The notes: a model not told the origin generated them from the letters alone. A DNA stretch of 64,000 bases from Rhizobium sp. (GCA_039593415.1 JBCNPI010000006.1:246-64245), one strand, 5' to 3'; shown: positions 1-64,000, numbered from the stretch's first letter. A program made the numbers and translations.

Positions 1-626
1 ACCGAACCGGTAGCTGGACAGGAATAGGAGAAAGCTCTCGACGATCTTTCGTGCCCGACGGTCCGGGACGAAAATTGTCATTGGACTCGTGCCGCTAGGC
101 GGCCGAGTAACGGGCGTTCCAAAGTTGCGTTACGCCAAAGCGGCGCGGGTGCTTTTCATTGCTGGCAGACCTCTGGTGGATCTGGTCTGGTTCTCCACCT
201 TAATCGCTACTCTCCGATTCTCGACTGATGTGGCCGCCGTCAGGGTGGCACTCCTGCCCGCCCTCGCATTTCAACTTTTTATGATCTACTCCAATTTGAT
301 GCCACATTCCGGCAGGCTCTATGGCGAGCGTACGGCGAACGACATGCTGGCTTTGTGGCAAATTATTGGGCGAAGGTGATTATCCAGCAATTCACTGGCA
401 GCTTTATCTCAACGCATTGCGACCCTATGCGGGTATTGAAGAGCCCGTGCTCGGCCGACAGTCGGATCGGATTGCCTATCTCCTACTAGAGCTCAACAGG
501 TTGAGCCAGAACCAGCCAGAGCAACAAACCGCGGCGCTGTTTTGGTGCGCCTGGGTCTGCATGAGGAGGCGCTGGGGATCCTTGCGGAAGCCGATAATAG
601 CAATAGCATGAACCGCTGTTTGAACC

Positions 627-1039
627 ATGCCGAGCTGCGTGTGTCGATGCGCGTCGAGATAGCCAAACTCCATATGGAGCTTGGCAACACGATGATCTAC
701 GTCACCCACGACCAGACCGAGGCGATGACTCTGGCTGACAAGATCGTGGTGTTGCGCGCGGGGCTCATCGAGCAGGTCGGTGCGCCGCTACATCTCTACG
801 ACGATCCCGACAATTTGCTTGTCGCAGGCTTCATCGGGTCGCCGAAGATGAACTTTATTTCCGCTGAAGCAAGCGCACCGCGAGCGGTGCGCTTTCCGGA
901 CGGCATGGAACTGGCTGTTCCAAACTTGTCGACGGACCTGTCCACTGGACAGAAGATCACGGTTGGTATTCGCCCGGAGCACTTGCAGGCGCGAGACGCT
1001 GCCGCGGCCATTCGGCAAAAGCAGTTTCAGCGCGCCTGA
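627..1039 (+). pseudogene. C-terminal fragment of MalK/UgpC-type sugar ABC ATPase
   Basis: [15 protein letters not shown]...[20 protein letters not shown]...[21 protein letters not shown]...GIRPEHL. Walker A, signature and Walker B motifs are absent and the C-terminus is truncated. Confidence 0.85.
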
Positions 1040-1132
1040 AAATCAATCGGTTGGCTTAGCGCATAAATGGGGTCGACGGTTCAAACTGGTTCAAGAGCAT
1101 TCACTCAATGGTGCAAGATCGGGGAGACTGTC

Positions 1133-1879
1133 CTATTCGCGGTGAACGCTCCGGCTGCTCCGCATCGCTTCAGTGAAGTCTGTCTTCGATGCCGCTTTCT
1201 CTCCCCCGAGCTTCGCGCTACCGAGCCGCCGCATGAAGTCAGCGACGAAAAGCGAGGCGTTGGTGGCCCATTTGTGCACCGCAATCGTCTGAGGAATTCG
1301 CGAAAACACTCCATCTATCACCCGGAAGCCTTCCATTCGCTCTGAGGCGTGAAAGAGGAATTCAGTCAATCCAGCTGCCGCGTCGCATTCTCGGTTGGCG
1401 AGAAAGCCGAGGGCCGCCGTAGGGCTGTCGACATGTAGCACCGTCGCCTGCTTGAGTATTCGCTCAAGCTGCTTCGTATAGGCGGCGCTGCGCGCGGAAG
1501 CGATGCGAATTCCGGTGGAATCCAGCTCGTCCGCCGTCCGGTAGGGTGAAGCTACTGGAACCAGGTAGGTGGCCTCGACTGAGATGTAGGCGGGCGAGAA
1601 GCTGAAGCGATCGGTTCTTGACGGGTCTGACGCGATGAAGGCAATGTCCCACTCGCCGCCGTCCGCAGCGGAAAGAATATCCGCCGCCGATCCGTATCGT
1701 ATGAGGGAGAGCTCCAGATTAAGTTCGCGGGCGATCATATTCGCAATGTCCGCGCTCGGTCCCACTAAGGCGCCCGCGTTTTCGTCCCAGCGGATCAATG
1801 CTGCGTTCGACATGTTGAAGGCGGCCCTAATGCCTCCAGCCGGCGCTATTTCCGACCGGACCTGATCCAGAGTGAACAT
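1133..1879 (-). CDS. SBP_bac_3 (family 3 substrate-binding fold) protein without signal peptide
   Basis: APAGGIRAAFN...GPSADIANMIARELN...WDIAFIASDPSRTDRFSFSPAY pattern of the family 3 PBP fold. No hydrophobic N-terminal signal. RBS GGGGAG precedes the ATG. Confidence 0.8.
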   Translation of the reverse strand: MFTLDQVRSEIAPAGGIRAAFNMSNAALIRWDENAGALVGPSADIANMIARELNLELSLIRYGSAADILSAADGGEWDIAFIASDPSRTDRFSFSPAYISVEATYLVPVASPYRTADELDSTGIRIASARSAAYTKQLERILKQATVLHVDSPTAALGFLANRECDAAAGLTEFLFHASERMEGFRVIDGVFSRIPQTIAVHKWATNASLFVADFMRRLGSAKLGGEKAASKTDFTEAMRSSRSVHRE

Positions 1880-1891
1880 GCTACATCTCCC

Positions 1892-2007
1892 CAGAGCGCG
1901 ATGCCGAAAACTGTAGACGGTTTTCGCACGGCATCACGCTCTACTTCTTTGATTCCAGAGCGGATTCAGATTTTTGGTCGAACAGACCTAAAATCATCCA
2001 GCTCTAG
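1892..2007. repeat. RIME-like rhizobial intergenic mosaic element (two palindromic halves)
   Basis: AGAGCGCGATGCCGAAAAC...GTTTTCGCACGGCATCACGCTCT followed by AGAGCGGATTCAGATTTTTGGTCGAACAGACCTAAAATCATCCAGCTCTAG. Matches the recalled rhizobial RIME architecture and ends in CTAG. Confidence 0.8.
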
Positions 2008-2768
2008 CGCGAAAACCTGGACGCAAGTGCTTCCGATCCTCTGGCAAGGAGGGCAACATCGACGCCAACTGCCGTGAACAGCGTTCCCTGTGCAATGCAG
2101 CGGGCCGCAAACGTCTCGTCAGGCGTCAAGATGCCTGACGGCTTACCGACCGCTTTCAAGCGCTCGATCGCATTCTCGATTGCCGAAACTACCTCGGGAT
2201 GTCCCGGTTGGCCGGGATAACCGAGGCTGGCTGCAAGGTCTGCCGGACCGATGAAGATCCCGTCGACTCCGTCGACACCTGCAATGGCTTCAAGCCGATC
2301 GAGCGCCTCTCGTGTCTCGATCTGCAGCAAGAGGCAGATTTCCTGTTCGGCGGTCTGCGCGTAGCTCGGCACGCGCCCGAAACGGGTGGCGCGGGTGAGG
2401 GCGGATACGCCGCGGATACCTCGCGGTGCGTAACGCGCAGCGGCCACGGCCGTCTTCGCCTCCTGTTCATTCTGCACATATGGAATGAGAAGCGTCTGGA
2501 CGCCGATATCCAGAAAACGCTTGATCAATACAGGGTCGTTAAAGGCCGGGCGCACCACGGAGGCGACGTCGTATGGAGCCACCGCCTGCAACTGTGGGAG
2601 CACAGTCAGGACGTCGCTGGGCGAATGCTCGGTATCGAAAAGCAGCCAGTCGAAACCGGAGGGCGCGACGATTTCCGCTGTATAGCTGCCCGGAAGGCCG
2701 CACCACAATCCGATCTGACTTTGACCGGCTCGGAGTTTTCGCTTGAAGCTGTTGACGGGGAGTTCCAT
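2004..2768 (-). CDS. hpaI: HpcH/HpaI family aldolase (4-hydroxy-2-oxoheptanedioate aldolase-like)
   Basis: [51 protein letters not shown] motifs. Confidence 0.9.
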
Positions 2769-2775
2769 GAGATCC

Positions 2776-3558
2776 TCACACGAATGAGACGCCGATTGAG
2801 CCGACGGGGCCGTAGTCGGCCTGGATCACGTCGCCCCGGGCGATGTCCACAGGACGGGTGAAAGAGCCGGCCAGCACGATCTGCCCCTTTTTCAAACCGC
2901 CGCCCACTGCGTGGAGCTTGTTTACCAACCAGGCGATTCCTGCTGCCGGATGGCCCATGATCGCGGCCGAAACGCCCGACTCCTCGATAATACCGTTCTT
3001 CGAAAGGGTGGCGCCTACCCAGCGGATGTCGATGTCCATTGGGCGAAAGATGCGCCCGCCAACAACGATCGCCCCGAAAGCGGCGTTGTCAGCGATCGTG
3101 TCGGTGATCGCCCTCGGAACTTCGGTGCGATAGTCGATGATCTCGAGAGCCGGAACGACGAATTCGGTCGCCCTCATCACGTCGTAGATCCGCGTACTTG
3201 GTCCCTCGAGATCCTCGCCCATCACAAAAGCGAGCTCGACTTCGAGCCGGGGCTTTATAAAGAGTTCCGCCTTGATTTGCGCCCCGTCGTTGTAGAGGGC
3301 GTCGTCGAGAATGACACCATAGTCGGGCTCGGTCATCTTGGATGCCATCTGCATTGCGCGCGATGTCAGGCCGATCTTGTGGCCTACGATCCGAGCACCC
3401 CCGGCAGTTCGAGCCTCCGCCCAGAGCGCTTGAATTTTATAGGCATCTTCAAGCTCCAGACCGGGGTAGGTCTTGCTCGGTTGAACGATTGGCTTGCGGT
3501 CGGTTTCTGCCTTCAGAAGGGCGTTGGCCGCCTCACGGCGTTCCTGTTCTGTGATCAT
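2776..3558 (-). CDS. hpaH: 2-oxo-hept-4-ene-1,7-dioate hydratase-like (FAH superfamily hydratase/decarboxylase)
   Basis: [55 protein letters not shown]. Confidence 0.88.
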
Positions 3559-3578
3559 CGGTTCGGCTCTGTCGTTGG

Positions 3579-4472
3579 TTATTTGATTGGCGGACGCGGC
3601 AGCACAGCTTCGCCAGGCTCCATGACGTAGGTGTAGTCGAGTGAGAACCAGGGGCCGTCGGCTTCAGCCTCGGACGGATGCGGTTCGTGATGGAGGACGA
3701 AGTCGCCGGTCAGCGCTGCCGTCACTCCAAACTGAACGTCGGAAGCGATGTGCGGATCGCTTGGATCGAAGACCTGGGAAATCAGCGTCTTGCATCCCTG
3801 CTTGAAGATCAGGGCGTGAAGATGCGCTGGTCGGTACGGATGACGCCCCTGCGCCTTCAGCAGTCGCCCGACGACGCCATCGACCGGGATCGGGTATCCG
3901 ACCATCTTCACAGTCCTGAACCAAAAGCGGCCGTCGGCGTCCGTGGTGAACTTGCCCCGAAGGTTCATCTCAGCCTGATCGGGATCCTGATTTTCATAGA
4001 GCCCGACAGGAGAAGCATGCCAGACGTCGACTTCGGCACCCTCTATCGGCCTGCCGTCGCGGTCTATCACCCTGGCGCGGACATAGAGCGGCGTGCCTGG
4101 CGTGTCGGAGCGGACGATCGTGCCACCGTTTTCGACACGGGGAGAGTTCAGGCGCCAGAACGGGCCGAGAAGAGACTGTGATGTCTCCGTCTGGCCGCCG
4201 TTGCCGTTGTTCAAAAGGCAAACCAGCGAGGATACGCCGAGAGATCCGGCCATGAGAACAAATTCGTTGTGGCTGTCCGTCTGCAGTTGTCCGATCTCGT
4301 TGAGTACCGCTGTCGCTTCGCGGAACTCGACTTCGGACAATCTCACCTCCCGCACGAATGCATGGAGATGCTTCACCATTGCTACCAGGATTTCCCGCAG
4401 ACGTGGATCCTCGGTTTTTTTCATCACCGCAAGTACGGCAGGCGTCAACTCGCTCTCAGTCTTTATGGCCAT
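3579..4472 (-). CDS. Intradiol ring-cleavage dioxygenase (catechol/hydroxyquinol 1,2-dioxygenase family)
   Basis: N-terminal dimerisation helix DPRLREILVAMVKHLHAFVREV, LLGPF, VDVWHA. Fe ligands at GLYENQ, VGYPIP and RPAHLH. ATG at 4472 follows a GAGAGG RBS. Confidence 0.92.
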   Translation of the reverse strand: MAIKTESELTPAVLAVMKKTEDPRLREILVAMVKHLHAFVREVRLSEVEFREATAVLNEIGQLQTDSHNEFVLMAGSLGVSSLVCLLNNGNGGQTETSQSLLGPFWRLNSPRVENGGTIVRSDTPGTPLYVRARVIDRDGRPIEGAEVDVWHASPVGLYENQDPDQAEMNLRGKFTTDADGRFWFRTVKMVGYPIPVDGVVGRLLKAQGRHPYRPAHLHALIFKQGCKTLISQVFDPSDPHIASDVQFGVTAALTGDFVLHHEPHPSEAEADGPWFSLDYTYVMEPGEAVLPRPPIK

Positions 4473-4505
4473 AAGGGTACCTCTCACTGAGGCTAACTAT
4501 TAAAA

Positions 4506-4524
4506 ATAATCGATTATCTGTCAA
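4506..4524 (-). promoter_or_regulatory. Leftward promoter: TTGACA followed by the palindrome ATAATCGATTAT (putative GntR operator)
   Basis: Perfect 12-bp palindrome at 4506-4517. Minus-strand TTGACA at 4524-4519. Confidence 0.6.
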
Positions 4525-4659
4525 TGAATGTTGCGATTACTTTTTCCACTTGAGAAGGGAAAATCGGGTGTGAATGCCATTAACACACTGAAGAAATTAA
4601 ATTAAACGCACGAGCCAATCGGGTTTTGACTATAAAATGGGTTGGTCTTCGCTTTCTCG

Positions 4660-4680
4660 TTGACATAAATAATCGTTTAT
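4660..4680 (+). promoter_or_regulatory. Rightward promoter: TTGACA followed by ATAATCGTTTAT (second operator copy)
   Basis: TTGACA at 4660-4665, then an 11/12 match to the palindrome at 4669-4680. Further ATCGA half-sites lie downstream. Confidence 0.55.
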
Positions 4681-4724
4681 CATATCGATCATCGACAGTT
4701 GATCGAAATTGCCAGGGACTAGGG

Positions 4725-5462
4725 ATGAACTCGGCCGACGATAGCGCCTCTGCGCCAATGACAGATGAGGAGACGGCGTCCGCGGGTTTTTCGGATGATG
4801 GCAAGAACACAATGGGAAGCCAGTTGGCGTCGCGTCTCCGCGAGGCGATTATCTCTGGCGAGCTGGAGGCCGGCAGCAAGATCAATCTCGACAAGGCGCG
4901 CCGCACGTTCAACGTTAGCTTGAGCCCTCTGAGAGAGGGACTTGCACGCCTGATCTCCGACGGCCTGGTGGAGTTTCAGGACAACCGCGGCTATCGCGTA
5001 GCTCCGATCTCGCTGGCGAATCTCGAAGAAATCACGACGTTGCGCGAGGAGCTCGAAGTCTTCGCACTGCGGGAATCCATGCGTATCGGCGATGTCGAGT
5101 GGGAGGGCAATATAATGCGCTCGCTCCATCGCCTGAACCGCACAGAGCGAGATGCCTCGCGCCCTGAGACGCTCGAGCAATGGGAGGCACTTCACCGGGA
5201 ATTCCATCTCACGCTCATTTCCGGTTGCGGCAAACCGCTTCTGTTGCATTTCTGCGGCCTCTTGCTGAACCTGAATGACCGGTACCGCCGGGTCTTCCTC
5301 ATCAGGACTTCGGGCGACCGGAATGTCGGGCAGGAGCATAGCGAGATTGCGCAAGGAGCCGTCGCGCGGGATATCGAATACGCCTGCGAGAAACTGCGAC
5401 AGCACATCCACCGCACGGGGACGAACCTTCGGAATCATCTTGCGACGAAAGGGATCGTCTGA
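4725..5462 (+). CDS. GntR family transcriptional regulator (FCD domain)
   Basis: wHTH LREAIISGELEAGSKINL...VSLSPLREGLARL...GLVE..NRGYRV. FCD motifs HREFHLTL and QEHSEI. Confidence 0.92.
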   Translation: MNSADDSASAPMTDEETASAGFSDDGKNTMGSQLASRLREAIISGELEAGSKINLDKARRTFNVSLSPLREGLARLISDGLVEFQDNRGYRVAPISLANLEEITTLREELEVFALRESMRIGDVEWEGNIMRSLHRLNRTERDASRPETLEQWEALHREFHLTLISGCGKPLLLHFCGLLLNLNDRYRRVFLIRTSGDRNVGQEHSEIAQGAVARDIEYACEKLRQHIHRTGTNLRNHLATKGIV

Positions 5463-6283
5463 TGGTGGTGCCTGGATCGAGATCAGAGCAACAGATTGGC
5501 GTTGCGCACTTCTCCGCCATCTCCCTCGCGCCGAGCGATTTTGCGAAGGCCGCAGCGGGGGCGGGGTTTTCCAGGATTGGGCTGAGACTGAATCCGGCTT
5601 TTCCAGGAGCGCCGTGCTACGAGTTGCCGGTAGGCGGCCACGCAGCGGAAGAATTGAAAGCCGTATTGCGCGGCGAAGCGTTAGAGGTGTTCGATATCGA
5701 GTTCTTTGTCATCGACCCGTCGTTCAGCGTCTCGTCTCTGGAGCCCATAATGGCTGCGGCTGCCAATATCGGGGCGAAACGTCTAAGCGTTTGCGGCGAT
5801 GATCCGGAACAGAGTAGGCTGCAGTCGAACTTCACTGAATTCTGCGGCCTTGCAAGCGGCTACGGATTGGCAGTCGATATCGAGAACATGGGTTGGCGGA
5901 CGGTCAGAACCTTCGCTGACAGCGTCAATCTCCTGAAATCGAGCGGTGTGCCCAATGCCGGCGCACTCGTCGACGGAGTTCATTTCTTTAGGAACGGCGG
6001 AACCCTGGCGTCGCTCAGCGCCGTGATCGATAGGGTCAGGCATGTCCAGTTGTGCGATGTCGCCGGACCTGCTCCGAGCACGGCCGAGGCCATGATCGCG
6101 GAGGCCCGAGGCATGCGTCTTGCCCCCGGCGAGGGCGAATTGCCCCTGTGCGAACTGGTCGCAATAGCCGACGGGGCCGCAGCGATCTCGGTCGAAGTAC
6201 CCCTGTCAGGCTCGGCAGATGCGGAGGAACATTTGAAACGCCTATTCGAAGGGGCCTTACGCATATTTAAGCCGGATCAGTGA
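5462..6283 (+). CDS. Sugar-phosphate isomerase/epimerase, xylose-isomerase-like TIM barrel (AP_endonuc_2)
   Basis: DIENMGW, LVDGVHF, HVQLCD, RLAPGEGEL and ISVEVP metal-site motifs. Coupled to gntR by a TGATG overlap. Confidence 0.82.
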   Translation: MVVPGSRSEQQIGVAHFSAISLAPSDFAKAAAGAGFSRIGLRLNPAFPGAPCYELPVGGHAAEELKAVLRGEALEVFDIEFFVIDPSFSVSSLEPIMAAAANIGAKRLSVCGDDPEQSRLQSNFTEFCGLASGYGLAVDIENMGWRTVRTFADSVNLLKSSGVPNAGALVDGVHFFRNGGTLASLSAVIDRVRHVQLCDVAGPAPSTAEAMIAEARGMRLAPGEGELPLCELVAIADGAAAISVEVPLSGSADAEEHLKRLFEGALRIFKPDQ

Positions 6284-6332
6284 TTGCGGCGCCGGCGAGG
6301 CGAGAGCCGCGCCGAAGGGAGGAAGCCAAAAG

Positions 6333-7001
6333 ATGGGTTACAGGTTTGATTTTGGCGCGGTCTTCGACCGCGCTCCGGAATTGTTTTGGGGTTCGCTCGG
6401 AACGTTGGGTCTCGCCTTCGCCGGGATGCTGCTCGCTCTCATAATCGGAATTCTAGGTGTCGCAGCAAGAACCTCGAAGACTGCGTGGGTCCGCGCTCCG
6501 GTGATCGCTTTCGTCGAGGTCGTCCGCAACACGCCGTTCCTGGTGCAGATCTTCTTTATCTACTTTGCCCTTCCGCTTACGGGCATCCGCCTGAACCCGA
6601 CGGTCACCGCAATTATCGCACTGGGGATAAACGGAGGCGCCTACGCCATCGAGATCATCCGCGGCGGCGTGGAGAGCATCAACAAGGGGCAGATCGAAGC
6701 TGGTTTTGCTCTCGGGCTGCACAAGGCCGACGTCTTCCGGCTCATCGTTCTGAAGCCTGCACTAAGAGCGATCTACCCGTCTTTGACAAGCCAGTTCGTG
6801 ATGCTGACCTTGACCACCTCGGTGTGCACCTCGATCGCCGCATATGAGCTGACATCTGCGGCGCAGCGCATCGAGTCGGACACGTTCCGAAGCTTCGAAG
6901 TCTACTTCACCGTGACCGCGATCTACCTGATCATCTCAAGTTTGATGATGGGAATCTTTGCTTTGATCTCCCGTTCCTACTTCAACTATCCGACCCGATA
7001 G
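6333..7001 (+). CDS. Polar amino acid ABC transporter permease
   Basis: RNTPFLVQIFFIYF, AYAIEIIRGG, EAA loop GQIEAGFALGL. Confidence 0.93.
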   Translation: MGYRFDFGAVFDRAPELFWGSLGTLGLAFAGMLLALIIGILGVAARTSKTAWVRAPVIAFVEVVRNTPFLVQIFFIYFALPLTGIRLNPTVTAIIALGINGGAYAIEIIRGGVESINKGQIEAGFALGLHKADVFRLIVLKPALRAIYPSLTSQFVMLTLTTSVCTSIAAYELTSAAQRIESDTFRSFEVYFTVTAIYLIISSLMMGIFALISRSYFNYPTR

Positions 7002-7010
7002 GAGGCGCTC

Positions 7011-7661
7011 ATGGGGCCCATCGGCGAAAACGAGCTGTTCTTCATCCTGCAGGGTCTGAAATGGACCGTATTGCTGGCGATTATCGGTTTCATTGGCGGA
7101 GGCGTGTTCGGCATTTTGATCGCGCTTGTGCGCACGTCGAAGCATCAGTTCGCAAGGCTTGCCTCATCTGGCTATATCGCGCTCTTTCAAGGCACGCCGC
7201 TCCTGATGCAGCTCTTTGTCGTCTATTACGGCGTTGCTCTGCTTGGCATCGATGTCAACGCCTGGGTCGCTGTCGCGATCGCGTTCACTCTCCACGCAAG
7301 CGCCTTCCTCGGCGAGATATGGCGCGGCTCGATTGAAGCCGTTCCCAAAGGGCAGATCGAAGCGGCGAACGCTCTTGGCCTGCATTACGTCTCTCGAATG
7401 AAGGACGTGGTTCTGCCACAGGCTTTGAAGATCTCGATGCCTGCGACCATCGGCTTTCTTGTGCAACTCATCAAGGGGACGTCGCTTGCGGCGATCGTGG
7501 GCTTCATCGAACTGACCCGGGCTGGCCAGATCATATCAAACCAGACCTACCGCCCGCTGCTCGTCTTCGGGATCGTCGGAATAATCTACTTCGTGATTTG
7601 CTGGCCCCTTTCCCACGTCGGAAGCGGCCTTGAGAAACGGATGGCAAAAGCCGCCCGGTAA
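7011..7661 (+). CDS. Polar amino acid ABC transporter permease
   Basis: QGTPLLMQLF, GEIWRGSIEAVPKGQIEAANALGL, IKGTSL. Confidence 0.93.
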   Translation: MGPIGENELFFILQGLKWTVLLAIIGFIGGGVFGILIALVRTSKHQFARLASSGYIALFQGTPLLMQLFVVYYGVALLGIDVNAWVAVAIAFTLHASAFLGEIWRGSIEAVPKGQIEAANALGLHYVSRMKDVVLPQALKISMPATIGFLVQLIKGTSLAAIVGFIELTRAGQIISNQTYRPLLVFGIVGIIYFVICWPLSHVGSGLEKRMAKAAR

Positions 7662-7705
7662 GCCTGCTTCGGGAGAAGTAAACAACACAAGAGGAGGAAA
7701 GTGCA

Positions 7706-8530
7706 ATGAATACCAATCGCAGGAAATTTCTCGGTCTGGCTCTGGCGACCGCTACCGTCGTCGCCGTTGGCGCTACCGCAGCCGCCGCGGCATCTGTCGA
7801 GGAGATAAAGTCGAAGGGAACGCTCGTCGTCGGCATCCAAGGCGACAACGCGCCCTGGGGCTTTGTCAACTCGAGCGGCAAACAGGACGGATTCGACGCC
7901 GATGTGGCCACGCTGTTCGCCAAGGAACTCGGCGTGAAAGTCCAGTTCCAACCGCTTGCTGTCGCGAACCGTATCCCCGCGCTGACGACCGGCAAGGTCG
8001 ATATTCTCTTCGCCACGATGGCGATGACGGAAGAGCGCGCCAAGTCGATCCAGTACAGCAAACCTTATGCGGCCAACACGATTTCGCTTTATGCCGCCAA
8101 GGCTGACACCGTGAAATCGCCGGCCGACCTTGCTGGCTGGGAAATAGGTGTGCCGAAGTCGAGCTCGCAGGACAAGGCCGTAACCGACGCGGTCGGATCA
8201 AAGGCCACCATTCGCCGCTTCGATGATGACGCAGCTACTATCCAGGCCCTGATCTCCGGACAGGTGAGGGCAGTGGGCGGCAATCAGTTCTACGGGCAGA
8301 GGCTCGATGCAGCCAGCTCCGGCAAGTATGAACGAAAGATCGACTTCCTGACGACTTACAACGGTGTTGGAACGCGATTGGGTGAGAAGGACTGGAACGA
8401 GACCGTTAACGCCTTCCTCGACAAGATCAAGGGCAACGGCGAACTCGCAGCCATCACCAAGAAGTGGATGGCCATCGATCTTCCCAAGTTCCCCGAATCC
8501 ATCCCCAACATTCCGTTTACGGTCAAGTAA
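7706..8530 (+). CDS. ABC substrate-binding protein family 3 with Tat-like signal
   Basis: NRRKFL twin-arginine signal, then GTLVVG, DGFDADVA, RIPALTTGKVD, TEERAK..YSKPY. Confidence 0.92.
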   Translation: MNTNRRKFLGLALATATVVAVGATAAAAASVEEIKSKGTLVVGIQGDNAPWGFVNSSGKQDGFDADVATLFAKELGVKVQFQPLAVANRIPALTTGKVDILFATMAMTEERAKSIQYSKPYAANTISLYAAKADTVKSPADLAGWEIGVPKSSSQDKAVTDAVGSKATIRRFDDDAATIQALISGQVRAVGGNQFYGQRLDAASSGKYERKIDFLTTYNGVGTRLGEKDWNETVNAFLDKIKGNGELAAITKKWMAIDLPKFPESIPNIPFTVK

Positions 8531-8537
8531 AGCATAA

Positions 8538-9311
8538 ATGGAGGGCGCCGTGCTCAATTCCCCCAACGATCGGTCGACCTTGATATCCCTTGATAAAGTG
8601 GAGAAATGGTACGGCTCCTTCCATGCCCTGAAGAACATCAATCTGTCGGTTCGCAAGGGAGAGAAGATCGTTCTTTGCGGACCGTCCGGTTCCGGTAAGT
8701 CCACCCTGATCCGCTGCATCAACGCTTTGGAATTGATTCAGGGCGGTAAGATCGTGGTGGAAGGCCAACAGTTGGACGGCACAACCAAGGCGGTCGACGC
8801 CATTCGACGCGAAGTCGGAATGGTTTTCCAGAACTTCAATCTGTTCCCTCACATGACCGTCCTGCAAAACTGTGCGCTTGCACCCATGAGAGTGCGGGGC
8901 GCAAGCCGTGCCGATGCCGAGAAGTTGGCACGAAAATATCTCGAGCGCGTTCGCATCCTCGATCAAGCGGAAAAGTATCCGGCACAACTCAGCGGTGGAC
9001 AGCAGCAGCGCGTCGCCATCGCGCGCGCCCTGTGCATGGAGCCGAAAGCGATGCTTTTCGATGAGCCCACCTCCGCCTTGGATCCCGAAATGGTGAAAGA
9101 GGTTCTCGACACCATGATCGGCCTGGCAAGAGACGGCATGACGATGATCTGCGTCACCCATGAAATGGGCTTTGCCCGCCAAGTCGCTGACCGGGTCATC
9201 TTCATGGCTTCCGGAGAGATCATCGAGGAGGCGCAGCCTGACACCTTCTTCAAGAACCCCAAGCATGAACGGACGAAGGCATTTCTCGGCGAAATCCTTG
9301 CGCATCACTGA
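8538..9311 (+). CDS. Polar amino acid ABC transporter ATP-binding protein
   Basis: [43 protein letters not shown]. Confidence 0.96.
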
Positions 9312-9323
9312 TCGGGCAGAGAC

Positions 9324-10184
9324 ATGGACAACAACAAATTCCTGGTCGGCCTGATCGGGGCCGATATTCAGATGTCAAAGTCGCCGGCGCTTCATGAAAC
9401 GGAAGGGCGCCACCTGGGGCTTGATTACGAGTACGAGCTCGTGGACCTGGCAGAGCGCGGATTGCCTCCTTCCGCGCTGCCAGATCTTCTGGACGAGTTG
9501 GAAAGCCGCGGCTTTGCGGGAGCCAACATCACCCACCCATGCAAACAGACCGTGCTGCCTCACCTCACACGCCTGTCCGAAGATGCTAAGATGCTTGGAG
9601 CCGTAAACACCGTCGTGCTCCAGAACGGCGAGCGTATCGGACACAACACCGACTGGTATGGCTTCTACAAAAATTTTGAGCGCGGCTTGCCTGACGTCGC
9701 GAAGGCTCATGCTATTCTGCTTGGCGCCGGTGGCGCCGGGGTGGCCGTCGCGCACGCTGCCGTGAAACTCGGCATAGAAAAGCTCTCGATCTTCGATCAG
9801 GACAAGCGCCGCGCCTCCACGCTTGCCGATCAGCTCAACGAGAGATTTTCAGGAGAGGTCGCAGGGCCGGTCAGAGACGTCGGTGCCGCGCTCGCCAGCG
9901 CAGATGGACTGATCCATGCCACGCCGACTGGTATGCGAAGCCATCCGGGGCTTCCGATAGATCCCGAATGGATAGAGCATCGTCACTGGGTGGCGGATAT
10001 CGTCTATATGCCGTTGGTGACCGAGCTCCTTGCATTGGCAAAGCAGAAGGGGTGCCGGACGCTCCCAGGCGGGGGAATGACCGTGTTTCAGGCGGCCGCG
10101 GCCTTCGAGCTGTTTACAGGCCTATCGCCCGACACGGAACGAATGTCGCGCCATTTCGACGAGCTGTGCCGAGTGGCAGCCTGA
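9324..10184 (+). CDS. aroE: Shikimate/quinate dehydrogenase family (AroE/YdiB/RifI-like)
   Basis: SKSPALH, GANITHPCKQ, GAVNT, GHNTDW, LGAGGAG, DIVYMP. Confidence 0.9.
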   Translation: MDNNKFLVGLIGADIQMSKSPALHETEGRHLGLDYEYELVDLAERGLPPSALPDLLDELESRGFAGANITHPCKQTVLPHLTRLSEDAKMLGAVNTVVLQNGERIGHNTDWYGFYKNFERGLPDVAKAHAILLGAGGAGVAVAHAAVKLGIEKLSIFDQDKRRASTLADQLNERFSGEVAGPVRDVGAALASADGLIHATPTGMRSHPGLPIDPEWIEHRHWVADIVYMPLVTELLALAKQKGCRTLPGGGMTVFQAAAAFELFTGLSPDTERMSRHFDELCRVAA

Positions 10185-10199
10185 TCGGGGGACTACTCC

Positions 10200-10568
10200 A
10201 TGCCGCATATTATCATCGACTACAGCCGAGGTGCGGCGGAACGGGTCGCCATCGACGAGTTGACCCGAGCGGTTCATCGCCGGGTCCGCGACGGAGGGCT
10301 GGTCAAGCCAACCGTGGTCCGTACGTTCGCCAGAGAAGCCACCGTGTCCTGCGTCGGCGACGAACATCCCGACAACCACTTTGTGCAGATAATTGTACGT
10401 ATGGCCCCAGGCCGTCCTCTGGAAGTCAAACAAGAGCTGCTAAAATCGGTGCTCGAAGCTGCGCGTGACGTCGCAGCTTCCGCACTGGAAGCCGGTCGGC
10501 TCGGGCTTCGCGCAGATATCTACGAATCCGACCCAAACTTCGCGTTTCAGGACATAGCGTTCGCCTGA
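10200..10568 (+). CDS. 5-carboxymethyl-2-hydroxymuconate isomerase-like tautomerase
   Basis: N-terminal catalytic Pro (MPHIIIDYS), PGR motif, about 120 aa. Confidence 0.85.
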
Positions 10569-10597
10569 TCCCGGCAACGCCCACAAGGACAAATGCA

Positions 10598-11047
10598 ATG
10601 AGCCTCATCTACGTTCTCAACGGACCAAACCTAAACCTCCTCGGCAAGCGCCAGCCACATATCTACGGGCATGAGACATTGGCTGACGTCGAGACGGATT
10701 GCCGAAAGTTGGCGTCGGAGCTGGGGCACGAGATCCGTTTCCATCAAAGCAACCGCGAATACGAGATCATCGACTGGATCCACGAGGCGCGCGAGGACGG
10801 CGCCGGCATTGTCATCAACCCGGCCGCGTTTACTCACACTTCGCTCGCTATCCTCGACGCACTGAATACCTTTGAAGGCCCCGTCATCGAAATCCATATC
10901 TCCAATGTCCACAAGCGTGAGAGTTTCCGCCACCATTCTTTTGTGTCCCACCGGGCCGACGGCGTCATCGCCGGTCTCGGCACCGAAGGCTATCAACTCG
11001 GCATCCGCAGAGTTGCGACCATGCTTAAGACCGAGAAGAAGGACTGA
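10598..11047 (+). CDS. aroQ: Type II 3-dehydroquinate dehydratase
   Basis: [48 protein letters not shown]. Confidence 0.97.
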
Positions 11048-11052
11048 TAGCG

Positions 11053-12087
11053 ATGGCGACCCGGGTCAAGCTGGCGGTCCTTGGGGCGGGGCTGATCGGC
11101 ACGCGTCATATTAAGCACGTGATGGAAGAGCCGGCCGCAGAGCTGACGGCAGTTGTGGATCCCACGCCAGTCGGTCAAAGGATCGCGAGTGAGGTTGGTG
11201 TCAGATGGTTCCCCAGCTTTGCCGACATGATGATTTCCGAGCGCCCCGACGGTGTCATCATCGCGACGCCGAACCAGATGCATGTTCAAAATGGGTTGGA
11301 AGCCGTTGAGGCGGGCATACCGGCGCTGATCGAAAAGCCGATCGCAGACGACATCGCTGCCGGCGAGAGGCTTGTGCAAATGGCTGAAGCCAAGGGCGTG
11401 GCGCTGCTGACGGGACATCACCGGCGACATAATCCGATGATGCGGAAAACGAAGGAGATCATCGACAGCGGGACGCTCGGTCGGATCCTGATCGTGAATG
11501 CGATGTTCTGGCTGCTCAAGCCGGACGACTACTTTGACATCCCCTGGCGGCGAGAGCGTGGAGCAGGCCCCGTCTTCCTCAACCTCATTCACGACATCGA
11601 TAACCTCCGTTTCCTTTGCGGCGATATAAGCGCCGTCCAGGCCCGTGAATCCAATGCGGTGCGAAGCAACGCCGTCGAGGAAACTGCGGTCATCCTCATC
11701 GAATTCAAAAATGGTGTTCTCGGTACTGCTTCCGTGTCCGATTCCGTTGTCGCGCCGTGGAGTTGGGAGATGACGACGGGAGAAAATCCCGCTTACCCGA
11801 AAACTGACGAGATTTGCTACATGATCGGTGGCACTCACGGATCTCTGGCCGTGCCGTCGCTGGAAATATGGAGCAATGCTGAAAAGAGGAGTTGGACGGA
11901 GGCATTTGAGCGCAACAGAGCCGCTTTCGAAAACGCAGACCCGCTTGTCATGCAGATCCGCCAGTTCTGCAGCGTCATTCGGGGTGAGGGAGGTCCTTTG
12001 GTCAGCGGTCGGGAAGGCTTGGAGACATTGAAGGTCATTGAAGCCGTCAAGCGGTCGGCCGCGACAGGAGATCGCGTCGTCCTCTAG
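11053..12087 (+). CDS. Gfo/Idh/MocA family oxidoreductase
   Basis: GAGLIG, IIATPNQMH, IEKP, GHHRRHNP, NLIHDID. Confidence 0.93.
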   Translation: MATRVKLAVLGAGLIGTRHIKHVMEEPAAELTAVVDPTPVGQRIASEVGVRWFPSFADMMISERPDGVIIATPNQMHVQNGLEAVEAGIPALIEKPIADDIAAGERLVQMAEAKGVALLTGHHRRHNPMMRKTKEIIDSGTLGRILIVNAMFWLLKPDDYFDIPWRRERGAGPVFLNLIHDIDNLRFLCGDISAVQARESNAVRSNAVEETAVILIEFKNGVLGTASVSDSVVAPWSWEMTTGENPAYPKTDEICYMIGGTHGSLAVPSLEIWSNAEKRSWTEAFERNRAAFENADPLVMQIRQFCSVIRGEGGPLVSGREGLETLKVIEAVKRSAATGDRVVL

Positions 12088-12096
12088 CCAGGAGGC

Positions 12097-12471
12097 TCAT
12101 CGGCCGGAAATATGTAGTGACACTCCCGTTTTTTCGGCCGCTGCTCGCAGTCGCTTGTCTCTGGTCCACAAGGTTGCTTTCTGCTCAAGGAGAACGGATG
12201 CCAGCAGATGGGCATCAGTGTAGCCAATACCCATGCTGAAAATGCCGTATCGATCGATCATCGTCATGACTTCGTCGTGCGTGGCGACAACAGCTCCGCG
12301 CTGAGCTGCCAAAAAAGCAATGACATTGCCGCGATCCCGAAGGCTGCCAAGAGCCAATTCCCCAATCACGCTCGGATGGCAAAGTAGTCGATCGTCTTCG
12401 ATTATTCTTCGTAGCTCACCATTGCCGTATCGGAAATGATCGATCCAGATCGAGGTGTCTACCAATATCAC
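12097..12471 (-). CDS. vapC: VapC PIN-domain toxin
   Basis: ILVDTSIWIDH, VIGELALG, GIGYTDAHLL, LWTRDKRL. Confidence 0.93.
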   Translation of the reverse strand: MILVDTSIWIDHFRYGNGELRRIIEDDRLLCHPSVIGELALGSLRDRGNVIAFLAAQRGAVVATHDEVMTMIDRYGIFSMGIGYTDAHLLASVLLEQKATLWTRDKRLRAAAEKTGVSLHISGR

Positions 12472-12668
12472 TTAACTGCCGTGCTCCGACGACGCGGGGC
12501 TGCCTCGGCCTCCGGCATGGTCCCCCCTAGAGCGATGAGACGTTTTCCTGACTCCACTCGAACCAGCGTCTCCAACGCCTGGCGGACGAGTGCAGCGGTT
12601 TCCTTAGTGCCGGTCAATGATCTCGCCCTGTCCATGAGGGCGTCGTCGAGATTGATGGTTGAGCGCAT
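12468..12668 (-). CDS. vapB: VapB antitoxin
   Basis: MRSTINLDDALMDRARSLTG..ETAALVRQALETLVRVES. GTGA overlap with vapC. Confidence 0.92.
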   Translation of the reverse strand: MRSTINLDDALMDRARSLTGTKETAALVRQALETLVRVESGKRLIALGGTMPEAEAAPRRRSTAVK

Positions 12669-12702
12669 CAGCTGGCCTCCGTGTTAGTGACGTCAGAAAT
12701 AG

Positions 12703-12714
12703 CACCATTTGGTG
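12703..12714. promoter_or_regulatory. Putative vapBC autoregulatory operator CACCA-TT-TGGTG
   Basis: Inverted repeat about 35 bp upstream of the vapB start. Confidence 0.45.
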
Positions 12715-13054
12715 ATAAAATCCACGCCTGCTTTCGCTTCCATACCCGGAACGTGGTCTGCGAATGTAAGGCAGAGCGGCGCTCTAGTTCCGTAGGATAT
12801 TGGAATTGAGCTGTGAAGTTGAAGTCAGTGCTATCCGTGCCACGGGCTCGAAATATTGCGGAGGTCCACGGTTCGAATCAGTTCACATAAGGCCTTTTTC
12901 CATTGTTCATCCGAGAGGCGTTCGTATCTGGTCCGCCGAGCGATCGCGCCATAGGACAATCGTTCCTAACGCGGAGCAGGGAGTTCTCAAATGTCTGCTG
13001 GTGAAATTGCCTGCTGAGCTCTCGCGACGCCAGCAATAGGGTGCAATTGTTCCG

Positions 13055-13516
13055 CCGGTGCCGGGCACAAAGCTCTTCGGCGTGCTGATTCTTCTTACCT
13101 ATTTCCTGCCCAACGTCGTTGCTGGCCATATGTGGGCCCTCCTGCTGGATCCGCGGCTCGGCGTCATCAACGACCTGCTTGTGCGCATTGGAATTCTGAG
13201 CACCTACAAGGCGTGGTTCGCTGACCCCGTCACGGCTCTGGCCGCGACCATTCTGGTCGAAGCGTGGCATGGCTTTCCCTTTTTCGCGCTGCTGTTTCTC
13301 GCCGGACTGAAGGGCATCCCCGACGATCTGTACAAGGCAGCCGCCGTCGACGGCGCGGGGCCGGTTCGACAATTCCGTCTTATCACGGTACCGATGCTGC
13401 GTACAGTAATCACGGCCGCCGTCATCCTGCGATCAGCCTGGTCAACTCGCCAGATCTGCTCCTCGTTCTGACCGGCGGCGGGCCAGGCAACGCAACACAG
13501 GTCTTGTCGCTCTACA
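13055..13516 (+). pseudogene. Internal fragment of sugar ABC permease, frameshifted
   Basis: LLDPRLGVIN...FPFFALLFLAGLKGIPDDLYKAAAVDGA...ITVPML, then a frame change to LTGGGPGNATQVLSLY. Both ends are missing. Confidence 0.85.
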
Positions 13517-13686
13517 GCAGATCGTCACCAATCAGCCCCAAGGGCGCAATTAAGCAATCATATATGCCACATTCACTCTAGTCTTAGACGGGCGGACGCG
13601 AGGAGGCTGACGATGCAAAACCGCTTGCATGGCGGCTTATTCAGCTGCATCTTTTCATTTTGCGTTGACTATTAAGCTGAGGATTA

Positions 13687-14613
13687 ATGCTCTCCTCCGA
13701 CGATCTCGAATTTTTTTGCGCCATAGCGCGGGCTAGGTCGCTCGCCGAGGCGGCGCGGACGTTGAATGTCACCGCGCCGGCGGTCACGCAGCGGCTCAAG
13801 GCGTTGGAGCAGAAGCTTGGCGCCCGTCTGCTGGACAGGTCCCTCAATGGCATGACATTGACCGACGAAGGCCGGCTGATGTTCGATCAAGGGCAGTTGA
13901 TCATCGATGCGGTGGAAGCCCTGACGGACCGGCTGCTCGACCGCACCAATACGGTGCGCGGTCATTTGCGCATCGTCGCATCCTACGGTTTTGGGCGGCA
14001 CTACATCGCGCCGATTGTCGATCAGTTTGCTCGCCGTTACGGCGAAGCGACAGTCACACTTCACCTTTCCGACGCTCCGGCTCGCTTGCTCAGCGAAAAT
14101 TGGGACATCGTCATCCATATCGGCGAACTGAATATGCAGGGACGGATCATGACCCGGCTTGCGCCGAACCGGCGGTTTCTCGTCGCATCGCCGGGGTATC
14201 TCCGGGGCGCACCGTCGATCGATACGCCGCGAGATATCGCTGACCATCGCTGCCTGGCGCTGCGCGAGAATGATGAGGACGTGACGCTGTGGCGTTTTTC
14301 CCACCAGCAGGAGGGTAATGCGACGATCAGGGTCGAAGCCGCGATGTCGACCAATGACGGCGAGGTGCTGAAGGAATGGGCTCTGGCGGGGCAGGGGCTG
14401 GCGGTGCGTTCCCAATGGGACCTTGCCGCACATCTTGCCGACGGTTCTTTGGTCCGCGTCCTGCCAGGCTGGGATCTGCCGTCAACCGATATTGTCGCCT
14501 TCCTCAATACCCGTCACAACCGTTCGCGACGCGTCAGCGAAATGTTAGAAATGCTGCGTAAAGGATTGCGCGCCGCGCCCTGGATGCATGGCGAGCCTGA
14601 GCACACATCCTGA
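13687..14613 (+). CDS. LysR family transcriptional regulator
   Basis: SLAEAARTLNVTAPAVTQRLKALEQKLGARLLDR HTH, followed by a CrgA-like effector domain. Confidence 0.95.
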   Translation: MLSSDDLEFFCAIARARSLAEAARTLNVTAPAVTQRLKALEQKLGARLLDRSLNGMTLTDEGRLMFDQGQLIIDAVEALTDRLLDRTNTVRGHLRIVASYGFGRHYIAPIVDQFARRYGEATVTLHLSDAPARLLSENWDIVIHIGELNMQGRIMTRLAPNRRFLVASPGYLRGAPSIDTPRDIADHRCLALRENDEDVTLWRFSHQQEGNATIRVEAAMSTNDGEVLKEWALAGQGLAVRSQWDLAAHLADGSLVRVLPGWDLPSTDIVAFLNTRHNRSRRVSEMLEMLRKGLRAAPWMHGEPEHTS

Positions 14614-14654
14614 GAGCAGAAGCGGCACGCTTGCCTACCTCTGCCGAACTGCCG

Positions 14655-16091
14655 TCAGGGCGCACCGTATCCGAGCACGGCTTTAACCTCGAGGTATTCC
14701 TCCATTCCGAAGATGCCGTACTCCCGGCCGTTACCGGATTGCTTGTAGCCGCCGAAAGGCGCGTTGCCGTCGGCCTCCGGATAGTTGATGTGGACCTGAC
14801 CGGCGCGAATGCGCCGCGCGGCGGCACGGGCGCGATCCAGCGAGGCCGATTGTACCTGGGAACCAAGGCCGTAGATGGTGTCGTTGGCAATCTCGATGGC
14901 CTGTTCCTCGTTCTCGTAGGCAAGAATGCACAGAACCGGCCCGAAGATTTCTTCCTGTGAGATCGCCATGCTGCTCTTGACGTCGGTGAACACCGTCGGA
15001 CGAACGTAGAGGCCCGTATTGAGATGGGTCGGCCTGCCCGGCCCGCCGCACAGAAGCTGCGCACCTTCAGCAAGGCCCTTTTCGATCATCTGCTGCACGC
15101 GCTCAAACTGGGCGCGATTGGCGACGGGTCCGAGATCCGTCTTCGGGTCGGCGGGATCGCCGACAACGAGCTTCTCGACGGAACGGCGCACGAGCGCTTC
15201 CACGTCCGCGAGACGGGAGCGGGGAACGATCATCCGTGTGGGAGCGCTGCAGGACTGGCCGACATTACGGAAGCCCGACAGGACGCCAGCCGGCACCGCC
15301 TTTTCGAAATCGGCGTCTTCCAGCATCACGTTTGGCGATTTGCCGCCGAGTTCCTGGGTCACGCGCTTGATAGTGGGGGCGGCGGCCCTTGCAACTGCCG
15401 CGCCGGCACGGGTGGAGCCGGTTATCGAGACCATGTCCACGTCCCTGTGGCTTGCGATTGCTTCGCCGACCTTTTCGCCTGTGCCGAACACCATGTTGAA
15501 GACGCCTGCCGGGACGCCCGCTTCGTGCATAACTTCGGCAACGATGTTGGCACTGTATGGCGAAAGTTCGCTGGGCTTCAGCACGATGGTGCAGCCTGCG
15601 GCAAGCGCCGCGCCGGCCTTGGCTGTGATCTGGTAAAGTGGCCAGTTCCATGGTGTGATTAGGCCGCAAACACCGATCGGCTCGCGCACGACCGCAGTAC
15701 TGCCGCGCTGGCTTACAAAAACGTAGCTCTCGACGATCTCCGCGGCGCTGCGGATGTGGAAGATCCCGGCTGGAACCTGGCGCTGGCTGGCAAATGTGAT
15801 GGCGCAGCCCATCTCCATGCTGATGACGCGGGCGATTTCATCGCGACGCTTTTCCAGAAGATCGGCGGCACGTGCCAGTATGGTGCTGCGGAAGGCCGCC
15901 GTGCTTGTCGAAAAGGACGGAAAGGCAGCGCGAGCCGCCGCGACCGCCTTGTCGACATCGGTCGTGTCTCCGGCGGCAATGCTCCCGATGCGTTCTTCGG
16001 TTGCGGGATTGATGACATCGATCCGGCCGCTGGATGTCGGTGCGCACCATGCCCCGTTGATGTAGAGCTTATCGAGATTAAGATCGGTCAT
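14655..16091 (-). CDS. Aldehyde dehydrogenase family protein
   Basis: ITPWNWP, LKPSE, ITGSTRAG, QELGGKSP, GQSCSAP (catalytic Cys), EEIFGPV, PFGGYKQSG. Confidence 0.96.
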   Translation of the reverse strand: MTDLNLDKLYINGAWCAPTSSGRIDVINPATEERIGSIAAGDTTDVDKAVAAARAAFPSFSTSTAAFRSTILARAADLLEKRRDEIARVISMEMGCAITFASQRQVPAGIFHIRSAAEIVESYVFVSQRGSTAVVREPIGVCGLITPWNWPLYQITAKAGAALAAGCTIVLKPSELSPYSANIVAEVMHEAGVPAGVFNMVFGTGEKVGEAIASHRDVDMVSITGSTRAGAAVARAAAPTIKRVTQELGGKSPNVMLEDADFEKAVPAGVLSGFRNVGQSCSAPTRMIVPRSRLADVEALVRRSVEKLVVGDPADPKTDLGPVANRAQFERVQQMIEKGLAEGAQLLCGGPGRPTHLNTGLYVRPTVFTDVKSSMAISQEEIFGPVLCILAYENEEQAIEIANDTIYGLGSQVQSASLDRARAAARRIRAGQVHINYPEADGNAPFGGYKQSGNGREYGIFGMEEYLEVKAVLGYGAP

Positions 16092-16266
16092 GGGGTCTCG
16101 TTAGGCTTGTCGGACGACACCGATGCAGCGCGCCTCTTCACTCGCCATGCAAACTCCGAGCATGGCAATCTGCTCACTATGACGTCGTAGCGATATCGCA
16201 TCAATTAAGTTCGGCTACAGCTGCTGTTTAGGCCAACCTTATTGGTCCGGTCTCGCCCTATCGTCG

Positions 16267-16282
16267 TTAAGTTGGAACTTAA
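16267..16282. promoter_or_regulatory. Palindrome TTAAGTT-GG-AACTTAA in the divergent aldh/DSD1 spacer
   Basis: 7-bp perfect arms. Related TTAAG/CTTA half-sites occur nearby in an AT-rich spacer. Plausible LysR-type site. Confidence 0.45.
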
Positions 16283-16364
16283 TCCTTTCTGACCGAAACC
16301 TTAATTGAGTGAATGCGCCGGACACCTGATGATTTGGGAAAATTGAACAAGAGGACCACAGACG

Positions 16365-17546
16365 ATGAGTCTTGCCATGTCAAACCAACCCGGCGCCGAT
16401 TATTGCCCAATGACGCTCGAAGATCTTCGCACACCGTGCCTCTTGCTCGATAGCCGGAAGATGGATCGCAACCTCGAGCGCCTGAAAGGGCGGGCGGCCG
16501 CGCTCAACGTTTCGCTGCGACCGCATCTGAAGACGGCAAAAAGCGTACCGGTGGCACGGCGCGCGATGGAAACGCCGAAGGGTCCAGCAACCGTTTCCAC
16601 TCTACTTGAGGCGAACCGTTTCGCTGATGCAGGCGTGACGGACATTCTTTATGCCGTCGGCATCGCACCCGGCAAGCTGGATGAGGTGATCGCTCTTAGA
16701 ACACGTAACATCGACCTGACGATCATCCTCGATAGCGAGGAACAGGCGGTCGCCGTTGCGGAGGCATCGCGCCGCTCGGGCCAGCCGCTGCCCGCGTTGA
16801 TTGAGATCGATTGCGACGGACATCGCAGCGGCGTCAAGCCGAACGATAGCGAGAAACTCCTGCGGATCGCCACGACCCTGATCGCGGGTGGCGCGATTTT
16901 CCGCGGCGTGATGACCCATGCCGGCGAAAGCTACGGTGCCCGCACCCAAGAGAGGCTGGTTGAGGCCGCAGAAGCGGAGCGGCTCGCCGTGGTCGACGCA
17001 GCATCTCATCTTCAAGCAGCGGGGATGCCGTGCACGATCATCAGCGTCGGCTCGACCCCGACCGCCCATTTCGCGCGAGACCTGACGGGGGTGACCGAGA
17101 TGCGCGCCGGTGTGTACATGTTCTTCGATTTGGTCATGGCCGGTATCGGCGTGTGCAGCAAGGACGATATTGCCTTGTCAGTGCTGACCACCGTGATCGG
17201 ACATCAGAGGGAGAAGCGGTGGATCATCGTCGATGCTGGCTGGATGGCGATGTCGCGTGACCGCGGCACGGCAAAACAGGCCATCGATTACGGCTATGGG
17301 CTTGTCTGCGACCTTTCGGGCCAGATCGTTCCCGACCTGATCGTTCTGGACGCCAACCAGGAACACGGCATCATTGCTCCACGACCGGGCAGCAATGCGA
17401 GCATCCCTGATCTGAAGATCGGTGAACGGCTGCGCATCCTGCCCAATCACGCTTGCGCGACCGGCGCTCAGTATGATCGTTATCATGTCGTGAACGGCAA
17501 CTCGGAAGCGGTCGAGACGATCTTCCCTCGCTTCGGTGGCTGGTAA
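16365..17546 (+). CDS. DSD1/D-threonine aldolase family PLP-dependent enzyme (fold type III)
   Basis: TPCLLLD, LRPHLKTAK (PLP Lys), GHRSGV, SVGSTPT, EMRAGVY, NQEHG, ILPNHAC. Confidence 0.92.
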   Translation: MSLAMSNQPGADYCPMTLEDLRTPCLLLDSRKMDRNLERLKGRAAALNVSLRPHLKTAKSVPVARRAMETPKGPATVSTLLEANRFADAGVTDILYAVGIAPGKLDEVIALRTRNIDLTIILDSEEQAVAVAEASRRSGQPLPALIEIDCDGHRSGVKPNDSEKLLRIATTLIAGGAIFRGVMTHAGESYGARTQERLVEAAEAERLAVVDAASHLQAAGMPCTIISVGSTPTAHFARDLTGVTEMRAGVYMFFDLVMAGIGVCSKDDIALSVLTTVIGHQREKRWIIVDAGWMAMSRDRGTAKQAIDYGYGLVCDLSGQIVPDLIVLDANQEHGIIAPRPGSNASIPDLKIGERLRILPNHACATGAQYDRYHVVNGNSEAVETIFPRFGGW

Positions 17547-17551
17547 GGAGG

Positions 17552-17941
17552 ATGCAGATGACCGGTGTCGTCGAAATCAGCACGGACAAAGCGCCGAAGC
17601 CGGCCGGCCATTATGCTCAGGCAACACGATGCCGGGGTATCCTGTCGATTTCGGGTCAGCTCCCGATCCTCCCGAACGGCACACGGTGCGACAGTGAGGG
17701 GTTCGAAGCGCAGGCCCGCCAGGCGATCGCCAACATGCTTGCCATCCTGGAGGCCGCCGGCGGGCGCCCGGAACAACTGATGAAGGTGACCGCCTACATC
17801 CGCGGCGTCGAGAACTGGCCGGTCTTCAACCAGATCTACGCCGATATGCTCGGCAAGGCGCGACCAGCCCGGGCTATCGTTCCCGTTCCCGAATTGCATT
17901 ATGGCCTTCTGGTGGAGATCGAAGCGACAGCCGCACTTTGA
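17552..17941 (+). CDS. RidA/YjgF family imine deaminase
   Basis: APKPAGHYAQA, ISGQLP, RPARAIV, LVEIEA. Confidence 0.93.
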   Translation: MQMTGVVEISTDKAPKPAGHYAQATRCRGILSISGQLPILPNGTRCDSEGFEAQARQAIANMLAILEAAGGRPEQLMKVTAYIRGVENWPVFNQIYADMLGKARPARAIVPVPELHYGLLVEIEATAAL

Positions 17942-18066
17942 AGACAAGCGCGGCGAGGGCGATATAACCTCGCGTTAAGGATGGTTGAGCATTTGACGTT
18001 TGTATAAGCAGACGGCGGGAAGCAAAATCGCCGAGGACAATAAGCCGAAGGCATCAGGCATTCGAA

Positions 18067-18390
18067 ATGGCGAGATTCAGGCGCGTTGCGGAGAAAGGCC
18101 GCCCACGATTACCGTGGTGGTGGATGGCCGGAAGATTGAAAACATGGAAGGCGACAGCGTTCTGACAGCCATCATGCTGTCGGTCGGGCACGTGCGACAG
18201 TCGGATTTCGGCGATGGCGAACGCGCCCCCTTCTGCATGATGGGCGCTTGCCAGGATTATTGGGTGTCGACCGAAAACGGCAATTGCCTGAGGGCCTGTT
18301 CGACGCCTGTTTTGCCGGGCCTTCGCCTCGTGACCAAGTTTCCCAACGCCGACTACCGGGTGCAAGCATGACCACCACGATTGTCGCCGC
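18067..18390 (+). pseudogene. Decayed HcnA/OoxA-type 2Fe-2S subunit plus a stub of the next oxidase subunit
   Basis: MARFRRVAEKGRP shifts frame into TITVVVDGRKI..EGDSVLTA..FCMMGACQDY..LRAC. A cluster Cys appears to be replaced by Tyr. An ATGA overlap at 18368 starts MTTTIV, which then degenerates. Confidence 0.75.
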
Positions 18391-19084
18391 GCCCCCTTGT
18401 GCAGGCGGGATTGGGGATAGGCCTGGTTGATGGCATCGTCCAGTGGAAGCAGTCTAGCGGCCTCATGGCGCGGCCGTTCTCGCCGCTGGTGAACATGAAC
18501 CTGGCGACATCGCGCAATTTGATACAGCCAAGCTCGCGCCTTTTCCGCCCCTTCCTGCAGGCGATCCGCGGGGCCTTGACGGATTTCGAACCGCGCCTGA
18601 CGCAAGCCACGGGCCGCCAGCGCTAGCATAACATCTTGCAGGCCATCGGCTGCCGCCATAAGCGAAGTGCATAGATTGCTTGAGATATGCGCTCTCTCAT
18701 CAGGCGGCCGAAGCCATGGTGGTGAAAGTCAGATCGTGTTGCAAGTGGCGGCGAACGCAGGCGTCGAGACCAGCAGGATTAACAGGTCAAATCAGCTCGC
18801 AGGCTTGCCGACCCCGCCGTCGACGAGACATAACCCACAGAAATACAAAGAAGACAACCGCAGAGCACAAAAGCGCGGCAGCTCAACATACAAAATCCCG
18901 GTTATTCCAGCGACCGTCTCATTCGCGCAAGACATTCAAACCTATTCCAGCTGTGACGGGCAGAGGTCGGGCTTTAGCGTTTCGGCCGATGGCAACTGCA
19001 GGTCCTGTTGTTGCCGTCGGCAGAGTCACTGTCGACCAGATAGCCTATGTTTGGGAGAGGGCTAGGATATTGGGAGGGCCAAGG

Positions 19085-19272
19085 ATAGCCGACTGTCGAT
19101 TGCCGACGCTTCAGATTGTAGAAGTCCTCGATGTAATCCAACCCGACCGTCTTTGCATTGTCAGTGACGAGAAGAGGCTTTCCGTCGCGGCGTCCCAGAC
19201 ACTCCCGGACGGGCGCCATCGAGCATGTGATGCCGTGATTGGCCACGAGACGCTGGAACAGCTCGCTGGCGC
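19085..19272 (-). mobile_element. IS3-family transposase remnant (integrase core C-terminus)
   Basis: SELFQRLVANHGITCSM / SGSVWDAATESLFSSL / DYIEDFYNLKRRQSTVGY across frames, resembling IS3 motifs WDNA.MESFF and YIE.FYN..RRHS.LGY. Confidence 0.8.
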
Positions 19273-19421
19273 ATGCAAGCGGGACGCTCGGTGCCCGGAT
19301 ATCGATCACCAGAGGAATTTGAAAATCTGCTTGCTCAGCAGGTTCCTTAATTGAACCCCGCCCTGGTCCATCCCGAGGGATTTACACAAATGCCGGGTAA
19401 GTTCGCAACGGAAATCAACGC

Positions 19422-20744
19422 TCAGAATTCACTTACCTTACCCCACGTTGACGACCGAAAACGGGACGGGTGGAAGGGTTTTGGATCGACCAAAGGTTCA
19501 ATTCCCGACGCGATGTCGGCAATAAGGTGACCAGCTCCCGGACCGATACCGAACCCGTGGCCGGAGAAGCCTGCGGCGAGGATGAATCCCGGCAAGTTTT
19601 CCATTTCACCAATACCCGGCACGCCGTCCGGTGTGGAGTCGATATAGCCCGCCCAGGTTCCAGTAATTTTCGTATTCTTAAGGGCGGGAAGCAGGTCGAG
19701 GGCACGGCCTTGCATCAGTTTCAGTGTTGCCTGATCCGGCGCCGGGTCGAGAATGCGCATTTGTTCCATGGGCGTTGGTCTGTCGAGCCGCCAACGTGTC
19801 AAGGACTCGTGGCCGCTCCTGACGCCTTCCAGCCCGCCTGGCGTGAGGAGCTTCCACCGTTTAACGAACATGGGTAAGAATTGTGGCACAAAGCGCAGTT
19901 GCTGCGGGGTGATGTCGACCCGCGCGCGCCCACTGATAGCAATCGTGTGACCGCCGTTGCTGCGGCTGGTGACTGAAACCCTTGAGGTATGAAGAGCGGG
20001 CGGCAGGCCTTCCGCGCCCGAAACGGCGACAATGGAAGAGCGGATCGTGGCCTGCGGAAAGCGAATGCCCAGTTGCCTGCAGAAGGAAGAGGCCCAGGCG
20101 CCACCGGAAAGAATGGCTTTTTTGGTACGGATCACGCCGCTCTCGGTCACAACGGCACTGAGGCGACCACCTTCCGTTTCAACGCCGCGAGCCGCGCAAT
20201 TCTGTATGACTGTGCCGCCCAATTTCATGATAGCGCGCGCTACGGCGGGCGCTGCCTTGGATGGATCGGCGATGCCATCCGTAGGTGAAAAAACGCCTCC
20301 CTTCCAAGTTTTGCCGGTGGCTATTGCCTTCTCGGTGGCTTCGGCTGAAGACAGCATTTGCGTGGCGACGCCAACAGTTTTTGCGAAGTCGCGCCACCGT
20401 GCCCACCCCGCAATTTCGGCCTCGCTATTGCTGAGATAGAGCAAGCCGCAACGGCGAAAGCCAATATCTTCGCCGGTTTCTCCAACGAATTGTTCCCAAA
20501 GGTCAAGACTCTTGGTGGCAAGTGGAAGCTCACGGGCATCGCGATTTTGCTGGCGGCACCAACCCCAATTCCGGCTTGATTGCTCCGCGCCGATCCGTCC
20601 TTTCTCGATTAGAACGGTCTTCAATCCCCGCTTCGTCAGGAAGTAAGCGGCGAAGACGCCGACAATGCCGCCGCCAATAATTACGACGTCGGCAATTTGT
20701 GGCACGTCGGAAGGGGTTTCGATATGAGTCAGCGGCGCGGGCAT
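19422..20744 (-). CDS. FAD-dependent oxidoreductase, DAO/D-amino-acid oxidase family
   Basis: IIGGGIVG, EQSSRNWGWCRQQ, WAGYIDSTPDGVP, GFSGHGFGIGP. Confidence 0.93.
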   Translation of the reverse strand: MPAPLTHIETPSDVPQIADVVIIGGGIVGVFAAYFLTKRGLKTVLIEKGRIGAEQSSRNWGWCRQQNRDARELPLATKSLDLWEQFVGETGEDIGFRRCGLLYLSNSEAEIAGWARWRDFAKTVGVATQMLSSAEATEKAIATGKTWKGGVFSPTDGIADPSKAAPAVARAIMKLGGTVIQNCAARGVETEGGRLSAVVTESGVIRTKKAILSGGAWASSFCRQLGIRFPQATIRSSIVAVSGAEGLPPALHTSRVSVTSRSNGGHTIAISGRARVDITPQQLRFVPQFLPMFVKRWKLLTPGGLEGVRSGHESLTRWRLDRPTPMEQMRILDPAPDQATLKLMQGRALDLLPALKNTKITGTWAGYIDSTPDGVPGIGEMENLPGFILAAGFSGHGFGIGPGAGHLIADIASGIEPLVDPKPFHPSRFRSSTWGKVSEF

Positions 20745-20789
20745 GGCAGTCTCCTGTTCTCATGCAAGACTAACCGTCTACATAGGGGG

Positions 20790-20972
20790 TCATGAAGGTT
20801 GTCGCGTAATCCTACCGTGGGCGTCCACTGCTGTGACGCCCGTGCTCAAGCGCTGCAACATCATCCAGTCTTCGGGACGGTGCGGCCAATTTTCGGCGCG
20901 GGACAGCGCCATCGCGCCGCTGAGATGTTCGGGACCGAAGGGAACAAGATCGATTTGGTTCTGCATGCGCAT
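20790..20972 (-). pseudogene. N-terminal fragment of GNAT acetyltransferase
   Basis: MQNQIDLVPFGPEHLSGAMALSRAENWPHRPEDW, truncated after about 55 codons and placed directly upstream of the DAO gene. Confidence 0.7.
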
Positions 20973-21126
20973 ATCCTTTTCTCAAACGAAGTCTTGCGCA
21001 CGAGACCGAAGCTATTCGTCTGAAAGGAGTGGCTGGTGCAATATGTTTCGCTGAAGCCTTGGAACGCTGCCGCATCTTATGCTGCTACCTCGTTTGTATA
21101 GCGCTTAGGCTTGAACGGATCGGCAC

Positions 21127-21300
21127 GGACGGAAAGGCGCACCGCAGGCCCGACAGGTCGCCGATCGGTTCCATCCGATCCAAAACCTTCGCATGGCGAT
21201 CGAAGAACAGATGAGCCTTTCTGGACGCGCAACGGGCAGGTCCATCCTGTCGGAGGACGCAACTGCCGACGCCGCAACGCATCGCCGGCGTGCGCCTCGT
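21127..21300 (+). mobile_element. ISL3-family transposase remnant
   Basis: Manual translation GAPQARQVADRFHPIQNLRMAIEEQM contains the ISL3 QVADRFH motif. Confidence 0.8.
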
Positions 21301-21302
21301 AT

Positions 21303-21407
21303 CCGGTAAAAGACCTCCGCCATAGCTTTGGGGTCGCGATGATCGGCGGCGGTGACATAGCGGGCAAGTACTTCTATGACGTCGGAACGGTCTGACATGG
21401 TCTTCAC
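21303..21407 (-). pseudogene. N-terminal stub of SnoaL/NTF2-like protein cut by the ISL3 remnant
   Basis: MSDRSDVIEVLARYVTAADHRDPKAMAEVFY, then an abrupt switch into IS sequence. Confidence 0.6.
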
Positions 21408-21478
21408 TCCATTGATGATGAAAGTCGCGTCGGATGACCTTCGAGAGGTCGCGGCGGAATTGCCGGTTGAGGTCGTTG

Positions 21479-22310
21479 TCAGGGCGTCGGAAGATCAGTC
21501 GAGACAGAAACGTGGCGCCAGGCGGCGATGATCGCAGCGTCCGATCGGTGCTTGGCCTCGATTGCCGCTACGGTGTCGCTTCCGAGCGGCAGGCGAACCG
21601 GGGTTTCCGCCGCGTCTGGCAAGTCCAATACGACCTGGGCCAGTCGGTCCGGATCGCCGGGCTAGCGCTGGTTCATCACGGTCGCCATGTACCGGGCGGC
21701 GTCGGCGGTCGCAGCATAGTCACAGATTATTGTCCGCCCCATGCCAAGCGACGTTGCGTCCAGGAAGTCGGTGCGGAAATAGCCGGGCTCGATTGCGGTG
21801 ACATCAATGCCGAGCGGAGCGAGTTCAACGCGCAGCGATTCCGAAAGCGCTTCGACCGGGGATTTTGCCGCCGAATAGACGCCGAAGCCGGCGCCTGCGA
21901 TAGGCGCCGATCGACGAGATATTCAGGATGCGGCCCGAACGCTGCGCTCGCATCGCCGGCAGAATGGCGCGTGTGACGGCCAGCAGACCGAACACATTGG
22001 TTCGAAACAGCGCCTCCACCTCTTCTGCGGTCGCTTCCTCCACGGCCGAAACCAGCCCGTATCCTGCATTGTTGACGAGCACGTCGATATGGCCAAAGCG
22101 GTCATGGGCTTGTGCAGCGGCCGCAATCGCCTGCGGCGCATCGTCCACGTCGAGCGCCACTGCGAGCAGATTTTCATTCTTTCCCAATTGGCCGATGACC
22201 GATCGGGGATTGCGGGCGGTGGCGACCACGGCATCGCACCGCGCGAGCGCACTTTCCGCGATGCGAGCCCCGAAGCCGCGCGCTGCGCCTGTAATGAACC
22301 AGGTCTTCAT
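21479..22310 (-). pseudogene. SDR oxidoreductase, frameshift plus nonsense codon
   Basis: MKTWFITGAARGFG, NNAGYG, NISS. Frameshift near 21895 before YSAAK. In-frame TAG near 21663 (MNQR*PGDP). Natural end STDLPTP*. Confidence 0.85.
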
Positions 22311-22338
22311 GGCTTTGCTCCTGTTTTCCTTCGCCGCA

Positions 22339-23349
22339 TCAGGCCGCGTCAGCGATGGACACGACGATCTTTCCGGTGGCGCTGCGGTCAGCGAGTGCTG
22401 CATGGGCCTCCGTCACCGTCTCGAGCCCAAAGCTTCTGGGATCAAGCCGCGGAACCAGCTTGCCAGCCGCGACCAGGGCTGCGGCTTCCCGCAGGATCTC
22501 ACCGAAATGGCCACGGCCGATGCCGTTGAGGAGCGGCGCCAGGGTGAAGACGCCGGAATAGGTGCCCCCCTTGAAGGAAAGGGGCGCTAGCCCATGCGTG
22601 CCCCAGCCTAGGCAGCTGACGACATGGCCGAAGCGCTTGACGGCCTGGAAGGAGGCGTCGAGAACGCCGCCGCCGCCCGTGTCGTAGACGAGGTCAAAAC
22701 CCTCGCCTCCTGTGTGGCGCTCCACATAGTCATAGAGCGTTTCCGTCGTATAATCGATGGGCGTTGCCCCCATCGAACGGATGAAATCCGCCTTGCCGGC
22801 GCTGGCGGTTGCAAACACTTTCGCGCCGAGCGCTACGCCGATCTGGACGGCGACATGACCGACCCCGCCACCGCCACCTTGCACGAGCAGGGTTTGGCCG
22901 GGACGGACATGGGCGCGATCAACGAGGCCTTCCCAGGCAGTGATGGTGACGAGCGGCAGTGCTGCGGCCTCGCGCATCGTAAGGTTGGCGGGCTTCAATG
23001 CGAGAAGTTTCGCGTCGACCGCTGCATATTCCGCCAGCGTTCCCTGAATGCCGCCGACGCCGCCGGTCATGCCGTAGACTGCGTCACCGGGTCGAAAGGC
23101 CGTAACATCCGGCCCGACCGCCTCGACCACGCCGGCAAGGTCGATGCCCAGAACGGCTGGCAGCGGATGGCGGGCATGGGCTGCGGCGCCCGCCCGGATC
23201 TTGGTGTCGAGCGGATTGACGCCGCTGGCATGGATGCGGACGAGGACCTCGCCATGGTTGGGGGCAGGGCGGGCGATTTCGGTAAGGCGGAAGGCTCCAC
23301 CATTGGTTTTGACGAGGGCGGCCTTCATGGTTTGTGTGTTGCGGGTCAT
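22339..23349 (-). CDS. Zinc-dependent ADH/quinone oxidoreductase (MDR) family
   Basis: VLVRIHASGVNPLD, LGIDLAGVV, EAAALPLVTITAW, QGGGGGVG. Confidence 0.93.
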   Translation of the reverse strand: MTRNTQTMKAALVKTNGGAFRLTEIARPAPNHGEVLVRIHASGVNPLDTKIRAGAAAHARHPLPAVLGIDLAGVVEAVGPDVTAFRPGDAVYGMTGGVGGIQGTLAEYAAVDAKLLALKPANLTMREAAALPLVTITAWEGLVDRAHVRPGQTLLVQGGGGGVGHVAVQIGVALGAKVFATASAGKADFIRSMGATPIDYTTETLYDYVERHTGGEGFDLVYDTGGGGVLDASFQAVKRFGHVVSCLGWGTHGLAPLSFKGGTYSGVFTLAPLLNGIGRGHFGEILREAAALVAAGKLVPRLDPRSFGLETVTEAHAALADRSATGKIVVSIADAA

Positions 23350-23448
23350 GGCTCTCTCCTTGTTGGGGAGACAAATATGTGCTCAACAAGCCTGCATGGC
23401 GATCATAAGTATTGCACGAAACGCATGCATTTTTGTATGGGATGTCAA

Positions 23449-24318
23449 GTGAACGATTTCGAGTGGAGCGATCTCCCGATCTTTCTCGCCATTGCCCGGG
23501 AAGGCACGCTGGGAGCGGCCGCCCGTCGGCTCAAGCAGACCCAGCCCACCATGGGGCGGCGCCTGCGCGCGCTCGAACAGGCGGCTGGTACCACGCTTTT
23601 TCAGCGCACCGGCGACGGCTTCGTCCTGACCGACGAGGGCCAGGCGCTCTATGCCCATGCTTTGCGGATGGAAGACGAAGCCCTTGCCATGGAGCGTGAG
23701 CTGGCGGGCAGCGTGAAAGGGCTTGACGGCCTGTTGCGCCTCTCCTGTTCCGATTGGTTCGGAACGACCGTGCTTAGCCCTGTTCTGGCGGAGTTCAGCC
23801 GGCTCCACCCCAATGTGACGGTGGAATTGCTGACTGATCCGCGCCTCTATAGCCTGTCGAGGCGGGAGGCGGATCTCGTCATGCGCATCACTCCCTTCGA
23901 CGAGCCGGAGGTGATTGCCCGCAAGCTGGTGACCACCCCCTACGGGCTCTATGCCGCGCCGGCTCATGCGACCCCCACCCTCGGCGATGGCGAAGGCTGC
24001 CCACTGATCCTTATGGACACGGCCTTTGGCGGCATGCCGGACGTCAGCTGGGTTATGCAGGCGCTTCCTCGCGCTAAGATCGTCTGCCGGAGCAACAATC
24101 GCGAGGTTCAGGCGCGGCTTTGCGCGCTCGGCGCAGGCTTTGCCGTGCTGCCTCGGCCGCTCGCGGAAGCCACGTCCGGCATTCGACTGGTAGATCTCGG
24201 CGCGAGCCCGCCATCGCGCGACACCTGGATCGGCTACCATCGGGATCTGAAGCGCTTGCCGCGTCTTCGCGCGCTGCTCGATCTCATTCTGGGGCAGATA
24301 GCGCTGGCTCCGGTCTGA
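23449..24318 (+). CDS. LysR family transcriptional regulator divergent from the MDR gene
   Basis: EWSDLPIFLAIAREGTLGAAARRLKQTQPTMGRRLRALE. GTG start at 23449; the upstream ORF extension is antisense shadow. Confidence 0.93.
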   Translation: MNDFEWSDLPIFLAIAREGTLGAAARRLKQTQPTMGRRLRALEQAAGTTLFQRTGDGFVLTDEGQALYAHALRMEDEALAMERELAGSVKGLDGLLRLSCSDWFGTTVLSPVLAEFSRLHPNVTVELLTDPRLYSLSRREADLVMRITPFDEPEVIARKLVTTPYGLYAAPAHATPTLGDGEGCPLILMDTAFGGMPDVSWVMQALPRAKIVCRSNNREVQARLCALGAGFAVLPRPLAEATSGIRLVDLGASPPSRDTWIGYHRDLKRLPRLRALLDLILGQIALAPV

Positions 24319-24572
24319 AGGGATTGAATCTAAATGGCTAGGAGAGAGCTGCGCTCGAACTGTGTGATTGTCTACTGATACGTATGGAGGCCGCGAAAGC
24401 TCTGCCTCGCTGGCGTGAGGCAGAGCTGAGAGGTTATACGAACCTCATGCGAAACTTCGATTGGGGGCGCCAGTCTCGCACGGTTCAGCCCTACACCGGA
24501 TAGCTGAAGTTGACCTGAAGCAACCAAACCAAACTCGTGTTGGCCATAGTTATTGCCGCGCAGGAGAAAAGG

Positions 24573-24838
24573 TCAGCCACGCGACGGCTTCCGCCCGCTC
24601 TTCAGGGGTTTCACCGTGACGGTATCATCGGCCACCGGAAGGAAGAACTCCGAAATATCGCAAGCCAGTGCTGCGGCAATCTTCTCCAGCGTCGTAACCG
24701 TCGCGTTCTTGTTGCCGCGCTCAAGGTAGCCGACGTAGGCGCGCTCGACATGCGCCTCAAGCGCGAGGTTGTCCTGCGAGATTCCCCGCATAACCCGTAT
24801 TCGCCTGAGATTCAGTGCACGCGCTGCCGTGCATCCAT
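24573..24838 (-). pseudogene. XRE-family HTH regulator with apparent 1-nt deletion near the N-terminus
   Basis: ATG GAT GCA CGG CAG CGC GT^GCA CTG AAT joins MDARQRV to ALNLRRIRVMRGISQDNLALEAHVERAYVGYLERG only with a frame change. Confidence 0.75.
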
Positions 24839-25802
24839 GGCGGAAACCCAACACTCGACGGTTGATAAAACCACGTACTATAGAGCTATGAAAGGCGATA
24901 TTGAACGAACCGCCGGTAGTAGCCTTTTTGTCTCGGACGGGAGAGTAACGCCACGATTTCCACAAGCTCGAACGAACCGGCAGCCTTTGGCGCGCTTCTG
25001 GCGCGCAGGCTCCAGGTCGTAAGTGGCCGCTTCATGTTCGGTTGCGAACATCACGGTGTTTTGCGGGCGCGCTCGCCGATCCGCCCAAGGCGCATCATAG
25101 CGACGTCCCCAAACAACGTTGCCGGATAGAGCGAGGATAATCGCGCGCTATATTTTCTGCCACATCGGCGCGTCGGCGACGGAGCCTGTACCGATAAAGA
25201 GCGATCCTGAGAGGATCGCGAAATCGACTATCGCCATCCGACGAGACTTTTGGACTGGTCAACCGCCAGATTGATATCGCAGAACGCGGCGAACGCGATC
25301 GCATGCAGCAATGACCTGGCTTCTGAAGTAAGGGCAATTGTTCTGGTTCGTTCAAGAGCCGCCAGCCTGCTTGAAACCTAGATGGCTGGAACTGGACATT
25401 CCCGGTCCTGTGGTCGACGAGCCCGGATATTTGGCCGAAGGTCGGGGTGTCTGTTGATTACTGGCGGCTAATCTCTTCAGGTCCTAAAGCAAAAGCCCTT
25501 TCGCAAAGCGATTCAAATCCATGAGGAACGTGAACATCGCAGATCCTCATCAAATCAGATGAAATATTCGAGCTTCTTCAAGCGCGCGATCGCGCCAAAC
25601 TCCGTGCCATTGGCTGAACTTTCGACATCTGTTAAATGCAGCCAGGCAAGGTGCAATTTTGGCGAGGCTGTCTGTTCTTTGCATACTCCCTATGATAGAG
25701 GGAATCGCAACTTCATCTGCGTGTTGATGCGAAAGTTCAACGTGCGGTACTGAGGTCGGGGCGTCGCGCGGGTAGACTGCGAAGATCTGTTGGGGAATAG
25801 GG

Positions 25803-28800
25803 ATGGAGACCAGTATCGTCGCGGCGCCCGTGGTTGAGCAGAGGCGTTCCCTGCTGTTCATAGCCCGCAGTCTCTGCCGCACGCCGACAGTAGGCGTATC
25901 GGCTCTCACAATGGTCGCCTCGCTTTGTCTGGCGGATGGCCATTTCACCGCAGCCAAAGCCGCCTGCGGGCCTGCCGCGACAGCGACATGCAGTGCCGAA
26001 GGTGGCGCCGGGGTTCCAAATCGCACGGGAAATGGCGGCGCCGGCAATGGCGACGGCGGTGGTGCAAGTGTTTTCAACGCGAGCACGGGCGTCACCGATG
26101 TTATTTCCGGCAACGCAAGCACGAACGGCACGGGTGGAGATGGCGCAGCCGGCGACGTTTCTGGAGGGCCGGGGGGCGCAACCGGAGCCTCATTTGTCTC
26201 CGGTGCTTCCCTTGTGATTGCGGCCGATCTGGGGGGCGGTGATGGGACAGCCGGCCCGGATGGCTTTAACTTTGCAAGCGGGGGCGGTGGCGGGGGAGCC
26301 GGTATCTTTTCCGGTACAGACCTGACCATAGCCAGTGGTGCGACCGTGTCCGGCGGCATAGGAGGTCGTGGGGGCGCGGCAACCAGCTTCGTCGGCAATG
26401 GCGGCGGCGGCGGCGGTGGCGGCGCTGGAATCATGTCAGCTGTTGTGGGGGCCACTATTGACAATGAGGGCGCTGTCCTCGGAGGAAATGGAGGAAACGG
26501 CGGCAGCGGCGGTTATGGTGCCGGCGGCGGCGGCGGCGGTGACGGCTTGCTCGTCTTTGGGGATGCGACGAGCGTTATCAATATCGGCTCCATTACGGGC
26601 GGCATGGGGGGCAGCCCGGGTACGGGTTCTATAGGCGGCACCGGTAGCGCAGGTGCAAGCGGGGCGGGTGTCAATCTCGGCGGCCGCCGCAGTGTTCTTC
26701 AGAACATTGGCACAATCACCGGCGGTGCGGGAAATGGCGCAGCTGCAGGGGCGGGTGTGATTGGTTGGGGAAACAGCTTCGTTTTAAATGCTGGCACGAT
26801 CGCGGGCGGCCTCAACAGCGATGGCCTCACCCGGGCGGCGGCTATCCAGTTCAATGGTACTGGGAACATCCTCAGCCTGTTTAACGGCTCGAATCTGATT
26901 GGCGATATCGTCATCACCCCGGGCGCGGCGGCGGTCATCTTACCTCAGTCCCTGGGGCTCACCCTGAGTAACGCGATCAGCCTGCAAGGAGCGACCTCGA
27001 CGATCAGCTTCGACACCAGCAGGACTGATCTAGTCGATTCCAGCATCATTTCAGGCGCCGGTGGCGTGATTAAAACTGGCGGCGGGAATTTGACCCTTAC
27101 CGGGCTGAACACCTATTCCGGCGGTACGACGATCGGCGGCGGCACTGTGTCAGTCTCATCCGATAGTAATCTTGGGGCGCTTTCTGGCGTCTTGACGTTC
27201 GACACTGGCACGCTGCAGACCGCGAGTCCTTTTAACAGCGCACGTGATATTGTCCTTAATGGCGGCGCGACGCTTCAGATCGGTGCCGATTCCCAATTGA
27301 GCGGGGTCATCAGCGGTTCTGGTGCCCTGACGAAAGCCAGTGGCGGCAAGCTGATATTATCGGGCTCCAGTACCTATGTCGGTGCGACCACCATTGCTGG
27401 TGGCATGCTTAGTGTCGAAGGCTCTCTTGCCAATACGGCTGTGACGGTGAGCAGCGACGCCACACTCGGTGGCTCTGGCTCGATTGCCGGATCTGTATCT
27501 GTCGCGGATGGCGGTATCATCGCGCCGGGGTCGAGTCCCGGTACCCTGACCGTGGGTTCGCTTTCACTCAATGGCGGTTCCGTTCTAAATTATCAGCTCG
27601 GTCGGCCGGGGGTGGTTGGTGGCAGTGTCAACGATTTGATCGAGGTCACCGGCAATCTTACGCTGGACGGTACATTGAACGTTGCCGACGTGGGCGGCTT
27701 CGGCGCTGGCGTCTATCGATTAATGGATTATGGCGGTGGACTTACTGACAACGGCCTGACGCTTGGCGGTCTGCCCGCCGGCGTCAGCTCGAGCGACCTC
27801 TATGTCCAAACCAATATCGCAGGTCAGATAAATCTCATTTCCAGCGTCGGCACCACACTCAGTTTTTGGGATGGCGGCGATGTCACGCACCACGACGACG
27901 GCACCATTAGCGGCGGCAGCGGAAGGTGGGACCTGTCGAGCCGCAGCTGGACTCAAACCGATGGCGCGATCAATGGATTGTGGCGGCAGGATTTCGCTGT
28001 ACTCGGCGGGAACGCCGGTACCGTCACCGTTGACAATTCCGCTGGTGCCGTTGGGTTCAAGGGCATTCAGTTCATGAGCGATGGCTATGTGATCGACGGC
28101 GATGCATTGACCGCCAGCGACGCCGCAACCACCATCAGGACTGACCCAGGCGTGACGGCGACTATAAGAGCCGGAATTATGGGAAGCGGCGGGCTGGTGA
28201 AGACGGATACCGGTACACTCGTGTTATCCGGGATAAACAGCTACACCGGTGGAACTAGCATCCTCGGCGGTACGCTGCGTGTTTCCAGCGACTCAAATCT
28301 GGGGCTGCCGGCAGGTGCCATCACATTCGATGCGGGCGTGCTTCAAACCACCGCGCCATTCAGCACCGCGCGCAACATGACCGTCGATGCCGGGGGCGGC
28401 ACGCTTCAAACCGAGTCTGACCTGACGGCGAGTGGTGTCATCACTGGCAGTGGCGCACTTGTCAAGGCCGGCGGCGGCACGCTAACGCTGACGGGCGCCA
28501 ACACTTATTCCGGCGGCACTACGATCAGAGATGGAACATTACTGATCTCTTCGGACTCCAATCTCGGCGCCGGAGTGGGTGGACTGATCCTCGACGGCGG
28601 CAACCTTCGGAATATATCCGGCTTTGCCACCCAGCGGTCAATTGCCTTGGATGTTGACGGCGGCACGCTTCAGACAGATGCGGACCTTTGGGTGAGCGGA
28701 GCTATTACGGGAGGTGGCGAACTCGTCAAAACCGGTGCCGGCACACTCACTCTAACGGGAACCAATACCTATGCCGGCAACACGGTCATCAGCGGTGGAA

Positions 28801-30557
28801 CATTGAAGCTCGGCGATGGCGGCACATCAGGTTCAATTACAGGTGACGTCGTCGATAATGCAACGCTCGCCTTCGACCGTTCCGATGATCGTATCTTTGG
28901 CGGCAGGATCAGTGGTGGCGGCAGGATACAGCAGCTCGGCTCTGGCAGTACCAATCTTTCGGCCGACTCGAGCGCCTTTACGGGCACGACGATGATCTCA
29001 GCCGGTACGCTGTTCGTCGATGGCAAGCTCGGTGGAACGCTCAACATCGCTTCAGGCGGCAAATTGGGCGGAACCGGTACCGTCGGAACAACAACTGTTG
29101 CTGAAGGCGGCACGATCTCTCCAGGTCATTCGCCCGGTAACCTCCATGTCAATGGAGATATCGCGTTTGATGCAGGCTCGACATACAGGGTGGACATCAC
29201 ACCCTCCTTGAGCGGCGACCTGATCGAAGCGACAGGTGCCGCGACTATTCATGGCGGCACAGTTGACGTCGTGAAGTCCGTCGGAACTTTCACGCCGGGC
29301 AGTCGTTGGGTCATTCTCTCGGCTGGTGGCGGGGTGACTGGCACCTTCGAGCAGCTGACCCAAGATATGCCTTTTGTAGATTTGTCTCTCTCTTACAATG
29401 CCGATAACGTTTATCTCGACGTCACCCGCAACGCCGTTAGATTTTGCGATGTCGCGCGCACGTCGAATCAATGCATCGCCGCCAATGGTTTAGAGAGCAG
29501 CGGACAGGGCGATTTGGTCAATCAGGCCCTGGCGGCCGTTTCCGACGCTAAGGACGCGCAGCTGGCCTTGGACGCCTTGTCGGGTGAAATTCATGCCTCA
29601 CTCCAGGGCGTGATGCTGGAGGATAGCCGCTTCATTCGCGAGGCGGTAATCGATCGATTGCGAGCGGCTTCTTTAGATACGGACAGCGCGAGGCTGCACC
29701 CCTTGGGTCAGGATACGACTTCCATCCCCGGGACTGCCATCACCGTTTGGGGACGGGGTTTCGGCTCCTGGGGGCGATGGGACAGTGATGGCAATGCAGC
29801 TTCATTCAATCGATCAATTGGTGGTTTCTTGCTCGGCGCTGATGCGCCCGTGGGTGATGATTGGCGCCTCGGCTTTGTGACCGGCTACGATCATGCTTCC
29901 ACTGATCTTGCGAGCCGCTCTTCATCTGCTGGCATCGACACCTACCATATCGGTGCCTACAGCGGAGCCGAGGTCGGCCACCTGAACTTCCGCTTCGGCA
30001 CTACTTATGCCTGGCATGATATCGCCACGACCCGGTCCGTCGTTTTTCCGGGCTTTTCCGAAACGGAACGAGGCAGCTATCACGCGGGCACTGTCCAGAT
30101 TTTCGGCGAGGCTGGGTACCGCTTCGAAGGGGGAGCGCTATCGCTAGAGCCATTTGCTGGCCTCGCCCATGTAAATTACGATGGCAATAGCTTTACGGAA
30201 AAGGGTGGCAACGCCGCGCTCAGGGGGTTGCGCAACAGCGAGAACGTCACTTATTCGACCCTCGGACTAAGGGGAACCACCGAGTTCGCCGTCGGCGGTA
30301 CTATAACCACGGCGCGCGCCATGTTGGGCTGGCGCCACACCTTTGGCGGCCAGACGCCGAGCGCTTCGCTCGCGTTTGCAAATGGCAATCCATACACATT
30401 AGCTGGTGCGCCGATTGCCGAGGACGTCGCCGTCATCGAGACAGGTCTCGATTTCAATCTAACCAACGCCGCGACGCTCGGGCTTTCATATTCCGGCTCA
30501 CTCGCTCGCAACGCGCAAGACCATGGACTGCGAGCCGATCTTAAGATGAGATTTTGA
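25803..30557 (+). CDS. Autotransporter (type Va) adhesin-like protein, 1584 aa
   Basis: Extended signal ending AKA. Gly-rich N-terminus. Several autotransporter-associated beta-strand repeats (K.G.G.L.L.G.N.Y.G.T.I.GGTL). C-terminal beta-barrel (WGRGFGSWG...EPFAGL...) ending in Phe. Confidence 0.95.
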   Translation: METSIVAAPVVEQRRSLLFIARSLCRTPTVGVSALTMVASLCLADGHFTAAKAACGPAATATCSAEGGAGVPNRTGNGGAGNGDGGGASVFNASTGVTDVISGNASTNGTGGDGAAGDVSGGPGGATGASFVSGASLVIAADLGGGDGTAGPDGFNFASGGGGGGAGIFSGTDLTIASGATVSGGIGGRGGAATSFVGNGGGGGGGGAGIMSAVVGATIDNEGAVLGGNGGNGGSGGYGAGGGGGGDGLLVFGDATSVINIGSITGGMGGSPGTGSIGGTGSAGASGAGVNLGGRRSVLQNIGTITGGAGNGAAAGAGVIGWGNSFVLNAGTIAGGLNSDGLTRAAAIQFNGTGNILSLFNGSNLIGDIVITPGAAAVILPQSLGLTLSNAISLQGATSTISFDTSRTDLVDSSIISGAGGVIKTGGGNLTLTGLNTYSGGTTIGGGTVSVSSDSNLGALSGVLTFDTGTLQTASPFNSARDIVLNGGATLQIGADSQLSGVISGSGALTKASGGKLILSGSSTYVGATTIAGGMLSVEGSLANTAVTVSSDATLGGSGSIAGSVSVADGGIIAPGSSPGTLTVGSLSLNGGSVLNYQLGRPGVVGGSVNDLIEVTGNLTLDGTLNVADVGGFGAGVYRLMDYGGGLTDNGLTLGGLPAGVSSSDLYVQTNIAGQINLISSVGTTLSFWDGGDVTHHDDGTISGGSGRWDLSSRSWTQTDGAINGLWRQDFAVLGGNAGTVTVDNSAGAVGFKGIQFMSDGYVIDGDALTASDAATTIRTDPGVTATIRAGIMGSGGLVKTDTGTLVLSGINSYTGGTSILGGTLRVSSDSNLGLPAGAITFDAGVLQTTAPFSTARNMTVDAGGGTLQTESDLTASGVITGSGALVKAGGGTLTLTGANTYSGGTTIRDGTLLISSDSNLGAGVGGLILDGGNLRNISGFATQRSIALDVDGGTLQTDADLWVSGAITGGGELVKTGAGTLTLTGTNTYAGNTVISGGTLKLGDGGTSGSITGDVVDNATLAFDRSDDRIFGGRISGGGRIQQLGSGSTNLSADSSAFTGTTMISAGTLFVDGKLGGTLNIASGGKLGGTGTVGTTTVAEGGTISPGHSPGNLHVNGDIAFDAGSTYRVDITPSLSGDLIEATGAATIHGGTVDVVKSVGTFTPGSRWVILSAGGGVTGTFEQLTQDMPFVDLSLSYNADNVYLDVTRNAVRFCDVARTSNQCIAANGLESSGQGDLVNQALAAVSDAKDAQLALDALSGEIHASLQGVMLEDSRFIREAVIDRLRAASLDTDSARLHPLGQDTTSIPGTAITVWGRGFGSWGRWDSDGNAASFNRSIGGFLLGADAPVGDDWRLGFVTGYDHASTDLASRSSSAGIDTYHIGAYSGAEVGHLNFRFGTTYAWHDIATTRSVVFPGFSETERGSYHAGTVQIFGEAGYRFEGGALSLEPFAGLAHVNYDGNSFTEKGGNAALRGLRNSENVTYSTLGLRGTTEFAVGGTITTARAMLGWRHTFGGQTPSASLAFANGNPYTLAGAPIAEDVAVIETGLDFNLTNAATLGLSYSGSLARNAQDHGLRADLKMRF

Positions 30558-30925
30558 AATCCGCTTTTACGTCCAGGTATACGTCGCTTGCCATTTGAGA
30601 CGTGACTTCCGGCGAATGATAGGACCCCCACAGCCACTCGGAAATGGCGTTGGCGATTGCGGCCGGTTGACCGTCTTTAGGGTAGACCGGCGCGACGATT
30701 GCAGAACTTATCGCCGCCAATCGAATTGCTCGACTATAGGCAATCAAGATCAATGACTTCTAGGCCAATCGCGATCACATATCGCGCGGCAAACGGACCT
30801 CCTGTTCGGCCCAGCTCAAGCCCCCACAAGCTGGGTCGCGGGTCCTGATCTCATCAAGAGCTTCAGTTTCGGCAGCCAGACTCCACCTGATTGAAACTGA
30901 CGGTCTGGCTTGATCGATGACAAGT

Positions 30926-31921
30926 CTAGTCAGTTTGGCCACCGCAGGACTGGCGCACAACCAGGCGGCATGGCAGGCGCGTAATTCCTGAGGGAACGGC
31001 TTCGCCTCTTGTGAGGCCTAGGATTGCAAGACCGGCACTGTGTCCGATCTCCTTCAATTCCATATCGATCGTGGTCAGTGGCGGTCTGGTTTGCCGAGAA
31101 ATGACTTCCCAGTTATCGAAGCCGACGACCGCAATATCTCCCGGGACGGCGAGATTCTTGTCACGCAATGCGTCGATGACGCCACGGGCAATTTCATCGT
31201 TCCCGCAAAATATGGCATCGGGTCTGTCGCTTCCGCGCGACAATATCTGCTCGATGGCTTCGTGGCCCCATTCTTCTGACCAGTCTCCATAAAGGACTTC
31301 TGCGCCGGGGCCGACACAGTCGCGATAGGCCTTCGCGCGGACACGCACCGCGAGGTAATCCTCCGGTCCGGTTATGTGCGCGATCCGCGACCGGCCCGAA
31401 GCCTGCAGATGCTCGACCGCAAGACGAGCGCCCTGGGCATCGTCGGGAAAGAAGCTGATGCTGTTTTCCGGACCCTCGGCAAAGGCATAGACGACGGGTA
31501 TCGAGAGCTTTGCAAGTTCCGGTGGCGGTTTCAGGTCAAGTCGCGTTGCCGTGAAGATGATGCCATCCACCTGCCGGTCCAGCAATGTTTCGAGATGCAA
31601 TCGGGCAAGGCGCGGGTCATTGTTGGTGGCGCAGAGGAAGACGGACAGGCCGTGGTCGACAAGCACTTCCGATACGCCGGCGGCCATCGGAAGTGTCAGC
31701 CTGCCATAGGTATCGTTCGTCAGCATGCCGATTGCGTGACTGCGTTTGGTTAAGAGCCCACGCGCAAGCGCATTCGGCCTGAAGCCGATCTCTTCGGCTA
31801 CACGTTTAACGCGTTCTACCGTTTCTGCGTTCGTTCGTCCGGTTCCGTTCAATGCGTTTGAAGCGGTCGAAATACTGACGCCCGCTGCCTTGGCAAGATC
31901 CCGAATAGTCTGTCGGCGCAT
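30926..31921 (-). CDS. LacI family transcriptional regulator
   Basis: TIRDLAKAAGVSISTASNALNG, FRPNALARGL, VVGFDN, PPLTTI. Confidence 0.96.
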   Translation of the reverse strand: MRRQTIRDLAKAAGVSISTASNALNGTGRTNAETVERVKRVAEEIGFRPNALARGLLTKRSHAIGMLTNDTYGRLTLPMAAGVSEVLVDHGLSVFLCATNNDPRLARLHLETLLDRQVDGIIFTATRLDLKPPPELAKLSIPVVYAFAEGPENSISFFPDDAQGARLAVEHLQASGRSRIAHITGPEDYLAVRVRAKAYRDCVGPGAEVLYGDWSEEWGHEAIEQILSRGSDRPDAIFCGNDEIARGVIDALRDKNLAVPGDIAVVGFDNWEVISRQTRPPLTTIDMELKEIGHSAGLAILGLTRGEAVPSGITRLPCRLVVRQSCGGQTD

Positions 31922-31959
31922 GGTTCTCTTGGCTCGAATCTGTTCTTTTGAAATCTACG

Positions 31960-32006
31960 GATAAAACCTTTTAGCAGAAATAATCGTGATGCTAAAAGCT
32001 TTTATC
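31960..32006. promoter_or_regulatory. Two LacI-type operators GATAAAACCTTTTAGC / GCTAAAAGCTTTTATC
   Basis: Each is quasi-palindromic and they are inverted copies of each other (15/16), in the lacI-SBP divergent spacer. Confidence 0.7.
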
Positions 32007-32117
32007 AGATTCGTTCCTAAAACATGCATACAGACTGTCGACATCGAAAAAATTGTCGACTAACCTTTTGATCACGCCATCTGGAGGCTGTTGGCGAAGA
32101 GAAAAAGGGGAACTTCC

Positions 32118-33365
32118 ATGCTCAAGTTTAAGTTGACGATCTCAGCGATCGCGCTGATGGCAAGCGCAACGCTTGCCAATGCAGCCGACATCACCTTGTG
32201 GGTGCGCACTTCTTCGGGGGCTGTGCTCCAGGGACTGGCCGACAAGTACAATGCGACCCATTCCGACAAGGTGAACGTCACGCAGATTACCGCCGAACAG
32301 ATGGTGCCGAAACTTGGCGCTGCGATCGCCGGCGGTGCGGCGCCGGACGGTGCCGTGCTCGATTTGATCTACCTTCCGACCTTTGCTGCCGCAGACGGCC
32401 TTGAGGATATCACCGACTTCGTCACGAGCCTGCCCTATGCGTCCGCCCTTAGTCCTTCGCACGTCCGCCTTGCGACCTATGGCGGCAAGATCTACGGCGT
32501 GCCTGCCCTGCCGGACGCCTCGATCATCGCTTATAATACCGATCTGTTCACAAAAGCTGGCATTGATGCAAAGAAGGCGCCTGCATCGCTTGAGGAGATC
32601 GCCGTAGATGCAAAGAAGATTACCGCGCTTGGCAACGACACCTACGGTTTCTACTTCGTGGCAAATTCCGGCAGCTGGCTGATTTATGACTTCCTGCCTC
32701 ATCTTTGGGCGGCAGGAGCCGACGTCCTCAGCGAGGACGGTCGCACGGCAACGGTCGACACACCGGCATTGCGTGACACCATTGCTGCCTATCGCGACAT
32801 GGTAAAGGCTGGCGCAGTCCACCCGACGTCGAGATCGGGCAACGGCAACAATGCTGTGGAAGCCTTCGCATCCGGCAAGGTCGGCATTCTGATGACCGGC
32901 TCCTACATCGTCAATCTGCTGACAAGCAAGTATCCGGACGTCAAGTTCAACGTCGCGCCTATTCCCGGACCGAACGGCGGCGCGTCAAGCTTTGCTGGCG
33001 GCGACGCTTTGGCGCTGATGAAAGGCATCAGCGGTGACAAGAAAAAAGTCGCCCTCGACTTCGTCAAGTTTTATATGCAGCCCGAGCAGCAGGTCTACAT
33101 CACCCAGGAATCGGGCATGCCTTCCAGGACCGACCTTGCCAACGAAGCCTATGCCAAGTTCGACAAACGCAACCTCGTCGCCTATGACGTGCTGACCAAG
33201 GCACGCACGCCCTATACTTTTTCGTCCGATGAGCTCTTCGTCAGCCGTACCGGCCCGTTCCTTAATCTGATCCAGGGAACCATTTTCGGCGAAGATGTCG
33301 ACGGCACGATCGCCAAGGCCCAGGCGGACTTCACCCGGATCCTTGAGCGAACCAATCCGAACTAA
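32118..33365 (+). CDS. Sugar ABC transporter substrate-binding protein (family 1)
   Basis: Sec signal ending ANA, GKIYGVP, YNTDLF, FASGKVG. Confidence 0.92.
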   Translation: MLKFKLTISAIALMASATLANAADITLWVRTSSGAVLQGLADKYNATHSDKVNVTQITAEQMVPKLGAAIAGGAAPDGAVLDLIYLPTFAAADGLEDITDFVTSLPYASALSPSHVRLATYGGKIYGVPALPDASIIAYNTDLFTKAGIDAKKAPASLEEIAVDAKKITALGNDTYGFYFVANSGSWLIYDFLPHLWAAGADVLSEDGRTATVDTPALRDTIAAYRDMVKAGAVHPTSRSGNGNNAVEAFASGKVGILMTGSYIVNLLTSKYPDVKFNVAPIPGPNGGASSFAGGDALALMKGISGDKKKVALDFVKFYMQPEQQVYITQESGMPSRTDLANEAYAKFDKRNLVAYDVLTKARTPYTFSSDELFVSRTGPFLNLIQGTIFGEDVDGTIAKAQADFTRILERTNPN

Positions 33366-33450
33366 CCCTTCTGGTTGACCACCGGCAAAGCGTCCCGTGA
33401 CGCTTTGCCTCCATCCCATTTTCGACCGATCAAGACAAAGGAGCGGTGCC

Positions 33451-34374
33451 GTGAGCCTGTCGCTGCGTCGCGGCAGGAAGCCTGCCGTCATGGATGGTGA
33501 GCCGGAGCCGAAAGGCTGGCTTGGCCTTGCTTTCATCCTGCCGGGTTTCCTGTTCATCGTTTTGCTCTTCCTCGTGCCGCTCATCATGACGGTATGGATG
33601 AGTTTTTATAACTGGCCACTTCTTGGTCGAGCGAAATTCGTCGGACTTGCCAATTATGCCGAGCTTCTGGGTGATGCTCAGCTATGGCATTCCCTCGGCT
33701 TCACATTGCTCTACACGGTGCTGGTCACTATGGCGATTTTCCTAGTCGCCTTTCCCTTGGCGCTGCTGGTTGATCGCCCCCTTCGCATTGCCGGCTTCTT
33801 CCGCACGATCTACTTCATGCCGGTCGTCATCGGCTTTGGCGCGGCATCGACTTTGTGGATGTGGCTCCTTAATCCGGATAATGGCGTTTTTGCTCAGGTT
33901 CTTCGAGCCGTTGGGGTGATCGATAGTGCGCCGCGACCACTCGAAAGCTTCTGGCCGGCACTTGCCGTTGTCATCCTGATGGTGGTTTGGAAGACGTCCG
34001 GCTTTACGATGATCATCCTGCTGACCGGCCTGCAAAGCATCTCCACAGACGTGATCGAGGCGGCGAAAATCGATGGGGCCAGCGTCTGGAGCCGCTTTCG
34101 CCGTATCACCCTGCCATTGATGCGCAACTCCGTGGTGCTCGCTCTCGTGCTCAACGTCACCTCGTCGATGCTTGCCTTCGACCAGTTCTTCATCATCACG
34201 CAGGGCGGCCCCTCCAACAGCACGATCTCCGCGGTGTTCTCGATCTACCTTGCGTCCTTCTCGTCCTATCGCCTCGGCTATGGTTCGGCGATCTCGCTTG
34301 CGCTGCTGATCGTTCTCGTCGCAATCAGCACGGTTCAGTTCGTCTTTCTGCGGCAGCGTCCGGAGGAGGGCTGA
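33451..34374 (+). CDS. Sugar ABC transporter permease
   Basis: FVGLANY, EAA loop VIEAAKIDGAS, TQGGP. GTG start follows AAGGAG. Confidence 0.92.
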   Translation: MSLSLRRGRKPAVMDGEPEPKGWLGLAFILPGFLFIVLLFLVPLIMTVWMSFYNWPLLGRAKFVGLANYAELLGDAQLWHSLGFTLLYTVLVTMAIFLVAFPLALLVDRPLRIAGFFRTIYFMPVVIGFGAASTLWMWLLNPDNGVFAQVLRAVGVIDSAPRPLESFWPALAVVILMVVWKTSGFTMIILLTGLQSISTDVIEAAKIDGASVWSRFRRITLPLMRNSVVLALVLNVTSSMLAFDQFFIITQGGPSNSTISAVFSIYLASFSSYRLGYGSAISLALLIVLVAISTVQFVFLRQRPEEG

Positions 34375-35243
34375 TGGACCGTCTAAATTACACGCCGCAG
34401 CCCAAGCCTGCCGTCGCGCGGCTGAGCTACGCCGCCTTCATCCTGCTATCGGTCGTCTTTGCACTCTTTTTCGTGATGCCGATCGTCTGGTCCTTTGCCA
34501 ATTCGTTCAAGCCGGCAGCCGAGGCCCTTGCCAATCCGGCTGCGCTGTTCTCGAAAGCCTTTTCGCTGGAGAACTATCGCCGCCTCGAACATGTCGGTGC
34601 CGGTTGGTACGTCTATGCCGGCAATTCGGTCCTGATCGCGGCAGGCACGGTGCTGCTGACGGTCGTAGTCTCCGTTCCGGCGGGATATGGCTTCTCGAAA
34701 TTTCGCTTTCCCGGGCAGGGGGTGCTCTTCGTGCTGATCATGGCGACGATGATGATCCCGTTTCAGTCGATTCTGACGCCGCTTTTCCTCATTCTGAAAG
34801 TGGCTCGCCTCCAGAACAGCCTCTTCGGGCTGGTGCTGATCTACGTTACGTTTCAGTTGCCCTTCTCAGTCTTCATGATGCGGAATGCCTTCGATGCGGT
34901 GCCCAAGGCACTGATCGAAGCAGCGCGCATCGATGGCGCATCGCAAGCGACCATTTTGCGACGCATCATGCTGCCGATCGCACTTCCCGGTGTTGCGACC
35001 GTTGCCATGTTTGCCTTCCTGAACTCGTGGAACGAATTCCTGGCAGCACTGATCTTTCTCTCCGATCAGAACAAATTCACTTTGCCGATCATGCTGGTCA
35101 ACGTCTCCTCCGGCATCTACGGCATCATCGACTGGGGCGCGCTTCAGGCCGGCATCGCCGTCACGATGGTCCCCTGCATCGTTCTCTTCCTGTTCTTGCA
35201 ACGCTACTACGTGCGCGGCCTTACCGCCGGCGCCGTGAAATGA
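34374..35243 (+). CDS. Sugar ABC transporter permease
   Basis: FSLENY, LIEAARIDGAS, SWNEF, LQRYYVRGLTAGAVK. TGATG coupling. Confidence 0.93.
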   Translation: MDRLNYTPQPKPAVARLSYAAFILLSVVFALFFVMPIVWSFANSFKPAAEALANPAALFSKAFSLENYRRLEHVGAGWYVYAGNSVLIAAGTVLLTVVVSVPAGYGFSKFRFPGQGVLFVLIMATMMIPFQSILTPLFLILKVARLQNSLFGLVLIYVTFQLPFSVFMMRNAFDAVPKALIEAARIDGASQATILRRIMLPIALPGVATVAMFAFLNSWNEFLAALIFLSDQNKFTLPIMLVNVSSGIYGIIDWGALQAGIAVTMVPCIVLFLFLQRYYVRGLTAGAVK

Positions 35244-35271
35244 CAGCGGCCTTGCCGCCCAAGGAGTTCCC

Positions 35272-37215
35272 ATGTCTTCGTCCTCCCTCAAGCAATCCAA
35301 TCCGGCGCCGGAAACAGAGCGCTTTGTGCCCGTCGACCATTCCCGTGTCACCTTCGATGGCGGCTTCTGGAAGGGCTGGACGGAAACGGTGCGCGACGTC
35401 ACCATTCCGTCCCAACACAAGCGGCTCGAAGAGGAGGGGTTCCTTGAAGCCCTCGACTTCGAAAAGCCAGCCGGCCCGCTCGTCAGGCCAATCCAGCCGA
35501 GTGGACTGTCAATGCAGCACTTTTTCGATTCCGATTTCGGAAAATGGATCGAAGCCGCAAGCTACACATTGAGGGCGCATCCCAATCCTGACCTGGAAGC
35601 AAAGATCGACGCCATCGTAGAAAAGCTCGAACAGGGCCAGATGGCGGACGGCTATCTGAACAGTTGGTTCATCCGCCGGGAGCCGGACAAGCGTTGGACG
35701 AACCTGCGCGACCTGCATGAGATGTATTCGATGGGTCACCTTCTGGAAGGCGCCGTCGCATATTTCGAAGCAACCGGCAAGCGCCGCTTCCTCGACATGA
35801 TGATCCGCGCCATCGATCATATTATCGATACGTTTGGACGCGAGCCCGGCAAGCTGCGTGGTTATGATGCACATGAGGAGATCGAGCTTGCGCTCGTCAA
35901 GCTCTATCGCGTGACCAAGGACCCGCGACATCTGAAGCTCGCCAGCTATTTCGTCGATGAAAGAGGACAGATGCCGTCTTATTACGATGAGGAAGCGATC
36001 AAGCGCGGTGAGCGTCCGGAAGATTATGTCTATCAAACCTACGCCTATAGCCAGGCGCATATGCCCGTTCGTGAGCAGGAACAGGTTGTCGGCCACGCCG
36101 TCCGCGCGATGTATCTGTTTTCGGCAATGTCGGACCTCGCCTACGAGAACAACGATCCGAGCCTGAAGGACGCCTGCGACAAGCTCTTCGACAATTTGAC
36201 CGGCAGACAGCTTTATGTCACGGGGGGGCTCGGCCCGTCCGCCTCGAACGAGGGATTCACCAGAGAATTCGATTTGCCGAATGAAACGGCCTATGCCGAG
36301 ACCTGCGCTGCGGTCGCCCTTGGCTTCTGGAGCCATCGCATGGCCCAGATCGATCTCGACGGCAAGTTCACCGACAAGCTTGAAACGGTTCTTTTCAATG
36401 GCGCTCTTTCGGGCATCGCGCGGGACGGCGAGCACTATTTCTATGAGAACGTGCTTGAAAGCCATGGGCAGCACCGCCGCTGGAAATGGCATTATTGCCC
36501 ATGCTGCCCGACGAATATCGCACGCTTCATCACCTCGCTCGGACAGTATTTCTATTCGACGAAGCCAGGTGAGCTTGCCGTTCATCTCTATGGTGCGAAC
36601 GTGGCCGAGCTTTCATTTGGCAAGCGCTTGCTGCGACTGCGCCAGGATACGAATTATCCGTGGGACGGCGACATCAGGCTCCAGGTTTCGATCGACGAGC
36701 CAAGCAACTTCATCATGCGCTTGAGAATTCCTTCCTGGTGCCGAGAAGCTTCGGTGTCAGTCAACGGCGAAGTGATCGCCTTGGACGCCAGCACTGTCAA
36801 AGGCTATGCGGCACTTGATCGGGAATGGCGCAATGGTGATGAAGTGCGTATAGCCCTGTCAATGCCGGTCGACCGCCTGTACGCCCATCCCGCGGTCTCT
36901 GAGAACGGCGGTCGTGTCGCCCTTAGACGAGGGCCAGTCGTCTACTGCGTTGAAGAGACTGACATCGGAAGCGAGCCGCAGCGCCTTCGTCTTCAGGCGT
37001 CTGCGGAGCTCAGTGTCCGGTACGACGCGGCACTGCTCGGTGGCGCTGCCGTCCTCGAGGGAACGGCGCTCGAGGCCGATACTGCGGATTGGGCCAATTC
37101 TCTTTACCGGACCTTGCCACCAGCGCTGAAGGCGAGACCTTTCCGGGCAATCCCGTATCATCTCTGGGCCAATCGTGAGGCGGGCGCGATGGCGATCTGG
37201 CTGCAGGAAGTATAG
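35272..37215 (+). CDS. Glycoside hydrolase family 127 (beta-L-arabinofuranosidase, HypBA1-like)
   Basis: FFDSD.GKWIEA, HEMY..GH, GHAVRAMY, YVTGG, NEGF, YAETCA, CPCCPTN (Zn/Cys site), IPY..WANR. Confidence 0.93.
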   Translation: MSSSSLKQSNPAPETERFVPVDHSRVTFDGGFWKGWTETVRDVTIPSQHKRLEEEGFLEALDFEKPAGPLVRPIQPSGLSMQHFFDSDFGKWIEAASYTLRAHPNPDLEAKIDAIVEKLEQGQMADGYLNSWFIRREPDKRWTNLRDLHEMYSMGHLLEGAVAYFEATGKRRFLDMMIRAIDHIIDTFGREPGKLRGYDAHEEIELALVKLYRVTKDPRHLKLASYFVDERGQMPSYYDEEAIKRGERPEDYVYQTYAYSQAHMPVREQEQVVGHAVRAMYLFSAMSDLAYENNDPSLKDACDKLFDNLTGRQLYVTGGLGPSASNEGFTREFDLPNETAYAETCAAVALGFWSHRMAQIDLDGKFTDKLETVLFNGALSGIARDGEHYFYENVLESHGQHRRWKWHYCPCCPTNIARFITSLGQYFYSTKPGELAVHLYGANVAELSFGKRLLRLRQDTNYPWDGDIRLQVSIDEPSNFIMRLRIPSWCREASVSVNGEVIALDASTVKGYAALDREWRNGDEVRIALSMPVDRLYAHPAVSENGGRVALRRGPVVYCVEETDIGSEPQRLRLQASAELSVRYDAALLGGAAVLEGTALEADTADWANSLYRTLPPALKARPFRAIPYHLWANREAGAMAIWLQEV

Positions 37216-37224
37216 GAGCGCATC

Positions 37225-38331
37225 ATGGCACGACTGCAGCTGAAAAATCTCGTCAAATCATACGGCATCTATGAAGCCGTGCGTGGCATAAACCTCGAAA
37301 TCGAAAACAACGAATTCATTGTCTTCGTCGGTCCATCCGGTTGCGGCAAGTCGACGACACTGCGCATGATCGCCGGCCTGGAGCATATCACTTCTGGCGA
37401 TATCGTGATTGGCGATCAGGTCGTAAACCGCCTTGGTCCCGGCAAGCGCGATATCGCCATGGTGTTCCAGAACTATGCGCTCTATCCACATATGAGCGTC
37501 AGGGAAAACATCTCTTTTTGCCTTGAGCAGCAGAAGCTTGCCAGGGATGAGATCGATACCCGCATCCAGCGCGCGGCCGAGACGTTGCATATTCGCGAAC
37601 TGCTCGACCGCCGACCGGGTCAGCTTTCAGGTGGACAGCGCCAGCGTGTCGCGATGGGGCGCGCCATCGTTCGCAATCCCAAGGTCTTTCTCTTCGACGA
37701 GCCGCTCTCCAACCTCGATGCGAAATTGCGCGTCCAGATGCGCACGGAAATCAAACGCCTGCATCAGTTGCTGCCGACGACGACGGTCTATGTTACCCAT
37801 GATCAGGTGGAAGCCATGACGATGGCTGATCGTGTCGTCGTGATGAATGGCGGCGTGATCGAGCAGGCGGGACCTCCGCAGGAACTCTATCATCGGCCGG
37901 TCAGCCAATTTGTAGCTGGTTTTATCGGTTCGCCAGCGATGAACTTCCTTCCGGCGCAATTGGCGTCGAGGGGCAGTGGGCTTGTGGTCGCTCTGGAAGA
38001 TGGTACTTCGCTAGCCGTTCCAGACGCGCGCGTCAACGAGTACGCCCGCCATGCCGGAAAGTCGGTTGTGTTTGGCATAAGGCCGGAATCGATCTGCCAT
38101 CGTCAACTGCGCCCGGGTCTCGCAGACGTTGAGGCTAAGATCGATCTGGTCGAGCCTCTTGGTCCGGAAACGATGGTCTATTTTTCCATCGGCGATGCCA
38201 ACATGTGCGCCTGCATCGATCCAGAGTGCGGGCCTAAACCACAGACGACGATGCCGTTGTCATTCAACATGAATCAGATGCATTTGTTCGATGTGGCAAC
38301 TGGAGTGGCTTTGTCGGTTGCAAAGGTATGA
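37225..38331 (+). CDS. Sugar ABC transporter ATP-binding protein
   Basis: GPSGCGKST, LSGGQRQRVAMGRA, FDEPLSNLDAKLR, TOBE-like tail. Confidence 0.96.
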   Translation: MARLQLKNLVKSYGIYEAVRGINLEIENNEFIVFVGPSGCGKSTTLRMIAGLEHITSGDIVIGDQVVNRLGPGKRDIAMVFQNYALYPHMSVRENISFCLEQQKLARDEIDTRIQRAAETLHIRELLDRRPGQLSGGQRQRVAMGRAIVRNPKVFLFDEPLSNLDAKLRVQMRTEIKRLHQLLPTTTVYVTHDQVEAMTMADRVVVMNGGVIEQAGPPQELYHRPVSQFVAGFIGSPAMNFLPAQLASRGSGLVVALEDGTSLAVPDARVNEYARHAGKSVVFGIRPESICHRQLRPGLADVEAKIDLVEPLGPETMVYFSIGDANMCACIDPECGPKPQTTMPLSFNMNQMHLFDVATGVALSVAKV

Positions 38332-38387
38332 ACAGGTGAGCGATGTCGCCTGCGACCGTGATCGATGGAGGTGGATGAGGATGTGGC

Positions 38388-38489
38388 GAGCAATTTGACG
38401 TAGCGGCTACGGACAAGGTCTGCGTCAAGGACATCACCTATATTCGGACCTGCGCAGGTTTTGGTTATTGGGCCGTCGTCATCGCTCTT
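38388..38489 (+). mobile_element. IS3-family transposase remnant (start of rve domain)
   Basis: Manual translation EQFDVAATDKVCVKDITYIRTCAGFGYWAVVIAL resembles IS3 WVTDITYI.T..G..YLAVVID. Confidence 0.75.
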
Positions 38490-39197
38490 AGATGTTTAAT
38501 GGAAGAAGACTTGACTCCAATTTAACGCAATACCGTGCCTACAATCAAAATGTCGGGCGGTCGGCATCATGTGACCCACCGGGAGAAACGATGGATCCAT
38601 ATGGGAACCTCTACACTTACGTCCTGAATTCGCCGCTCTCCGGGGGGTGCCCCCAATGGTCTTGACCTAGCGAATCGTATCCCAGATTGATCGGGTCCGG
38701 GTTCCATATGCCAACGAAGTCCTAATGGCGCAGTTCAACTAATGTCGGCAGACTGAAGTAGGCTGATTGAATTTGATATTTCGCCGCAAACTAGCCACGG
38801 GCTGGGGCTGCATATAAATATAGAGCCAGGCCGGCAGCATATTTTGCGCCCGCATTATCTTGATCAAAATGGGAATAAGCCGTACAATTATCGCTCGAGC
38901 AAGTTTTGGTGGAATAAACCTACATATTGTACCTGGATCGACCTGCGATCCCGCCGCGATTGTTCACCGGACCAGTTCCAAAGGCGGCAAATGCAACAAA
39001 CTCGCGCGCGCGTCGATGAATTCATGTCTTTCTGGTCACTTCAAGCGCGAAAGGCTTCGCTTTCAGCGACGCTTCGGACCTTGTCATCCCGCAACTGCAA
39101 CGCTGCTCAGCATGCTTAACCACCAACTATGCCGCGTCGGAGATTTTCCGGCAGGTGCGCGTCCTTGGACCTTTGCATCGCTCTAAGCATTGAAGAG

Positions 39198-40262
39198 CTA
39201 CTGCCGTAATGTTCGGCCTGACTGTGCATCGAAGAGATGTAGCTTTCCGACGCGCGGGATGATGGCGACTTCGTCTCCAGGACGGAAATCATGCCGTTCG
39301 GAAAAGACAGCAACGAGTTCGCTATCGCCGTAGCGCAGGAAGACCATAGTTTCGTGGCCGGTCGGCTCAGTCACATTCACTGTTGCTTTCAGGCCGGAGT
39401 CGCCGAGCTGCAGATGTTCTGGACGAACCCCGAGCTGGACTGTCTGACCGTCGGTGGCAGCGGGCGCGAAACCCAAAGCGATCTCATCACCGGTCTCGGA
39501 CATGAAGATGTGCCCATCGGCCTTGTACTTGCCCTTCATCAGGTTCATGGACGGCGAGCCGATGAAGGTCGCTACGAACGTGTTGTTTGGCCAGTCGTAG
39601 AGGTCGAGTGGCGTGCCGATCTGCTCGACATGGCCGCCCTGCATGACCACGATCTTGTCGGCCATGGTCATCGCTTCTACCTGGTCATGGGTTACATAGA
39701 TGGTCGTCGTATTGAGCCGCTGATGCAGCTCCTTGATTTCCTTGCGCATTTGTACACGCAGCTTGGCGTCGAGGTTGGACAGCGGCTCATCGAACAGGAA
39801 GACTTGCGGCGAGCGAACGATTGCCCGGCCCATAGCCACACGCTGGCGCTGGCCGCCGGATAGCTGACGCGGATAGCGGTCTAGATAAGGCACGAGATCG
39901 AGCGTCTCGGCTGCTGCTTGCAGGCGCTGCTTGATGAGATCTGCCGGCTGCTTCTGAAGGCGTAGTGCAAAGACCATGTTCTCCGCCACCGTCTTGTGCG
40001 GATAGAGCGCATAGCTCTGGAATACCATCGCGATGTCGCGATCCTTAGGCGGCATGTTGTTAACGACGCGGCCGCCGATTGAAATCGTGCCACCCGAAAT
40101 GCTTTCCAGTCCTGCCACCATCCGCAGCAACGTAGATTTGCCGCAGCCAGATGGGCCGACGAGAACGACAAATTCGCCATCATCGATTTCGATGTCGATC
40201 CCGTGAAGGACTTTCATGGCGCCATAGGTTTTTTGCGCCCCGGTTACCTTAACTTCAGCCAT
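39198..40262 (-). CDS. Sugar ABC transporter ATP-binding protein
   Basis: GPSGCGKST, LSGGQRQRVAMGRA, FDEPLSNLDAKLR. Confidence 0.96.
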   Translation of the reverse strand: MAEVKVTGAQKTYGAMKVLHGIDIEIDDGEFVVLVGPSGCGKSTLLRMVAGLESISGGTISIGGRVVNNMPPKDRDIAMVFQSYALYPHKTVAENMVFALRLQKQPADLIKQRLQAAAETLDLVPYLDRYPRQLSGGQRQRVAMGRAIVRSPQVFLFDEPLSNLDAKLRVQMRKEIKELHQRLNTTTIYVTHDQVEAMTMADKIVVMQGGHVEQIGTPLDLYDWPNNTFVATFIGSPSMNLMKGKYKADGHIFMSETGDEIALGFAPAATDGQTVQLGVRPEHLQLGDSGLKATVNVTEPTGHETMVFLRYGDSELVAVFSERHDFRPGDEVAIIPRVGKLHLFDAQSGRTLRQ

Positions 40263-40405
40263 CTCGCTCCCTTCTGCCCCATCGACGCCTTTTCTCGAAG
40301 GCAGTTACGGCGGCATTCTCCCATTCTTTCGACGCGTTTTTCATCCGCCGCCAGGCGAAGTGCGCCTCGCCCAGCGTTTCCGAAATCTCGCGGAATCTCT
40401 CCTCC

Positions 40406-40507
40406 ATGAAACGTTTCATTTTCGATTGACATTTTACCGCCACTGTCTAATTCTCACCATCGAGACCGAGAGGAGCGGTGTCACTCGCAAACGATGAAAC
40501 GTTTCAT
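40406..40507. promoter_or_regulatory. Two identical perfect LacI-type operators ATGAAACGTTTCAT flanking a TTGACA promoter
   Basis: 14-bp palindromes at 40406-40419 and 40494-40507. TTGACA at 40426-40431. Confidence 0.8.
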
Positions 40508-40612
40508 TTCTTTGCTTAACAGATAGCTCTGCAGGAGACCAGTGTAAATTTTTGCGACTGGTTCCGCCTCATCCGGCGGGCAGATCACTGGAGATAAAAT
40601 GGAGGAGATCAT

Positions 40613-42283
40613 ATGAAACTCGACGTATACGATGCATTGATGCGCCGTCAGGCGAGCCGTCGCGACATCCTGCGCGGCACGGCGAGCGCTGCTGCGCTGA
40701 TGGGCGTTTCCAGCGTCATGGGCGGATTGCCCGCTACGGCGTTTGCCGCCGCTGACGTCCGTGCGCAAATTCTGAAAATTCCTGGCGTAGGCAAGGGTGC
40801 ACCCACGGATGCGGACTGGCAGAAAGTGGGCGAGCTTTGCCTGGGGCCAACCAAGGCCAATGTGAAGCAGGGCGAGTTCGCCGGCGTTGAGCTGACTTTC
40901 ATGGGGCTGAACAACCAGAACCTGCACAACTTCCTGTTCCGCGGCTTCCTGAAGCCATGGGAGGCCTATACCGGCGCCAAGATCAATTGGATTGACCTGG
41001 CCCAAGCCGACTATAATGCCCGCCTGCAGCAGTCGATCGCCACCGGCACCGTCGATTTCGACATTCTTGAAATGGGAGCGCCCTTCGAGGGCGATACGGC
41101 CGGCAAGGGTCTGCTGTCCGAGATGCCCGACTGGGTAAAGAAGCAGATCGATATCGACGACTACGTCGATTATCTGAAGCCTCCTGTCGGAACTTGGGAC
41201 GGTAAGACCTATCGCGTGACGATTGACGGCGACTGTCATAACTTCAACTACCGCGCTGACTATTTCAAAGACGAGACCCTTGCGAAGGCTTGGAAGGACG
41301 AAGGCCACCCTGGTGAGTGGAGCGTTCCGAAGACTTGGGCTCAGGTTCAAGAAGTCTCCAAGTTTCTGAAAGGCAAGAAGGATCCGCTGTCGGGTGGCCC
41401 GGCCTATGGTTACCTCGACCCGTACAAGGGCTGGGGCGGCTTTGGCTTCTACTTCCTGGAAGATCGCGCAACTGCCTATGTGAAGATGCCGGGCGATCCG
41501 GCTTGGCTGTTCGACCCGGAAAACATGAAGCCGCTCGTCAACGGTCCTGGCTGGGTCCGCGCTATTCAGGAAGCGATGGACCTCCTGTCTTTCGAACCCA
41601 CCGACCAGATCAATGCCGATCCAGGCACGACCGGGTTCCAGCAGTTCCTCGCCGGTACCGGTTCCATGGTCACCTGGTGGGGCGATATCGGTCAGCAGGC
41701 AAACACATCCGACACATCGGTAGTCGGGGAGGTCGCTGCTTTCGATATTCTGCCAGGTTCCGAGGACGTGTACGACCGCAAGGCGGGCAAATGGGTGAAG
41801 GCAAAGGATGGCGTGAATTATGCGCCGAACTGCGCTTATCTCGGGTGGGGCATTTATGTTATGGCCCGCGTGGAAAGCGACAAGCTGAAGCACCGCGCTG
41901 CCTGGAGCGCCGCCGCCCATCTGGGCGGCAAGGACCTGGCGATCTGGACGGCCATGTATCCGTCGGGCTTCCAGGTGCACCGCAGCAGCCAGTCCAAGAT
42001 CGAAGAATGGGTAGCCGCAGGCTACAAGAGCGACTACATCTCCAACTATCTGAAGTCGCAATTCGGCTCCTACAATCACCCGAACCGTGCGGTTGAGCCG
42101 CGTATCCCGGGCATTTTCCAATACTATTCCGTTGCGGAAGACGAATTGGCGAAAGGCTACGGCGGCAAGTACAAATCCGCCCAGGAAACCGCGGACGCCA
42201 TTGCGGCCGCCTGGGAAAAGATCACCGATCAGATCGGTCGCGACAAGCAACTGAAATTGTATCGCGCGAGCCTCGGGCTCTGA
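40613..42283 (+). CDS. Large sugar ABC substrate-binding protein with Tat signal
   Basis: SRRDILRG twin-arginine signal, PWEAYTGAKINW, FNYRADYF, PKTWAQV, AWEKITD. First gene of the permease operon. Confidence 0.88.
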   Translation: MKLDVYDALMRRQASRRDILRGTASAAALMGVSSVMGGLPATAFAAADVRAQILKIPGVGKGAPTDADWQKVGELCLGPTKANVKQGEFAGVELTFMGLNNQNLHNFLFRGFLKPWEAYTGAKINWIDLAQADYNARLQQSIATGTVDFDILEMGAPFEGDTAGKGLLSEMPDWVKKQIDIDDYVDYLKPPVGTWDGKTYRVTIDGDCHNFNYRADYFKDETLAKAWKDEGHPGEWSVPKTWAQVQEVSKFLKGKKDPLSGGPAYGYLDPYKGWGGFGFYFLEDRATAYVKMPGDPAWLFDPENMKPLVNGPGWVRAIQEAMDLLSFEPTDQINADPGTTGFQQFLAGTGSMVTWWGDIGQQANTSDTSVVGEVAAFDILPGSEDVYDRKAGKWVKAKDGVNYAPNCAYLGWGIYVMARVESDKLKHRAAWSAAAHLGGKDLAIWTAMYPSGFQVHRSSQSKIEEWVAAGYKSDYISNYLKSQFGSYNHPNRAVEPRIPGIFQYYSVAEDELAKGYGGKYKSAQETADAIAAAWEKITDQIGRDKQLKLYRASLGL

Positions 42284-42353
42284 TCTCCTGAACGGATTGT
42301 GCCGGCGGAACATCGCGTTCCGTCGGCATTCAAACGACTTGACGGGGACTATC

Positions 42354-43472
42354 ATGTCTACAATGGAAGGCGACCTGTTGCATACGGTCGAAACCGGCTC
42401 GATTTCGGTGAGTCGGCGCTTTTGGGGTTATGCAGCCCTCTGGGTGAGCGCGGCCTGGCTTGCTGCTTCGTTTATGCTTCAGGCGTCCCATGACCTCGGC
42501 TGGACGCAATTTGGCTTCCTAAACTGGCGTCCTGTGCTCTACGCCTACTTTATCTGGGCAGCGGCCCTATGCGTGACGCGTGTCGTCATTCATGGTGAGG
42601 CGGGGAAGAAGGTGCTGTTCGTGCTGCCCGCCGCCCTTTTCGTCGTGTCCATGGTAGTCTTTCCGCTTCTCTTTGCGCTTTGGGTCGGATTTTCCGACTG
42701 GAACCTGGCTTCACCGACAGGCCGGCAATTCAACGGACTGGATAATTTGCGCCAAATGTTGGGGGATGCGTTTTATCTCAATGCGCTTGTCAACATGGTC
42801 TATTACGCCCTTGCGATCGCGGTCGAATATACGATCGCGTTTGGGTTGGCACTGCTGCTGAACCAGGAGATCGTTGCTCGCAAATTCTGGCGCGTGACCT
42901 TTCTCCTTCCGCTCATGTTGTCGCCGGTCGCGGTAGGCTGGATGGTCGGAAAATCGATGCTCGAGACGCGCTTCGGGCCAATTGCTCGGCTTGCCCGATG
43001 GCTCGGTTGGGAGAATCCGTCCTTCTTCGGCGATCCGCTGACTGCCAAGCTTTCGATCATGGTGATGGATGCCTGGACGTTCATTCCCTTCATGATGATC
43101 ATGCTTCTCGCCGGCCTGCAGTCGCTGTCGCGTGAAGTATTGGAGGCCGCAGAAGTCGATGGCGCAACGAAATGGCAGCGCTTCTGGCAAGTCATCTTCC
43201 CGCTGATGCTGCCGGTTTCGGTGACGGCGGTCATGATCCGCATCATCTTCAAGCTGAAGCTTGCCGACATTATCATCACTGTTACAGCCGGCGGCCCGGG
43301 CGGCGCAACGGATTCCGTCACCAGCTTCATCTATCGCGAATATCGCGACCGTTCGAATGTGGGGTATGGAACGCTCCTGGCGCTCGTCTACTTGGTCATT
43401 ATCGTCATTGGCATGACAACGCTGATCAATATTTCCGACCGCATCGTCAAGCGCATGACGGGGAGAATCTGA
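42354..43472 (+). CDS. Sugar ABC transporter permease (extra N-terminal TM segments)
   Basis: FNGLDN, EVLEAAEVDGA, TAGGPG. Confidence 0.92.
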   Translation: MSTMEGDLLHTVETGSISVSRRFWGYAALWVSAAWLAASFMLQASHDLGWTQFGFLNWRPVLYAYFIWAAALCVTRVVIHGEAGKKVLFVLPAALFVVSMVVFPLLFALWVGFSDWNLASPTGRQFNGLDNLRQMLGDAFYLNALVNMVYYALAIAVEYTIAFGLALLLNQEIVARKFWRVTFLLPLMLSPVAVGWMVGKSMLETRFGPIARLARWLGWENPSFFGDPLTAKLSIMVMDAWTFIPFMMIMLLAGLQSLSREVLEAAEVDGATKWQRFWQVIFPLMLPVSVTAVMIRIIFKLKLADIIITVTAGGPGGATDSVTSFIYREYRDRSNVGYGTLLALVYLVIIVIGMTTLINISDRIVKRMTGRI

Positions 43473-44383
43473 TGGCTGCAATCGATTTCGACAAATTCGC
43501 CCGTCGCCAGCGCGCCCGTTGGTGGGTAATGCGCTTTGTGGTCTATGGCCTTCTCGTGACGTGGGCGATCGTCAGCCTCTTTCCGCTTTTCTGGACGATT
43601 TCGACCTCGTTTAAGACTGCGCCCGATGTGATGAAGGGCAATATCGTACCCTGGTACGACTTCACCCCGAGCTGGCTCGGCTGGCGCTCTCTCGGACTTT
43701 CGCCTGACGCGCTTACCCAGACTTCGACCGTTCGGGACGAGTTCATGCACCGGCTGTGGAACAGCGCCTTGATTTCGGGAAGCGCCTCGGCGCTCGCCGT
43801 CTTCCTTGGATCGCTTGCGGCCTACGGGCTCAGCCGCTTCTCCTATAAATTCGGGCATATGCGCAATTCCGATATATCCTTTTTCTTCCTGTCGCAGCTC
43901 ATCATGCCCCCGGTTGTTTTGGCCCTGCCATTTCTGGTCCTCTATAAGCAGCTCGCGCTCCTTGACACCTTTGGCGGACTGATTGCGGTCTACACGCTGA
44001 TGGTTCTGCCGATCGTCATCTGGATCATGCGTGACCAGTTCGCGACTATCCCTGTGGAGCTCGAGGAAGCCGCACTCGTCGACGGCCTATCGATATGGGG
44101 GGCGTTCAGCCGCATCATCGTGCCGCTGGTGGCGCCCGGTATGGTCGCGGCCTTCATCCTCGCCCTGATTCTGTGCTGGAACGAATATTTCTTCGCGGCT
44201 CTGCTGACCTCGACAAACACGAATACGCTGCCGGTCATGATCGCCAGCCAGACGGGCAGTCAAGGGATCAACTGGTGGTCCATGGCGGCGCTTTCCACGG
44301 CGGGGATCTTGCCGCTTGTATTCGTCGGCATCCTCCTCGAAAAACACATCATCGCGGGCATGACAGCCGGCGCAGTGAAATAG
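43472..44383 (+). CDS. Sugar ABC transporter permease
   Basis: ELEEAALVDG, CWNEY, GMTAGAVK. TGATG coupling. Confidence 0.92.
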   Translation: MAAIDFDKFARRQRARWWVMRFVVYGLLVTWAIVSLFPLFWTISTSFKTAPDVMKGNIVPWYDFTPSWLGWRSLGLSPDALTQTSTVRDEFMHRLWNSALISGSASALAVFLGSLAAYGLSRFSYKFGHMRNSDISFFFLSQLIMPPVVLALPFLVLYKQLALLDTFGGLIAVYTLMVLPIVIWIMRDQFATIPVELEEAALVDGLSIWGAFSRIIVPLVAPGMVAAFILALILCWNEYFFAALLTSTNTNTLPVMIASQTGSQGINWWSMAALSTAGILPLVFVGILLEKHIIAGMTAGAVK

Positions 44384-44401
44384 CGGCGGCGGTGTTTGCG
44401 C

Positions 44402-45442
44402 ATGGACAAGATACCCACAGTCAAGGATGTCGCAATGCGGGCGGGTGTCTCGGTGGGTACGGTGTCGCGGGTGCTTGCCGGCGAGCTTTCTGTCAAGACG
44501 GTGCTGCGCGACAAGGTTCATGGCGCGATCGATGCACTCGGCTATCGGCCGAACGTCATGGCTCGGGCGCTGCGCACCAGCACGACTGATGTCATCGGCC
44601 TGATCGTTCCCGATATTACCAATCCGTTCTTCTCGCAAATGGCTGCCAGCGCCGAACGCGCGGCTCTTGAGCACCGCCATTCGCTGATGCTGGCGAGTTC
44701 GCACAACGACCGCGAGGCCGAGCAGAGCCACATTTCGGCGTTTCTCGATCGTTCCGTGCGCGGCATCATCATTGTCGCGGCGAATGTCAGCCACCCCGCG
44801 CATGTGAAATCCAAGGTGCCGATCGTGTCGCTCGATCGCCGCTTTGCCGATTTTCCGCTGATTTCCATCAGTCATGCCGAGGCGGCGGCGCTCGTTGCCG
44901 ATCATTTTTACGAACTCGGGCACCGCCGCATCGCCTATATTGCCGGTCCGGCCGATACAGAGGCCGGGCGCGAGCGCCGCGAGGGTTTTGTGGACCGCAT
45001 CCGCGCCTTGGATGCTAAGGCCGAGCTGAAAATATTCTCCGGCCGGTTCGACTATGAATCCGGCGAGGTCATCGCGCGTCGGCTTCTTGCACAGCCGCCC
45101 GGCACGCGGCCGACGGCTATTGCCGCCGCGAGCGACCAGCAGGCGATCGGAGTGCTTCGTGCGGCGCGCGACCTTGGTCTCGATGTGCCGGGCGCCCTCT
45201 CCATTGCTGGCTTTGACGATATCCATCTCGCCAATCTTGTTGTGCCACGGCTGACGACCGTGCGCCAGCCAACGGACCTGCTTGCAAAGCGCGCCGTCGA
45301 ATTGTTGCTCGAAAAGGAACCAGAACCTGGCGACGTGGCCTTGAGCGCCTCGCTCATCATCCGCGGGTCGACAGCGCCTCCGCCGGCCGGCCAAGCCGAC
45401 TATCACTTGACAACAGGCCGGAAGAGCCGCCAACAGGAGTAA
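44402..45442 (+). CDS. LacI family transcriptional regulator
   Basis: TVKDVAMRAGVSVGTVSRVL, YRPNVMARAL, IAGFDDI, PRLTTV. Confidence 0.96.
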   Translation: MDKIPTVKDVAMRAGVSVGTVSRVLAGELSVKTVLRDKVHGAIDALGYRPNVMARALRTSTTDVIGLIVPDITNPFFSQMAASAERAALEHRHSLMLASSHNDREAEQSHISAFLDRSVRGIIIVAANVSHPAHVKSKVPIVSLDRRFADFPLISISHAEAAALVADHFYELGHRRIAYIAGPADTEAGRERREGFVDRIRALDAKAELKIFSGRFDYESGEVIARRLLAQPPGTRPTAIAAASDQQAIGVLRAARDLGLDVPGALSIAGFDDIHLANLVVPRLTTVRQPTDLLAKRAVELLLEKEPEPGDVALSASLIIRGSTAPPPAGQADYHLTTGRKSRQQE

Positions 45443-45449
45443 ACAATCG

Positions 45450-45911
45450 ATGCTCAAAGGTATCAGGCCAGAACTTAACGGGGATATTCTCCAGGCGCTG
45501 TCCAACATGGGCCATGGCGATTACCTCGTGGTTTCGGACACGAACTTTCCCTCAGATTCGGTGGCCCGGCACTCGCTGCTCGGTCGTCTTTTGACAATGG
45601 AGAATACGCCCGCACCAAGGGCGATCGAGGCGATCCTCTCTGTCTTCCCGCTCGACACGCCGCTGCAGCCCTCGGTCGGTCGCATGGAAGTAATCGGCAA
45701 ACCGGACGAAATTCCCGACGTGCAGCAGGAGGTGCAGATCGTGGTCGATCGTGTAGAGAACAAGGCGGCGCCCATGTATCCGATTGAGCGCATGGCTTTC
45801 TACGACATTGCCCGCAAGGCCTACTGCGTTATCGCAACTGGCGAGATGCGATTCTATGGCTGCTTCGTTCTCACCAAGGGTGTCATTCCAGCTGATGAGG
45901 TGGCGCGATGA
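45450..45911 (+). CDS. RbsD/FucU family mutarotase/pyranase
   Basis: MGHGDYLVVSDTNFP, IERMAFY, IATGEMRFYG. Confidence 0.92.
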   Translation: MLKGIRPELNGDILQALSNMGHGDYLVVSDTNFPSDSVARHSLLGRLLTMENTPAPRAIEAILSVFPLDTPLQPSVGRMEVIGKPDEIPDVQQEVQIVVDRVENKAAPMYPIERMAFYDIARKAYCVIATGEMRFYGCFVLTKGVIPADEVAR

Positions 45912-46837
45912 GTGGCAGAAAGACCATTGTTATTCTCGGCATCTTCGCCGCCGATACCGCCTATAAGGCCAAGCGCCTGCCGCATATCGCAGAAACGCTG
46001 ATCGGTTCGGGCTTTTCGCTCGGTCCGGGAGGCAAAGGCTCCAATCAGGCAATTGCTGCGGCCAAAGCAGGCGGCCATGTCACCTTCATCTCGCGCGTCG
46101 GCAACGATCCTTTCGGCGAAATGGCGCTTGCGGCCTACGCTGCGGCGGGCGTGAAGGCCAATGTCGTGCGCATGGACGGGGTATCGACCGGCGCGGCCTT
46201 CATCTTCGTCAACGAGGCGAATGGCGATAACGCCATTATCGTAGCCCCCGGTGCGGCCGGCCTGATTGGCATTGAAGACGTTGATGCCAACCGGGCGGAG
46301 ATCGAGGCCGCCGCTATCTTCATGACCCAGCTCGAACAGCCGATAGAAGCCGCCATCCACGGTCTCACAATCGCGAAGAGTGCGGGCGTTACGACGATCT
46401 TCAACCCCGCGCCGGCACAGGTGATCCCCGATAATATCTACCCGTTATGCGACTTCATCGTCCCGAACGAGATTGAGGCCGCAGGTATTGTGGGCCATCG
46501 GGTCGATACCGACGAGCAGGCGGTGAGAGCCGCTGAAACACTTCTCCAGCGCGGTGCGAAGACAGCAATCATCACGCTGGGTGGGCGAGGCTCAGTTTAT
46601 CGAACGGCAGGCCATAGCGAGTTCGTTCCGGCTGTTGCCGCCGGTAAGGTGATCGATACGACAGGGGCCGGAGATGCATTTCTCGGCGGCTTTGCGGCAG
46701 CTCTTGCCGAAGGCCGCGCGCCGATTGACGCCGTGCGCTTTGCATCAGCGACCGCCGGCATTGCAGTGACGCGCCCTGGCACAGCACCCGCTATGCCCGC
46801 GCGAGGCGAAATCGAGGCACTCCTCAGTTCTGCATAA
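45908..46837 (+). CDS. rbsK: Ribokinase (PfkB family)
   Basis: GGKGSNQAIAA, NPAP, PNEIE, DTTGAGDAF. Confidence 0.9.
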   Translation: MSGRKTIVILGIFAADTAYKAKRLPHIAETLIGSGFSLGPGGKGSNQAIAAAKAGGHVTFISRVGNDPFGEMALAAYAAAGVKANVVRMDGVSTGAAFIFVNEANGDNAIIVAPGAAGLIGIEDVDANRAEIEAAAIFMTQLEQPIEAAIHGLTIAKSAGVTTIFNPAPAQVIPDNIYPLCDFIVPNEIEAAGIVGHRVDTDEQAVRAAETLLQRGAKTAIITLGGRGSVYRTAGHSEFVPAVAAGKVIDTTGAGDAFLGGFAAALAEGRAPIDAVRFASATAGIAVTRPGTAPAMPARGEIEALLSSA

Positions 46838-47844
46838 CGGAGTGAACCGCGTAGCGGCGGAGGGTCGCTGCTTTGTCGTGCACCCGCGCGGTAGCGAAGC
46901 GACATGCCGCGCTCTCTTGCGCGAAGCCCGAAATCTGGTGCTAAGGACCCCAAGTGAGGCCCTCAGCGCGAGTTCCAATAGATTGGACGCGCCGATCTGA
47001 AGGACCGGCTGGCGATGATTTATCTTGGCAGAGTGACGCCTGAAATCTTCTCGCGGATCGCCATGAGGCGGCCTTGATGTGCTGGATCAAGAGGCTGGGC
47101 GCGATGCCACCTTGACTTGAATTCGGATGCACGTTTGACGTTCGGCCTTCGGAATTGATCTCGAGCCATGACTCCCGCCGCAGCTTTCCACTCCGCAATC
47201 GCCTGGATGCGGAGAGTGCTGTTTTAGAATGCGGAGCGTTGTGAGCTGGCGGGACGAAGAGGCTGCGGACAGCGGAGAGGACAAATTGGCCGCCATTTCG
47301 GCACCCACAGCCGCTGGTTCGTATCCCTTCACATCAACGGATCCGATTTTATTGGCTGTGGGCCGTGATCTTTAAATACGGCGTTGCAGCCAAATGCGGG
47401 ACGACTGCTTTGCGCCTCCATTTCGGGCAGCGGGCGGTCCAAGGGACCGCCTGGAAGCTGCCATTCCCTGGTCGCATCACCTCGCAAGCGTCGGCAACGC
47501 TGGGAATACCGCAGGCGGCCGGAATGAGCTGTCTGCAAGAGGGTTGGTCCTTCGCGCACCACAGAGCAAAGGGTGTTGCGGGTATCATCGGTCGAGCTGT
47601 GCGCAGGTACGAGTGTGCAATTTGAAGGACGGGTCCTTATGACGTTTCGGACATGAGGACGGACGGATCGAACGGTATACCACCACCACGCCGTGAGGAG
47701 GTGCAAATTCCCATCCGCGATAGCGACCGTCCGCACCTCCGTCGAAAGTGCACGCCGTCAACATATGTCCCGGCGCGCAACGCGGTGCCGCCAATACAAC
47801 CTCTATCAGCCGGATAGCTGCGCGCGTTCGACGCTAGCGTCCTT

Positions 47845-48384
47845 TCAAGCCAAGGTCATGCCGCCGTCGGCATGAAGTTCGATCCCATTGATAAAGCTGC
47901 TCGCGTCAGAAGCAAGGAAGAGTGCGGCGCGCGCCAGCTCATCCGGCTGTCCCATGCGCCCCGCCGGGATGAGTGATGCCATGTGATCCTCGAATGCCGG
48001 GCGCTCGGCACCTGATACGCCGAGCTTGCCGAGGATTTCAGTTTCAACCGGCCCCGGGCTGAGGATGTTGACGCGGATGCGGCGAGGCTTGAGCTCGATT
48101 GCCCAGTTCCTCGAAAAGGCGGCGACGGCTGCTTTGGATCCCGCATAAACGGCGTGGTCAGGCAGCACCTTCGTTGCAGCGAGCGAACTAGTAACAATGA
48201 TGCTGCCGCCATCGCGGATCAGCGGTGCGATCGCCTGCACACCGAAAAACACACCGCGTGTGTTGATGGCGAAATGGCGATCATAGTCTTCCGGTGTCAC
48301 ATTGCGAGATGCGGTGAGATTGATGACGCCGGCATTGGCCATATAGATATCGAGGCCGCCAAAATGGTTTTCTACCATGTCCAC
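47845..48384 (-). pseudogene. SDR oxidoreductase lacking its N-terminal Rossmann motif
   Basis: FGGLDIYMANAG...YAGSK...NILSPGPVET...ADGG. The 5' part is replaced by the antisense of a LysR fragment. Confidence 0.85.
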
Positions 48385-49067
48385 GTGCGGACGGTGCAGG
48401 CCGGTTCCTTCAGTGCCGCGGCCCGCGACCTCCACACAACACCGTCGGCAGTGTCGAAGAGTGTGGCGAGACTTGAAAAGAGGGTCGGAGTCCGGCTCTT
48501 CCTGCGCTCCACCCGCGCATTGACCTTGACGCAGGAAGGCCAGATTTTCTTCGAGCGCGTCGCGCCGCTCTTGACCTGATCCGGGAGGACTACGATGTCG
48601 TGCTGCGCGCCGGGAATCCGGCACAGGGCGATCTCATGGTCCGCCATCTGGCCGATCTGCCGCTGGCAATCGTGGCATCTCCGGCTTTTCTTGAGAGCTC
48701 GGGTGGTCCTCCGTTACCTCTCGAACAGTTGGAGACTGTACCCTTTGCTCGCTACGTACTTGGTGGCATGGTCCAGCCTGTACGCCTGGCGGATGGCAGC
48801 AGTTTTGTTCCCGTCGGCCGTGTGGATTGCGATTCAGGCGCTGCTCTCATCCAGGCGGCGGTCGCAGGGCTGGGTGCCGCCTATCTGCTGCGGTGCTTGG
48901 TAGCCAAGGAGTTGCAAACTGGTGCGCTTGTAACTCTCGGATCGGAGATCGCACTTCCGAGCCTGCCGTTCAATGCGCTGCATGCCTTCGGCCGCACTGT
49001 GCCGTTGCGCGTCAAGCTGTTCTGCGACTTCATCGCGCGTGAGGCGAAGGCAATTGAGGTGATGTGA
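48385..49067 (+). pseudogene. LysR regulator lacking its start and carrying an internal deletion
   Basis: VRTVQAGSFSAAARDLHTTPSAVSKSVARLE...VAPLL jumps frame to DLIREDYDVVLRAG...AGLG. Confidence 0.85.
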
Positions 49068-49099
49068 GCACAACGCACTCCCGGGGCGGATTGACCCCA

Positions 49100-49795
49100 C
49101 TAAAACGTGGTGCCACCGACCTCACGCATTGCGGCGGGCAGCGTCTCCCAAGCCCTGATTAGTTCGCCGATCGAGCCTGCCCCCATCTTGCGCATGGCAT
49201 TTGCGCGGTGCAACTTGACCGTGACTGCACTTATCCCGAGGTCGAAGGCGATCTGCTTGTTGAGCCGTCCGCGTGCCACCTCGCGCAGGATTTCGCGCTC
49301 GCGGTGCGTCAGTGTCACCAGGCGCTCGATATTCCGCTTGACGACCAAAGCATTGGCCCGTCGCGCCGCGTCGAGCGCAATCCCGGCGATCACGGCGTCG
49401 AGCAGCGTCTGGTCGCGTACCGGCTTGGTGAGGAAGTCGACAGCACCAGCTTTCATCGCCTGCACGGTCATCGGAATGTCGCCGTGCCCGGTTAGAAAGA
49501 TGATTGGCTTCGCATTGCCGCTTTCCAGTAGATGGTGCTGCAGGTGAAGGCCACTCGCCCCCGGCATGCGCACGTCAAGGATCAAGCAGCCGGGGCTGTC
49601 CAGTACGTCGGCATCAAGCACTTCTTGGGTCGAGGCGAAGCTCATTGGCTGCAGGCCCGCCGAGAGGATCAGCTCCGACAGGGCCTCGCGGACAGCCGCA
49701 TCGTCGTCAACGATGACCACGATGGGCTCGATCGCGTCATTCTTGTGCTGCCGCGACAGCGGTGCCGTTCTTCGGAGCGGCTGGTCAATTCTCAT
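49100..49795 (-). CDS. NodW/FixJ-type response regulator (REC + LuxR HTH)
   Basis: IVDDD, CLILDVRMPG, TGHGDIPMTVQAMKAGAVDFLTKP, LTHRERE..NKQIA. Confidence 0.95.
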   Translation of the reverse strand: MRIDQPLRRTAPLSRQHKNDAIEPIVVIVDDDAAVREALSELILSAGLQPMSFASTQEVLDADVLDSPGCLILDVRMPGASGLHLQHHLLESGNAKPIIFLTGHGDIPMTVQAMKAGAVDFLTKPVRDQTLLDAVIAGIALDAARRANALVVKRNIERLVTLTHREREILREVARGRLNKQIAFDLGISAVTVKLHRANAMRKMGAGSIGELIRAWETLPAAMREVGGTTF

Positions 49796-49796
49796 G

Positions 49797-50174
49797 TCAC
49801 CCTCCATTTCTCGATTTCTGTAAAGCTTCTCCTATCGCGATGAGTAGGGCAGGCGCATCGAACGGCTTTCGAAAAAAGCCGTCCATGCCTTTGGCGCGGC
49901 CCTGATCGGCGATCTCGTGGCGGCCGGTAACCAGGAATACCGGCAGTTCCGGACGCGTCTTGTTGACAATGTCACGAAGTTCAAAGCCGTTCGTGCCTGG
50001 CATGCCGATGTCGGTGATCAATAAATCAACGTTCGACAAGCCACGGGCGAGCAGATGTTCAGCCGACCGGAAACAGCAGGCTGCATAGCCGGCGGATTCC
50101 AGCAGTTCCTCCAGCGATTCGAGCAGCCTAGCATCGTCATCGACAACCGCGACGATCCGTTTCGTCTTCTCCAT
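49797..50174 (-). CDS. Single-domain response regulator
   Basis: VVDDD, LLITDIGMPG, VTG, FRKPF. Confidence 0.92.
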   Translation of the reverse strand: MEKTKRIVAVVDDDARLLESLEELLESAGYAACCFRSAEHLLARGLSNVDLLITDIGMPGTNGFELRDIVNKTRPELPVFLVTGRHEIADQGRAKGMDGFFRKPFDAPALLIAIGEALQKSRNGG

Positions 50175-50176
50175 CC

Positions 50177-50818
50177 TCAATTTCCTCCCGTGCGGCGCGG
50201 ATGGATGATCTTTATTCCTAAACGCTCCGCTATGCGCACGAGGTCAGCGAGCGATGCCGCCGCCATCTTCTGCATCACATTCCGTCGATGGACTTGCAGC
50301 GTCACTTCGCTGATTCCGAGTTGCGATGCCGCCTGCTTGTTCAGCAGTCCGCTCACCACGAGCGGCAGCACGTCGCGTTCGCGTGGGGTCAGTTCGAGAT
50401 AACGCCGCTTCAACAGGCTCAGTTCAGCCCGTTCCGATCGCTTTCGCAGATCCTCCGAAATTGCCGCATGAACCGCGGCCATGAGATCCGCATCGCTGAA
50501 CGGCTTGGTGAGAAAATCCACCGCGCCGCGCTTGATCGCCCGCACCGTGGAAGGGATGTCGCCGCGACCAGTGATGAAGACGATCGGCGGATGATCACCC
50601 TCGGCGATCTGCCGCTGCAGTTCGAGGCCGTTGATATCGGGCAATTCAACGTCGAGTATCAGACAGGCAGGTAGATCCGGTTTGTCGGCGTCCACATAGT
50701 CACCCGCCGAACCGAACGCGATGGCGCGCATGCCGTGGGTCTCCAGGAGTTCGCCGAGCGCCTCCCTGATGCGCTCGTCGTCATCGACGATAAAAACAAC
50801 ATGGTCATCCATCGTCAT
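50177..50818 (-). CDS. NodW/FixJ-type response regulator (REC + LuxR HTH)
   Basis: IVDDD, CLILDVELP, GAVDFLTKPF, LTPRERD..GLLNKQ. Confidence 0.95.
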   Translation of the reverse strand: MTMDDHVVFIVDDDERIREALGELLETHGMRAIAFGSAGDYVDADKPDLPACLILDVELPDINGLELQRQIAEGDHPPIVFITGRGDIPSTVRAIKRGAVDFLTKPFSDADLMAAVHAAISEDLRKRSERAELSLLKRRYLELTPRERDVLPLVVSGLLNKQAASQLGISEVTLQVHRRNVMQKMAAASLADLVRIAERLGIKIIHPRRTGGN

Positions 50819-53800
50819 GGCGCCGCTTTTCCTACGGTTGGTAAAGTGAAAATGAGCCGCGCGCCGCGCGGTTCATTTTTCTCGGCCCATAGGCGCCCGC
50901 CATGCGCTTCCACGATCGAACGGCAGATGGCGAGACCCATGCCCATTCCATTCTCTTTCGTCGTGAAGAAAGGTTCGAAGATCTGATCCGGGAACTCGAT
51001 GCCGCTTCCGCGGTCACCTATTTCGGTCTGCACCTCGCTACCCAGGCGATGGGCGCGCACGTCGATAGCTCTTTCCCCTGCAATAGCCTCCATCGCCTCC
51101 ATACCATTGCGGATGAGATTGACCAGGACCTGCTGGATCTGGATGCGATCGACCGCGATAGGTGGAAGCTTGTCTTCTACATCGATGTCGATCCGGATGC
51201 GGCGGCGCAAAGCCTCGCCAGCCACCAGGTTGCAAGCCTCTGCGATAACGGCTTGGAACGACAGGCTGACTCTGTTGCCGACGGATTGCTTGAACAGCGC
51301 CCGGATGCGACTGACGACTTCGGCGGCTGAATTGGCATCGCGGATGACGCGTTCAGTGGTGATCTTCGCGCGCTCGACATTGACTGGCTCAGCTGAAAGC
51401 CAGCGGTAGCATGCATGCGAATTGGCAACGATCGCCGCAAGAGGCTGGTTCACCTCGTGTGCGATAGAGGCAGAAAGCTCGGCAAGGCTCGCCGCCTGGC
51501 TGGCGCGGGCCAGCCTCTCGTGCGCCATGCGCAACTCCTCCTGCACGCGAACCTCGCCATCGATATCCAGGCAGATCACATTCCATTGCACGATGGCGCC
51601 ATCGCTGTCGCGCATCGGCGCCGCTCGCGTCTCGACCCAGCGATATTCGCCATCGAAACGGCGCAAGCGATGCCTGCGTGCATAGGGCTCGCCGGTCGAC
51701 AGGCAATGGGCGTATTGTTCCTTGACCCCAGCAAGGTCCTCTGGGTGCACCCCGGCATCGAGCGTGCCATTAAGCCGTGATTTCTTCTTGCCGTCCAATT
51801 CCTCCAATTCGTAACCAAGGAATTCCCGGAGCTGCTGGCTGCGATAGACCGGCTCGCCGTTCGGCGCGGCACAATCGATCATTGCCGGCAGCGTTTCCAC
51901 CAGTTGCCAAAGAAAGCGTTCTCTTTCTCGTAGCGCCTCCTGCGCGAGCATCTCATCTTCGATATCGATCGAGATCATATACCATTGCACGATCGCACCA
52001 TCGGCATCGAGCAGAGGCTGCGTGCGCGCTTCAATCCACCGATAGGTTCCATCCTTGGTACGCCGACGAAACCGGTTTACGAAAGGTTGGCCGGTCGCGA
52101 AGCCATTCATTGCTCGCTGAAACATGATCGGAAAGTCGTCAGGGTGAGCCAAATCTCGCGCCAGCGAATCGAAATTCTTGATGTCGGGTGTCGGTGCACC
52201 GACGTTGTCCAGATATCGTCTGCTCGCATAGGTGATCCTGCGCGATGGAGCAAAGCTCAGGACATTGATCGGAAGGGTGTCGATCATCTGCTCCAATTGC
52301 CGCTTGCTGCTCTTCAGCGCTTCTTCGGCCTGCACTTGATCGTCAATGTCGATGGACACCTGATACCATTGCACAATCGCTCCATCTCGATCACGCAGAG
52401 GCTGCGCGCGCGCCTCTATCCACCGGTAGGTGCCATCTTTCCAACGCCGGCGATACCGCATCATGAAGGGGTCGCCGAATCTGAGGGAGTTGGCTGATGC
52501 ACGCAGCACTTCGTGGGCGTCTTCGGGGTGAACCAGATCTTGCGCCACGCGGGTGCTATCTTCGAAGTTCGCCCCAGAGAGGCCGAGATCCTCCAAAGAT
52601 CGCTTGTTGACATAGGCCAGCTTGCCGGCAGGCGTCCAGCTCCAGATGTGGACCGGCAAGGCGTCCACGAGCTGCGAGAGCTCTCGCTCTCGCGCGCGCA
52701 GAGCCTCCTGCGCGCGTACCTCATCGTCGATGTCGATGGAGATTGCAAACCATTCGACGATCCTGCCGTCATCATCGCGCAATGGCTCCCATCGACCGTC
52801 GAACCAGCGATAGACGCCATCTGCGCGACGCATGCGATATTTCATCGCGTAGGGCTCGCCGGTTGCAATCGAGCGTCGGACCGCTTTCAAGAGCCGGTCG
52901 GAATCGTCCGGGTGAACAAAGGTCTGCATGGCGGTCACCAAACGACTGCTATCCTGATTGTCCAACTGAGCGACGTCGTCCAGGCCGAAAAAGTCGAGCA
53001 GCCGCTTGTTGAAGAACGTTGGCTCGCCTGCCGGCGTCAGACGCCTAATCTGGACGGGAACCATATTTACGATCTGCTCGAGCTCCCGCTCCCGGTCGCG
53101 CAAGGCCTCCACACTTTGACGCAATGTCAGCAATGCGAGCTGGTGCTGCCGGGATATGGCGGCCGCGACCAGGGCCGAAAATGCCGAGATCGCCAGGAAG
53201 AGCTGCAGCATGATCTGGTTGTGGCGCTGGCTCTCGGCATTTCCGGCGAACTGGCTGGCGCCGGATATCGTGAAGATCGCGGTTATGAGCGCGAGGAGGG
53301 CGAGAGTCACGGCAGCCCCCTTGAACTCAAAGCGCACCGCGGCCCAAAGCAGCGGCGGCATGACGATATAGGCGAAGGGCAGGTAGCCGCCGAGCGAAAG
53401 GGCCGCGACGCCGAAAAGGATAATCCCCACGGCACACGCTTCAATCCATCGCGCTGCCGTTAGCTCGGCCTTGCCGTTCCAGTTCTGGATCACGACGAGC
53501 GCGAGCGGCCCGACGATCAGGACCCCGGTGGCATCCCCGATCCACCAGAGAGGCCAGGCGCCTAAGAAGGTTTGCGAAAATATGCCGAACCACGCCAGCG
53601 TCGCACTTCCGACCGTCGCGCTGATCACCGGCGCAATTCCGGCGCCCAACACGGCGAATACAAGAACTTCCCGCAACGTTTCCAGCCGAGCTGGCCGACC
53701 CAAAGCCCTGTTTACGAGCCACGCGCCGACCGTAGCTTCGAGCGCGTTGCCGGCATAAATCAGGACGGCGGCGGGGAGCGGGCTATGGAACCACAAGACA

Positions 53801-54024
53801 TTGCTAAGTAGCTCGCCGAGGCAACCGACCAACACCCACCACGGCCAACTCTGCTTGGGTGTCAGCATAAGGGTTGCGATGAAAAGCCCGCTCGGAGGCC
53901 ATATGGAAATGCCTGTCCCGGGTACGATTGCAAGTGCCTGTGCGAAGCCACAACCCAGGACGTAGGCCGCAAAGAACAGCGCTAGGTGCAGGAGTTGGGG
54001 ACGGTACGACCAGACTCGCGTCAT
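50815..54024 (-). CDS. Sensor histidine kinase, MASE1 + four PAS/PAC domains (NodV/NwsA-like)
   Basis: IWPPSG and WWIGD MASE1 helices. Four HP.D...R..DG.YRW PAS repeats. H-box SIAHEVNQPL, NLIRNG, FEPFFTTK..GMGMGL. ATG at 54024 follows GGAG. Confidence 0.94.
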   Translation of the reverse strand: MTRVWSYRPQLLHLALFFAAYVLGCGFAQALAIVPGTGISIWPPSGLFIATLMLTPKQSWPWWVLVGCLGELLSNVLWFHSPLPAAVLIYAGNALEATVGAWLVNRALGRPARLETLREVLVFAVLGAGIAPVISATVGSATLAWFGIFSQTFLGAWPLWWIGDATGVLIVGPLALVVIQNWNGKAELTAARWIEACAVGIILFGVAALSLGGYLPFAYIVMPPLLWAAVRFEFKGAAVTLALLALITAIFTISGASQFAGNAESQRHNQIMLQLFLAISAFSALVAAAISRQHQLALLTLRQSVEALRDRERELEQIVNMVPVQIRRLTPAGEPTFFNKRLLDFFGLDDVAQLDNQDSSRLVTAMQTFVHPDDSDRLLKAVRRSIATGEPYAMKYRMRRADGVYRWFDGRWEPLRDDDGRIVEWFAISIDIDDEVRAQEALRARERELSQLVDALPVHIWSWTPAGKLAYVNKRSLEDLGLSGANFEDSTRVAQDLVHPEDAHEVLRASANSLRFGDPFMMRYRRRWKDGTYRWIEARAQPLRDRDGAIVQWYQVSIDIDDQVQAEEALKSSKRQLEQMIDTLPINVLSFAPSRRITYASRRYLDNVGAPTPDIKNFDSLARDLAHPDDFPIMFQRAMNGFATGQPFVNRFRRRTKDGTYRWIEARTQPLLDADGAIVQWYMISIDIEDEMLAQEALRERERFLWQLVETLPAMIDCAAPNGEPVYRSQQLREFLGYELEELDGKKKSRLNGTLDAGVHPEDLAGVKEQYAHCLSTGEPYARRHRLRRFDGEYRWVETRAAPMRDSDGAIVQWNVICLDIDGEVRVQEELRMAHERLARASQAASLAELSASIAHEVNQPLAAIVANSHACYRWLSAEPVNVERAKITTERVIRDANSAAEVVSRIRALFKQSVGNRVSLSFQAVIAEACNLVAGEALRRRIRIDIDVEDKLPPIAVDRIQIQQVLVNLIRNGMEAMEAIAGERAIDVRAHRLGSEVQTEIGDRGSGIEFPDQIFEPFFTTKENGMGMGLAICRSIVEAHGGRLWAEKNEPRGARLIFTLPTVGKAAP

Positions 54025-54309
54025 TGGCGGCTCCTGCAGGGAACATAAAGTTTGGGCTGCGACAGCATATCGAATGGCTAGTCTCGATAGCAGTATCAGC
54101 GATCCAGTGTCGTACACTATTCGCGTCATTGTGCGGCGGCAACTTATGGAAATCCATGTATTGGCGGCGATGCCGCTGCCCTGGTGGAAAACTGTCAAGC
54201 CTCAGTGATATCCGGCATCCGCTGGGATGGTTCCTGTCTCAGCCAAAAGCCGCAGGTGGTTAAGGGCCACGTCTGCGGCATGTTGGACCAGCTCCGAGAA
54301 AGCGATGAT

Positions 54310-54393
54310 AAAAAGGGATAGAGGAACTGGCGCGGTAAGGCAGCGCCAGTTCCGGACGGCTCGCGGAGCACGGCGGCTTGCTCCGCGAGCCGT
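54310..54393 (-). terminator. Tandem hairpins downstream of the chloroperoxidase-like gene; probable intrinsic terminator
   Basis: 15-bp perfect stem 54356-54370/54379-54393 and 11-bp stem 54323-54333/54343-54353, followed on the minus strand by a T tract. Confidence 0.6.
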
Positions 54394-54400
54394 GGCCAGC

Positions 54401-55396
54401 TCAAGCCTTGAGGAAGGCGAGCAGGTCGGCGTTGACCTGGTCCTGATGGGTGGCGGTGATGCCGTGCGGCGCGCCGGGATAGTAGATGTCCTTGGCGCCC
54501 TTGATCAGCCGGGCAGACTTGAAGGCGGAATCCTTGACCGGAACGATCTGGTCGTCCTCCCCATGCAGGACGAGCGTCGGCACATCGAACTTCTTCAGAT
54601 CTTCTGTGAAGGCCGTTTCCGAGAATGCCTTGACGCATTCATAGGCGTTCAGCAGGCCGGCCTGCATGCTCCAGAGCCAGAATTGGTCGAGCGTGCCTTG
54701 GGAAACATTCGAGCCGGGTCGATTGGCGCCGTAGAATTGCGGGGCAAGGTCACGGTAGAATTGTGAGCGATCATTGACGAGGCCGGCGCGGATCGCGTCG
54801 AACGCCTCGATCGGCAGGCCTTCCGGATTGGCCGCCGATTTCACCATGATGGGCGGCACGGCGGCGATGAGGACGGCTTTGGCGACGCGCTTAGTCCCGT
54901 GTCGGCCGATATAGCGGGCAACCTCACCGCCGCCGGTGGAGTGACCGACCAGCGTTGCGTCCTTGAGGTTCAGCGCCTCGATAACGGCCGCCAGATCGTC
55001 GGCATATCCGTTCATGTCGTTGCCCGACGTCGGCTGGCTGGAGCGTCCATGACCGCGGCGATCATGTGCCACGACGCGGAAGCCGTGCTGGACGAGGAAG
55101 AGCATCTGGCCGTCCCAGGCATCGGAATTCAGCGGCCAGCCGTGCGAGAAGGTGACAACCGGGCCGGTGCCCCAGTCCTTATAGTAGATTTCCGTGCCGT
55201 CCTTGGTCGTGATCGTGCTCATTGCTTGTTTTCCGTGGGTAATGGTTGCGGGGAGAGGCTGCTTCGAGGTCTTTGCGGCGGCTGCCACGGGCAAGCGGGC
55301 TGCGATGCCGGCGGTGAGTGTGCCGAGCAGGGCGTCGCGACGTGAGAGGCTAACGGTCGATGGGTTTGAAATGTCTTGCATGTTTTTATCCTTCAC
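54401..55396 (-). CDS. Non-heme chloroperoxidase/arylesterase-type alpha/beta hydrolase with Tat-like leader
   Basis: [48 protein letters not shown]. Leader contains SRRDALL. Confidence 0.93.
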
Positions 55397-55469
55397 GATG
55401 ATTGAAGTGCGTATGAGGGTAGTGCCCGCCTGCTCGGAAAATTATTGGCGGCAGGCATCTGTGGCCTCA

Positions 55470-56255
55470 TCACTGGGCGGATGCCGCCTCTTCGATGAGA
55501 GCGGTGACTTCGCCGGGATGTGACACCAGGACTGCGTGCGAGGCCTCGTTGATCACGACGGTCTTCACGGCGTGCGCCCGCTCGGCCATGAATTGCATGA
55601 CCGCTGGCGGAATGCTGCGGTCGGAAGACCCGTAGATCATGTAGGACGGCAGCAGCTTCCACGACGCGACGCCGGAGGGTTCGGCGAGCGCAGTCTGGGC
55701 GACGGGCCGCTGCGTCGAAGCCATCAGCGCGGCCTTGTCATCTGAAACGTCCGCAGCGAACTGGAGTTGAAACTTGGACCGTTGAATGTAGAGGTCCTGT
55801 TTGTCGTCTGGCAGTGTCACCGGCGCGAGCGTGTCGGCAAGCGTGCTACCCGGGAATTTTCCCGATAGGGTGACGCTGGATTCGCCGGTATCCGGCATGA
55901 AACCTGCAACATAAACGAGGGCTTTCACGTTCGGACTGCCGTTCGCAGCTTCGGTGATGACCGGCCCGCCATAGGAATGGCCCACCAGGATCACCGGTCC
56001 GTGGACCGCACGGACGACGGAGGCGACGGATGCGGCATCCGATGCGACGCCGCGAAGCGGGTTGGCCGCTGCAATCGCCACATAGCCATCCTTTGTCAGG
56101 CGAGTAATCACAGCATCCCAGCTCGACGATTCAGCAAAGGCGCCATGAACGAGAACGATTGTCGGCTTGAGATCGTGATCTTGGGACTGTGCGCTGGCGA
56201 CTGTCAGCGTGGCGATCGCGGCACCAAGCGCCAAGATCTTCATGATTTTGAGCAT
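55470..56255 (-). CDS. Secreted alpha/beta hydrolase
   Basis: Sec signal, VLVHGAFAESSSW, GHSYGG, DRSIPP, ASHA. Confidence 0.9.
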   Translation of the reverse strand: MLKIMKILALGAAIATLTVASAQSQDHDLKPTIVLVHGAFAESSSWDAVITRLTKDGYVAIAAANPLRGVASDAASVASVVRAVHGPVILVGHSYGGPVITEAANGSPNVKALVYVAGFMPDTGESSVTLSGKFPGSTLADTLAPVTLPDDKQDLYIQRSKFQLQFAADVSDDKAALMASTQRPVAQTALAEPSGVASWKLLPSYMIYGSSDRSIPPAVMQFMAERAHAVKTVVINEASHAVLVSHPGEVTALIEEAASAQ

Positions 56256-56528
56256 CTGCTTTCTCCTAACACAGCGGCTGCCTATGCCGGGAGAATGCGT
56301 GGGTTTGCGGCCGCAGGCCATTCTACGTGAGATGCGCCCATCCACTGCCGAGGGATAGGATGATGTGGCGCAACTGGCGAGAAATCTGATCGATCGGCAA
56401 GGCTCCGCTACATCAGAGATCAGCCGGGCGCACCTTCCGGCCAGATGCTTGATCCACAGCGCAGGGGATATTGGTGATCCGGGCAATACGCCCAGCTTTC
56501 CCATCGCAATCAATCAACGGAGAACAGG

Positions 56529-56984
56529 ATGACTAAGCGTTTGAATATATTGGCCAAGAAGAATGAGGGCATCGATGGCCTCGTCGCCGTCGAGGCCTGG
56601 ATTGCTAAGAGCTTCGATCTCAAACTCATGGAGTTCGTCAAAGTGCGCGTGTCGCAGATCAACGGCTGCGCCCATTGCCTGCACATGCATCGTCATGATG
56701 CGCTCAAGCTGGGTGAGACTGAAGAGTGCATGCTCTTGCTGAATGCCTGGCATGAATCGCAGCTCTACACGGATCGCGAGCGTGCAGCGCTCGCATGGGC
56801 CGAGTCGCTGACCAATGTCGCTCAGAGCCGTGTGCCTGGCGCCGATTATGAAGCGGTACATAGCGTCTTTTCGGAGGACGAACTTCTGGCATTGTCCATC
56901 GGCATCGCCATGATCAATGCCTGGAACCGACTTGCGATCGGCTTTCGGCTGCAGCATCCCGCAGACCACAAGCGTGCTGCCTGA
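56529..56984 (+). CDS. Carboxymuconolactone decarboxylase/AhpD-like protein
   Basis: VRVSQINGCAHCLHMH (CxxC), ERAALAWAE, INAWNRL. Confidence 0.93.
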   Translation: MTKRLNILAKKNEGIDGLVAVEAWIAKSFDLKLMEFVKVRVSQINGCAHCLHMHRHDALKLGETEECMLLLNAWHESQLYTDRERAALAWAESLTNVAQSRVPGADYEAVHSVFSEDELLALSIGIAMINAWNRLAIGFRLQHPADHKRAA

Positions 56985-57311
56985 TCGCTGAGCAGATGCG
57001 AGCGCGGCGGGCGGATGCGTCCGCCCGGCAACATCCAATCCAAAGCGGCAGGACATCGTTCGACCGGCGGGAATGTCCCTTCCTTCATGCCAGCCTCTTC
57101 GCTGCCGAGTCCGAGCCGTGGCCCACCGAGAGCATGATCTGCCCTATCCCCGGGTATAGCTTTTCCTCTCCCTTGGCCGGATCGACCGCCAAACACCCCT
57201 CAACATAAAATCCGTGCCGTGGCTTGTGACCGTTTCGATCACGCAAAACAGGAGCGCATCATGTCGCAGACAGAAACAAAACCTCACACGATTGCTCAAC
57301 AGGAGACTAAC

Positions 57312-58229
57312 ATGGGCTTGGAAAACAACTCACGCGTCGGGAGAACAGGCGCCGACGAACTGGTCCCGTCGCGCTACGCGGTACAGATCGGTGATATTGA
57401 GGTGCTGGTAATCAGCGACGGCGTGCTGCCATTGCCGACCAAGATGCTGGGATACAACGCCGACCCCGTCGACCGCGCGGCCTGGCTGAATGACATGTTC
57501 CTGCCGCCGGATGCTTTCGATTGGGCGCTGAACGTGGTGGTAGTGCGCAGCGGCAAGCAGACGATCCTCATCGACGCCGGCCTCGGGCTGGATCCGGAAT
57601 TGAACCTGCCGCGGGCCGGGCAACTGATCAAGCGACTGGAAGCCGCCGGTATCGACTTGGGATCCGTTACCGACGTGATACTAACCCATATGCATATGGA
57701 CCACGTTGGCGGGCTGCTCGTCGATGGGGTGAAGGCGCGACTGCGTCCAGACCTCAGGATCCATGTCGCGGCAGCAGAGGTCAAATTCTGGGAGGCGCCC
57801 GATTTCTCGCATGTGTCCATGCCGCCCGGCTTCCCGGATGCGCTTCGCGCTGCCGCCAAGCAGTTCAGGAAGGAGTACGACAGCCACCTCAGATTGTTTG
57901 ATGATGAGCACGAGGTGGCGCCCGGCGTGGTTGTCTCTCGAACCGGTGGCCACACACCTGGCCATAGCGTGGTCTGTGTGGCCTCCGGCAAGGACCGGCT
58001 GATGTTTGCCGGCGATGCGGTGTTCGCAGTCGGCTTCGATCATCCCGACTGGTTCAACGGCTTCGAACATGATCCGGAAGAGGCTGCCCGCGTCCGCGTT
58101 CGTCTGTTGCGGGAGTTGGTGGAGACTGGCGAGCTTCTAGTGGCCACTCATATGCCGTTCCCCTCTGTCGGTCATGTCGCAGCCGATGGCGATCGCTTCC
58201 GTTGGGTACCGGTCTTCTGGGACTACTGA
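57312..58229 (+). CDS. MBL-fold metallo-hydrolase
   Basis: THMHMDHVGG, GGHTPGH, FAGDA, ATHMPFP. ATG follows AGGAG. Confidence 0.92.
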   Translation: MGLENNSRVGRTGADELVPSRYAVQIGDIEVLVISDGVLPLPTKMLGYNADPVDRAAWLNDMFLPPDAFDWALNVVVVRSGKQTILIDAGLGLDPELNLPRAGQLIKRLEAAGIDLGSVTDVILTHMHMDHVGGLLVDGVKARLRPDLRIHVAAAEVKFWEAPDFSHVSMPPGFPDALRAAAKQFRKEYDSHLRLFDDEHEVAPGVVVSRTGGHTPGHSVVCVASGKDRLMFAGDAVFAVGFDHPDWFNGFEHDPEEAARVRVRLLRELVETGELLVATHMPFPSVGHVAADGDRFRWVPVFWDY

Positions 58230-58391
58230 CCCCCGTTCAATAGAGCCGAGCCGGTGCATGGGTTTTTAAGACCACGCCCCGGCTCAGGCGAGTGGATCTA
58301 CGGAACCAGCAAGGCCGGCCCGATCCTCGACCAATCATTCACAAACGGATGAACAACGCGGCGCGCGAAGCGGCCGCAAATGGAGAAGCTC

Positions 58392-59144
58392 ATGAAAATC
58401 GTCATCATAGGCGGGACCGGCCTCATCGGTTCAAAGACAGCCGACCGCCTTCGTAAACAGGGCCATGAGGTTATCGCCGCCTCCCCGAATACTGGGGTCA
58501 ATACGATCACCGGCGAAGGGCTGACCGAGGCACTTGCCGGCGCCTCCGTCGTCATGGACCTCGCGAACTCGCCCTCCTTCGAGGACAAAGCCGTGCTCGA
58601 ATTCTTCGAGACGTCAGGCCGAAATCTGGCGGCGGCGGAAAAGGCGGCAGGTGTGAAGCATCATATCGCCCTTTCCATCATCGGCGTCGATCGTCTTCCC
58701 GAAAGCGGCTACATGCGTGCCAAGGTCGCCCAGGAAAAGATCATCCGCGAATCCGGCATCCCTTATACAATCGCCCACTCGACGCAGTTCATGGAATTCT
58801 TAAGCGGCATCGCCCAGTCCGGTACGGTCGGGGACATTGTGCGGCTGCCGACGGCCTATGTGCAGCCGATCGCCTCCGACGACGTCGCCGACGCCATGGC
58901 GGCCGTCGCGACGGCCAGCCCCATGAATGGCGTAGTCGAGATATCCGGTCCGGAACGCGCCCGGATGAACGAGTTGGTCGCCCGCTATCTGAAAGCCATG
59001 GGTGATATGCGCAATGTCGAAGGCGATCCCGATGCGCGCTATTTCGGCGCCAGGCTGGAGGACGGCTCGCTGGTTTCCGACAACAATCCGCGCCTCGGCC
59101 ATATCGGCTTTGAGCAGTGGTTCGCCACCTCCGCCCGCAAGTGA
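58392..59144 (+). CDS. NmrA-like/atypical SDR NAD(P)-binding protein
   Basis: IIGGTGLIG, GYMRAKVAQE, TQFMEF, QPIASDDVA. Confidence 0.9.
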   Translation: MKIVIIGGTGLIGSKTADRLRKQGHEVIAASPNTGVNTITGEGLTEALAGASVVMDLANSPSFEDKAVLEFFETSGRNLAAAEKAAGVKHHIALSIIGVDRLPESGYMRAKVAQEKIIRESGIPYTIAHSTQFMEFLSGIAQSGTVGDIVRLPTAYVQPIASDDVADAMAAVATASPMNGVVEISGPERARMNELVARYLKAMGDMRNVEGDPDARYFGARLEDGSLVSDNNPRLGHIGFEQWFATSARK

Positions 59145-59195
59145 ATGAACAAGGTGCAACGCCGGACTACTCAACTCTCAAGAAAGGAATTCGAG

Positions 59196-59612
59196 ATGAT
59201 CAAGTCAATTCTCGGCCTCGCCCTGGCCGCCCTACTGTCCACCACCGCCGTCGCGCATGAGCCAGGCGAGAAGGACGCCAAGGTCACGCTCGTCTACGAG
59301 CATGAGCTGCCGAACGTTCCCGGTAAGAGCATCAAGGGCGTCCTCGTGGAATACGGCCCTGGAGGCTTTTCCTCGGCCCACACCCACCCGAACTCGGCCT
59401 TCATCTATGCGACGGTTCTGGAGGGTGCCATCCGAAGCCAGGTCAATGACGGTCCCGTCAAAGTTTTCAAGGCCGGTGAGAACTTCTCCGAGATGCCAGG
59501 CGATCGCCATGGCGTCAGCGAGAATGCCAGCAAGACCAAGCCGGCCAAGCTGCTGGCTGTCTTCGTCGTCGACAGCGGCCAGAAAGAACTGACCTTCCCG
59601 ATCAAGAAATAA
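59196..59612 (+). CDS. Exported cupin-domain protein
   Basis: Signal ending AVA, HTHP, VLEG, GENFSE.PG..H. Confidence 0.9.
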   Translation: MIKSILGLALAALLSTTAVAHEPGEKDAKVTLVYEHELPNVPGKSIKGVLVEYGPGGFSSAHTHPNSAFIYATVLEGAIRSQVNDGPVKVFKAGENFSEMPGDRHGVSENASKTKPAKLLAVFVVDSGQKELTFPIKK

Positions 59613-59696
59613 CTGGCACGAAATAGCTGCGTTCAGGCGGATGCCGTCGGCATCCGCACGCGCCGCCTGAAGAAAATCATTGTCGGTGAGCCCGTT

Positions 59697-60722
59697 ATGT
59701 TTGGCGAATATCATTCCCTGCCGCTCGTCCTGATCAATCTCCTTGGGCTAGCCGGTATAGTCATTTGGCATATCCAAGGGCGCAGCCGTCCGACCGGGCG
59801 CCTGATCGTGCAGATCCTGTTCTTCACCGGAATGAGCCTTGTGCTTGGCCTGGGTGGAATCTCGCCCTATCGTCTCGACGATGCCGAGCTTCAGGAGGCC
59901 GGCATTCTGCTGGCCAAATCAGCAAGGGTTCTCTGGTGGCTCCATCTCGCTTGGACCCTGATCGGCTTCGTACAGATCTATATAACTCTCAACCACAAGC
60001 CACGGGAAGCACATCTGCTGCAGGATCTGATCGTCGGTGTCGTCTATCTCGGCGTGGCTCTGGCAGTCATCGGCTTCGTCTTCGGAGCGCCGATCGGCCC
60101 GTTGGTTGCTACCTCCGGCGTGGTCGCCATCATCATAGGCCTGGCGCTGCAGAACACGCTGGCCGATGTCTTTTCCGGGATTGCGCTCACGCTCGGTCGT
60201 GCTTACGTCGTCGGCGACTGGATCCAACTTGGCGACGGGACGGAAGGGCGCGTGGCCGAAACCAACTGGCGCTCGACCAATCTCCTGACCGGCGGGCACA
60301 ATGTCGTCGTCCTACCCAACAGTGTCCTTGCGAAACAGGGAATGACCAATCTCAGCCGTCCCGACGAAACGCACTGGATTTCACTTTCCTTGCATGTTGC
60401 CGCCACCCAGCCGCCGTCTGTCATTGAAGACCTCATGTTGGCCGTTCTGCGGAGCTGCGAGCGAATCGTTAAAATTCCGCCGCCGTCTGTCGCGTTCAAA
60501 GCGATCGATGCAATGGCTATCGAGGTCGAGCTGCAGTTTTGCGTGGCAAGCCCGGCGGGCAGAATGTCCGCTAAAAACGAGGTCATCGATCTCGTCTATC
60601 GGCACGGTAAGACGAACGGCCTCTCATTGGCGATGCCGCCGGAGAGCCTGTCCTGGGTGGCAGCCGCTGCGAGGGGTGAACCCCCAGCTATCATCAGGCC
60701 GCTCTCGTCCAGCGAGGTTTAG
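59697..60722 (+). CDS. MscS family mechanosensitive channel protein
   Basis: ATSGVVAIIIGLALQNTLADVFSG, VGDWI, EGRV.ETNWRST, LPNS. Confidence 0.92.
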   Translation: MFGEYHSLPLVLINLLGLAGIVIWHIQGRSRPTGRLIVQILFFTGMSLVLGLGGISPYRLDDAELQEAGILLAKSARVLWWLHLAWTLIGFVQIYITLNHKPREAHLLQDLIVGVVYLGVALAVIGFVFGAPIGPLVATSGVVAIIIGLALQNTLADVFSGIALTLGRAYVVGDWIQLGDGTEGRVAETNWRSTNLLTGGHNVVVLPNSVLAKQGMTNLSRPDETHWISLSLHVAATQPPSVIEDLMLAVLRSCERIVKIPPPSVAFKAIDAMAIEVELQFCVASPAGRMSAKNEVIDLVYRHGKTNGLSLAMPPESLSWVAAAARGEPPAIIRPLSSSEV

Positions 60723-60724
60723 CC

Positions 60725-61035
60725 ATGGACGTCGAGCTTAGACGCATGATTGACGAACTTGAACAGCAATTAGGTTCTGCGGCGGTCGAGAACACCGATC
60801 TGCGATCGGAGCTTGAAATTGCGTTGGAACGTCAGGCCGTCACCGCACAGATTCTCAACGTCATCTCCATGTCGCGAACCGACGTGCAACCGGTTTTCGA
60901 TGTCATTTCAGAGAGTCCGGGACGATTGCTCGGCGGTCAAACGGCGCTTGTCACGCGTCATGGATGGCACGCTCCATCTGGCCGCCTGCACGGCGGGAAG
61001 TCCCGCCAGCCATGCGGAGATCCAGGCTTCATTGG
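60725..61035 (+). pseudogene. N-terminal coiled-coil/GAF fragment of a signalling protein, frameshifted and truncated
   Basis: ALERQAVTAQILNVIS.SRTDVQPVFDVI, then a frame change to DGTLHLAA. Confidence 0.7.
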
Positions 61036-61137
61036 TCATTATCCTGAATGTTCAGCCTTTTTAGCTCTTGGAAATTTGGTGGCTCTCGGTTCGTACCGCT
61101 TCAAGAGCAACGACAATCAGTTCCTGTTCAGCATCGA

Positions 61138-61464
61138 TCATGGAATGAGCGCAAGAACAATCCGATTGGCTGCGGCTATGAGAACCAGCGCGATCGCCAG
61201 CGCTGACGAGCCAAGGTAATTCAAAATCAGAGCCGTTCCCACGAAAATGCTGGCTTCGAGAACGAGCCTTCCTGCTGCCCCGATCTCGTATCTTCGTTTC
61301 GGGGAAAGGAATGTACCCCAAACGGCGGCAGTTGCTGCACAAAACGCAAGTCCCAAAAGCACTTGTGCCGGGATGGGTACGGTAAGGTGTACGGCCAATG
61401 CAACGAGCGAAGCGAGTATACAAAGTTCGAGTGCAAATCTGATGCCGAGTGCTGTCGCTTTCAT
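61138..61464 (-). CDS. YrdB (DUF2568) family membrane protein
   Basis: LGIRFALEL, VWGTFLSPK, RLVLE. Four hydrophobic segments. Confidence 0.8.
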   Translation of the reverse strand: MKATALGIRFALELCILASLVALAVHLTVPIPAQVLLGLAFCAATAAVWGTFLSPKRRYEIGAAGRLVLEASIFVGTALILNYLGSSALAIALVLIAAANRIVLALIP

Positions 61465-61787
61465 CTTTGATCCTTGCCGTGCACCTGTGGTTCACTCGAG
61501 ACGCCGGTTCTCGAAAGCAAAAGCGAGCTGATCGCAAGCTCCCGGGACGGCGCAATTGGTCGGCCACCCAGGCCCGGTTGCAGCGTTGCGCTCGTGTAGA
61601 TGCCAAGCCCTGCTTGTCCGAATGCCGAATTACGGACTCTCGAGTTTTGTTCCCATTGAGATCTTCCAAGCTAGTCCGCAGTCGAGTCTATCGCTGAGAG
61701 ATGCGAAAAGTCCAATGACGTTAGCGCTTGCTCGAAGCAGCTAGATAATGAAGGATGAGGAATTGCGATGAGCTATTAGCCATCAGC

Positions 61788-61890
61788 AAGGCGATCGTCA
61801 TCGGACTGATGCCGTCTGGACGAAGGATCTCGCCTCCGTCGCGCGCGGCACCGACATTCTGGTGGCGGTCGTGGGCCGTCCGGAAATGGC
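61788..61890 (+). pseudogene. folD: Tiny folD remnant
   Basis: KAIVIG ... TKDLASVARGTDILVAVVGRPEM matches the FolD NAD-binding motif T.DL....R.ADILVAAVGRP. Confidence 0.7.
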
Positions 61891-61923
61891 ATAGCTGAGA
61901 GGAGCTTATTCGAGGAATTTCAC

Positions 61924-63075
61924 ATGACCGAGGAGGAGACAGTCATAATCGGTGCAGGCCCGGCAGGGTTGGCATGCGCTGCGGCTCTCGGTGCAAGAGG
62001 CTGCCGTTCCATCATCCTTGAAGCGTCGAACAAGCTTGGCGCGTCGTGGCGGCGGCACTACGATCGTCTTCACCTCCATACTGACAAGAGCCACTCAGCT
62101 CTTCCGGGAAGACCGATGCCGGCCGGTTTTCCGAGATATCCGTCGCGACTGCAGGTCATCGACTACCTCGAAAGCTACGCGCAGGAAAACAACCTTCGAA
62201 TTCTGACCGACAAGACCGTGACGCGCACAACGAAAAAGACGGATTGGTGTGTCGAGACCACTGACGGCGATGTATTCGAGGCGAGAGCCGTCATAATCGC
62301 AACTGGTCTCTCGAGGACTCCTGTCAGACTGCATTGGGCCGGCCAGAACAATTTCCCCGGAAATATTATTCACTCTTCCGAATACCGGAATGCTTCTGCC
62401 CTCAATGCAGATCGGATCTTGGTCGTCGGCTTCGGAAACTCGGCAGGAGAGATTGCGCTGGAATGTGCCGAAGCGGGTCTTGATGTCGCCATGTCGGTGC
62501 GCGGTCCGGTCAATGTCGTACCGAGGGAGATTTTGGGCCTGCCAAGTGCGTCGATCGCCATCGCTCAGCAGTACTTTCCGCCCAGAATGGTCGACGCGGT
62601 AAACGCCCCCATTCTGCATTTACGCTACCGCGATCTCGAGGAACTCGGTCTCAAGCGCTCCCGGCAAGGCCCTTTGACCATGATGACCGAGCAAGGCCGG
62701 ACTCCCTTGATCGATATTGGCACCATCGCGAAGATCAGGGAGGGTCGGATTAAGGTGTTTCCTGGCATCGACATGTCGGAGGGTGCCAACGTGTTTTTCG
62801 TCAATAATCGATCCGCTGAATTCGATGCGATTGTGCTTGCCACGGGCTATAGACCGTCTCTCGAAACATTTCTGCCGGATGCGGCGGTTCGGTTTCGGAA
62901 TGCCGGCAAGCCGGCAAGAGACGAGCTTCAACCGGGAAAGGACAATCTGTACTTCTGCGGCTTCAATCCTGCCACCACCGGCCTGCTTCGCCAGATCGGG
63001 ATCGAGGCATTGCAAATCGCAAAGTCGATCGCGGCAACGGCCGGCGCGCACGTTGTTTCTTCTGGGCGGAGTTGA
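61924..63075 (+). CDS. Flavin-containing monooxygenase, YUCCA-like
   Basis: GAGPAG, W..HYDRLHLH, FPGNIIHSSEY (FxGxxxHxxxY), VVGFGNSAGEI, DAIVLATGY. Confidence 0.9.
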   Translation: MTEEETVIIGAGPAGLACAAALGARGCRSIILEASNKLGASWRRHYDRLHLHTDKSHSALPGRPMPAGFPRYPSRLQVIDYLESYAQENNLRILTDKTVTRTTKKTDWCVETTDGDVFEARAVIIATGLSRTPVRLHWAGQNNFPGNIIHSSEYRNASALNADRILVVGFGNSAGEIALECAEAGLDVAMSVRGPVNVVPREILGLPSASIAIAQQYFPPRMVDAVNAPILHLRYRDLEELGLKRSRQGPLTMMTEQGRTPLIDIGTIAKIREGRIKVFPGIDMSEGANVFFVNNRSAEFDAIVLATGYRPSLETFLPDAAVRFRNAGKPARDELQPGKDNLYFCGFNPATTGLLRQIGIEALQIAKSIAATAGAHVVSSGRS

Positions 63076-63294
63076 AGTGGGTAAACCAATAGGTGGCGAT
63101 GCTCGCGGTCCCAGCCAGGACACGCCAAAAACTCTATTCAATGCGCGAAGCCCTTTGATCGCTTCCCAAAGATGACGGCACCACCAGTTAAGATGTGAAG
63201 AGGTCTTGCACGATACTCGGCCATCAGGCGAGCAGGCTGGAACATTATTTCACTTTGCCAGTTGATCATGAGGAAAGTTAAGGAGGATACGCAA

Positions 63295-63588
63295 ATGCGA
63301 AAGATAATTATTGCCTGCGCGGCCATCGTCATCGGTGCTGGTTTACCTGCGGCTGCGGTTGCAGAAGAGGTAATTGTCGACGGGCCTTCCTATGATCAGG
63401 GCTATCGCCATCATCGCCATCACCATCCGTATGTTGCGCTAAGCGATCGGGGCATTGCCATTGGATCAGATCGCGACCGCGACCGTTATGATCGCTATAA
63501 TGATCGCGGCAGATGCATGACAAGGACTGTCACTCGCACCGATGAAAACGGCGACCAGATCACAAAAACCATGCGGCGCTGCGATTAG
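63295..63588 (+). CDS. Small secreted His/Arg/Asp-rich protein with terminal Cys pair
   Basis: AGGAGG RBS, signal peptide ending AVA, HHRHHHH, DRDRDRYDRY, C...C near the C-terminus. Confidence 0.75.
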   Translation: MRKIIIACAAIVIGAGLPAAAVAEEVIVDGPSYDQGYRHHRHHHPYVALSDRGIAIGSDRDRDRYDRYNDRGRCMTRTVTRTDENGDQITKTMRRCD

Positions 63589-63657
63589 CGGCGCCCATGC
63601 GGGTAGTTGCTGCCAACGGGTTTATCACTCCAGCGCTCAAACGCGCACATGCGGAGC

Positions 63658-64000
63658 TCAATTGTGCGGCCAGCCGGCTCCGGCAATGCTCACGTCGACG
63701 GAAACGATCTGGCCAGTTCCGGCCATCTTGCTCATCTTGTCCATGCCGAACCAGCGTGCGGTGGTGACGAAAAGCGTCGAGCGGTCTTTGCCGCCGAGCA
63801 TGCAGGCGAAAGCGCCCCGGTCTAGCTTGATCTCGTCAAGTATTTCGCCGCCTTCTCTCACCCGGCGACAATATGCATTGGGGACATCCGCGTACCAGAC
63901 GGCATCCTGGCTGTCGAAACATATCCCGTCTGGCGGTCCAGCAAGCTCTGCCCAGATTCTCCGGTTCGAAAGGCGCCCGTCGGCTGCCACATCGAAAGCA
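63658..64000 (-). CDS. SMP-30/gluconolactonase/LRE family protein (3' part; runs off the window)
   Basis: PDGICFD..AVWYA, ACMLGG.DRSTLFVTTA. Confidence 0.88.
   Translation of the reverse strand, partial: AFDVAADGRLSNRRIWAELAGPPDGICFDSQDAVWYADVPNAYCRRVREGGEILDEIKLDRGAFACMLGGKDRSTLFVTTARWFGMDKMSKMAGTGQIVSVDVSIAGAGWPHN

Follow-up and report, generated by a model that had tools for sequence, protein, structure and literature searches.

A divergon of 14 proteins encoded at positions 1133-12087 of a Rhizobium sp. sequence is conserved in root and soil bacteria as a two-part cluster, with a lower part for the likely breakdown of a vicinal trihydroxybenzene ring and an upper part that likely makes this ring from quinate or shikimate; the proposed route, through gallate and pyrogallol, is given a probability of about 0.4. 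What is directly established is which genes and families are present, how they are linked, that an operator is conserved and that the lower module has alternative contexts. The literature search found no description of this cluster, in which an ortho ring-cleaving dioxygenase is joined to the hydratase and aldolase genes of a meta pathway. If the route is true, a quinate/shikimate pathway via a trihydroxy ring would run beside the ordinary protocatechuate pathway.

In the window (the whole stretch of 64,000 nucleotides that was analysed), profile searches find all genes listed in the original prediction intact, at the places and in the families given there. The left arm (minus strand) encodes a catechol/hydroxyquinol-type intradiol dioxygenase (3579..4472; PF00775 and PF04444), an HpaH-type hydratase (2776..3558; TIGR02312, 354.3 bits, cut-off 351.5), an HpaI-type class II pyruvate aldolase (2004..2768; TIGR02311, 391.6, cut-off 368.8) and SBP1, a family-3 solute-binding-fold protein (1133..1879; PF00497) that was absent from the predicted gene list. 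The right arm (plus strand) encodes a GntR/FCD regulator (4725..5462, probable start ATG 4725; PF00392 and PF07729), an AP_endonuc_2 TIM barrel (5462..6283), two ABC permeases of the polar-amino-acid family (6333-7001 and 7011-7661), the periplasmic family-3 binding protein SBP2 (7706..8530; PF00497), an ABC ATPase (8538..9311), a quinate/shikimate dehydrogenase AroE of the PRK12549 subfamily (9324..10184; 437.8 bits, cut-off 235), a CHMI-like tautomerase with an N-terminal Pro (10200..10568; PF02962), a type II dehydroquinase AroQ (10598..11047; TIGR01088, 188, cut-off 169.85) and a Gfo/Idh/MocA dehydrogenase (11053..12087). Neighbouring genes of an arm are separated by -1 to 49 bp, the only larger gap being one of 124 bp ahead of the final left-arm gene. 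As predicted, neither PcaGH nor LigB is encoded in the window; pcaHG is found on contig C513 and the sole LigB-family match on C373.

The palindromic operator ATAATCGATTAT (4506..4517) adjoins a minus-strand TTGACA (4519-4524) upstream of the dioxygenase gene, and a second copy with one mismatch (4669..4680) lies 3' of a plus-strand TTGACA (4660-4665) upstream of gntR. Allowing at most one mismatch, the operator is present upstream of 139 of the 150 dioxygenases of at least 68% identity, of none of the 22 below 68%, and in 0 of 1500 shuffles. The same operator is seen in quinate-type, LigM-type and aryl-aldehyde-type contexts, and GntR orthologues (63-78% identity) accompany the module in demethylase clusters too. 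GntR is predicted to be a repressor of both arms, which would bind ATAATCGATTAT at both promoters.

The conservation was examined in the best 80 of 92 TIM-anchored GTDB loci, many of which are close kin. GntR is present in 79 of these 80, HpaH and the dioxygenase in 77 each, HpaI in 72, AroQ in 68 and a Gfo orthologue in 57 (four of them at 24-25% identity); the dioxygenase and HpaH genes are adjacent in 77/80, and also in 74/80 metagenome loci. Because the module genes recur together in this way, the arrangement is beyond chance, and the two arms are linked in different families, in agreement with the original prediction. In Sagittula P11 both arms form a single co-directional run, and the Agrobacterium pAt plasmids retain only TIM-GntR-dioxygenase-HpaH-HpaI. 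When 97 long-flank loci are considered, 75 have TIM and AroQ, 10 have TIM without AroQ, three have a demethylase without TIM, and none has TIM with a demethylase; neither TIM nor SBP1 is present in 10 of 128 flanked loci. The cluster is modular and not, as had been proposed, self-contained: the same genome holds QuiC (C384), PcaGH and a complete hpa pathway (C524), and in O-demethylase clusters the lower module is present while the cyclitol arm is absent.

The dioxygenase has 297 residues, counted from the ATG at 4472, as do its database homologues, and in the PDB it is best matched by the hydroxyquinol 1,2-dioxygenases 1tmx and 3n9t (E about 1e-54). The intradiol Fe(III) ligands Tyr, Tyr and His-x-His are kept (GLYENQ, GYPIP and RPAHLH align with 1tmx), and the changes D83G, V107L, F108L and V251Q are seen against 1tmx. 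We take Asp83 and Val251 of 1tmx to be pocket residues of hydroxyquinol 1,2-dioxygenase, the literature search having given no paper on their role; a Caballeronia homologue that occurs with maleylacetate reductase keeps Asp and Val at these positions. The dioxygenase is predicted to open pyrogallol or gallate. A pyrogallol 1,2-dioxygenase is reportedly present in Azotobacter vinelandii. HpaH, 47% identical to its counterpart in the hpa cluster of the same genome, retains the hydratase motif EPDYG; a loop deletion of 7 residues relative to 2eb4, common to 167/167 module copies, makes the loop shorter than in HpaH acting on C7 substrates. HpaI is 49% identical to the true hpa HpaI of the genome (PDB entry 4b5s, E 3e-92). 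The substrates of HpaH are 2-hydroxydienoates and those of HpaI are 4-hydroxy-2-oxo acids; by our reasoning, such substrates would arise by intradiol cleavage only if the ring has three adjacent hydroxyls. HpaH is a putative 2-hydroxymuconate (or oxalomesaconate) hydratase and HpaI a putative aldolase splitting a 4-hydroxy-2-oxo diacid. The CHMI-like protein scores only 28 bits to NF011605, and its gene remains with the lower module in one LigM cluster.

SBP1 travels with the lower module and has no signal peptide, and none of the 24 SBP1 N-termini listed has a hydrophobic leader. Its R88 is invariant (AF2 model pLDDT 87.8). In the fold search cyclohexadienyl dehydratases (CDT) tie with amino-acid binders (Z 20.3-19.4), and the sequence search is topped by the CDT lineage, but ancestral CDT sequences rank second and third for SBP2 too. 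It is possible that SBP1 is an enzyme, a decarboxylase or a lactonase; among five genomes whose cluster is without SBP1, only two have it elsewhere.

In the upper arm, the TIM barrel is sister to QuiC1, IolI and Lmo2234, as seen from its AF2 model (pLDDT 92.8), the fold comparison (VIA Z 29.0 for Lmo2234, 28.9 for QuiC1 and 28.0 for IolI) and a residue alignment. It is a single domain of 273 residues, without an HPPD domain, and reaches 20.6 bits with the QuiC model NF042435 (cut-off 1200), on which the QuiC of the genome scores 689. When the ten QuiC1 active-site residues given in PMC7442255 are considered, six are kept (E141, D171, H174, Q196, R219 and E245, corresponding to E134, D165, H168, Q191, R210 and E239 of QuiC1), L136 is replaced by M and S206 by A, R64 and L97 are unmatched in a poorly aligned region, and the N-terminal pocket differs. 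Because of these six residues and its association with AroQ, the TIM protein is likely a metal-dependent enzyme helping aromatisation. Distant TIM proteins (40% and 43%) adjoin AroE-like genes. A role as a plain AsbF/IolE substitute is not supported, the protein being structurally nearer to QuiC1, IolI and Lmo2234 than to IolE or AsbF, and 47 of the 50 module genomes already having a QuiC-type gene, which also means that quinate has an ordinary exit.

AroE and AroQ both exceed the cut-offs of their families, a quinate catabolic pair. AroE carries the acidic NAD-type motif and has a 55% paralogue adjoining QuiC on C384; AroQ is the sole AroQ in the 88%-complete assembly. The Gfo/Idh/MocA protein (best PDB matches 3q2k and 3q2i) is predicted to perform a second ring oxidation, which is not universal, since many loci are without a Gfo orthologue. 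In SBP2, aligned to AncQR, the carboxylate-binding Arg is kept, and Asn and Ala replace the amine-binding Asp and Thr of amino-acid binders. The ligand is thus likely a non-amino carboxylate, for example quinate or shikimate, and the aminated cyclitol considered in the original prediction is disfavoured. An extra-hydroxylated cyclitol is possible, but the data are accounted for by known compounds if one more oxidation leads to gallate.

At five loci, dioxygenase-HpaH-HpaI is found without TIM or AroQ, next to THF-dependent O-demethylases. In Agrobacterium tumefaciens 186 pAt, LigM (NF047885, 854, cut-off 580) is in the gene run of the module, adjoining hydroxycinnamoyl-CoA genes; A. fabrum Kin001 pAt2 has LigM (822.5) and a second, DesA-leaning demethylase (548 bits, below the cut-off of 800); the remaining loci are those of Bosea vaviloviae, L208 and L191. 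Syringate is demethylated in two steps to gallate (PMC11393088), and LigM/DesA-type demethylases beside the lower module point to gallate as a shared junction. LigM also converts vanillate into protocatechuate, and all feeder contexts seen could yield protocatechuate.

A CoA-acylating (methyl)malonate-semialdehyde dehydrogenase (MMSDH) gene lies directly 3' of HpaI, on the same strand, at four loci (L116, L130, L158 and L175) and near it at three others (L162, L166 and L169; the L166 copy scores 692 on TIGR01722, cut-off 448.5). These seven loci fall into three groups, between which HpaH is about 80% identical. The MMSDH position suggests the sequence pyrogallol, 2-hydroxymuconate, 4-hydroxy-2-oxoadipate, pyruvate plus malonate semialdehyde. 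The window cluster is without MMSDH, and a 63% homologue is on C207.

In the proposed route, the ABC system would import quinate or shikimate, which AroE and AroQ would convert into 3-dehydroshikimate. Gfo would oxidise this once more, and the QuiC-like TIM protein would help to aromatise the product to gallate, which is probably decarboxylated to pyrogallol, with the TIM protein and the cytoplasmic SBP1 as candidate enzymes. The dioxygenase would open pyrogallol directly to 2-hydroxymuconate, so that a semialdehyde dehydrogenase is unnecessary; the CHMI-like protein would tautomerise this product, HpaH would hydrate it to 4-hydroxy-2-oxoadipate and HpaI would cleave the latter to yield pyruvate and malonate semialdehyde. 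The route would be completed by a CoA-acylating dehydrogenase from elsewhere in the genome. The precedent is a yeast catechol-type intradiol dioxygenase that converts pyrogallol into 2-hydroxymuconate (kcat 10.6 per s) and is inactive on gallate and protocatechuate; in the available part of this source (PMC9204233) the next yeast enzyme is not identified. The demethylase contexts, the MMSDH link, the HpaH motif and short loop, the TIM-AroQ association, the common operator and the scarcity of LigK also argue for the pyrogallol route. Against it, no gallate decarboxylase is evident: the cluster has no known decarboxylase family, and UbiD, the family covered by the search, is absent from the 88%-complete assembly and found in only 16/50 module genomes. 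Also against it are the loci without SBP1 and TIM, the seven-locus extent of the MMSDH link, the Gfo gaps, the protocatechuate-capable feeders, the QuiC exit and two pca-linked dioxygenases discussed below. The original logic, a quinate-like cyclitol acid being oxidised, dehydrated, aromatised and cleaved to pyruvate and an aldehyde, holds overall, its aldehyde part gaining from the MMSDH genes of relatives.

A strong rival, if itself doubtful, keeps the upper arm and lets the dioxygenase cleave gallate directly to 4-oxalomesaconate (or the PDC lactone); CHMI would tautomerise, HpaH would give 4-carboxy-4-hydroxy-2-oxoadipate and HpaI pyruvate and oxaloacetate, so that the steps of GalA/D/B/C or DesB/LigU/J/K would be repeated by non-homologous enzymes. 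Needing no decarboxylase, it fits the missing UbiD and the LigM/DesA contexts, and D83G and V251Q might leave space for a carboxylate. LigK over cut-off is absent from the Rhizobium sp. genome and from 36/50 module genomes, but the other 14 already own it. Four loci, of which three are from Microvirga, have a short RraA-family gene 3' of HpaI (TIGR01935, about 190 bits; on the HMG-aldolase model 174-180 bits, below its 196 cut-off). However, direct cleavage leaves the MMSDH genes of three lineages unexplained, HpaH and HpaI exceed the equivalog cut-offs of linear-substrate, aldehyde-releasing enzymes, and the yeast enzyme of the same family does not accept gallate (PMC9204233). It is unlikely that the arms are co-regulated neighbours, with AroE, AroQ and the ABC system feeding QuiC and PcaGH elsewhere and the lower module scavenging gallate or pyrogallol met with quinate, from galloyl-quinate esters or as by-products of dehydroshikimate oxidation. 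The frequency of QuiC (found at loci of Microvirga, Aureimonas and Propylenella less than 10 kb from the module, and joined by pcaHG at that of Microvirga lupini), the reduced pAt clusters and the single AroQ of the assembly agree with it, but the window AroE would be redundant with that beside QuiC, ordinary quinate catabolism has no role for TIM or Gfo, Sagittula carries all genes in one run, and profile search finds no esterase in the cluster.

Improbable is another cyclitol acid, extra-hydroxylated or aminated, which TIM would dehydrate in the manner of QuiC to 2,3,4-trihydroxybenzoate, the fission product spontaneously losing CO2 to give 2-hydroxymuconate. The partly kept QuiC1 site with its different N-terminal pocket is compatible with this, a decarboxylase is unnecessary and MMSDH is explained, but the LigM/DesA contexts do not fit and SBP2 is without the amine-binding residues; also, we know of no common plant compound of this type. 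Highly improbable is a dioxygenase acting on protocatechuate or hydroxyquinol, with HpaH and HpaI serving something unrelated. Its best PDB matches and the feeders that could give protocatechuate allow this, and orthologues (72-74%) in G041 and G173 lie between pcaF and pcaH, with the module absent alongside, yet are nested in the module clade; of G041, G173, G233, G093 and G294, one has TIM, and all but G233 have an HpaH, at best 47-52% identical. Nevertheless, the dioxygenase adjoins HpaH at nearly all loci, neither a maleylacetate reductase nor a cycloisomerase is found by profile searches of the window cluster, and PcaGH is already in the genome.

The proposed lower route corresponds to the last steps of the homoprotocatechuate pathway, with one carbon fewer. 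The likeness to hpa/hpc lies in HpaH and HpaI, over the NCBIfam equivalog cut-offs, and in the CHMI fold; in contrast, none of the 14 proteins is an HpaD (extradiol), HpaE (dehydrogenase) or HpaG (decarboxylase), an intradiol dioxygenase is present instead, HpaH has its deletion, and the separate hpa cluster on C524 is only 47-49% identical. With the hydroxyquinol pathway (1tmx, PnpC) the cluster shares the closest solved dioxygenases and the iron motif, but it has the four residue changes and no maleylacetate reductase. The quinate/shikimate systems qsuABCD/qui (AroE/QsuD, AroQ/QsuC, QuiC1/QsuB, then PcaGH) have AroE and AroQ in common with it, and TIM resembles QuiC1 in fold and metal site; TIM is without the HPPD domain, Gfo is extra, and QuiC and PcaGH lie elsewhere in the genome. 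The GalA/GalD/GalB/GalC and DesB/LigU/LigJ/LigK systems have the same feeder (LigM/DesA in relatives) and the same order of steps, in which ring cleavage is followed by tautomerisation, hydration and an aldol split, whereas every family differs: LigB-type extradiol, amidohydrolase/PIG-L and RraA folds there, intradiol, FAH and HpcH folds here, and profile search finds no LigB-type gallate dioxygenase, PrpF tautomerase, LigJ/GalB hydratase or RraA-fold CHA aldolase in the cluster. The Blastobotrys route from gallate through pyrogallol to 2-hydroxymuconate (Agdc1p, Acdo1p) has in common a catechol-type intradiol dioxygenase acting on pyrogallol; its later steps are not identified in the available part of PMC9204233, and for the window route hydration and aldol cleavage without 4-oxalocrotonate decarboxylase are predicted.

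The cluster comprises 14 ORFs at 1133-12087, tightly packed in two divergent runs, and family scans bear out every gene family name assigned in the original prediction. AroE and AroQ score clearly above their equivalog cut-offs and HpaH and HpaI narrowly above theirs; CHMI is matched at the Pfam level only, and the TIM barrel matches PF01261 and, at a trace level of 20.6 bits, the QuiC model. The left arm, here called the lower module (intradiol dioxygenase, HpaH and HpaI), ends in a gene missing from the earlier gene list, which encodes a protein with a family-3 solute-binding fold and no signal peptide (SBP1). The true starts of the dioxygenase and GntR are likely to be at 4472 (297 aa) and 4725, respectively. 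Its flanks hold a fragment of a MalK-type ATPase, a VapC-like PIN gene and part of an ABC permease (542-1039, 12097-12471, 13058-13471), which suggests a decayed or rearranged neighbourhood, and a group with LysR, aldehyde dehydrogenase, D-serine-dehydratase-like PLP enzyme, RidA and D-amino-acid-oxidase-like genes (13687-20744) is probably concerned with D-amino acid catabolism.

We infer a putative GntR operator governing both arms: ATAATCGATTAT at 4506 and a copy differing at a single position at 4669, both of them next to a TTGACA hexamer. Allowing up to one mismatch, this motif, itself derived from the window, is present within 300 bp upstream of 139 of 150 dioxygenases of at least 68% identity (loci including the window, not de-duplicated), of none of 22 more distant ones and in none of 1500 shuffles. 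Among the loci listed, those without GntR (L108, L165, L196, L208, L013 and L015) do not have it.

The expected conservation of the gene neighbourhood is borne out, as the two arms co-occur in a TIM-anchored GTDB scan: among the best 80 of 92 relatives, many of them close kin, GntR is found in 79 loci, the dioxygenase and HpaH in 77 each, HpaI in 72, AroQ in 68, permeases in 63, AroE in 60 (10 of these being a second clade, 28-32% identical), SBP1 in 59, Gfo in 57 (four at 24-25%) and CHMI in 49. The set extends to Aureimonas, Microvirga, Bosea, Methylobacterium, Methylocapsa and Paracoccus; between lineages, transporters (ABC, TRAP, MFS) and dehydrogenases are exchanged, and in Sagittula P11 both arms form a single run. 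Among the 80 loci of an HpaH-anchored metagenome scan, many of which are short, 74 contain the dioxygenase. The overall distribution is patchy, with dioxygenase matches (E <= 1e-80) in 17 of 251 genomes of the family and no module-type HpaH in 400 other genomes of a class-wide sample. Rhizobium tropici CIAT 899 and Sinorhizobium fredii NGR234 each have the dioxygenase, HpaH and TIM. In three rhizosphere libraries, contigs of relatives from RNA runs match parts of both arms, this coverage being no readout of transcription or its level. On Agrobacterium plasmids the module adjoins anti-phage islands (L009:1-6561 and L132:16565-20780; TIR/SIR2 genes, CBASS). Another cluster, comprising genes for IclR, MaoC, CoA-transferase, AroE-like dehydrogenase, aldo-keto reductase and a related ABC system, is seen at L010:19268-28891 and L165:284-10783, the L165 copy being fused to dioxygenase-HpaH.

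The lower module is also found next to other feeders. On the pAt plasmid of A. tumefaciens 186 the gene order is dioxygenase, HpaH, HpaI, SBP1, LigM, MetF and PurU, with hydroxycinnamoyl-CoA genes adjoining and GntR and CHMI divergent, and TIM, AroE, AroQ and Gfo are absent. On A. fabrum Kin001 pAt2 this run is accompanied by a second, DesA-leaning demethylase that scores under the DesA cut-off; the demethylase link recurs in Bosea vaviloviae, L191 and L208. In both Agrobacterium LigM runs SBP1 is the only gene without an assigned role. Two-step demethylation leads to gallate, as described in PMC11393088. A third context has an added aldehyde dehydrogenase, 55% identical to that of the hydroxycinnamate cluster, and in L162 also pcaHG. 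The feeder contexts of the lower module give protocatechuate or gallate. HpaH and HpaI require a 2-hydroxydienoate, which an intradiol enzyme yields only from three adjacent hydroxyls; therefore, we infer that the junction is gallate, not protocatechuate. This junction, with intradiol cleavage to a 2-hydroxydienoate, would also account for the lack of a semialdehyde dehydrogenase gene in the cluster.

In four loci, module-type HpaH-HpaI (70-78%) is preceded not by a dioxygenase but by a His-rich membrane protein of about 146 aa (L133:9526-9963, L134:9546-9992, L136:9483-9923 and L209:3-410), a candidate for a hitherto unrecognised enzyme of ring cleavage or lactone opening. It is free-standing at L178:17862-18341, a copy that the Atlas groups with DUF6640 clusters at a score of 0.96, 51% of members having the family. 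The L133 locus continues with a 4-OT-like tautomerase and pyruvate carboxylase.

The ring that is cleaved may be gallate itself or the pyrogallol derived from it. In the pyrogallol version, which we hold with a probability of about 0.4, pyrogallol would be converted to 2-hydroxymuconate and 4-hydroxy-2-oxoadipate and then to pyruvate and malonate semialdehyde. It is favoured by a gene for CoA-acylating (methyl)malonate-semialdehyde dehydrogenase beside HpaI in seven relatives' loci, within about 65 bp after HpaI in L116, L130, L158 and L175 and nearby in L162, L166 and L169, these loci falling into three groups with HpaH proteins about 80% identical between groups. Since malonate semialdehyde would arise from 4-hydroxy-2-oxoadipate and this from 2-hydroxymuconate, the ring would be pyrogallol. 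Direct cleavage of gallate, ending in pyruvate and oxaloacetate, is in agreement with the RraA-family gene that follows HpaI in four loci, but the dehydrogenase after HpaI points to malonate semialdehyde and not to oxaloacetate, and we regard this alternative as the less likely of the two. PcaGH can form PDC from gallate, and a pyrogallol 1,2-dioxygenase occurs in Azotobacter. The dioxygenase of the module is closest to hydroxyquinol enzymes, with the iron ligands kept and the pocket altered. HpaH keeps the hydratase motif of 2eb4 and lacks the second lysine of the 4-oxalocrotonate decarboxylase NahK; a 7-residue deletion is common to all 167 distinct module copies. The yeast enzyme Acdo1p converts pyrogallol to 2-hydroxymuconate and does not take gallate, according to PMC9204233.

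The weak point of the pyrogallol version is the decarboxylase. UbiD was found in 16 of the 50 module genomes searched, a set covering 50 of the 80 loci. The fold search with SBP1 does not separate enzymes from binders, and SBP1 was not found in three of five genomes tested. TIM and SBP1 are not cleanly complementary (both 81, TIM only 28, SBP1 only 9, neither 10). A role of TIM as lower-pathway lactonase, favoured at first from the Agrobacterium core, is weakened by the absence of TIM from all five demethylase contexts.

In the upper arm, the TIM model (pLDDT 92.8) matches Lmo2234 (Z 29.0, rmsd 3.0, 256 aligned), QuiC1 (28.9, 2.4, 251) and IolI (28.0, 2.7, 252) equally well, and IolE (24.8) and AsbF (24.3) rank below. 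TIM keeps six of the ten active-site residues of QuiC1 listed in PMC7442255. It is not a replacement for QuiC, which co-occurs in 47 of 50 module genomes, sometimes adjoining the module. In long-flank loci TIM accompanies AroQ and is never found with demethylases. For a TIM homologue the Atlas gives only unnamed AP_endonuc_2 clusters; distant homologues lie next to AroE-like genes or, in the case of Caballeronia, to a hydroxyquinol dioxygenase accompanied by maleylacetate reductase. In Caballeronia NK8 (L220:3391-8712) a 37% homologue follows maleylacetate reductase and a hydroxyquinol-type dioxygenase, which suggests cyclitol-to-hydroxyquinol aromatisation.

Oxidation of dehydroshikimate gives gallate. 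In the simplest reading of the upper arm, quinate would be converted via dehydroquinate to dehydroshikimate, Gfo would carry out a second oxidation, and TIM would then assist a metal-dependent aromatisation. A reading of Gfo as a counterpart of LigC, in a route of the protocatechuate 4,5 type, was dropped because an intradiol fold would then have to perform extradiol chemistry. The periplasmic SBP of the importer keeps the Arg that we take to bind the carboxylate and not the residues that we take to bind an amine, which disfavours the aminated substrate considered earlier. The arms may instead be co-regulated neighbours; a strict linear route is at odds with the frequent absence of Gfo and AroE, with Agrobacterium pAt plasmids that retain TIM without AroQ, and with two genomes that hold a nested dioxygenase inside a pca operon without the module. 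In the latter (L013:8103-11769 and L015) the dioxygenase, placed in the module clade by a quick tree, lies between pcaF and pcaHG, with neither HpaH nor operator. Sister dioxygenases (55-59%) in L019-L022 and L024 lie with SDR and BKACE genes, in most also with Zn-dependent reductase, cupin and TctC; this is a separate conserved uncharacterised operon.

Elsewhere in the window's genome, pcaHG is on contig C513, and QuiC on C384 with an AroE paralogue (55%). C524 carries a complete set of hpa genes for the meta pathway, whose HpaH and HpaI share 47% and 49% identity, respectively, with those of the window. The cluster thus supplements the ordinary catabolism of quinate, protocatechuate and homoprotocatechuate. 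AroQ of the window is the sole copy, and no LigK over cut-off, UbiD or LigM was found in this 88%-complete assembly. On contig C46 (16330-16557) a 76-codon fragment, 78% identical to SBP1, lies near a different GntR/FCD gene and a glyoxalase-type dioxygenase cluster.

Taken as a whole, a dedicated second quinate/shikimate pathway of rhizobia and relatives is a doubtful proposal: dehydroshikimate would be over-oxidised to gallate, gallate decarboxylated by a candidate enzyme (QuiC-like TIM or the cytoplasmic SBP-fold protein), and pyrogallol broken down to pyruvate and malonate semialdehyde by the ortho/meta hybrid. The lower module would at the same time be the missing syringate/gallate route of Agrobacterium plasmids and would supply genes for a bacterial pyrogallol 1,2-dioxygenase and the steps after 2-hydroxymuconate, the product of intradiol pyrogallol cleavage whose further fate PMC9204233 reports as not identified. 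Nodulating rhizobia commonly carry the module, as do Agrobacterium plasmids, and it is currently annotated as catechol dioxygenase and hpa genes. Bacterial aerobic gallate/syringate catabolism has been described via extradiol enzymes and LigU/J/K; if true, this would be a third route, built wholly from other protein families, and an enzymatic quinate-to-gallate route would be relevant to microbial gallate/pyrogallol production and lignin S-unit funnelling.

No description of the cluster was found in the literature searched by title or abstract start (most subscription papers being outside reach), and no cluster gene was found in passages of PMC3333776 and four of its supplements. In its predicted workings the cluster resembles both the final part of the hpa pathway and the gal/lig pathway, yet it belongs to neither by membership, and it falls likewise outside the hydroxyquinol and QuiC families. 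The lower module is a well-supported, widespread and apparently undescribed ortho/meta hybrid, for which the proposed quinate-to-gallate feeder is plausible.
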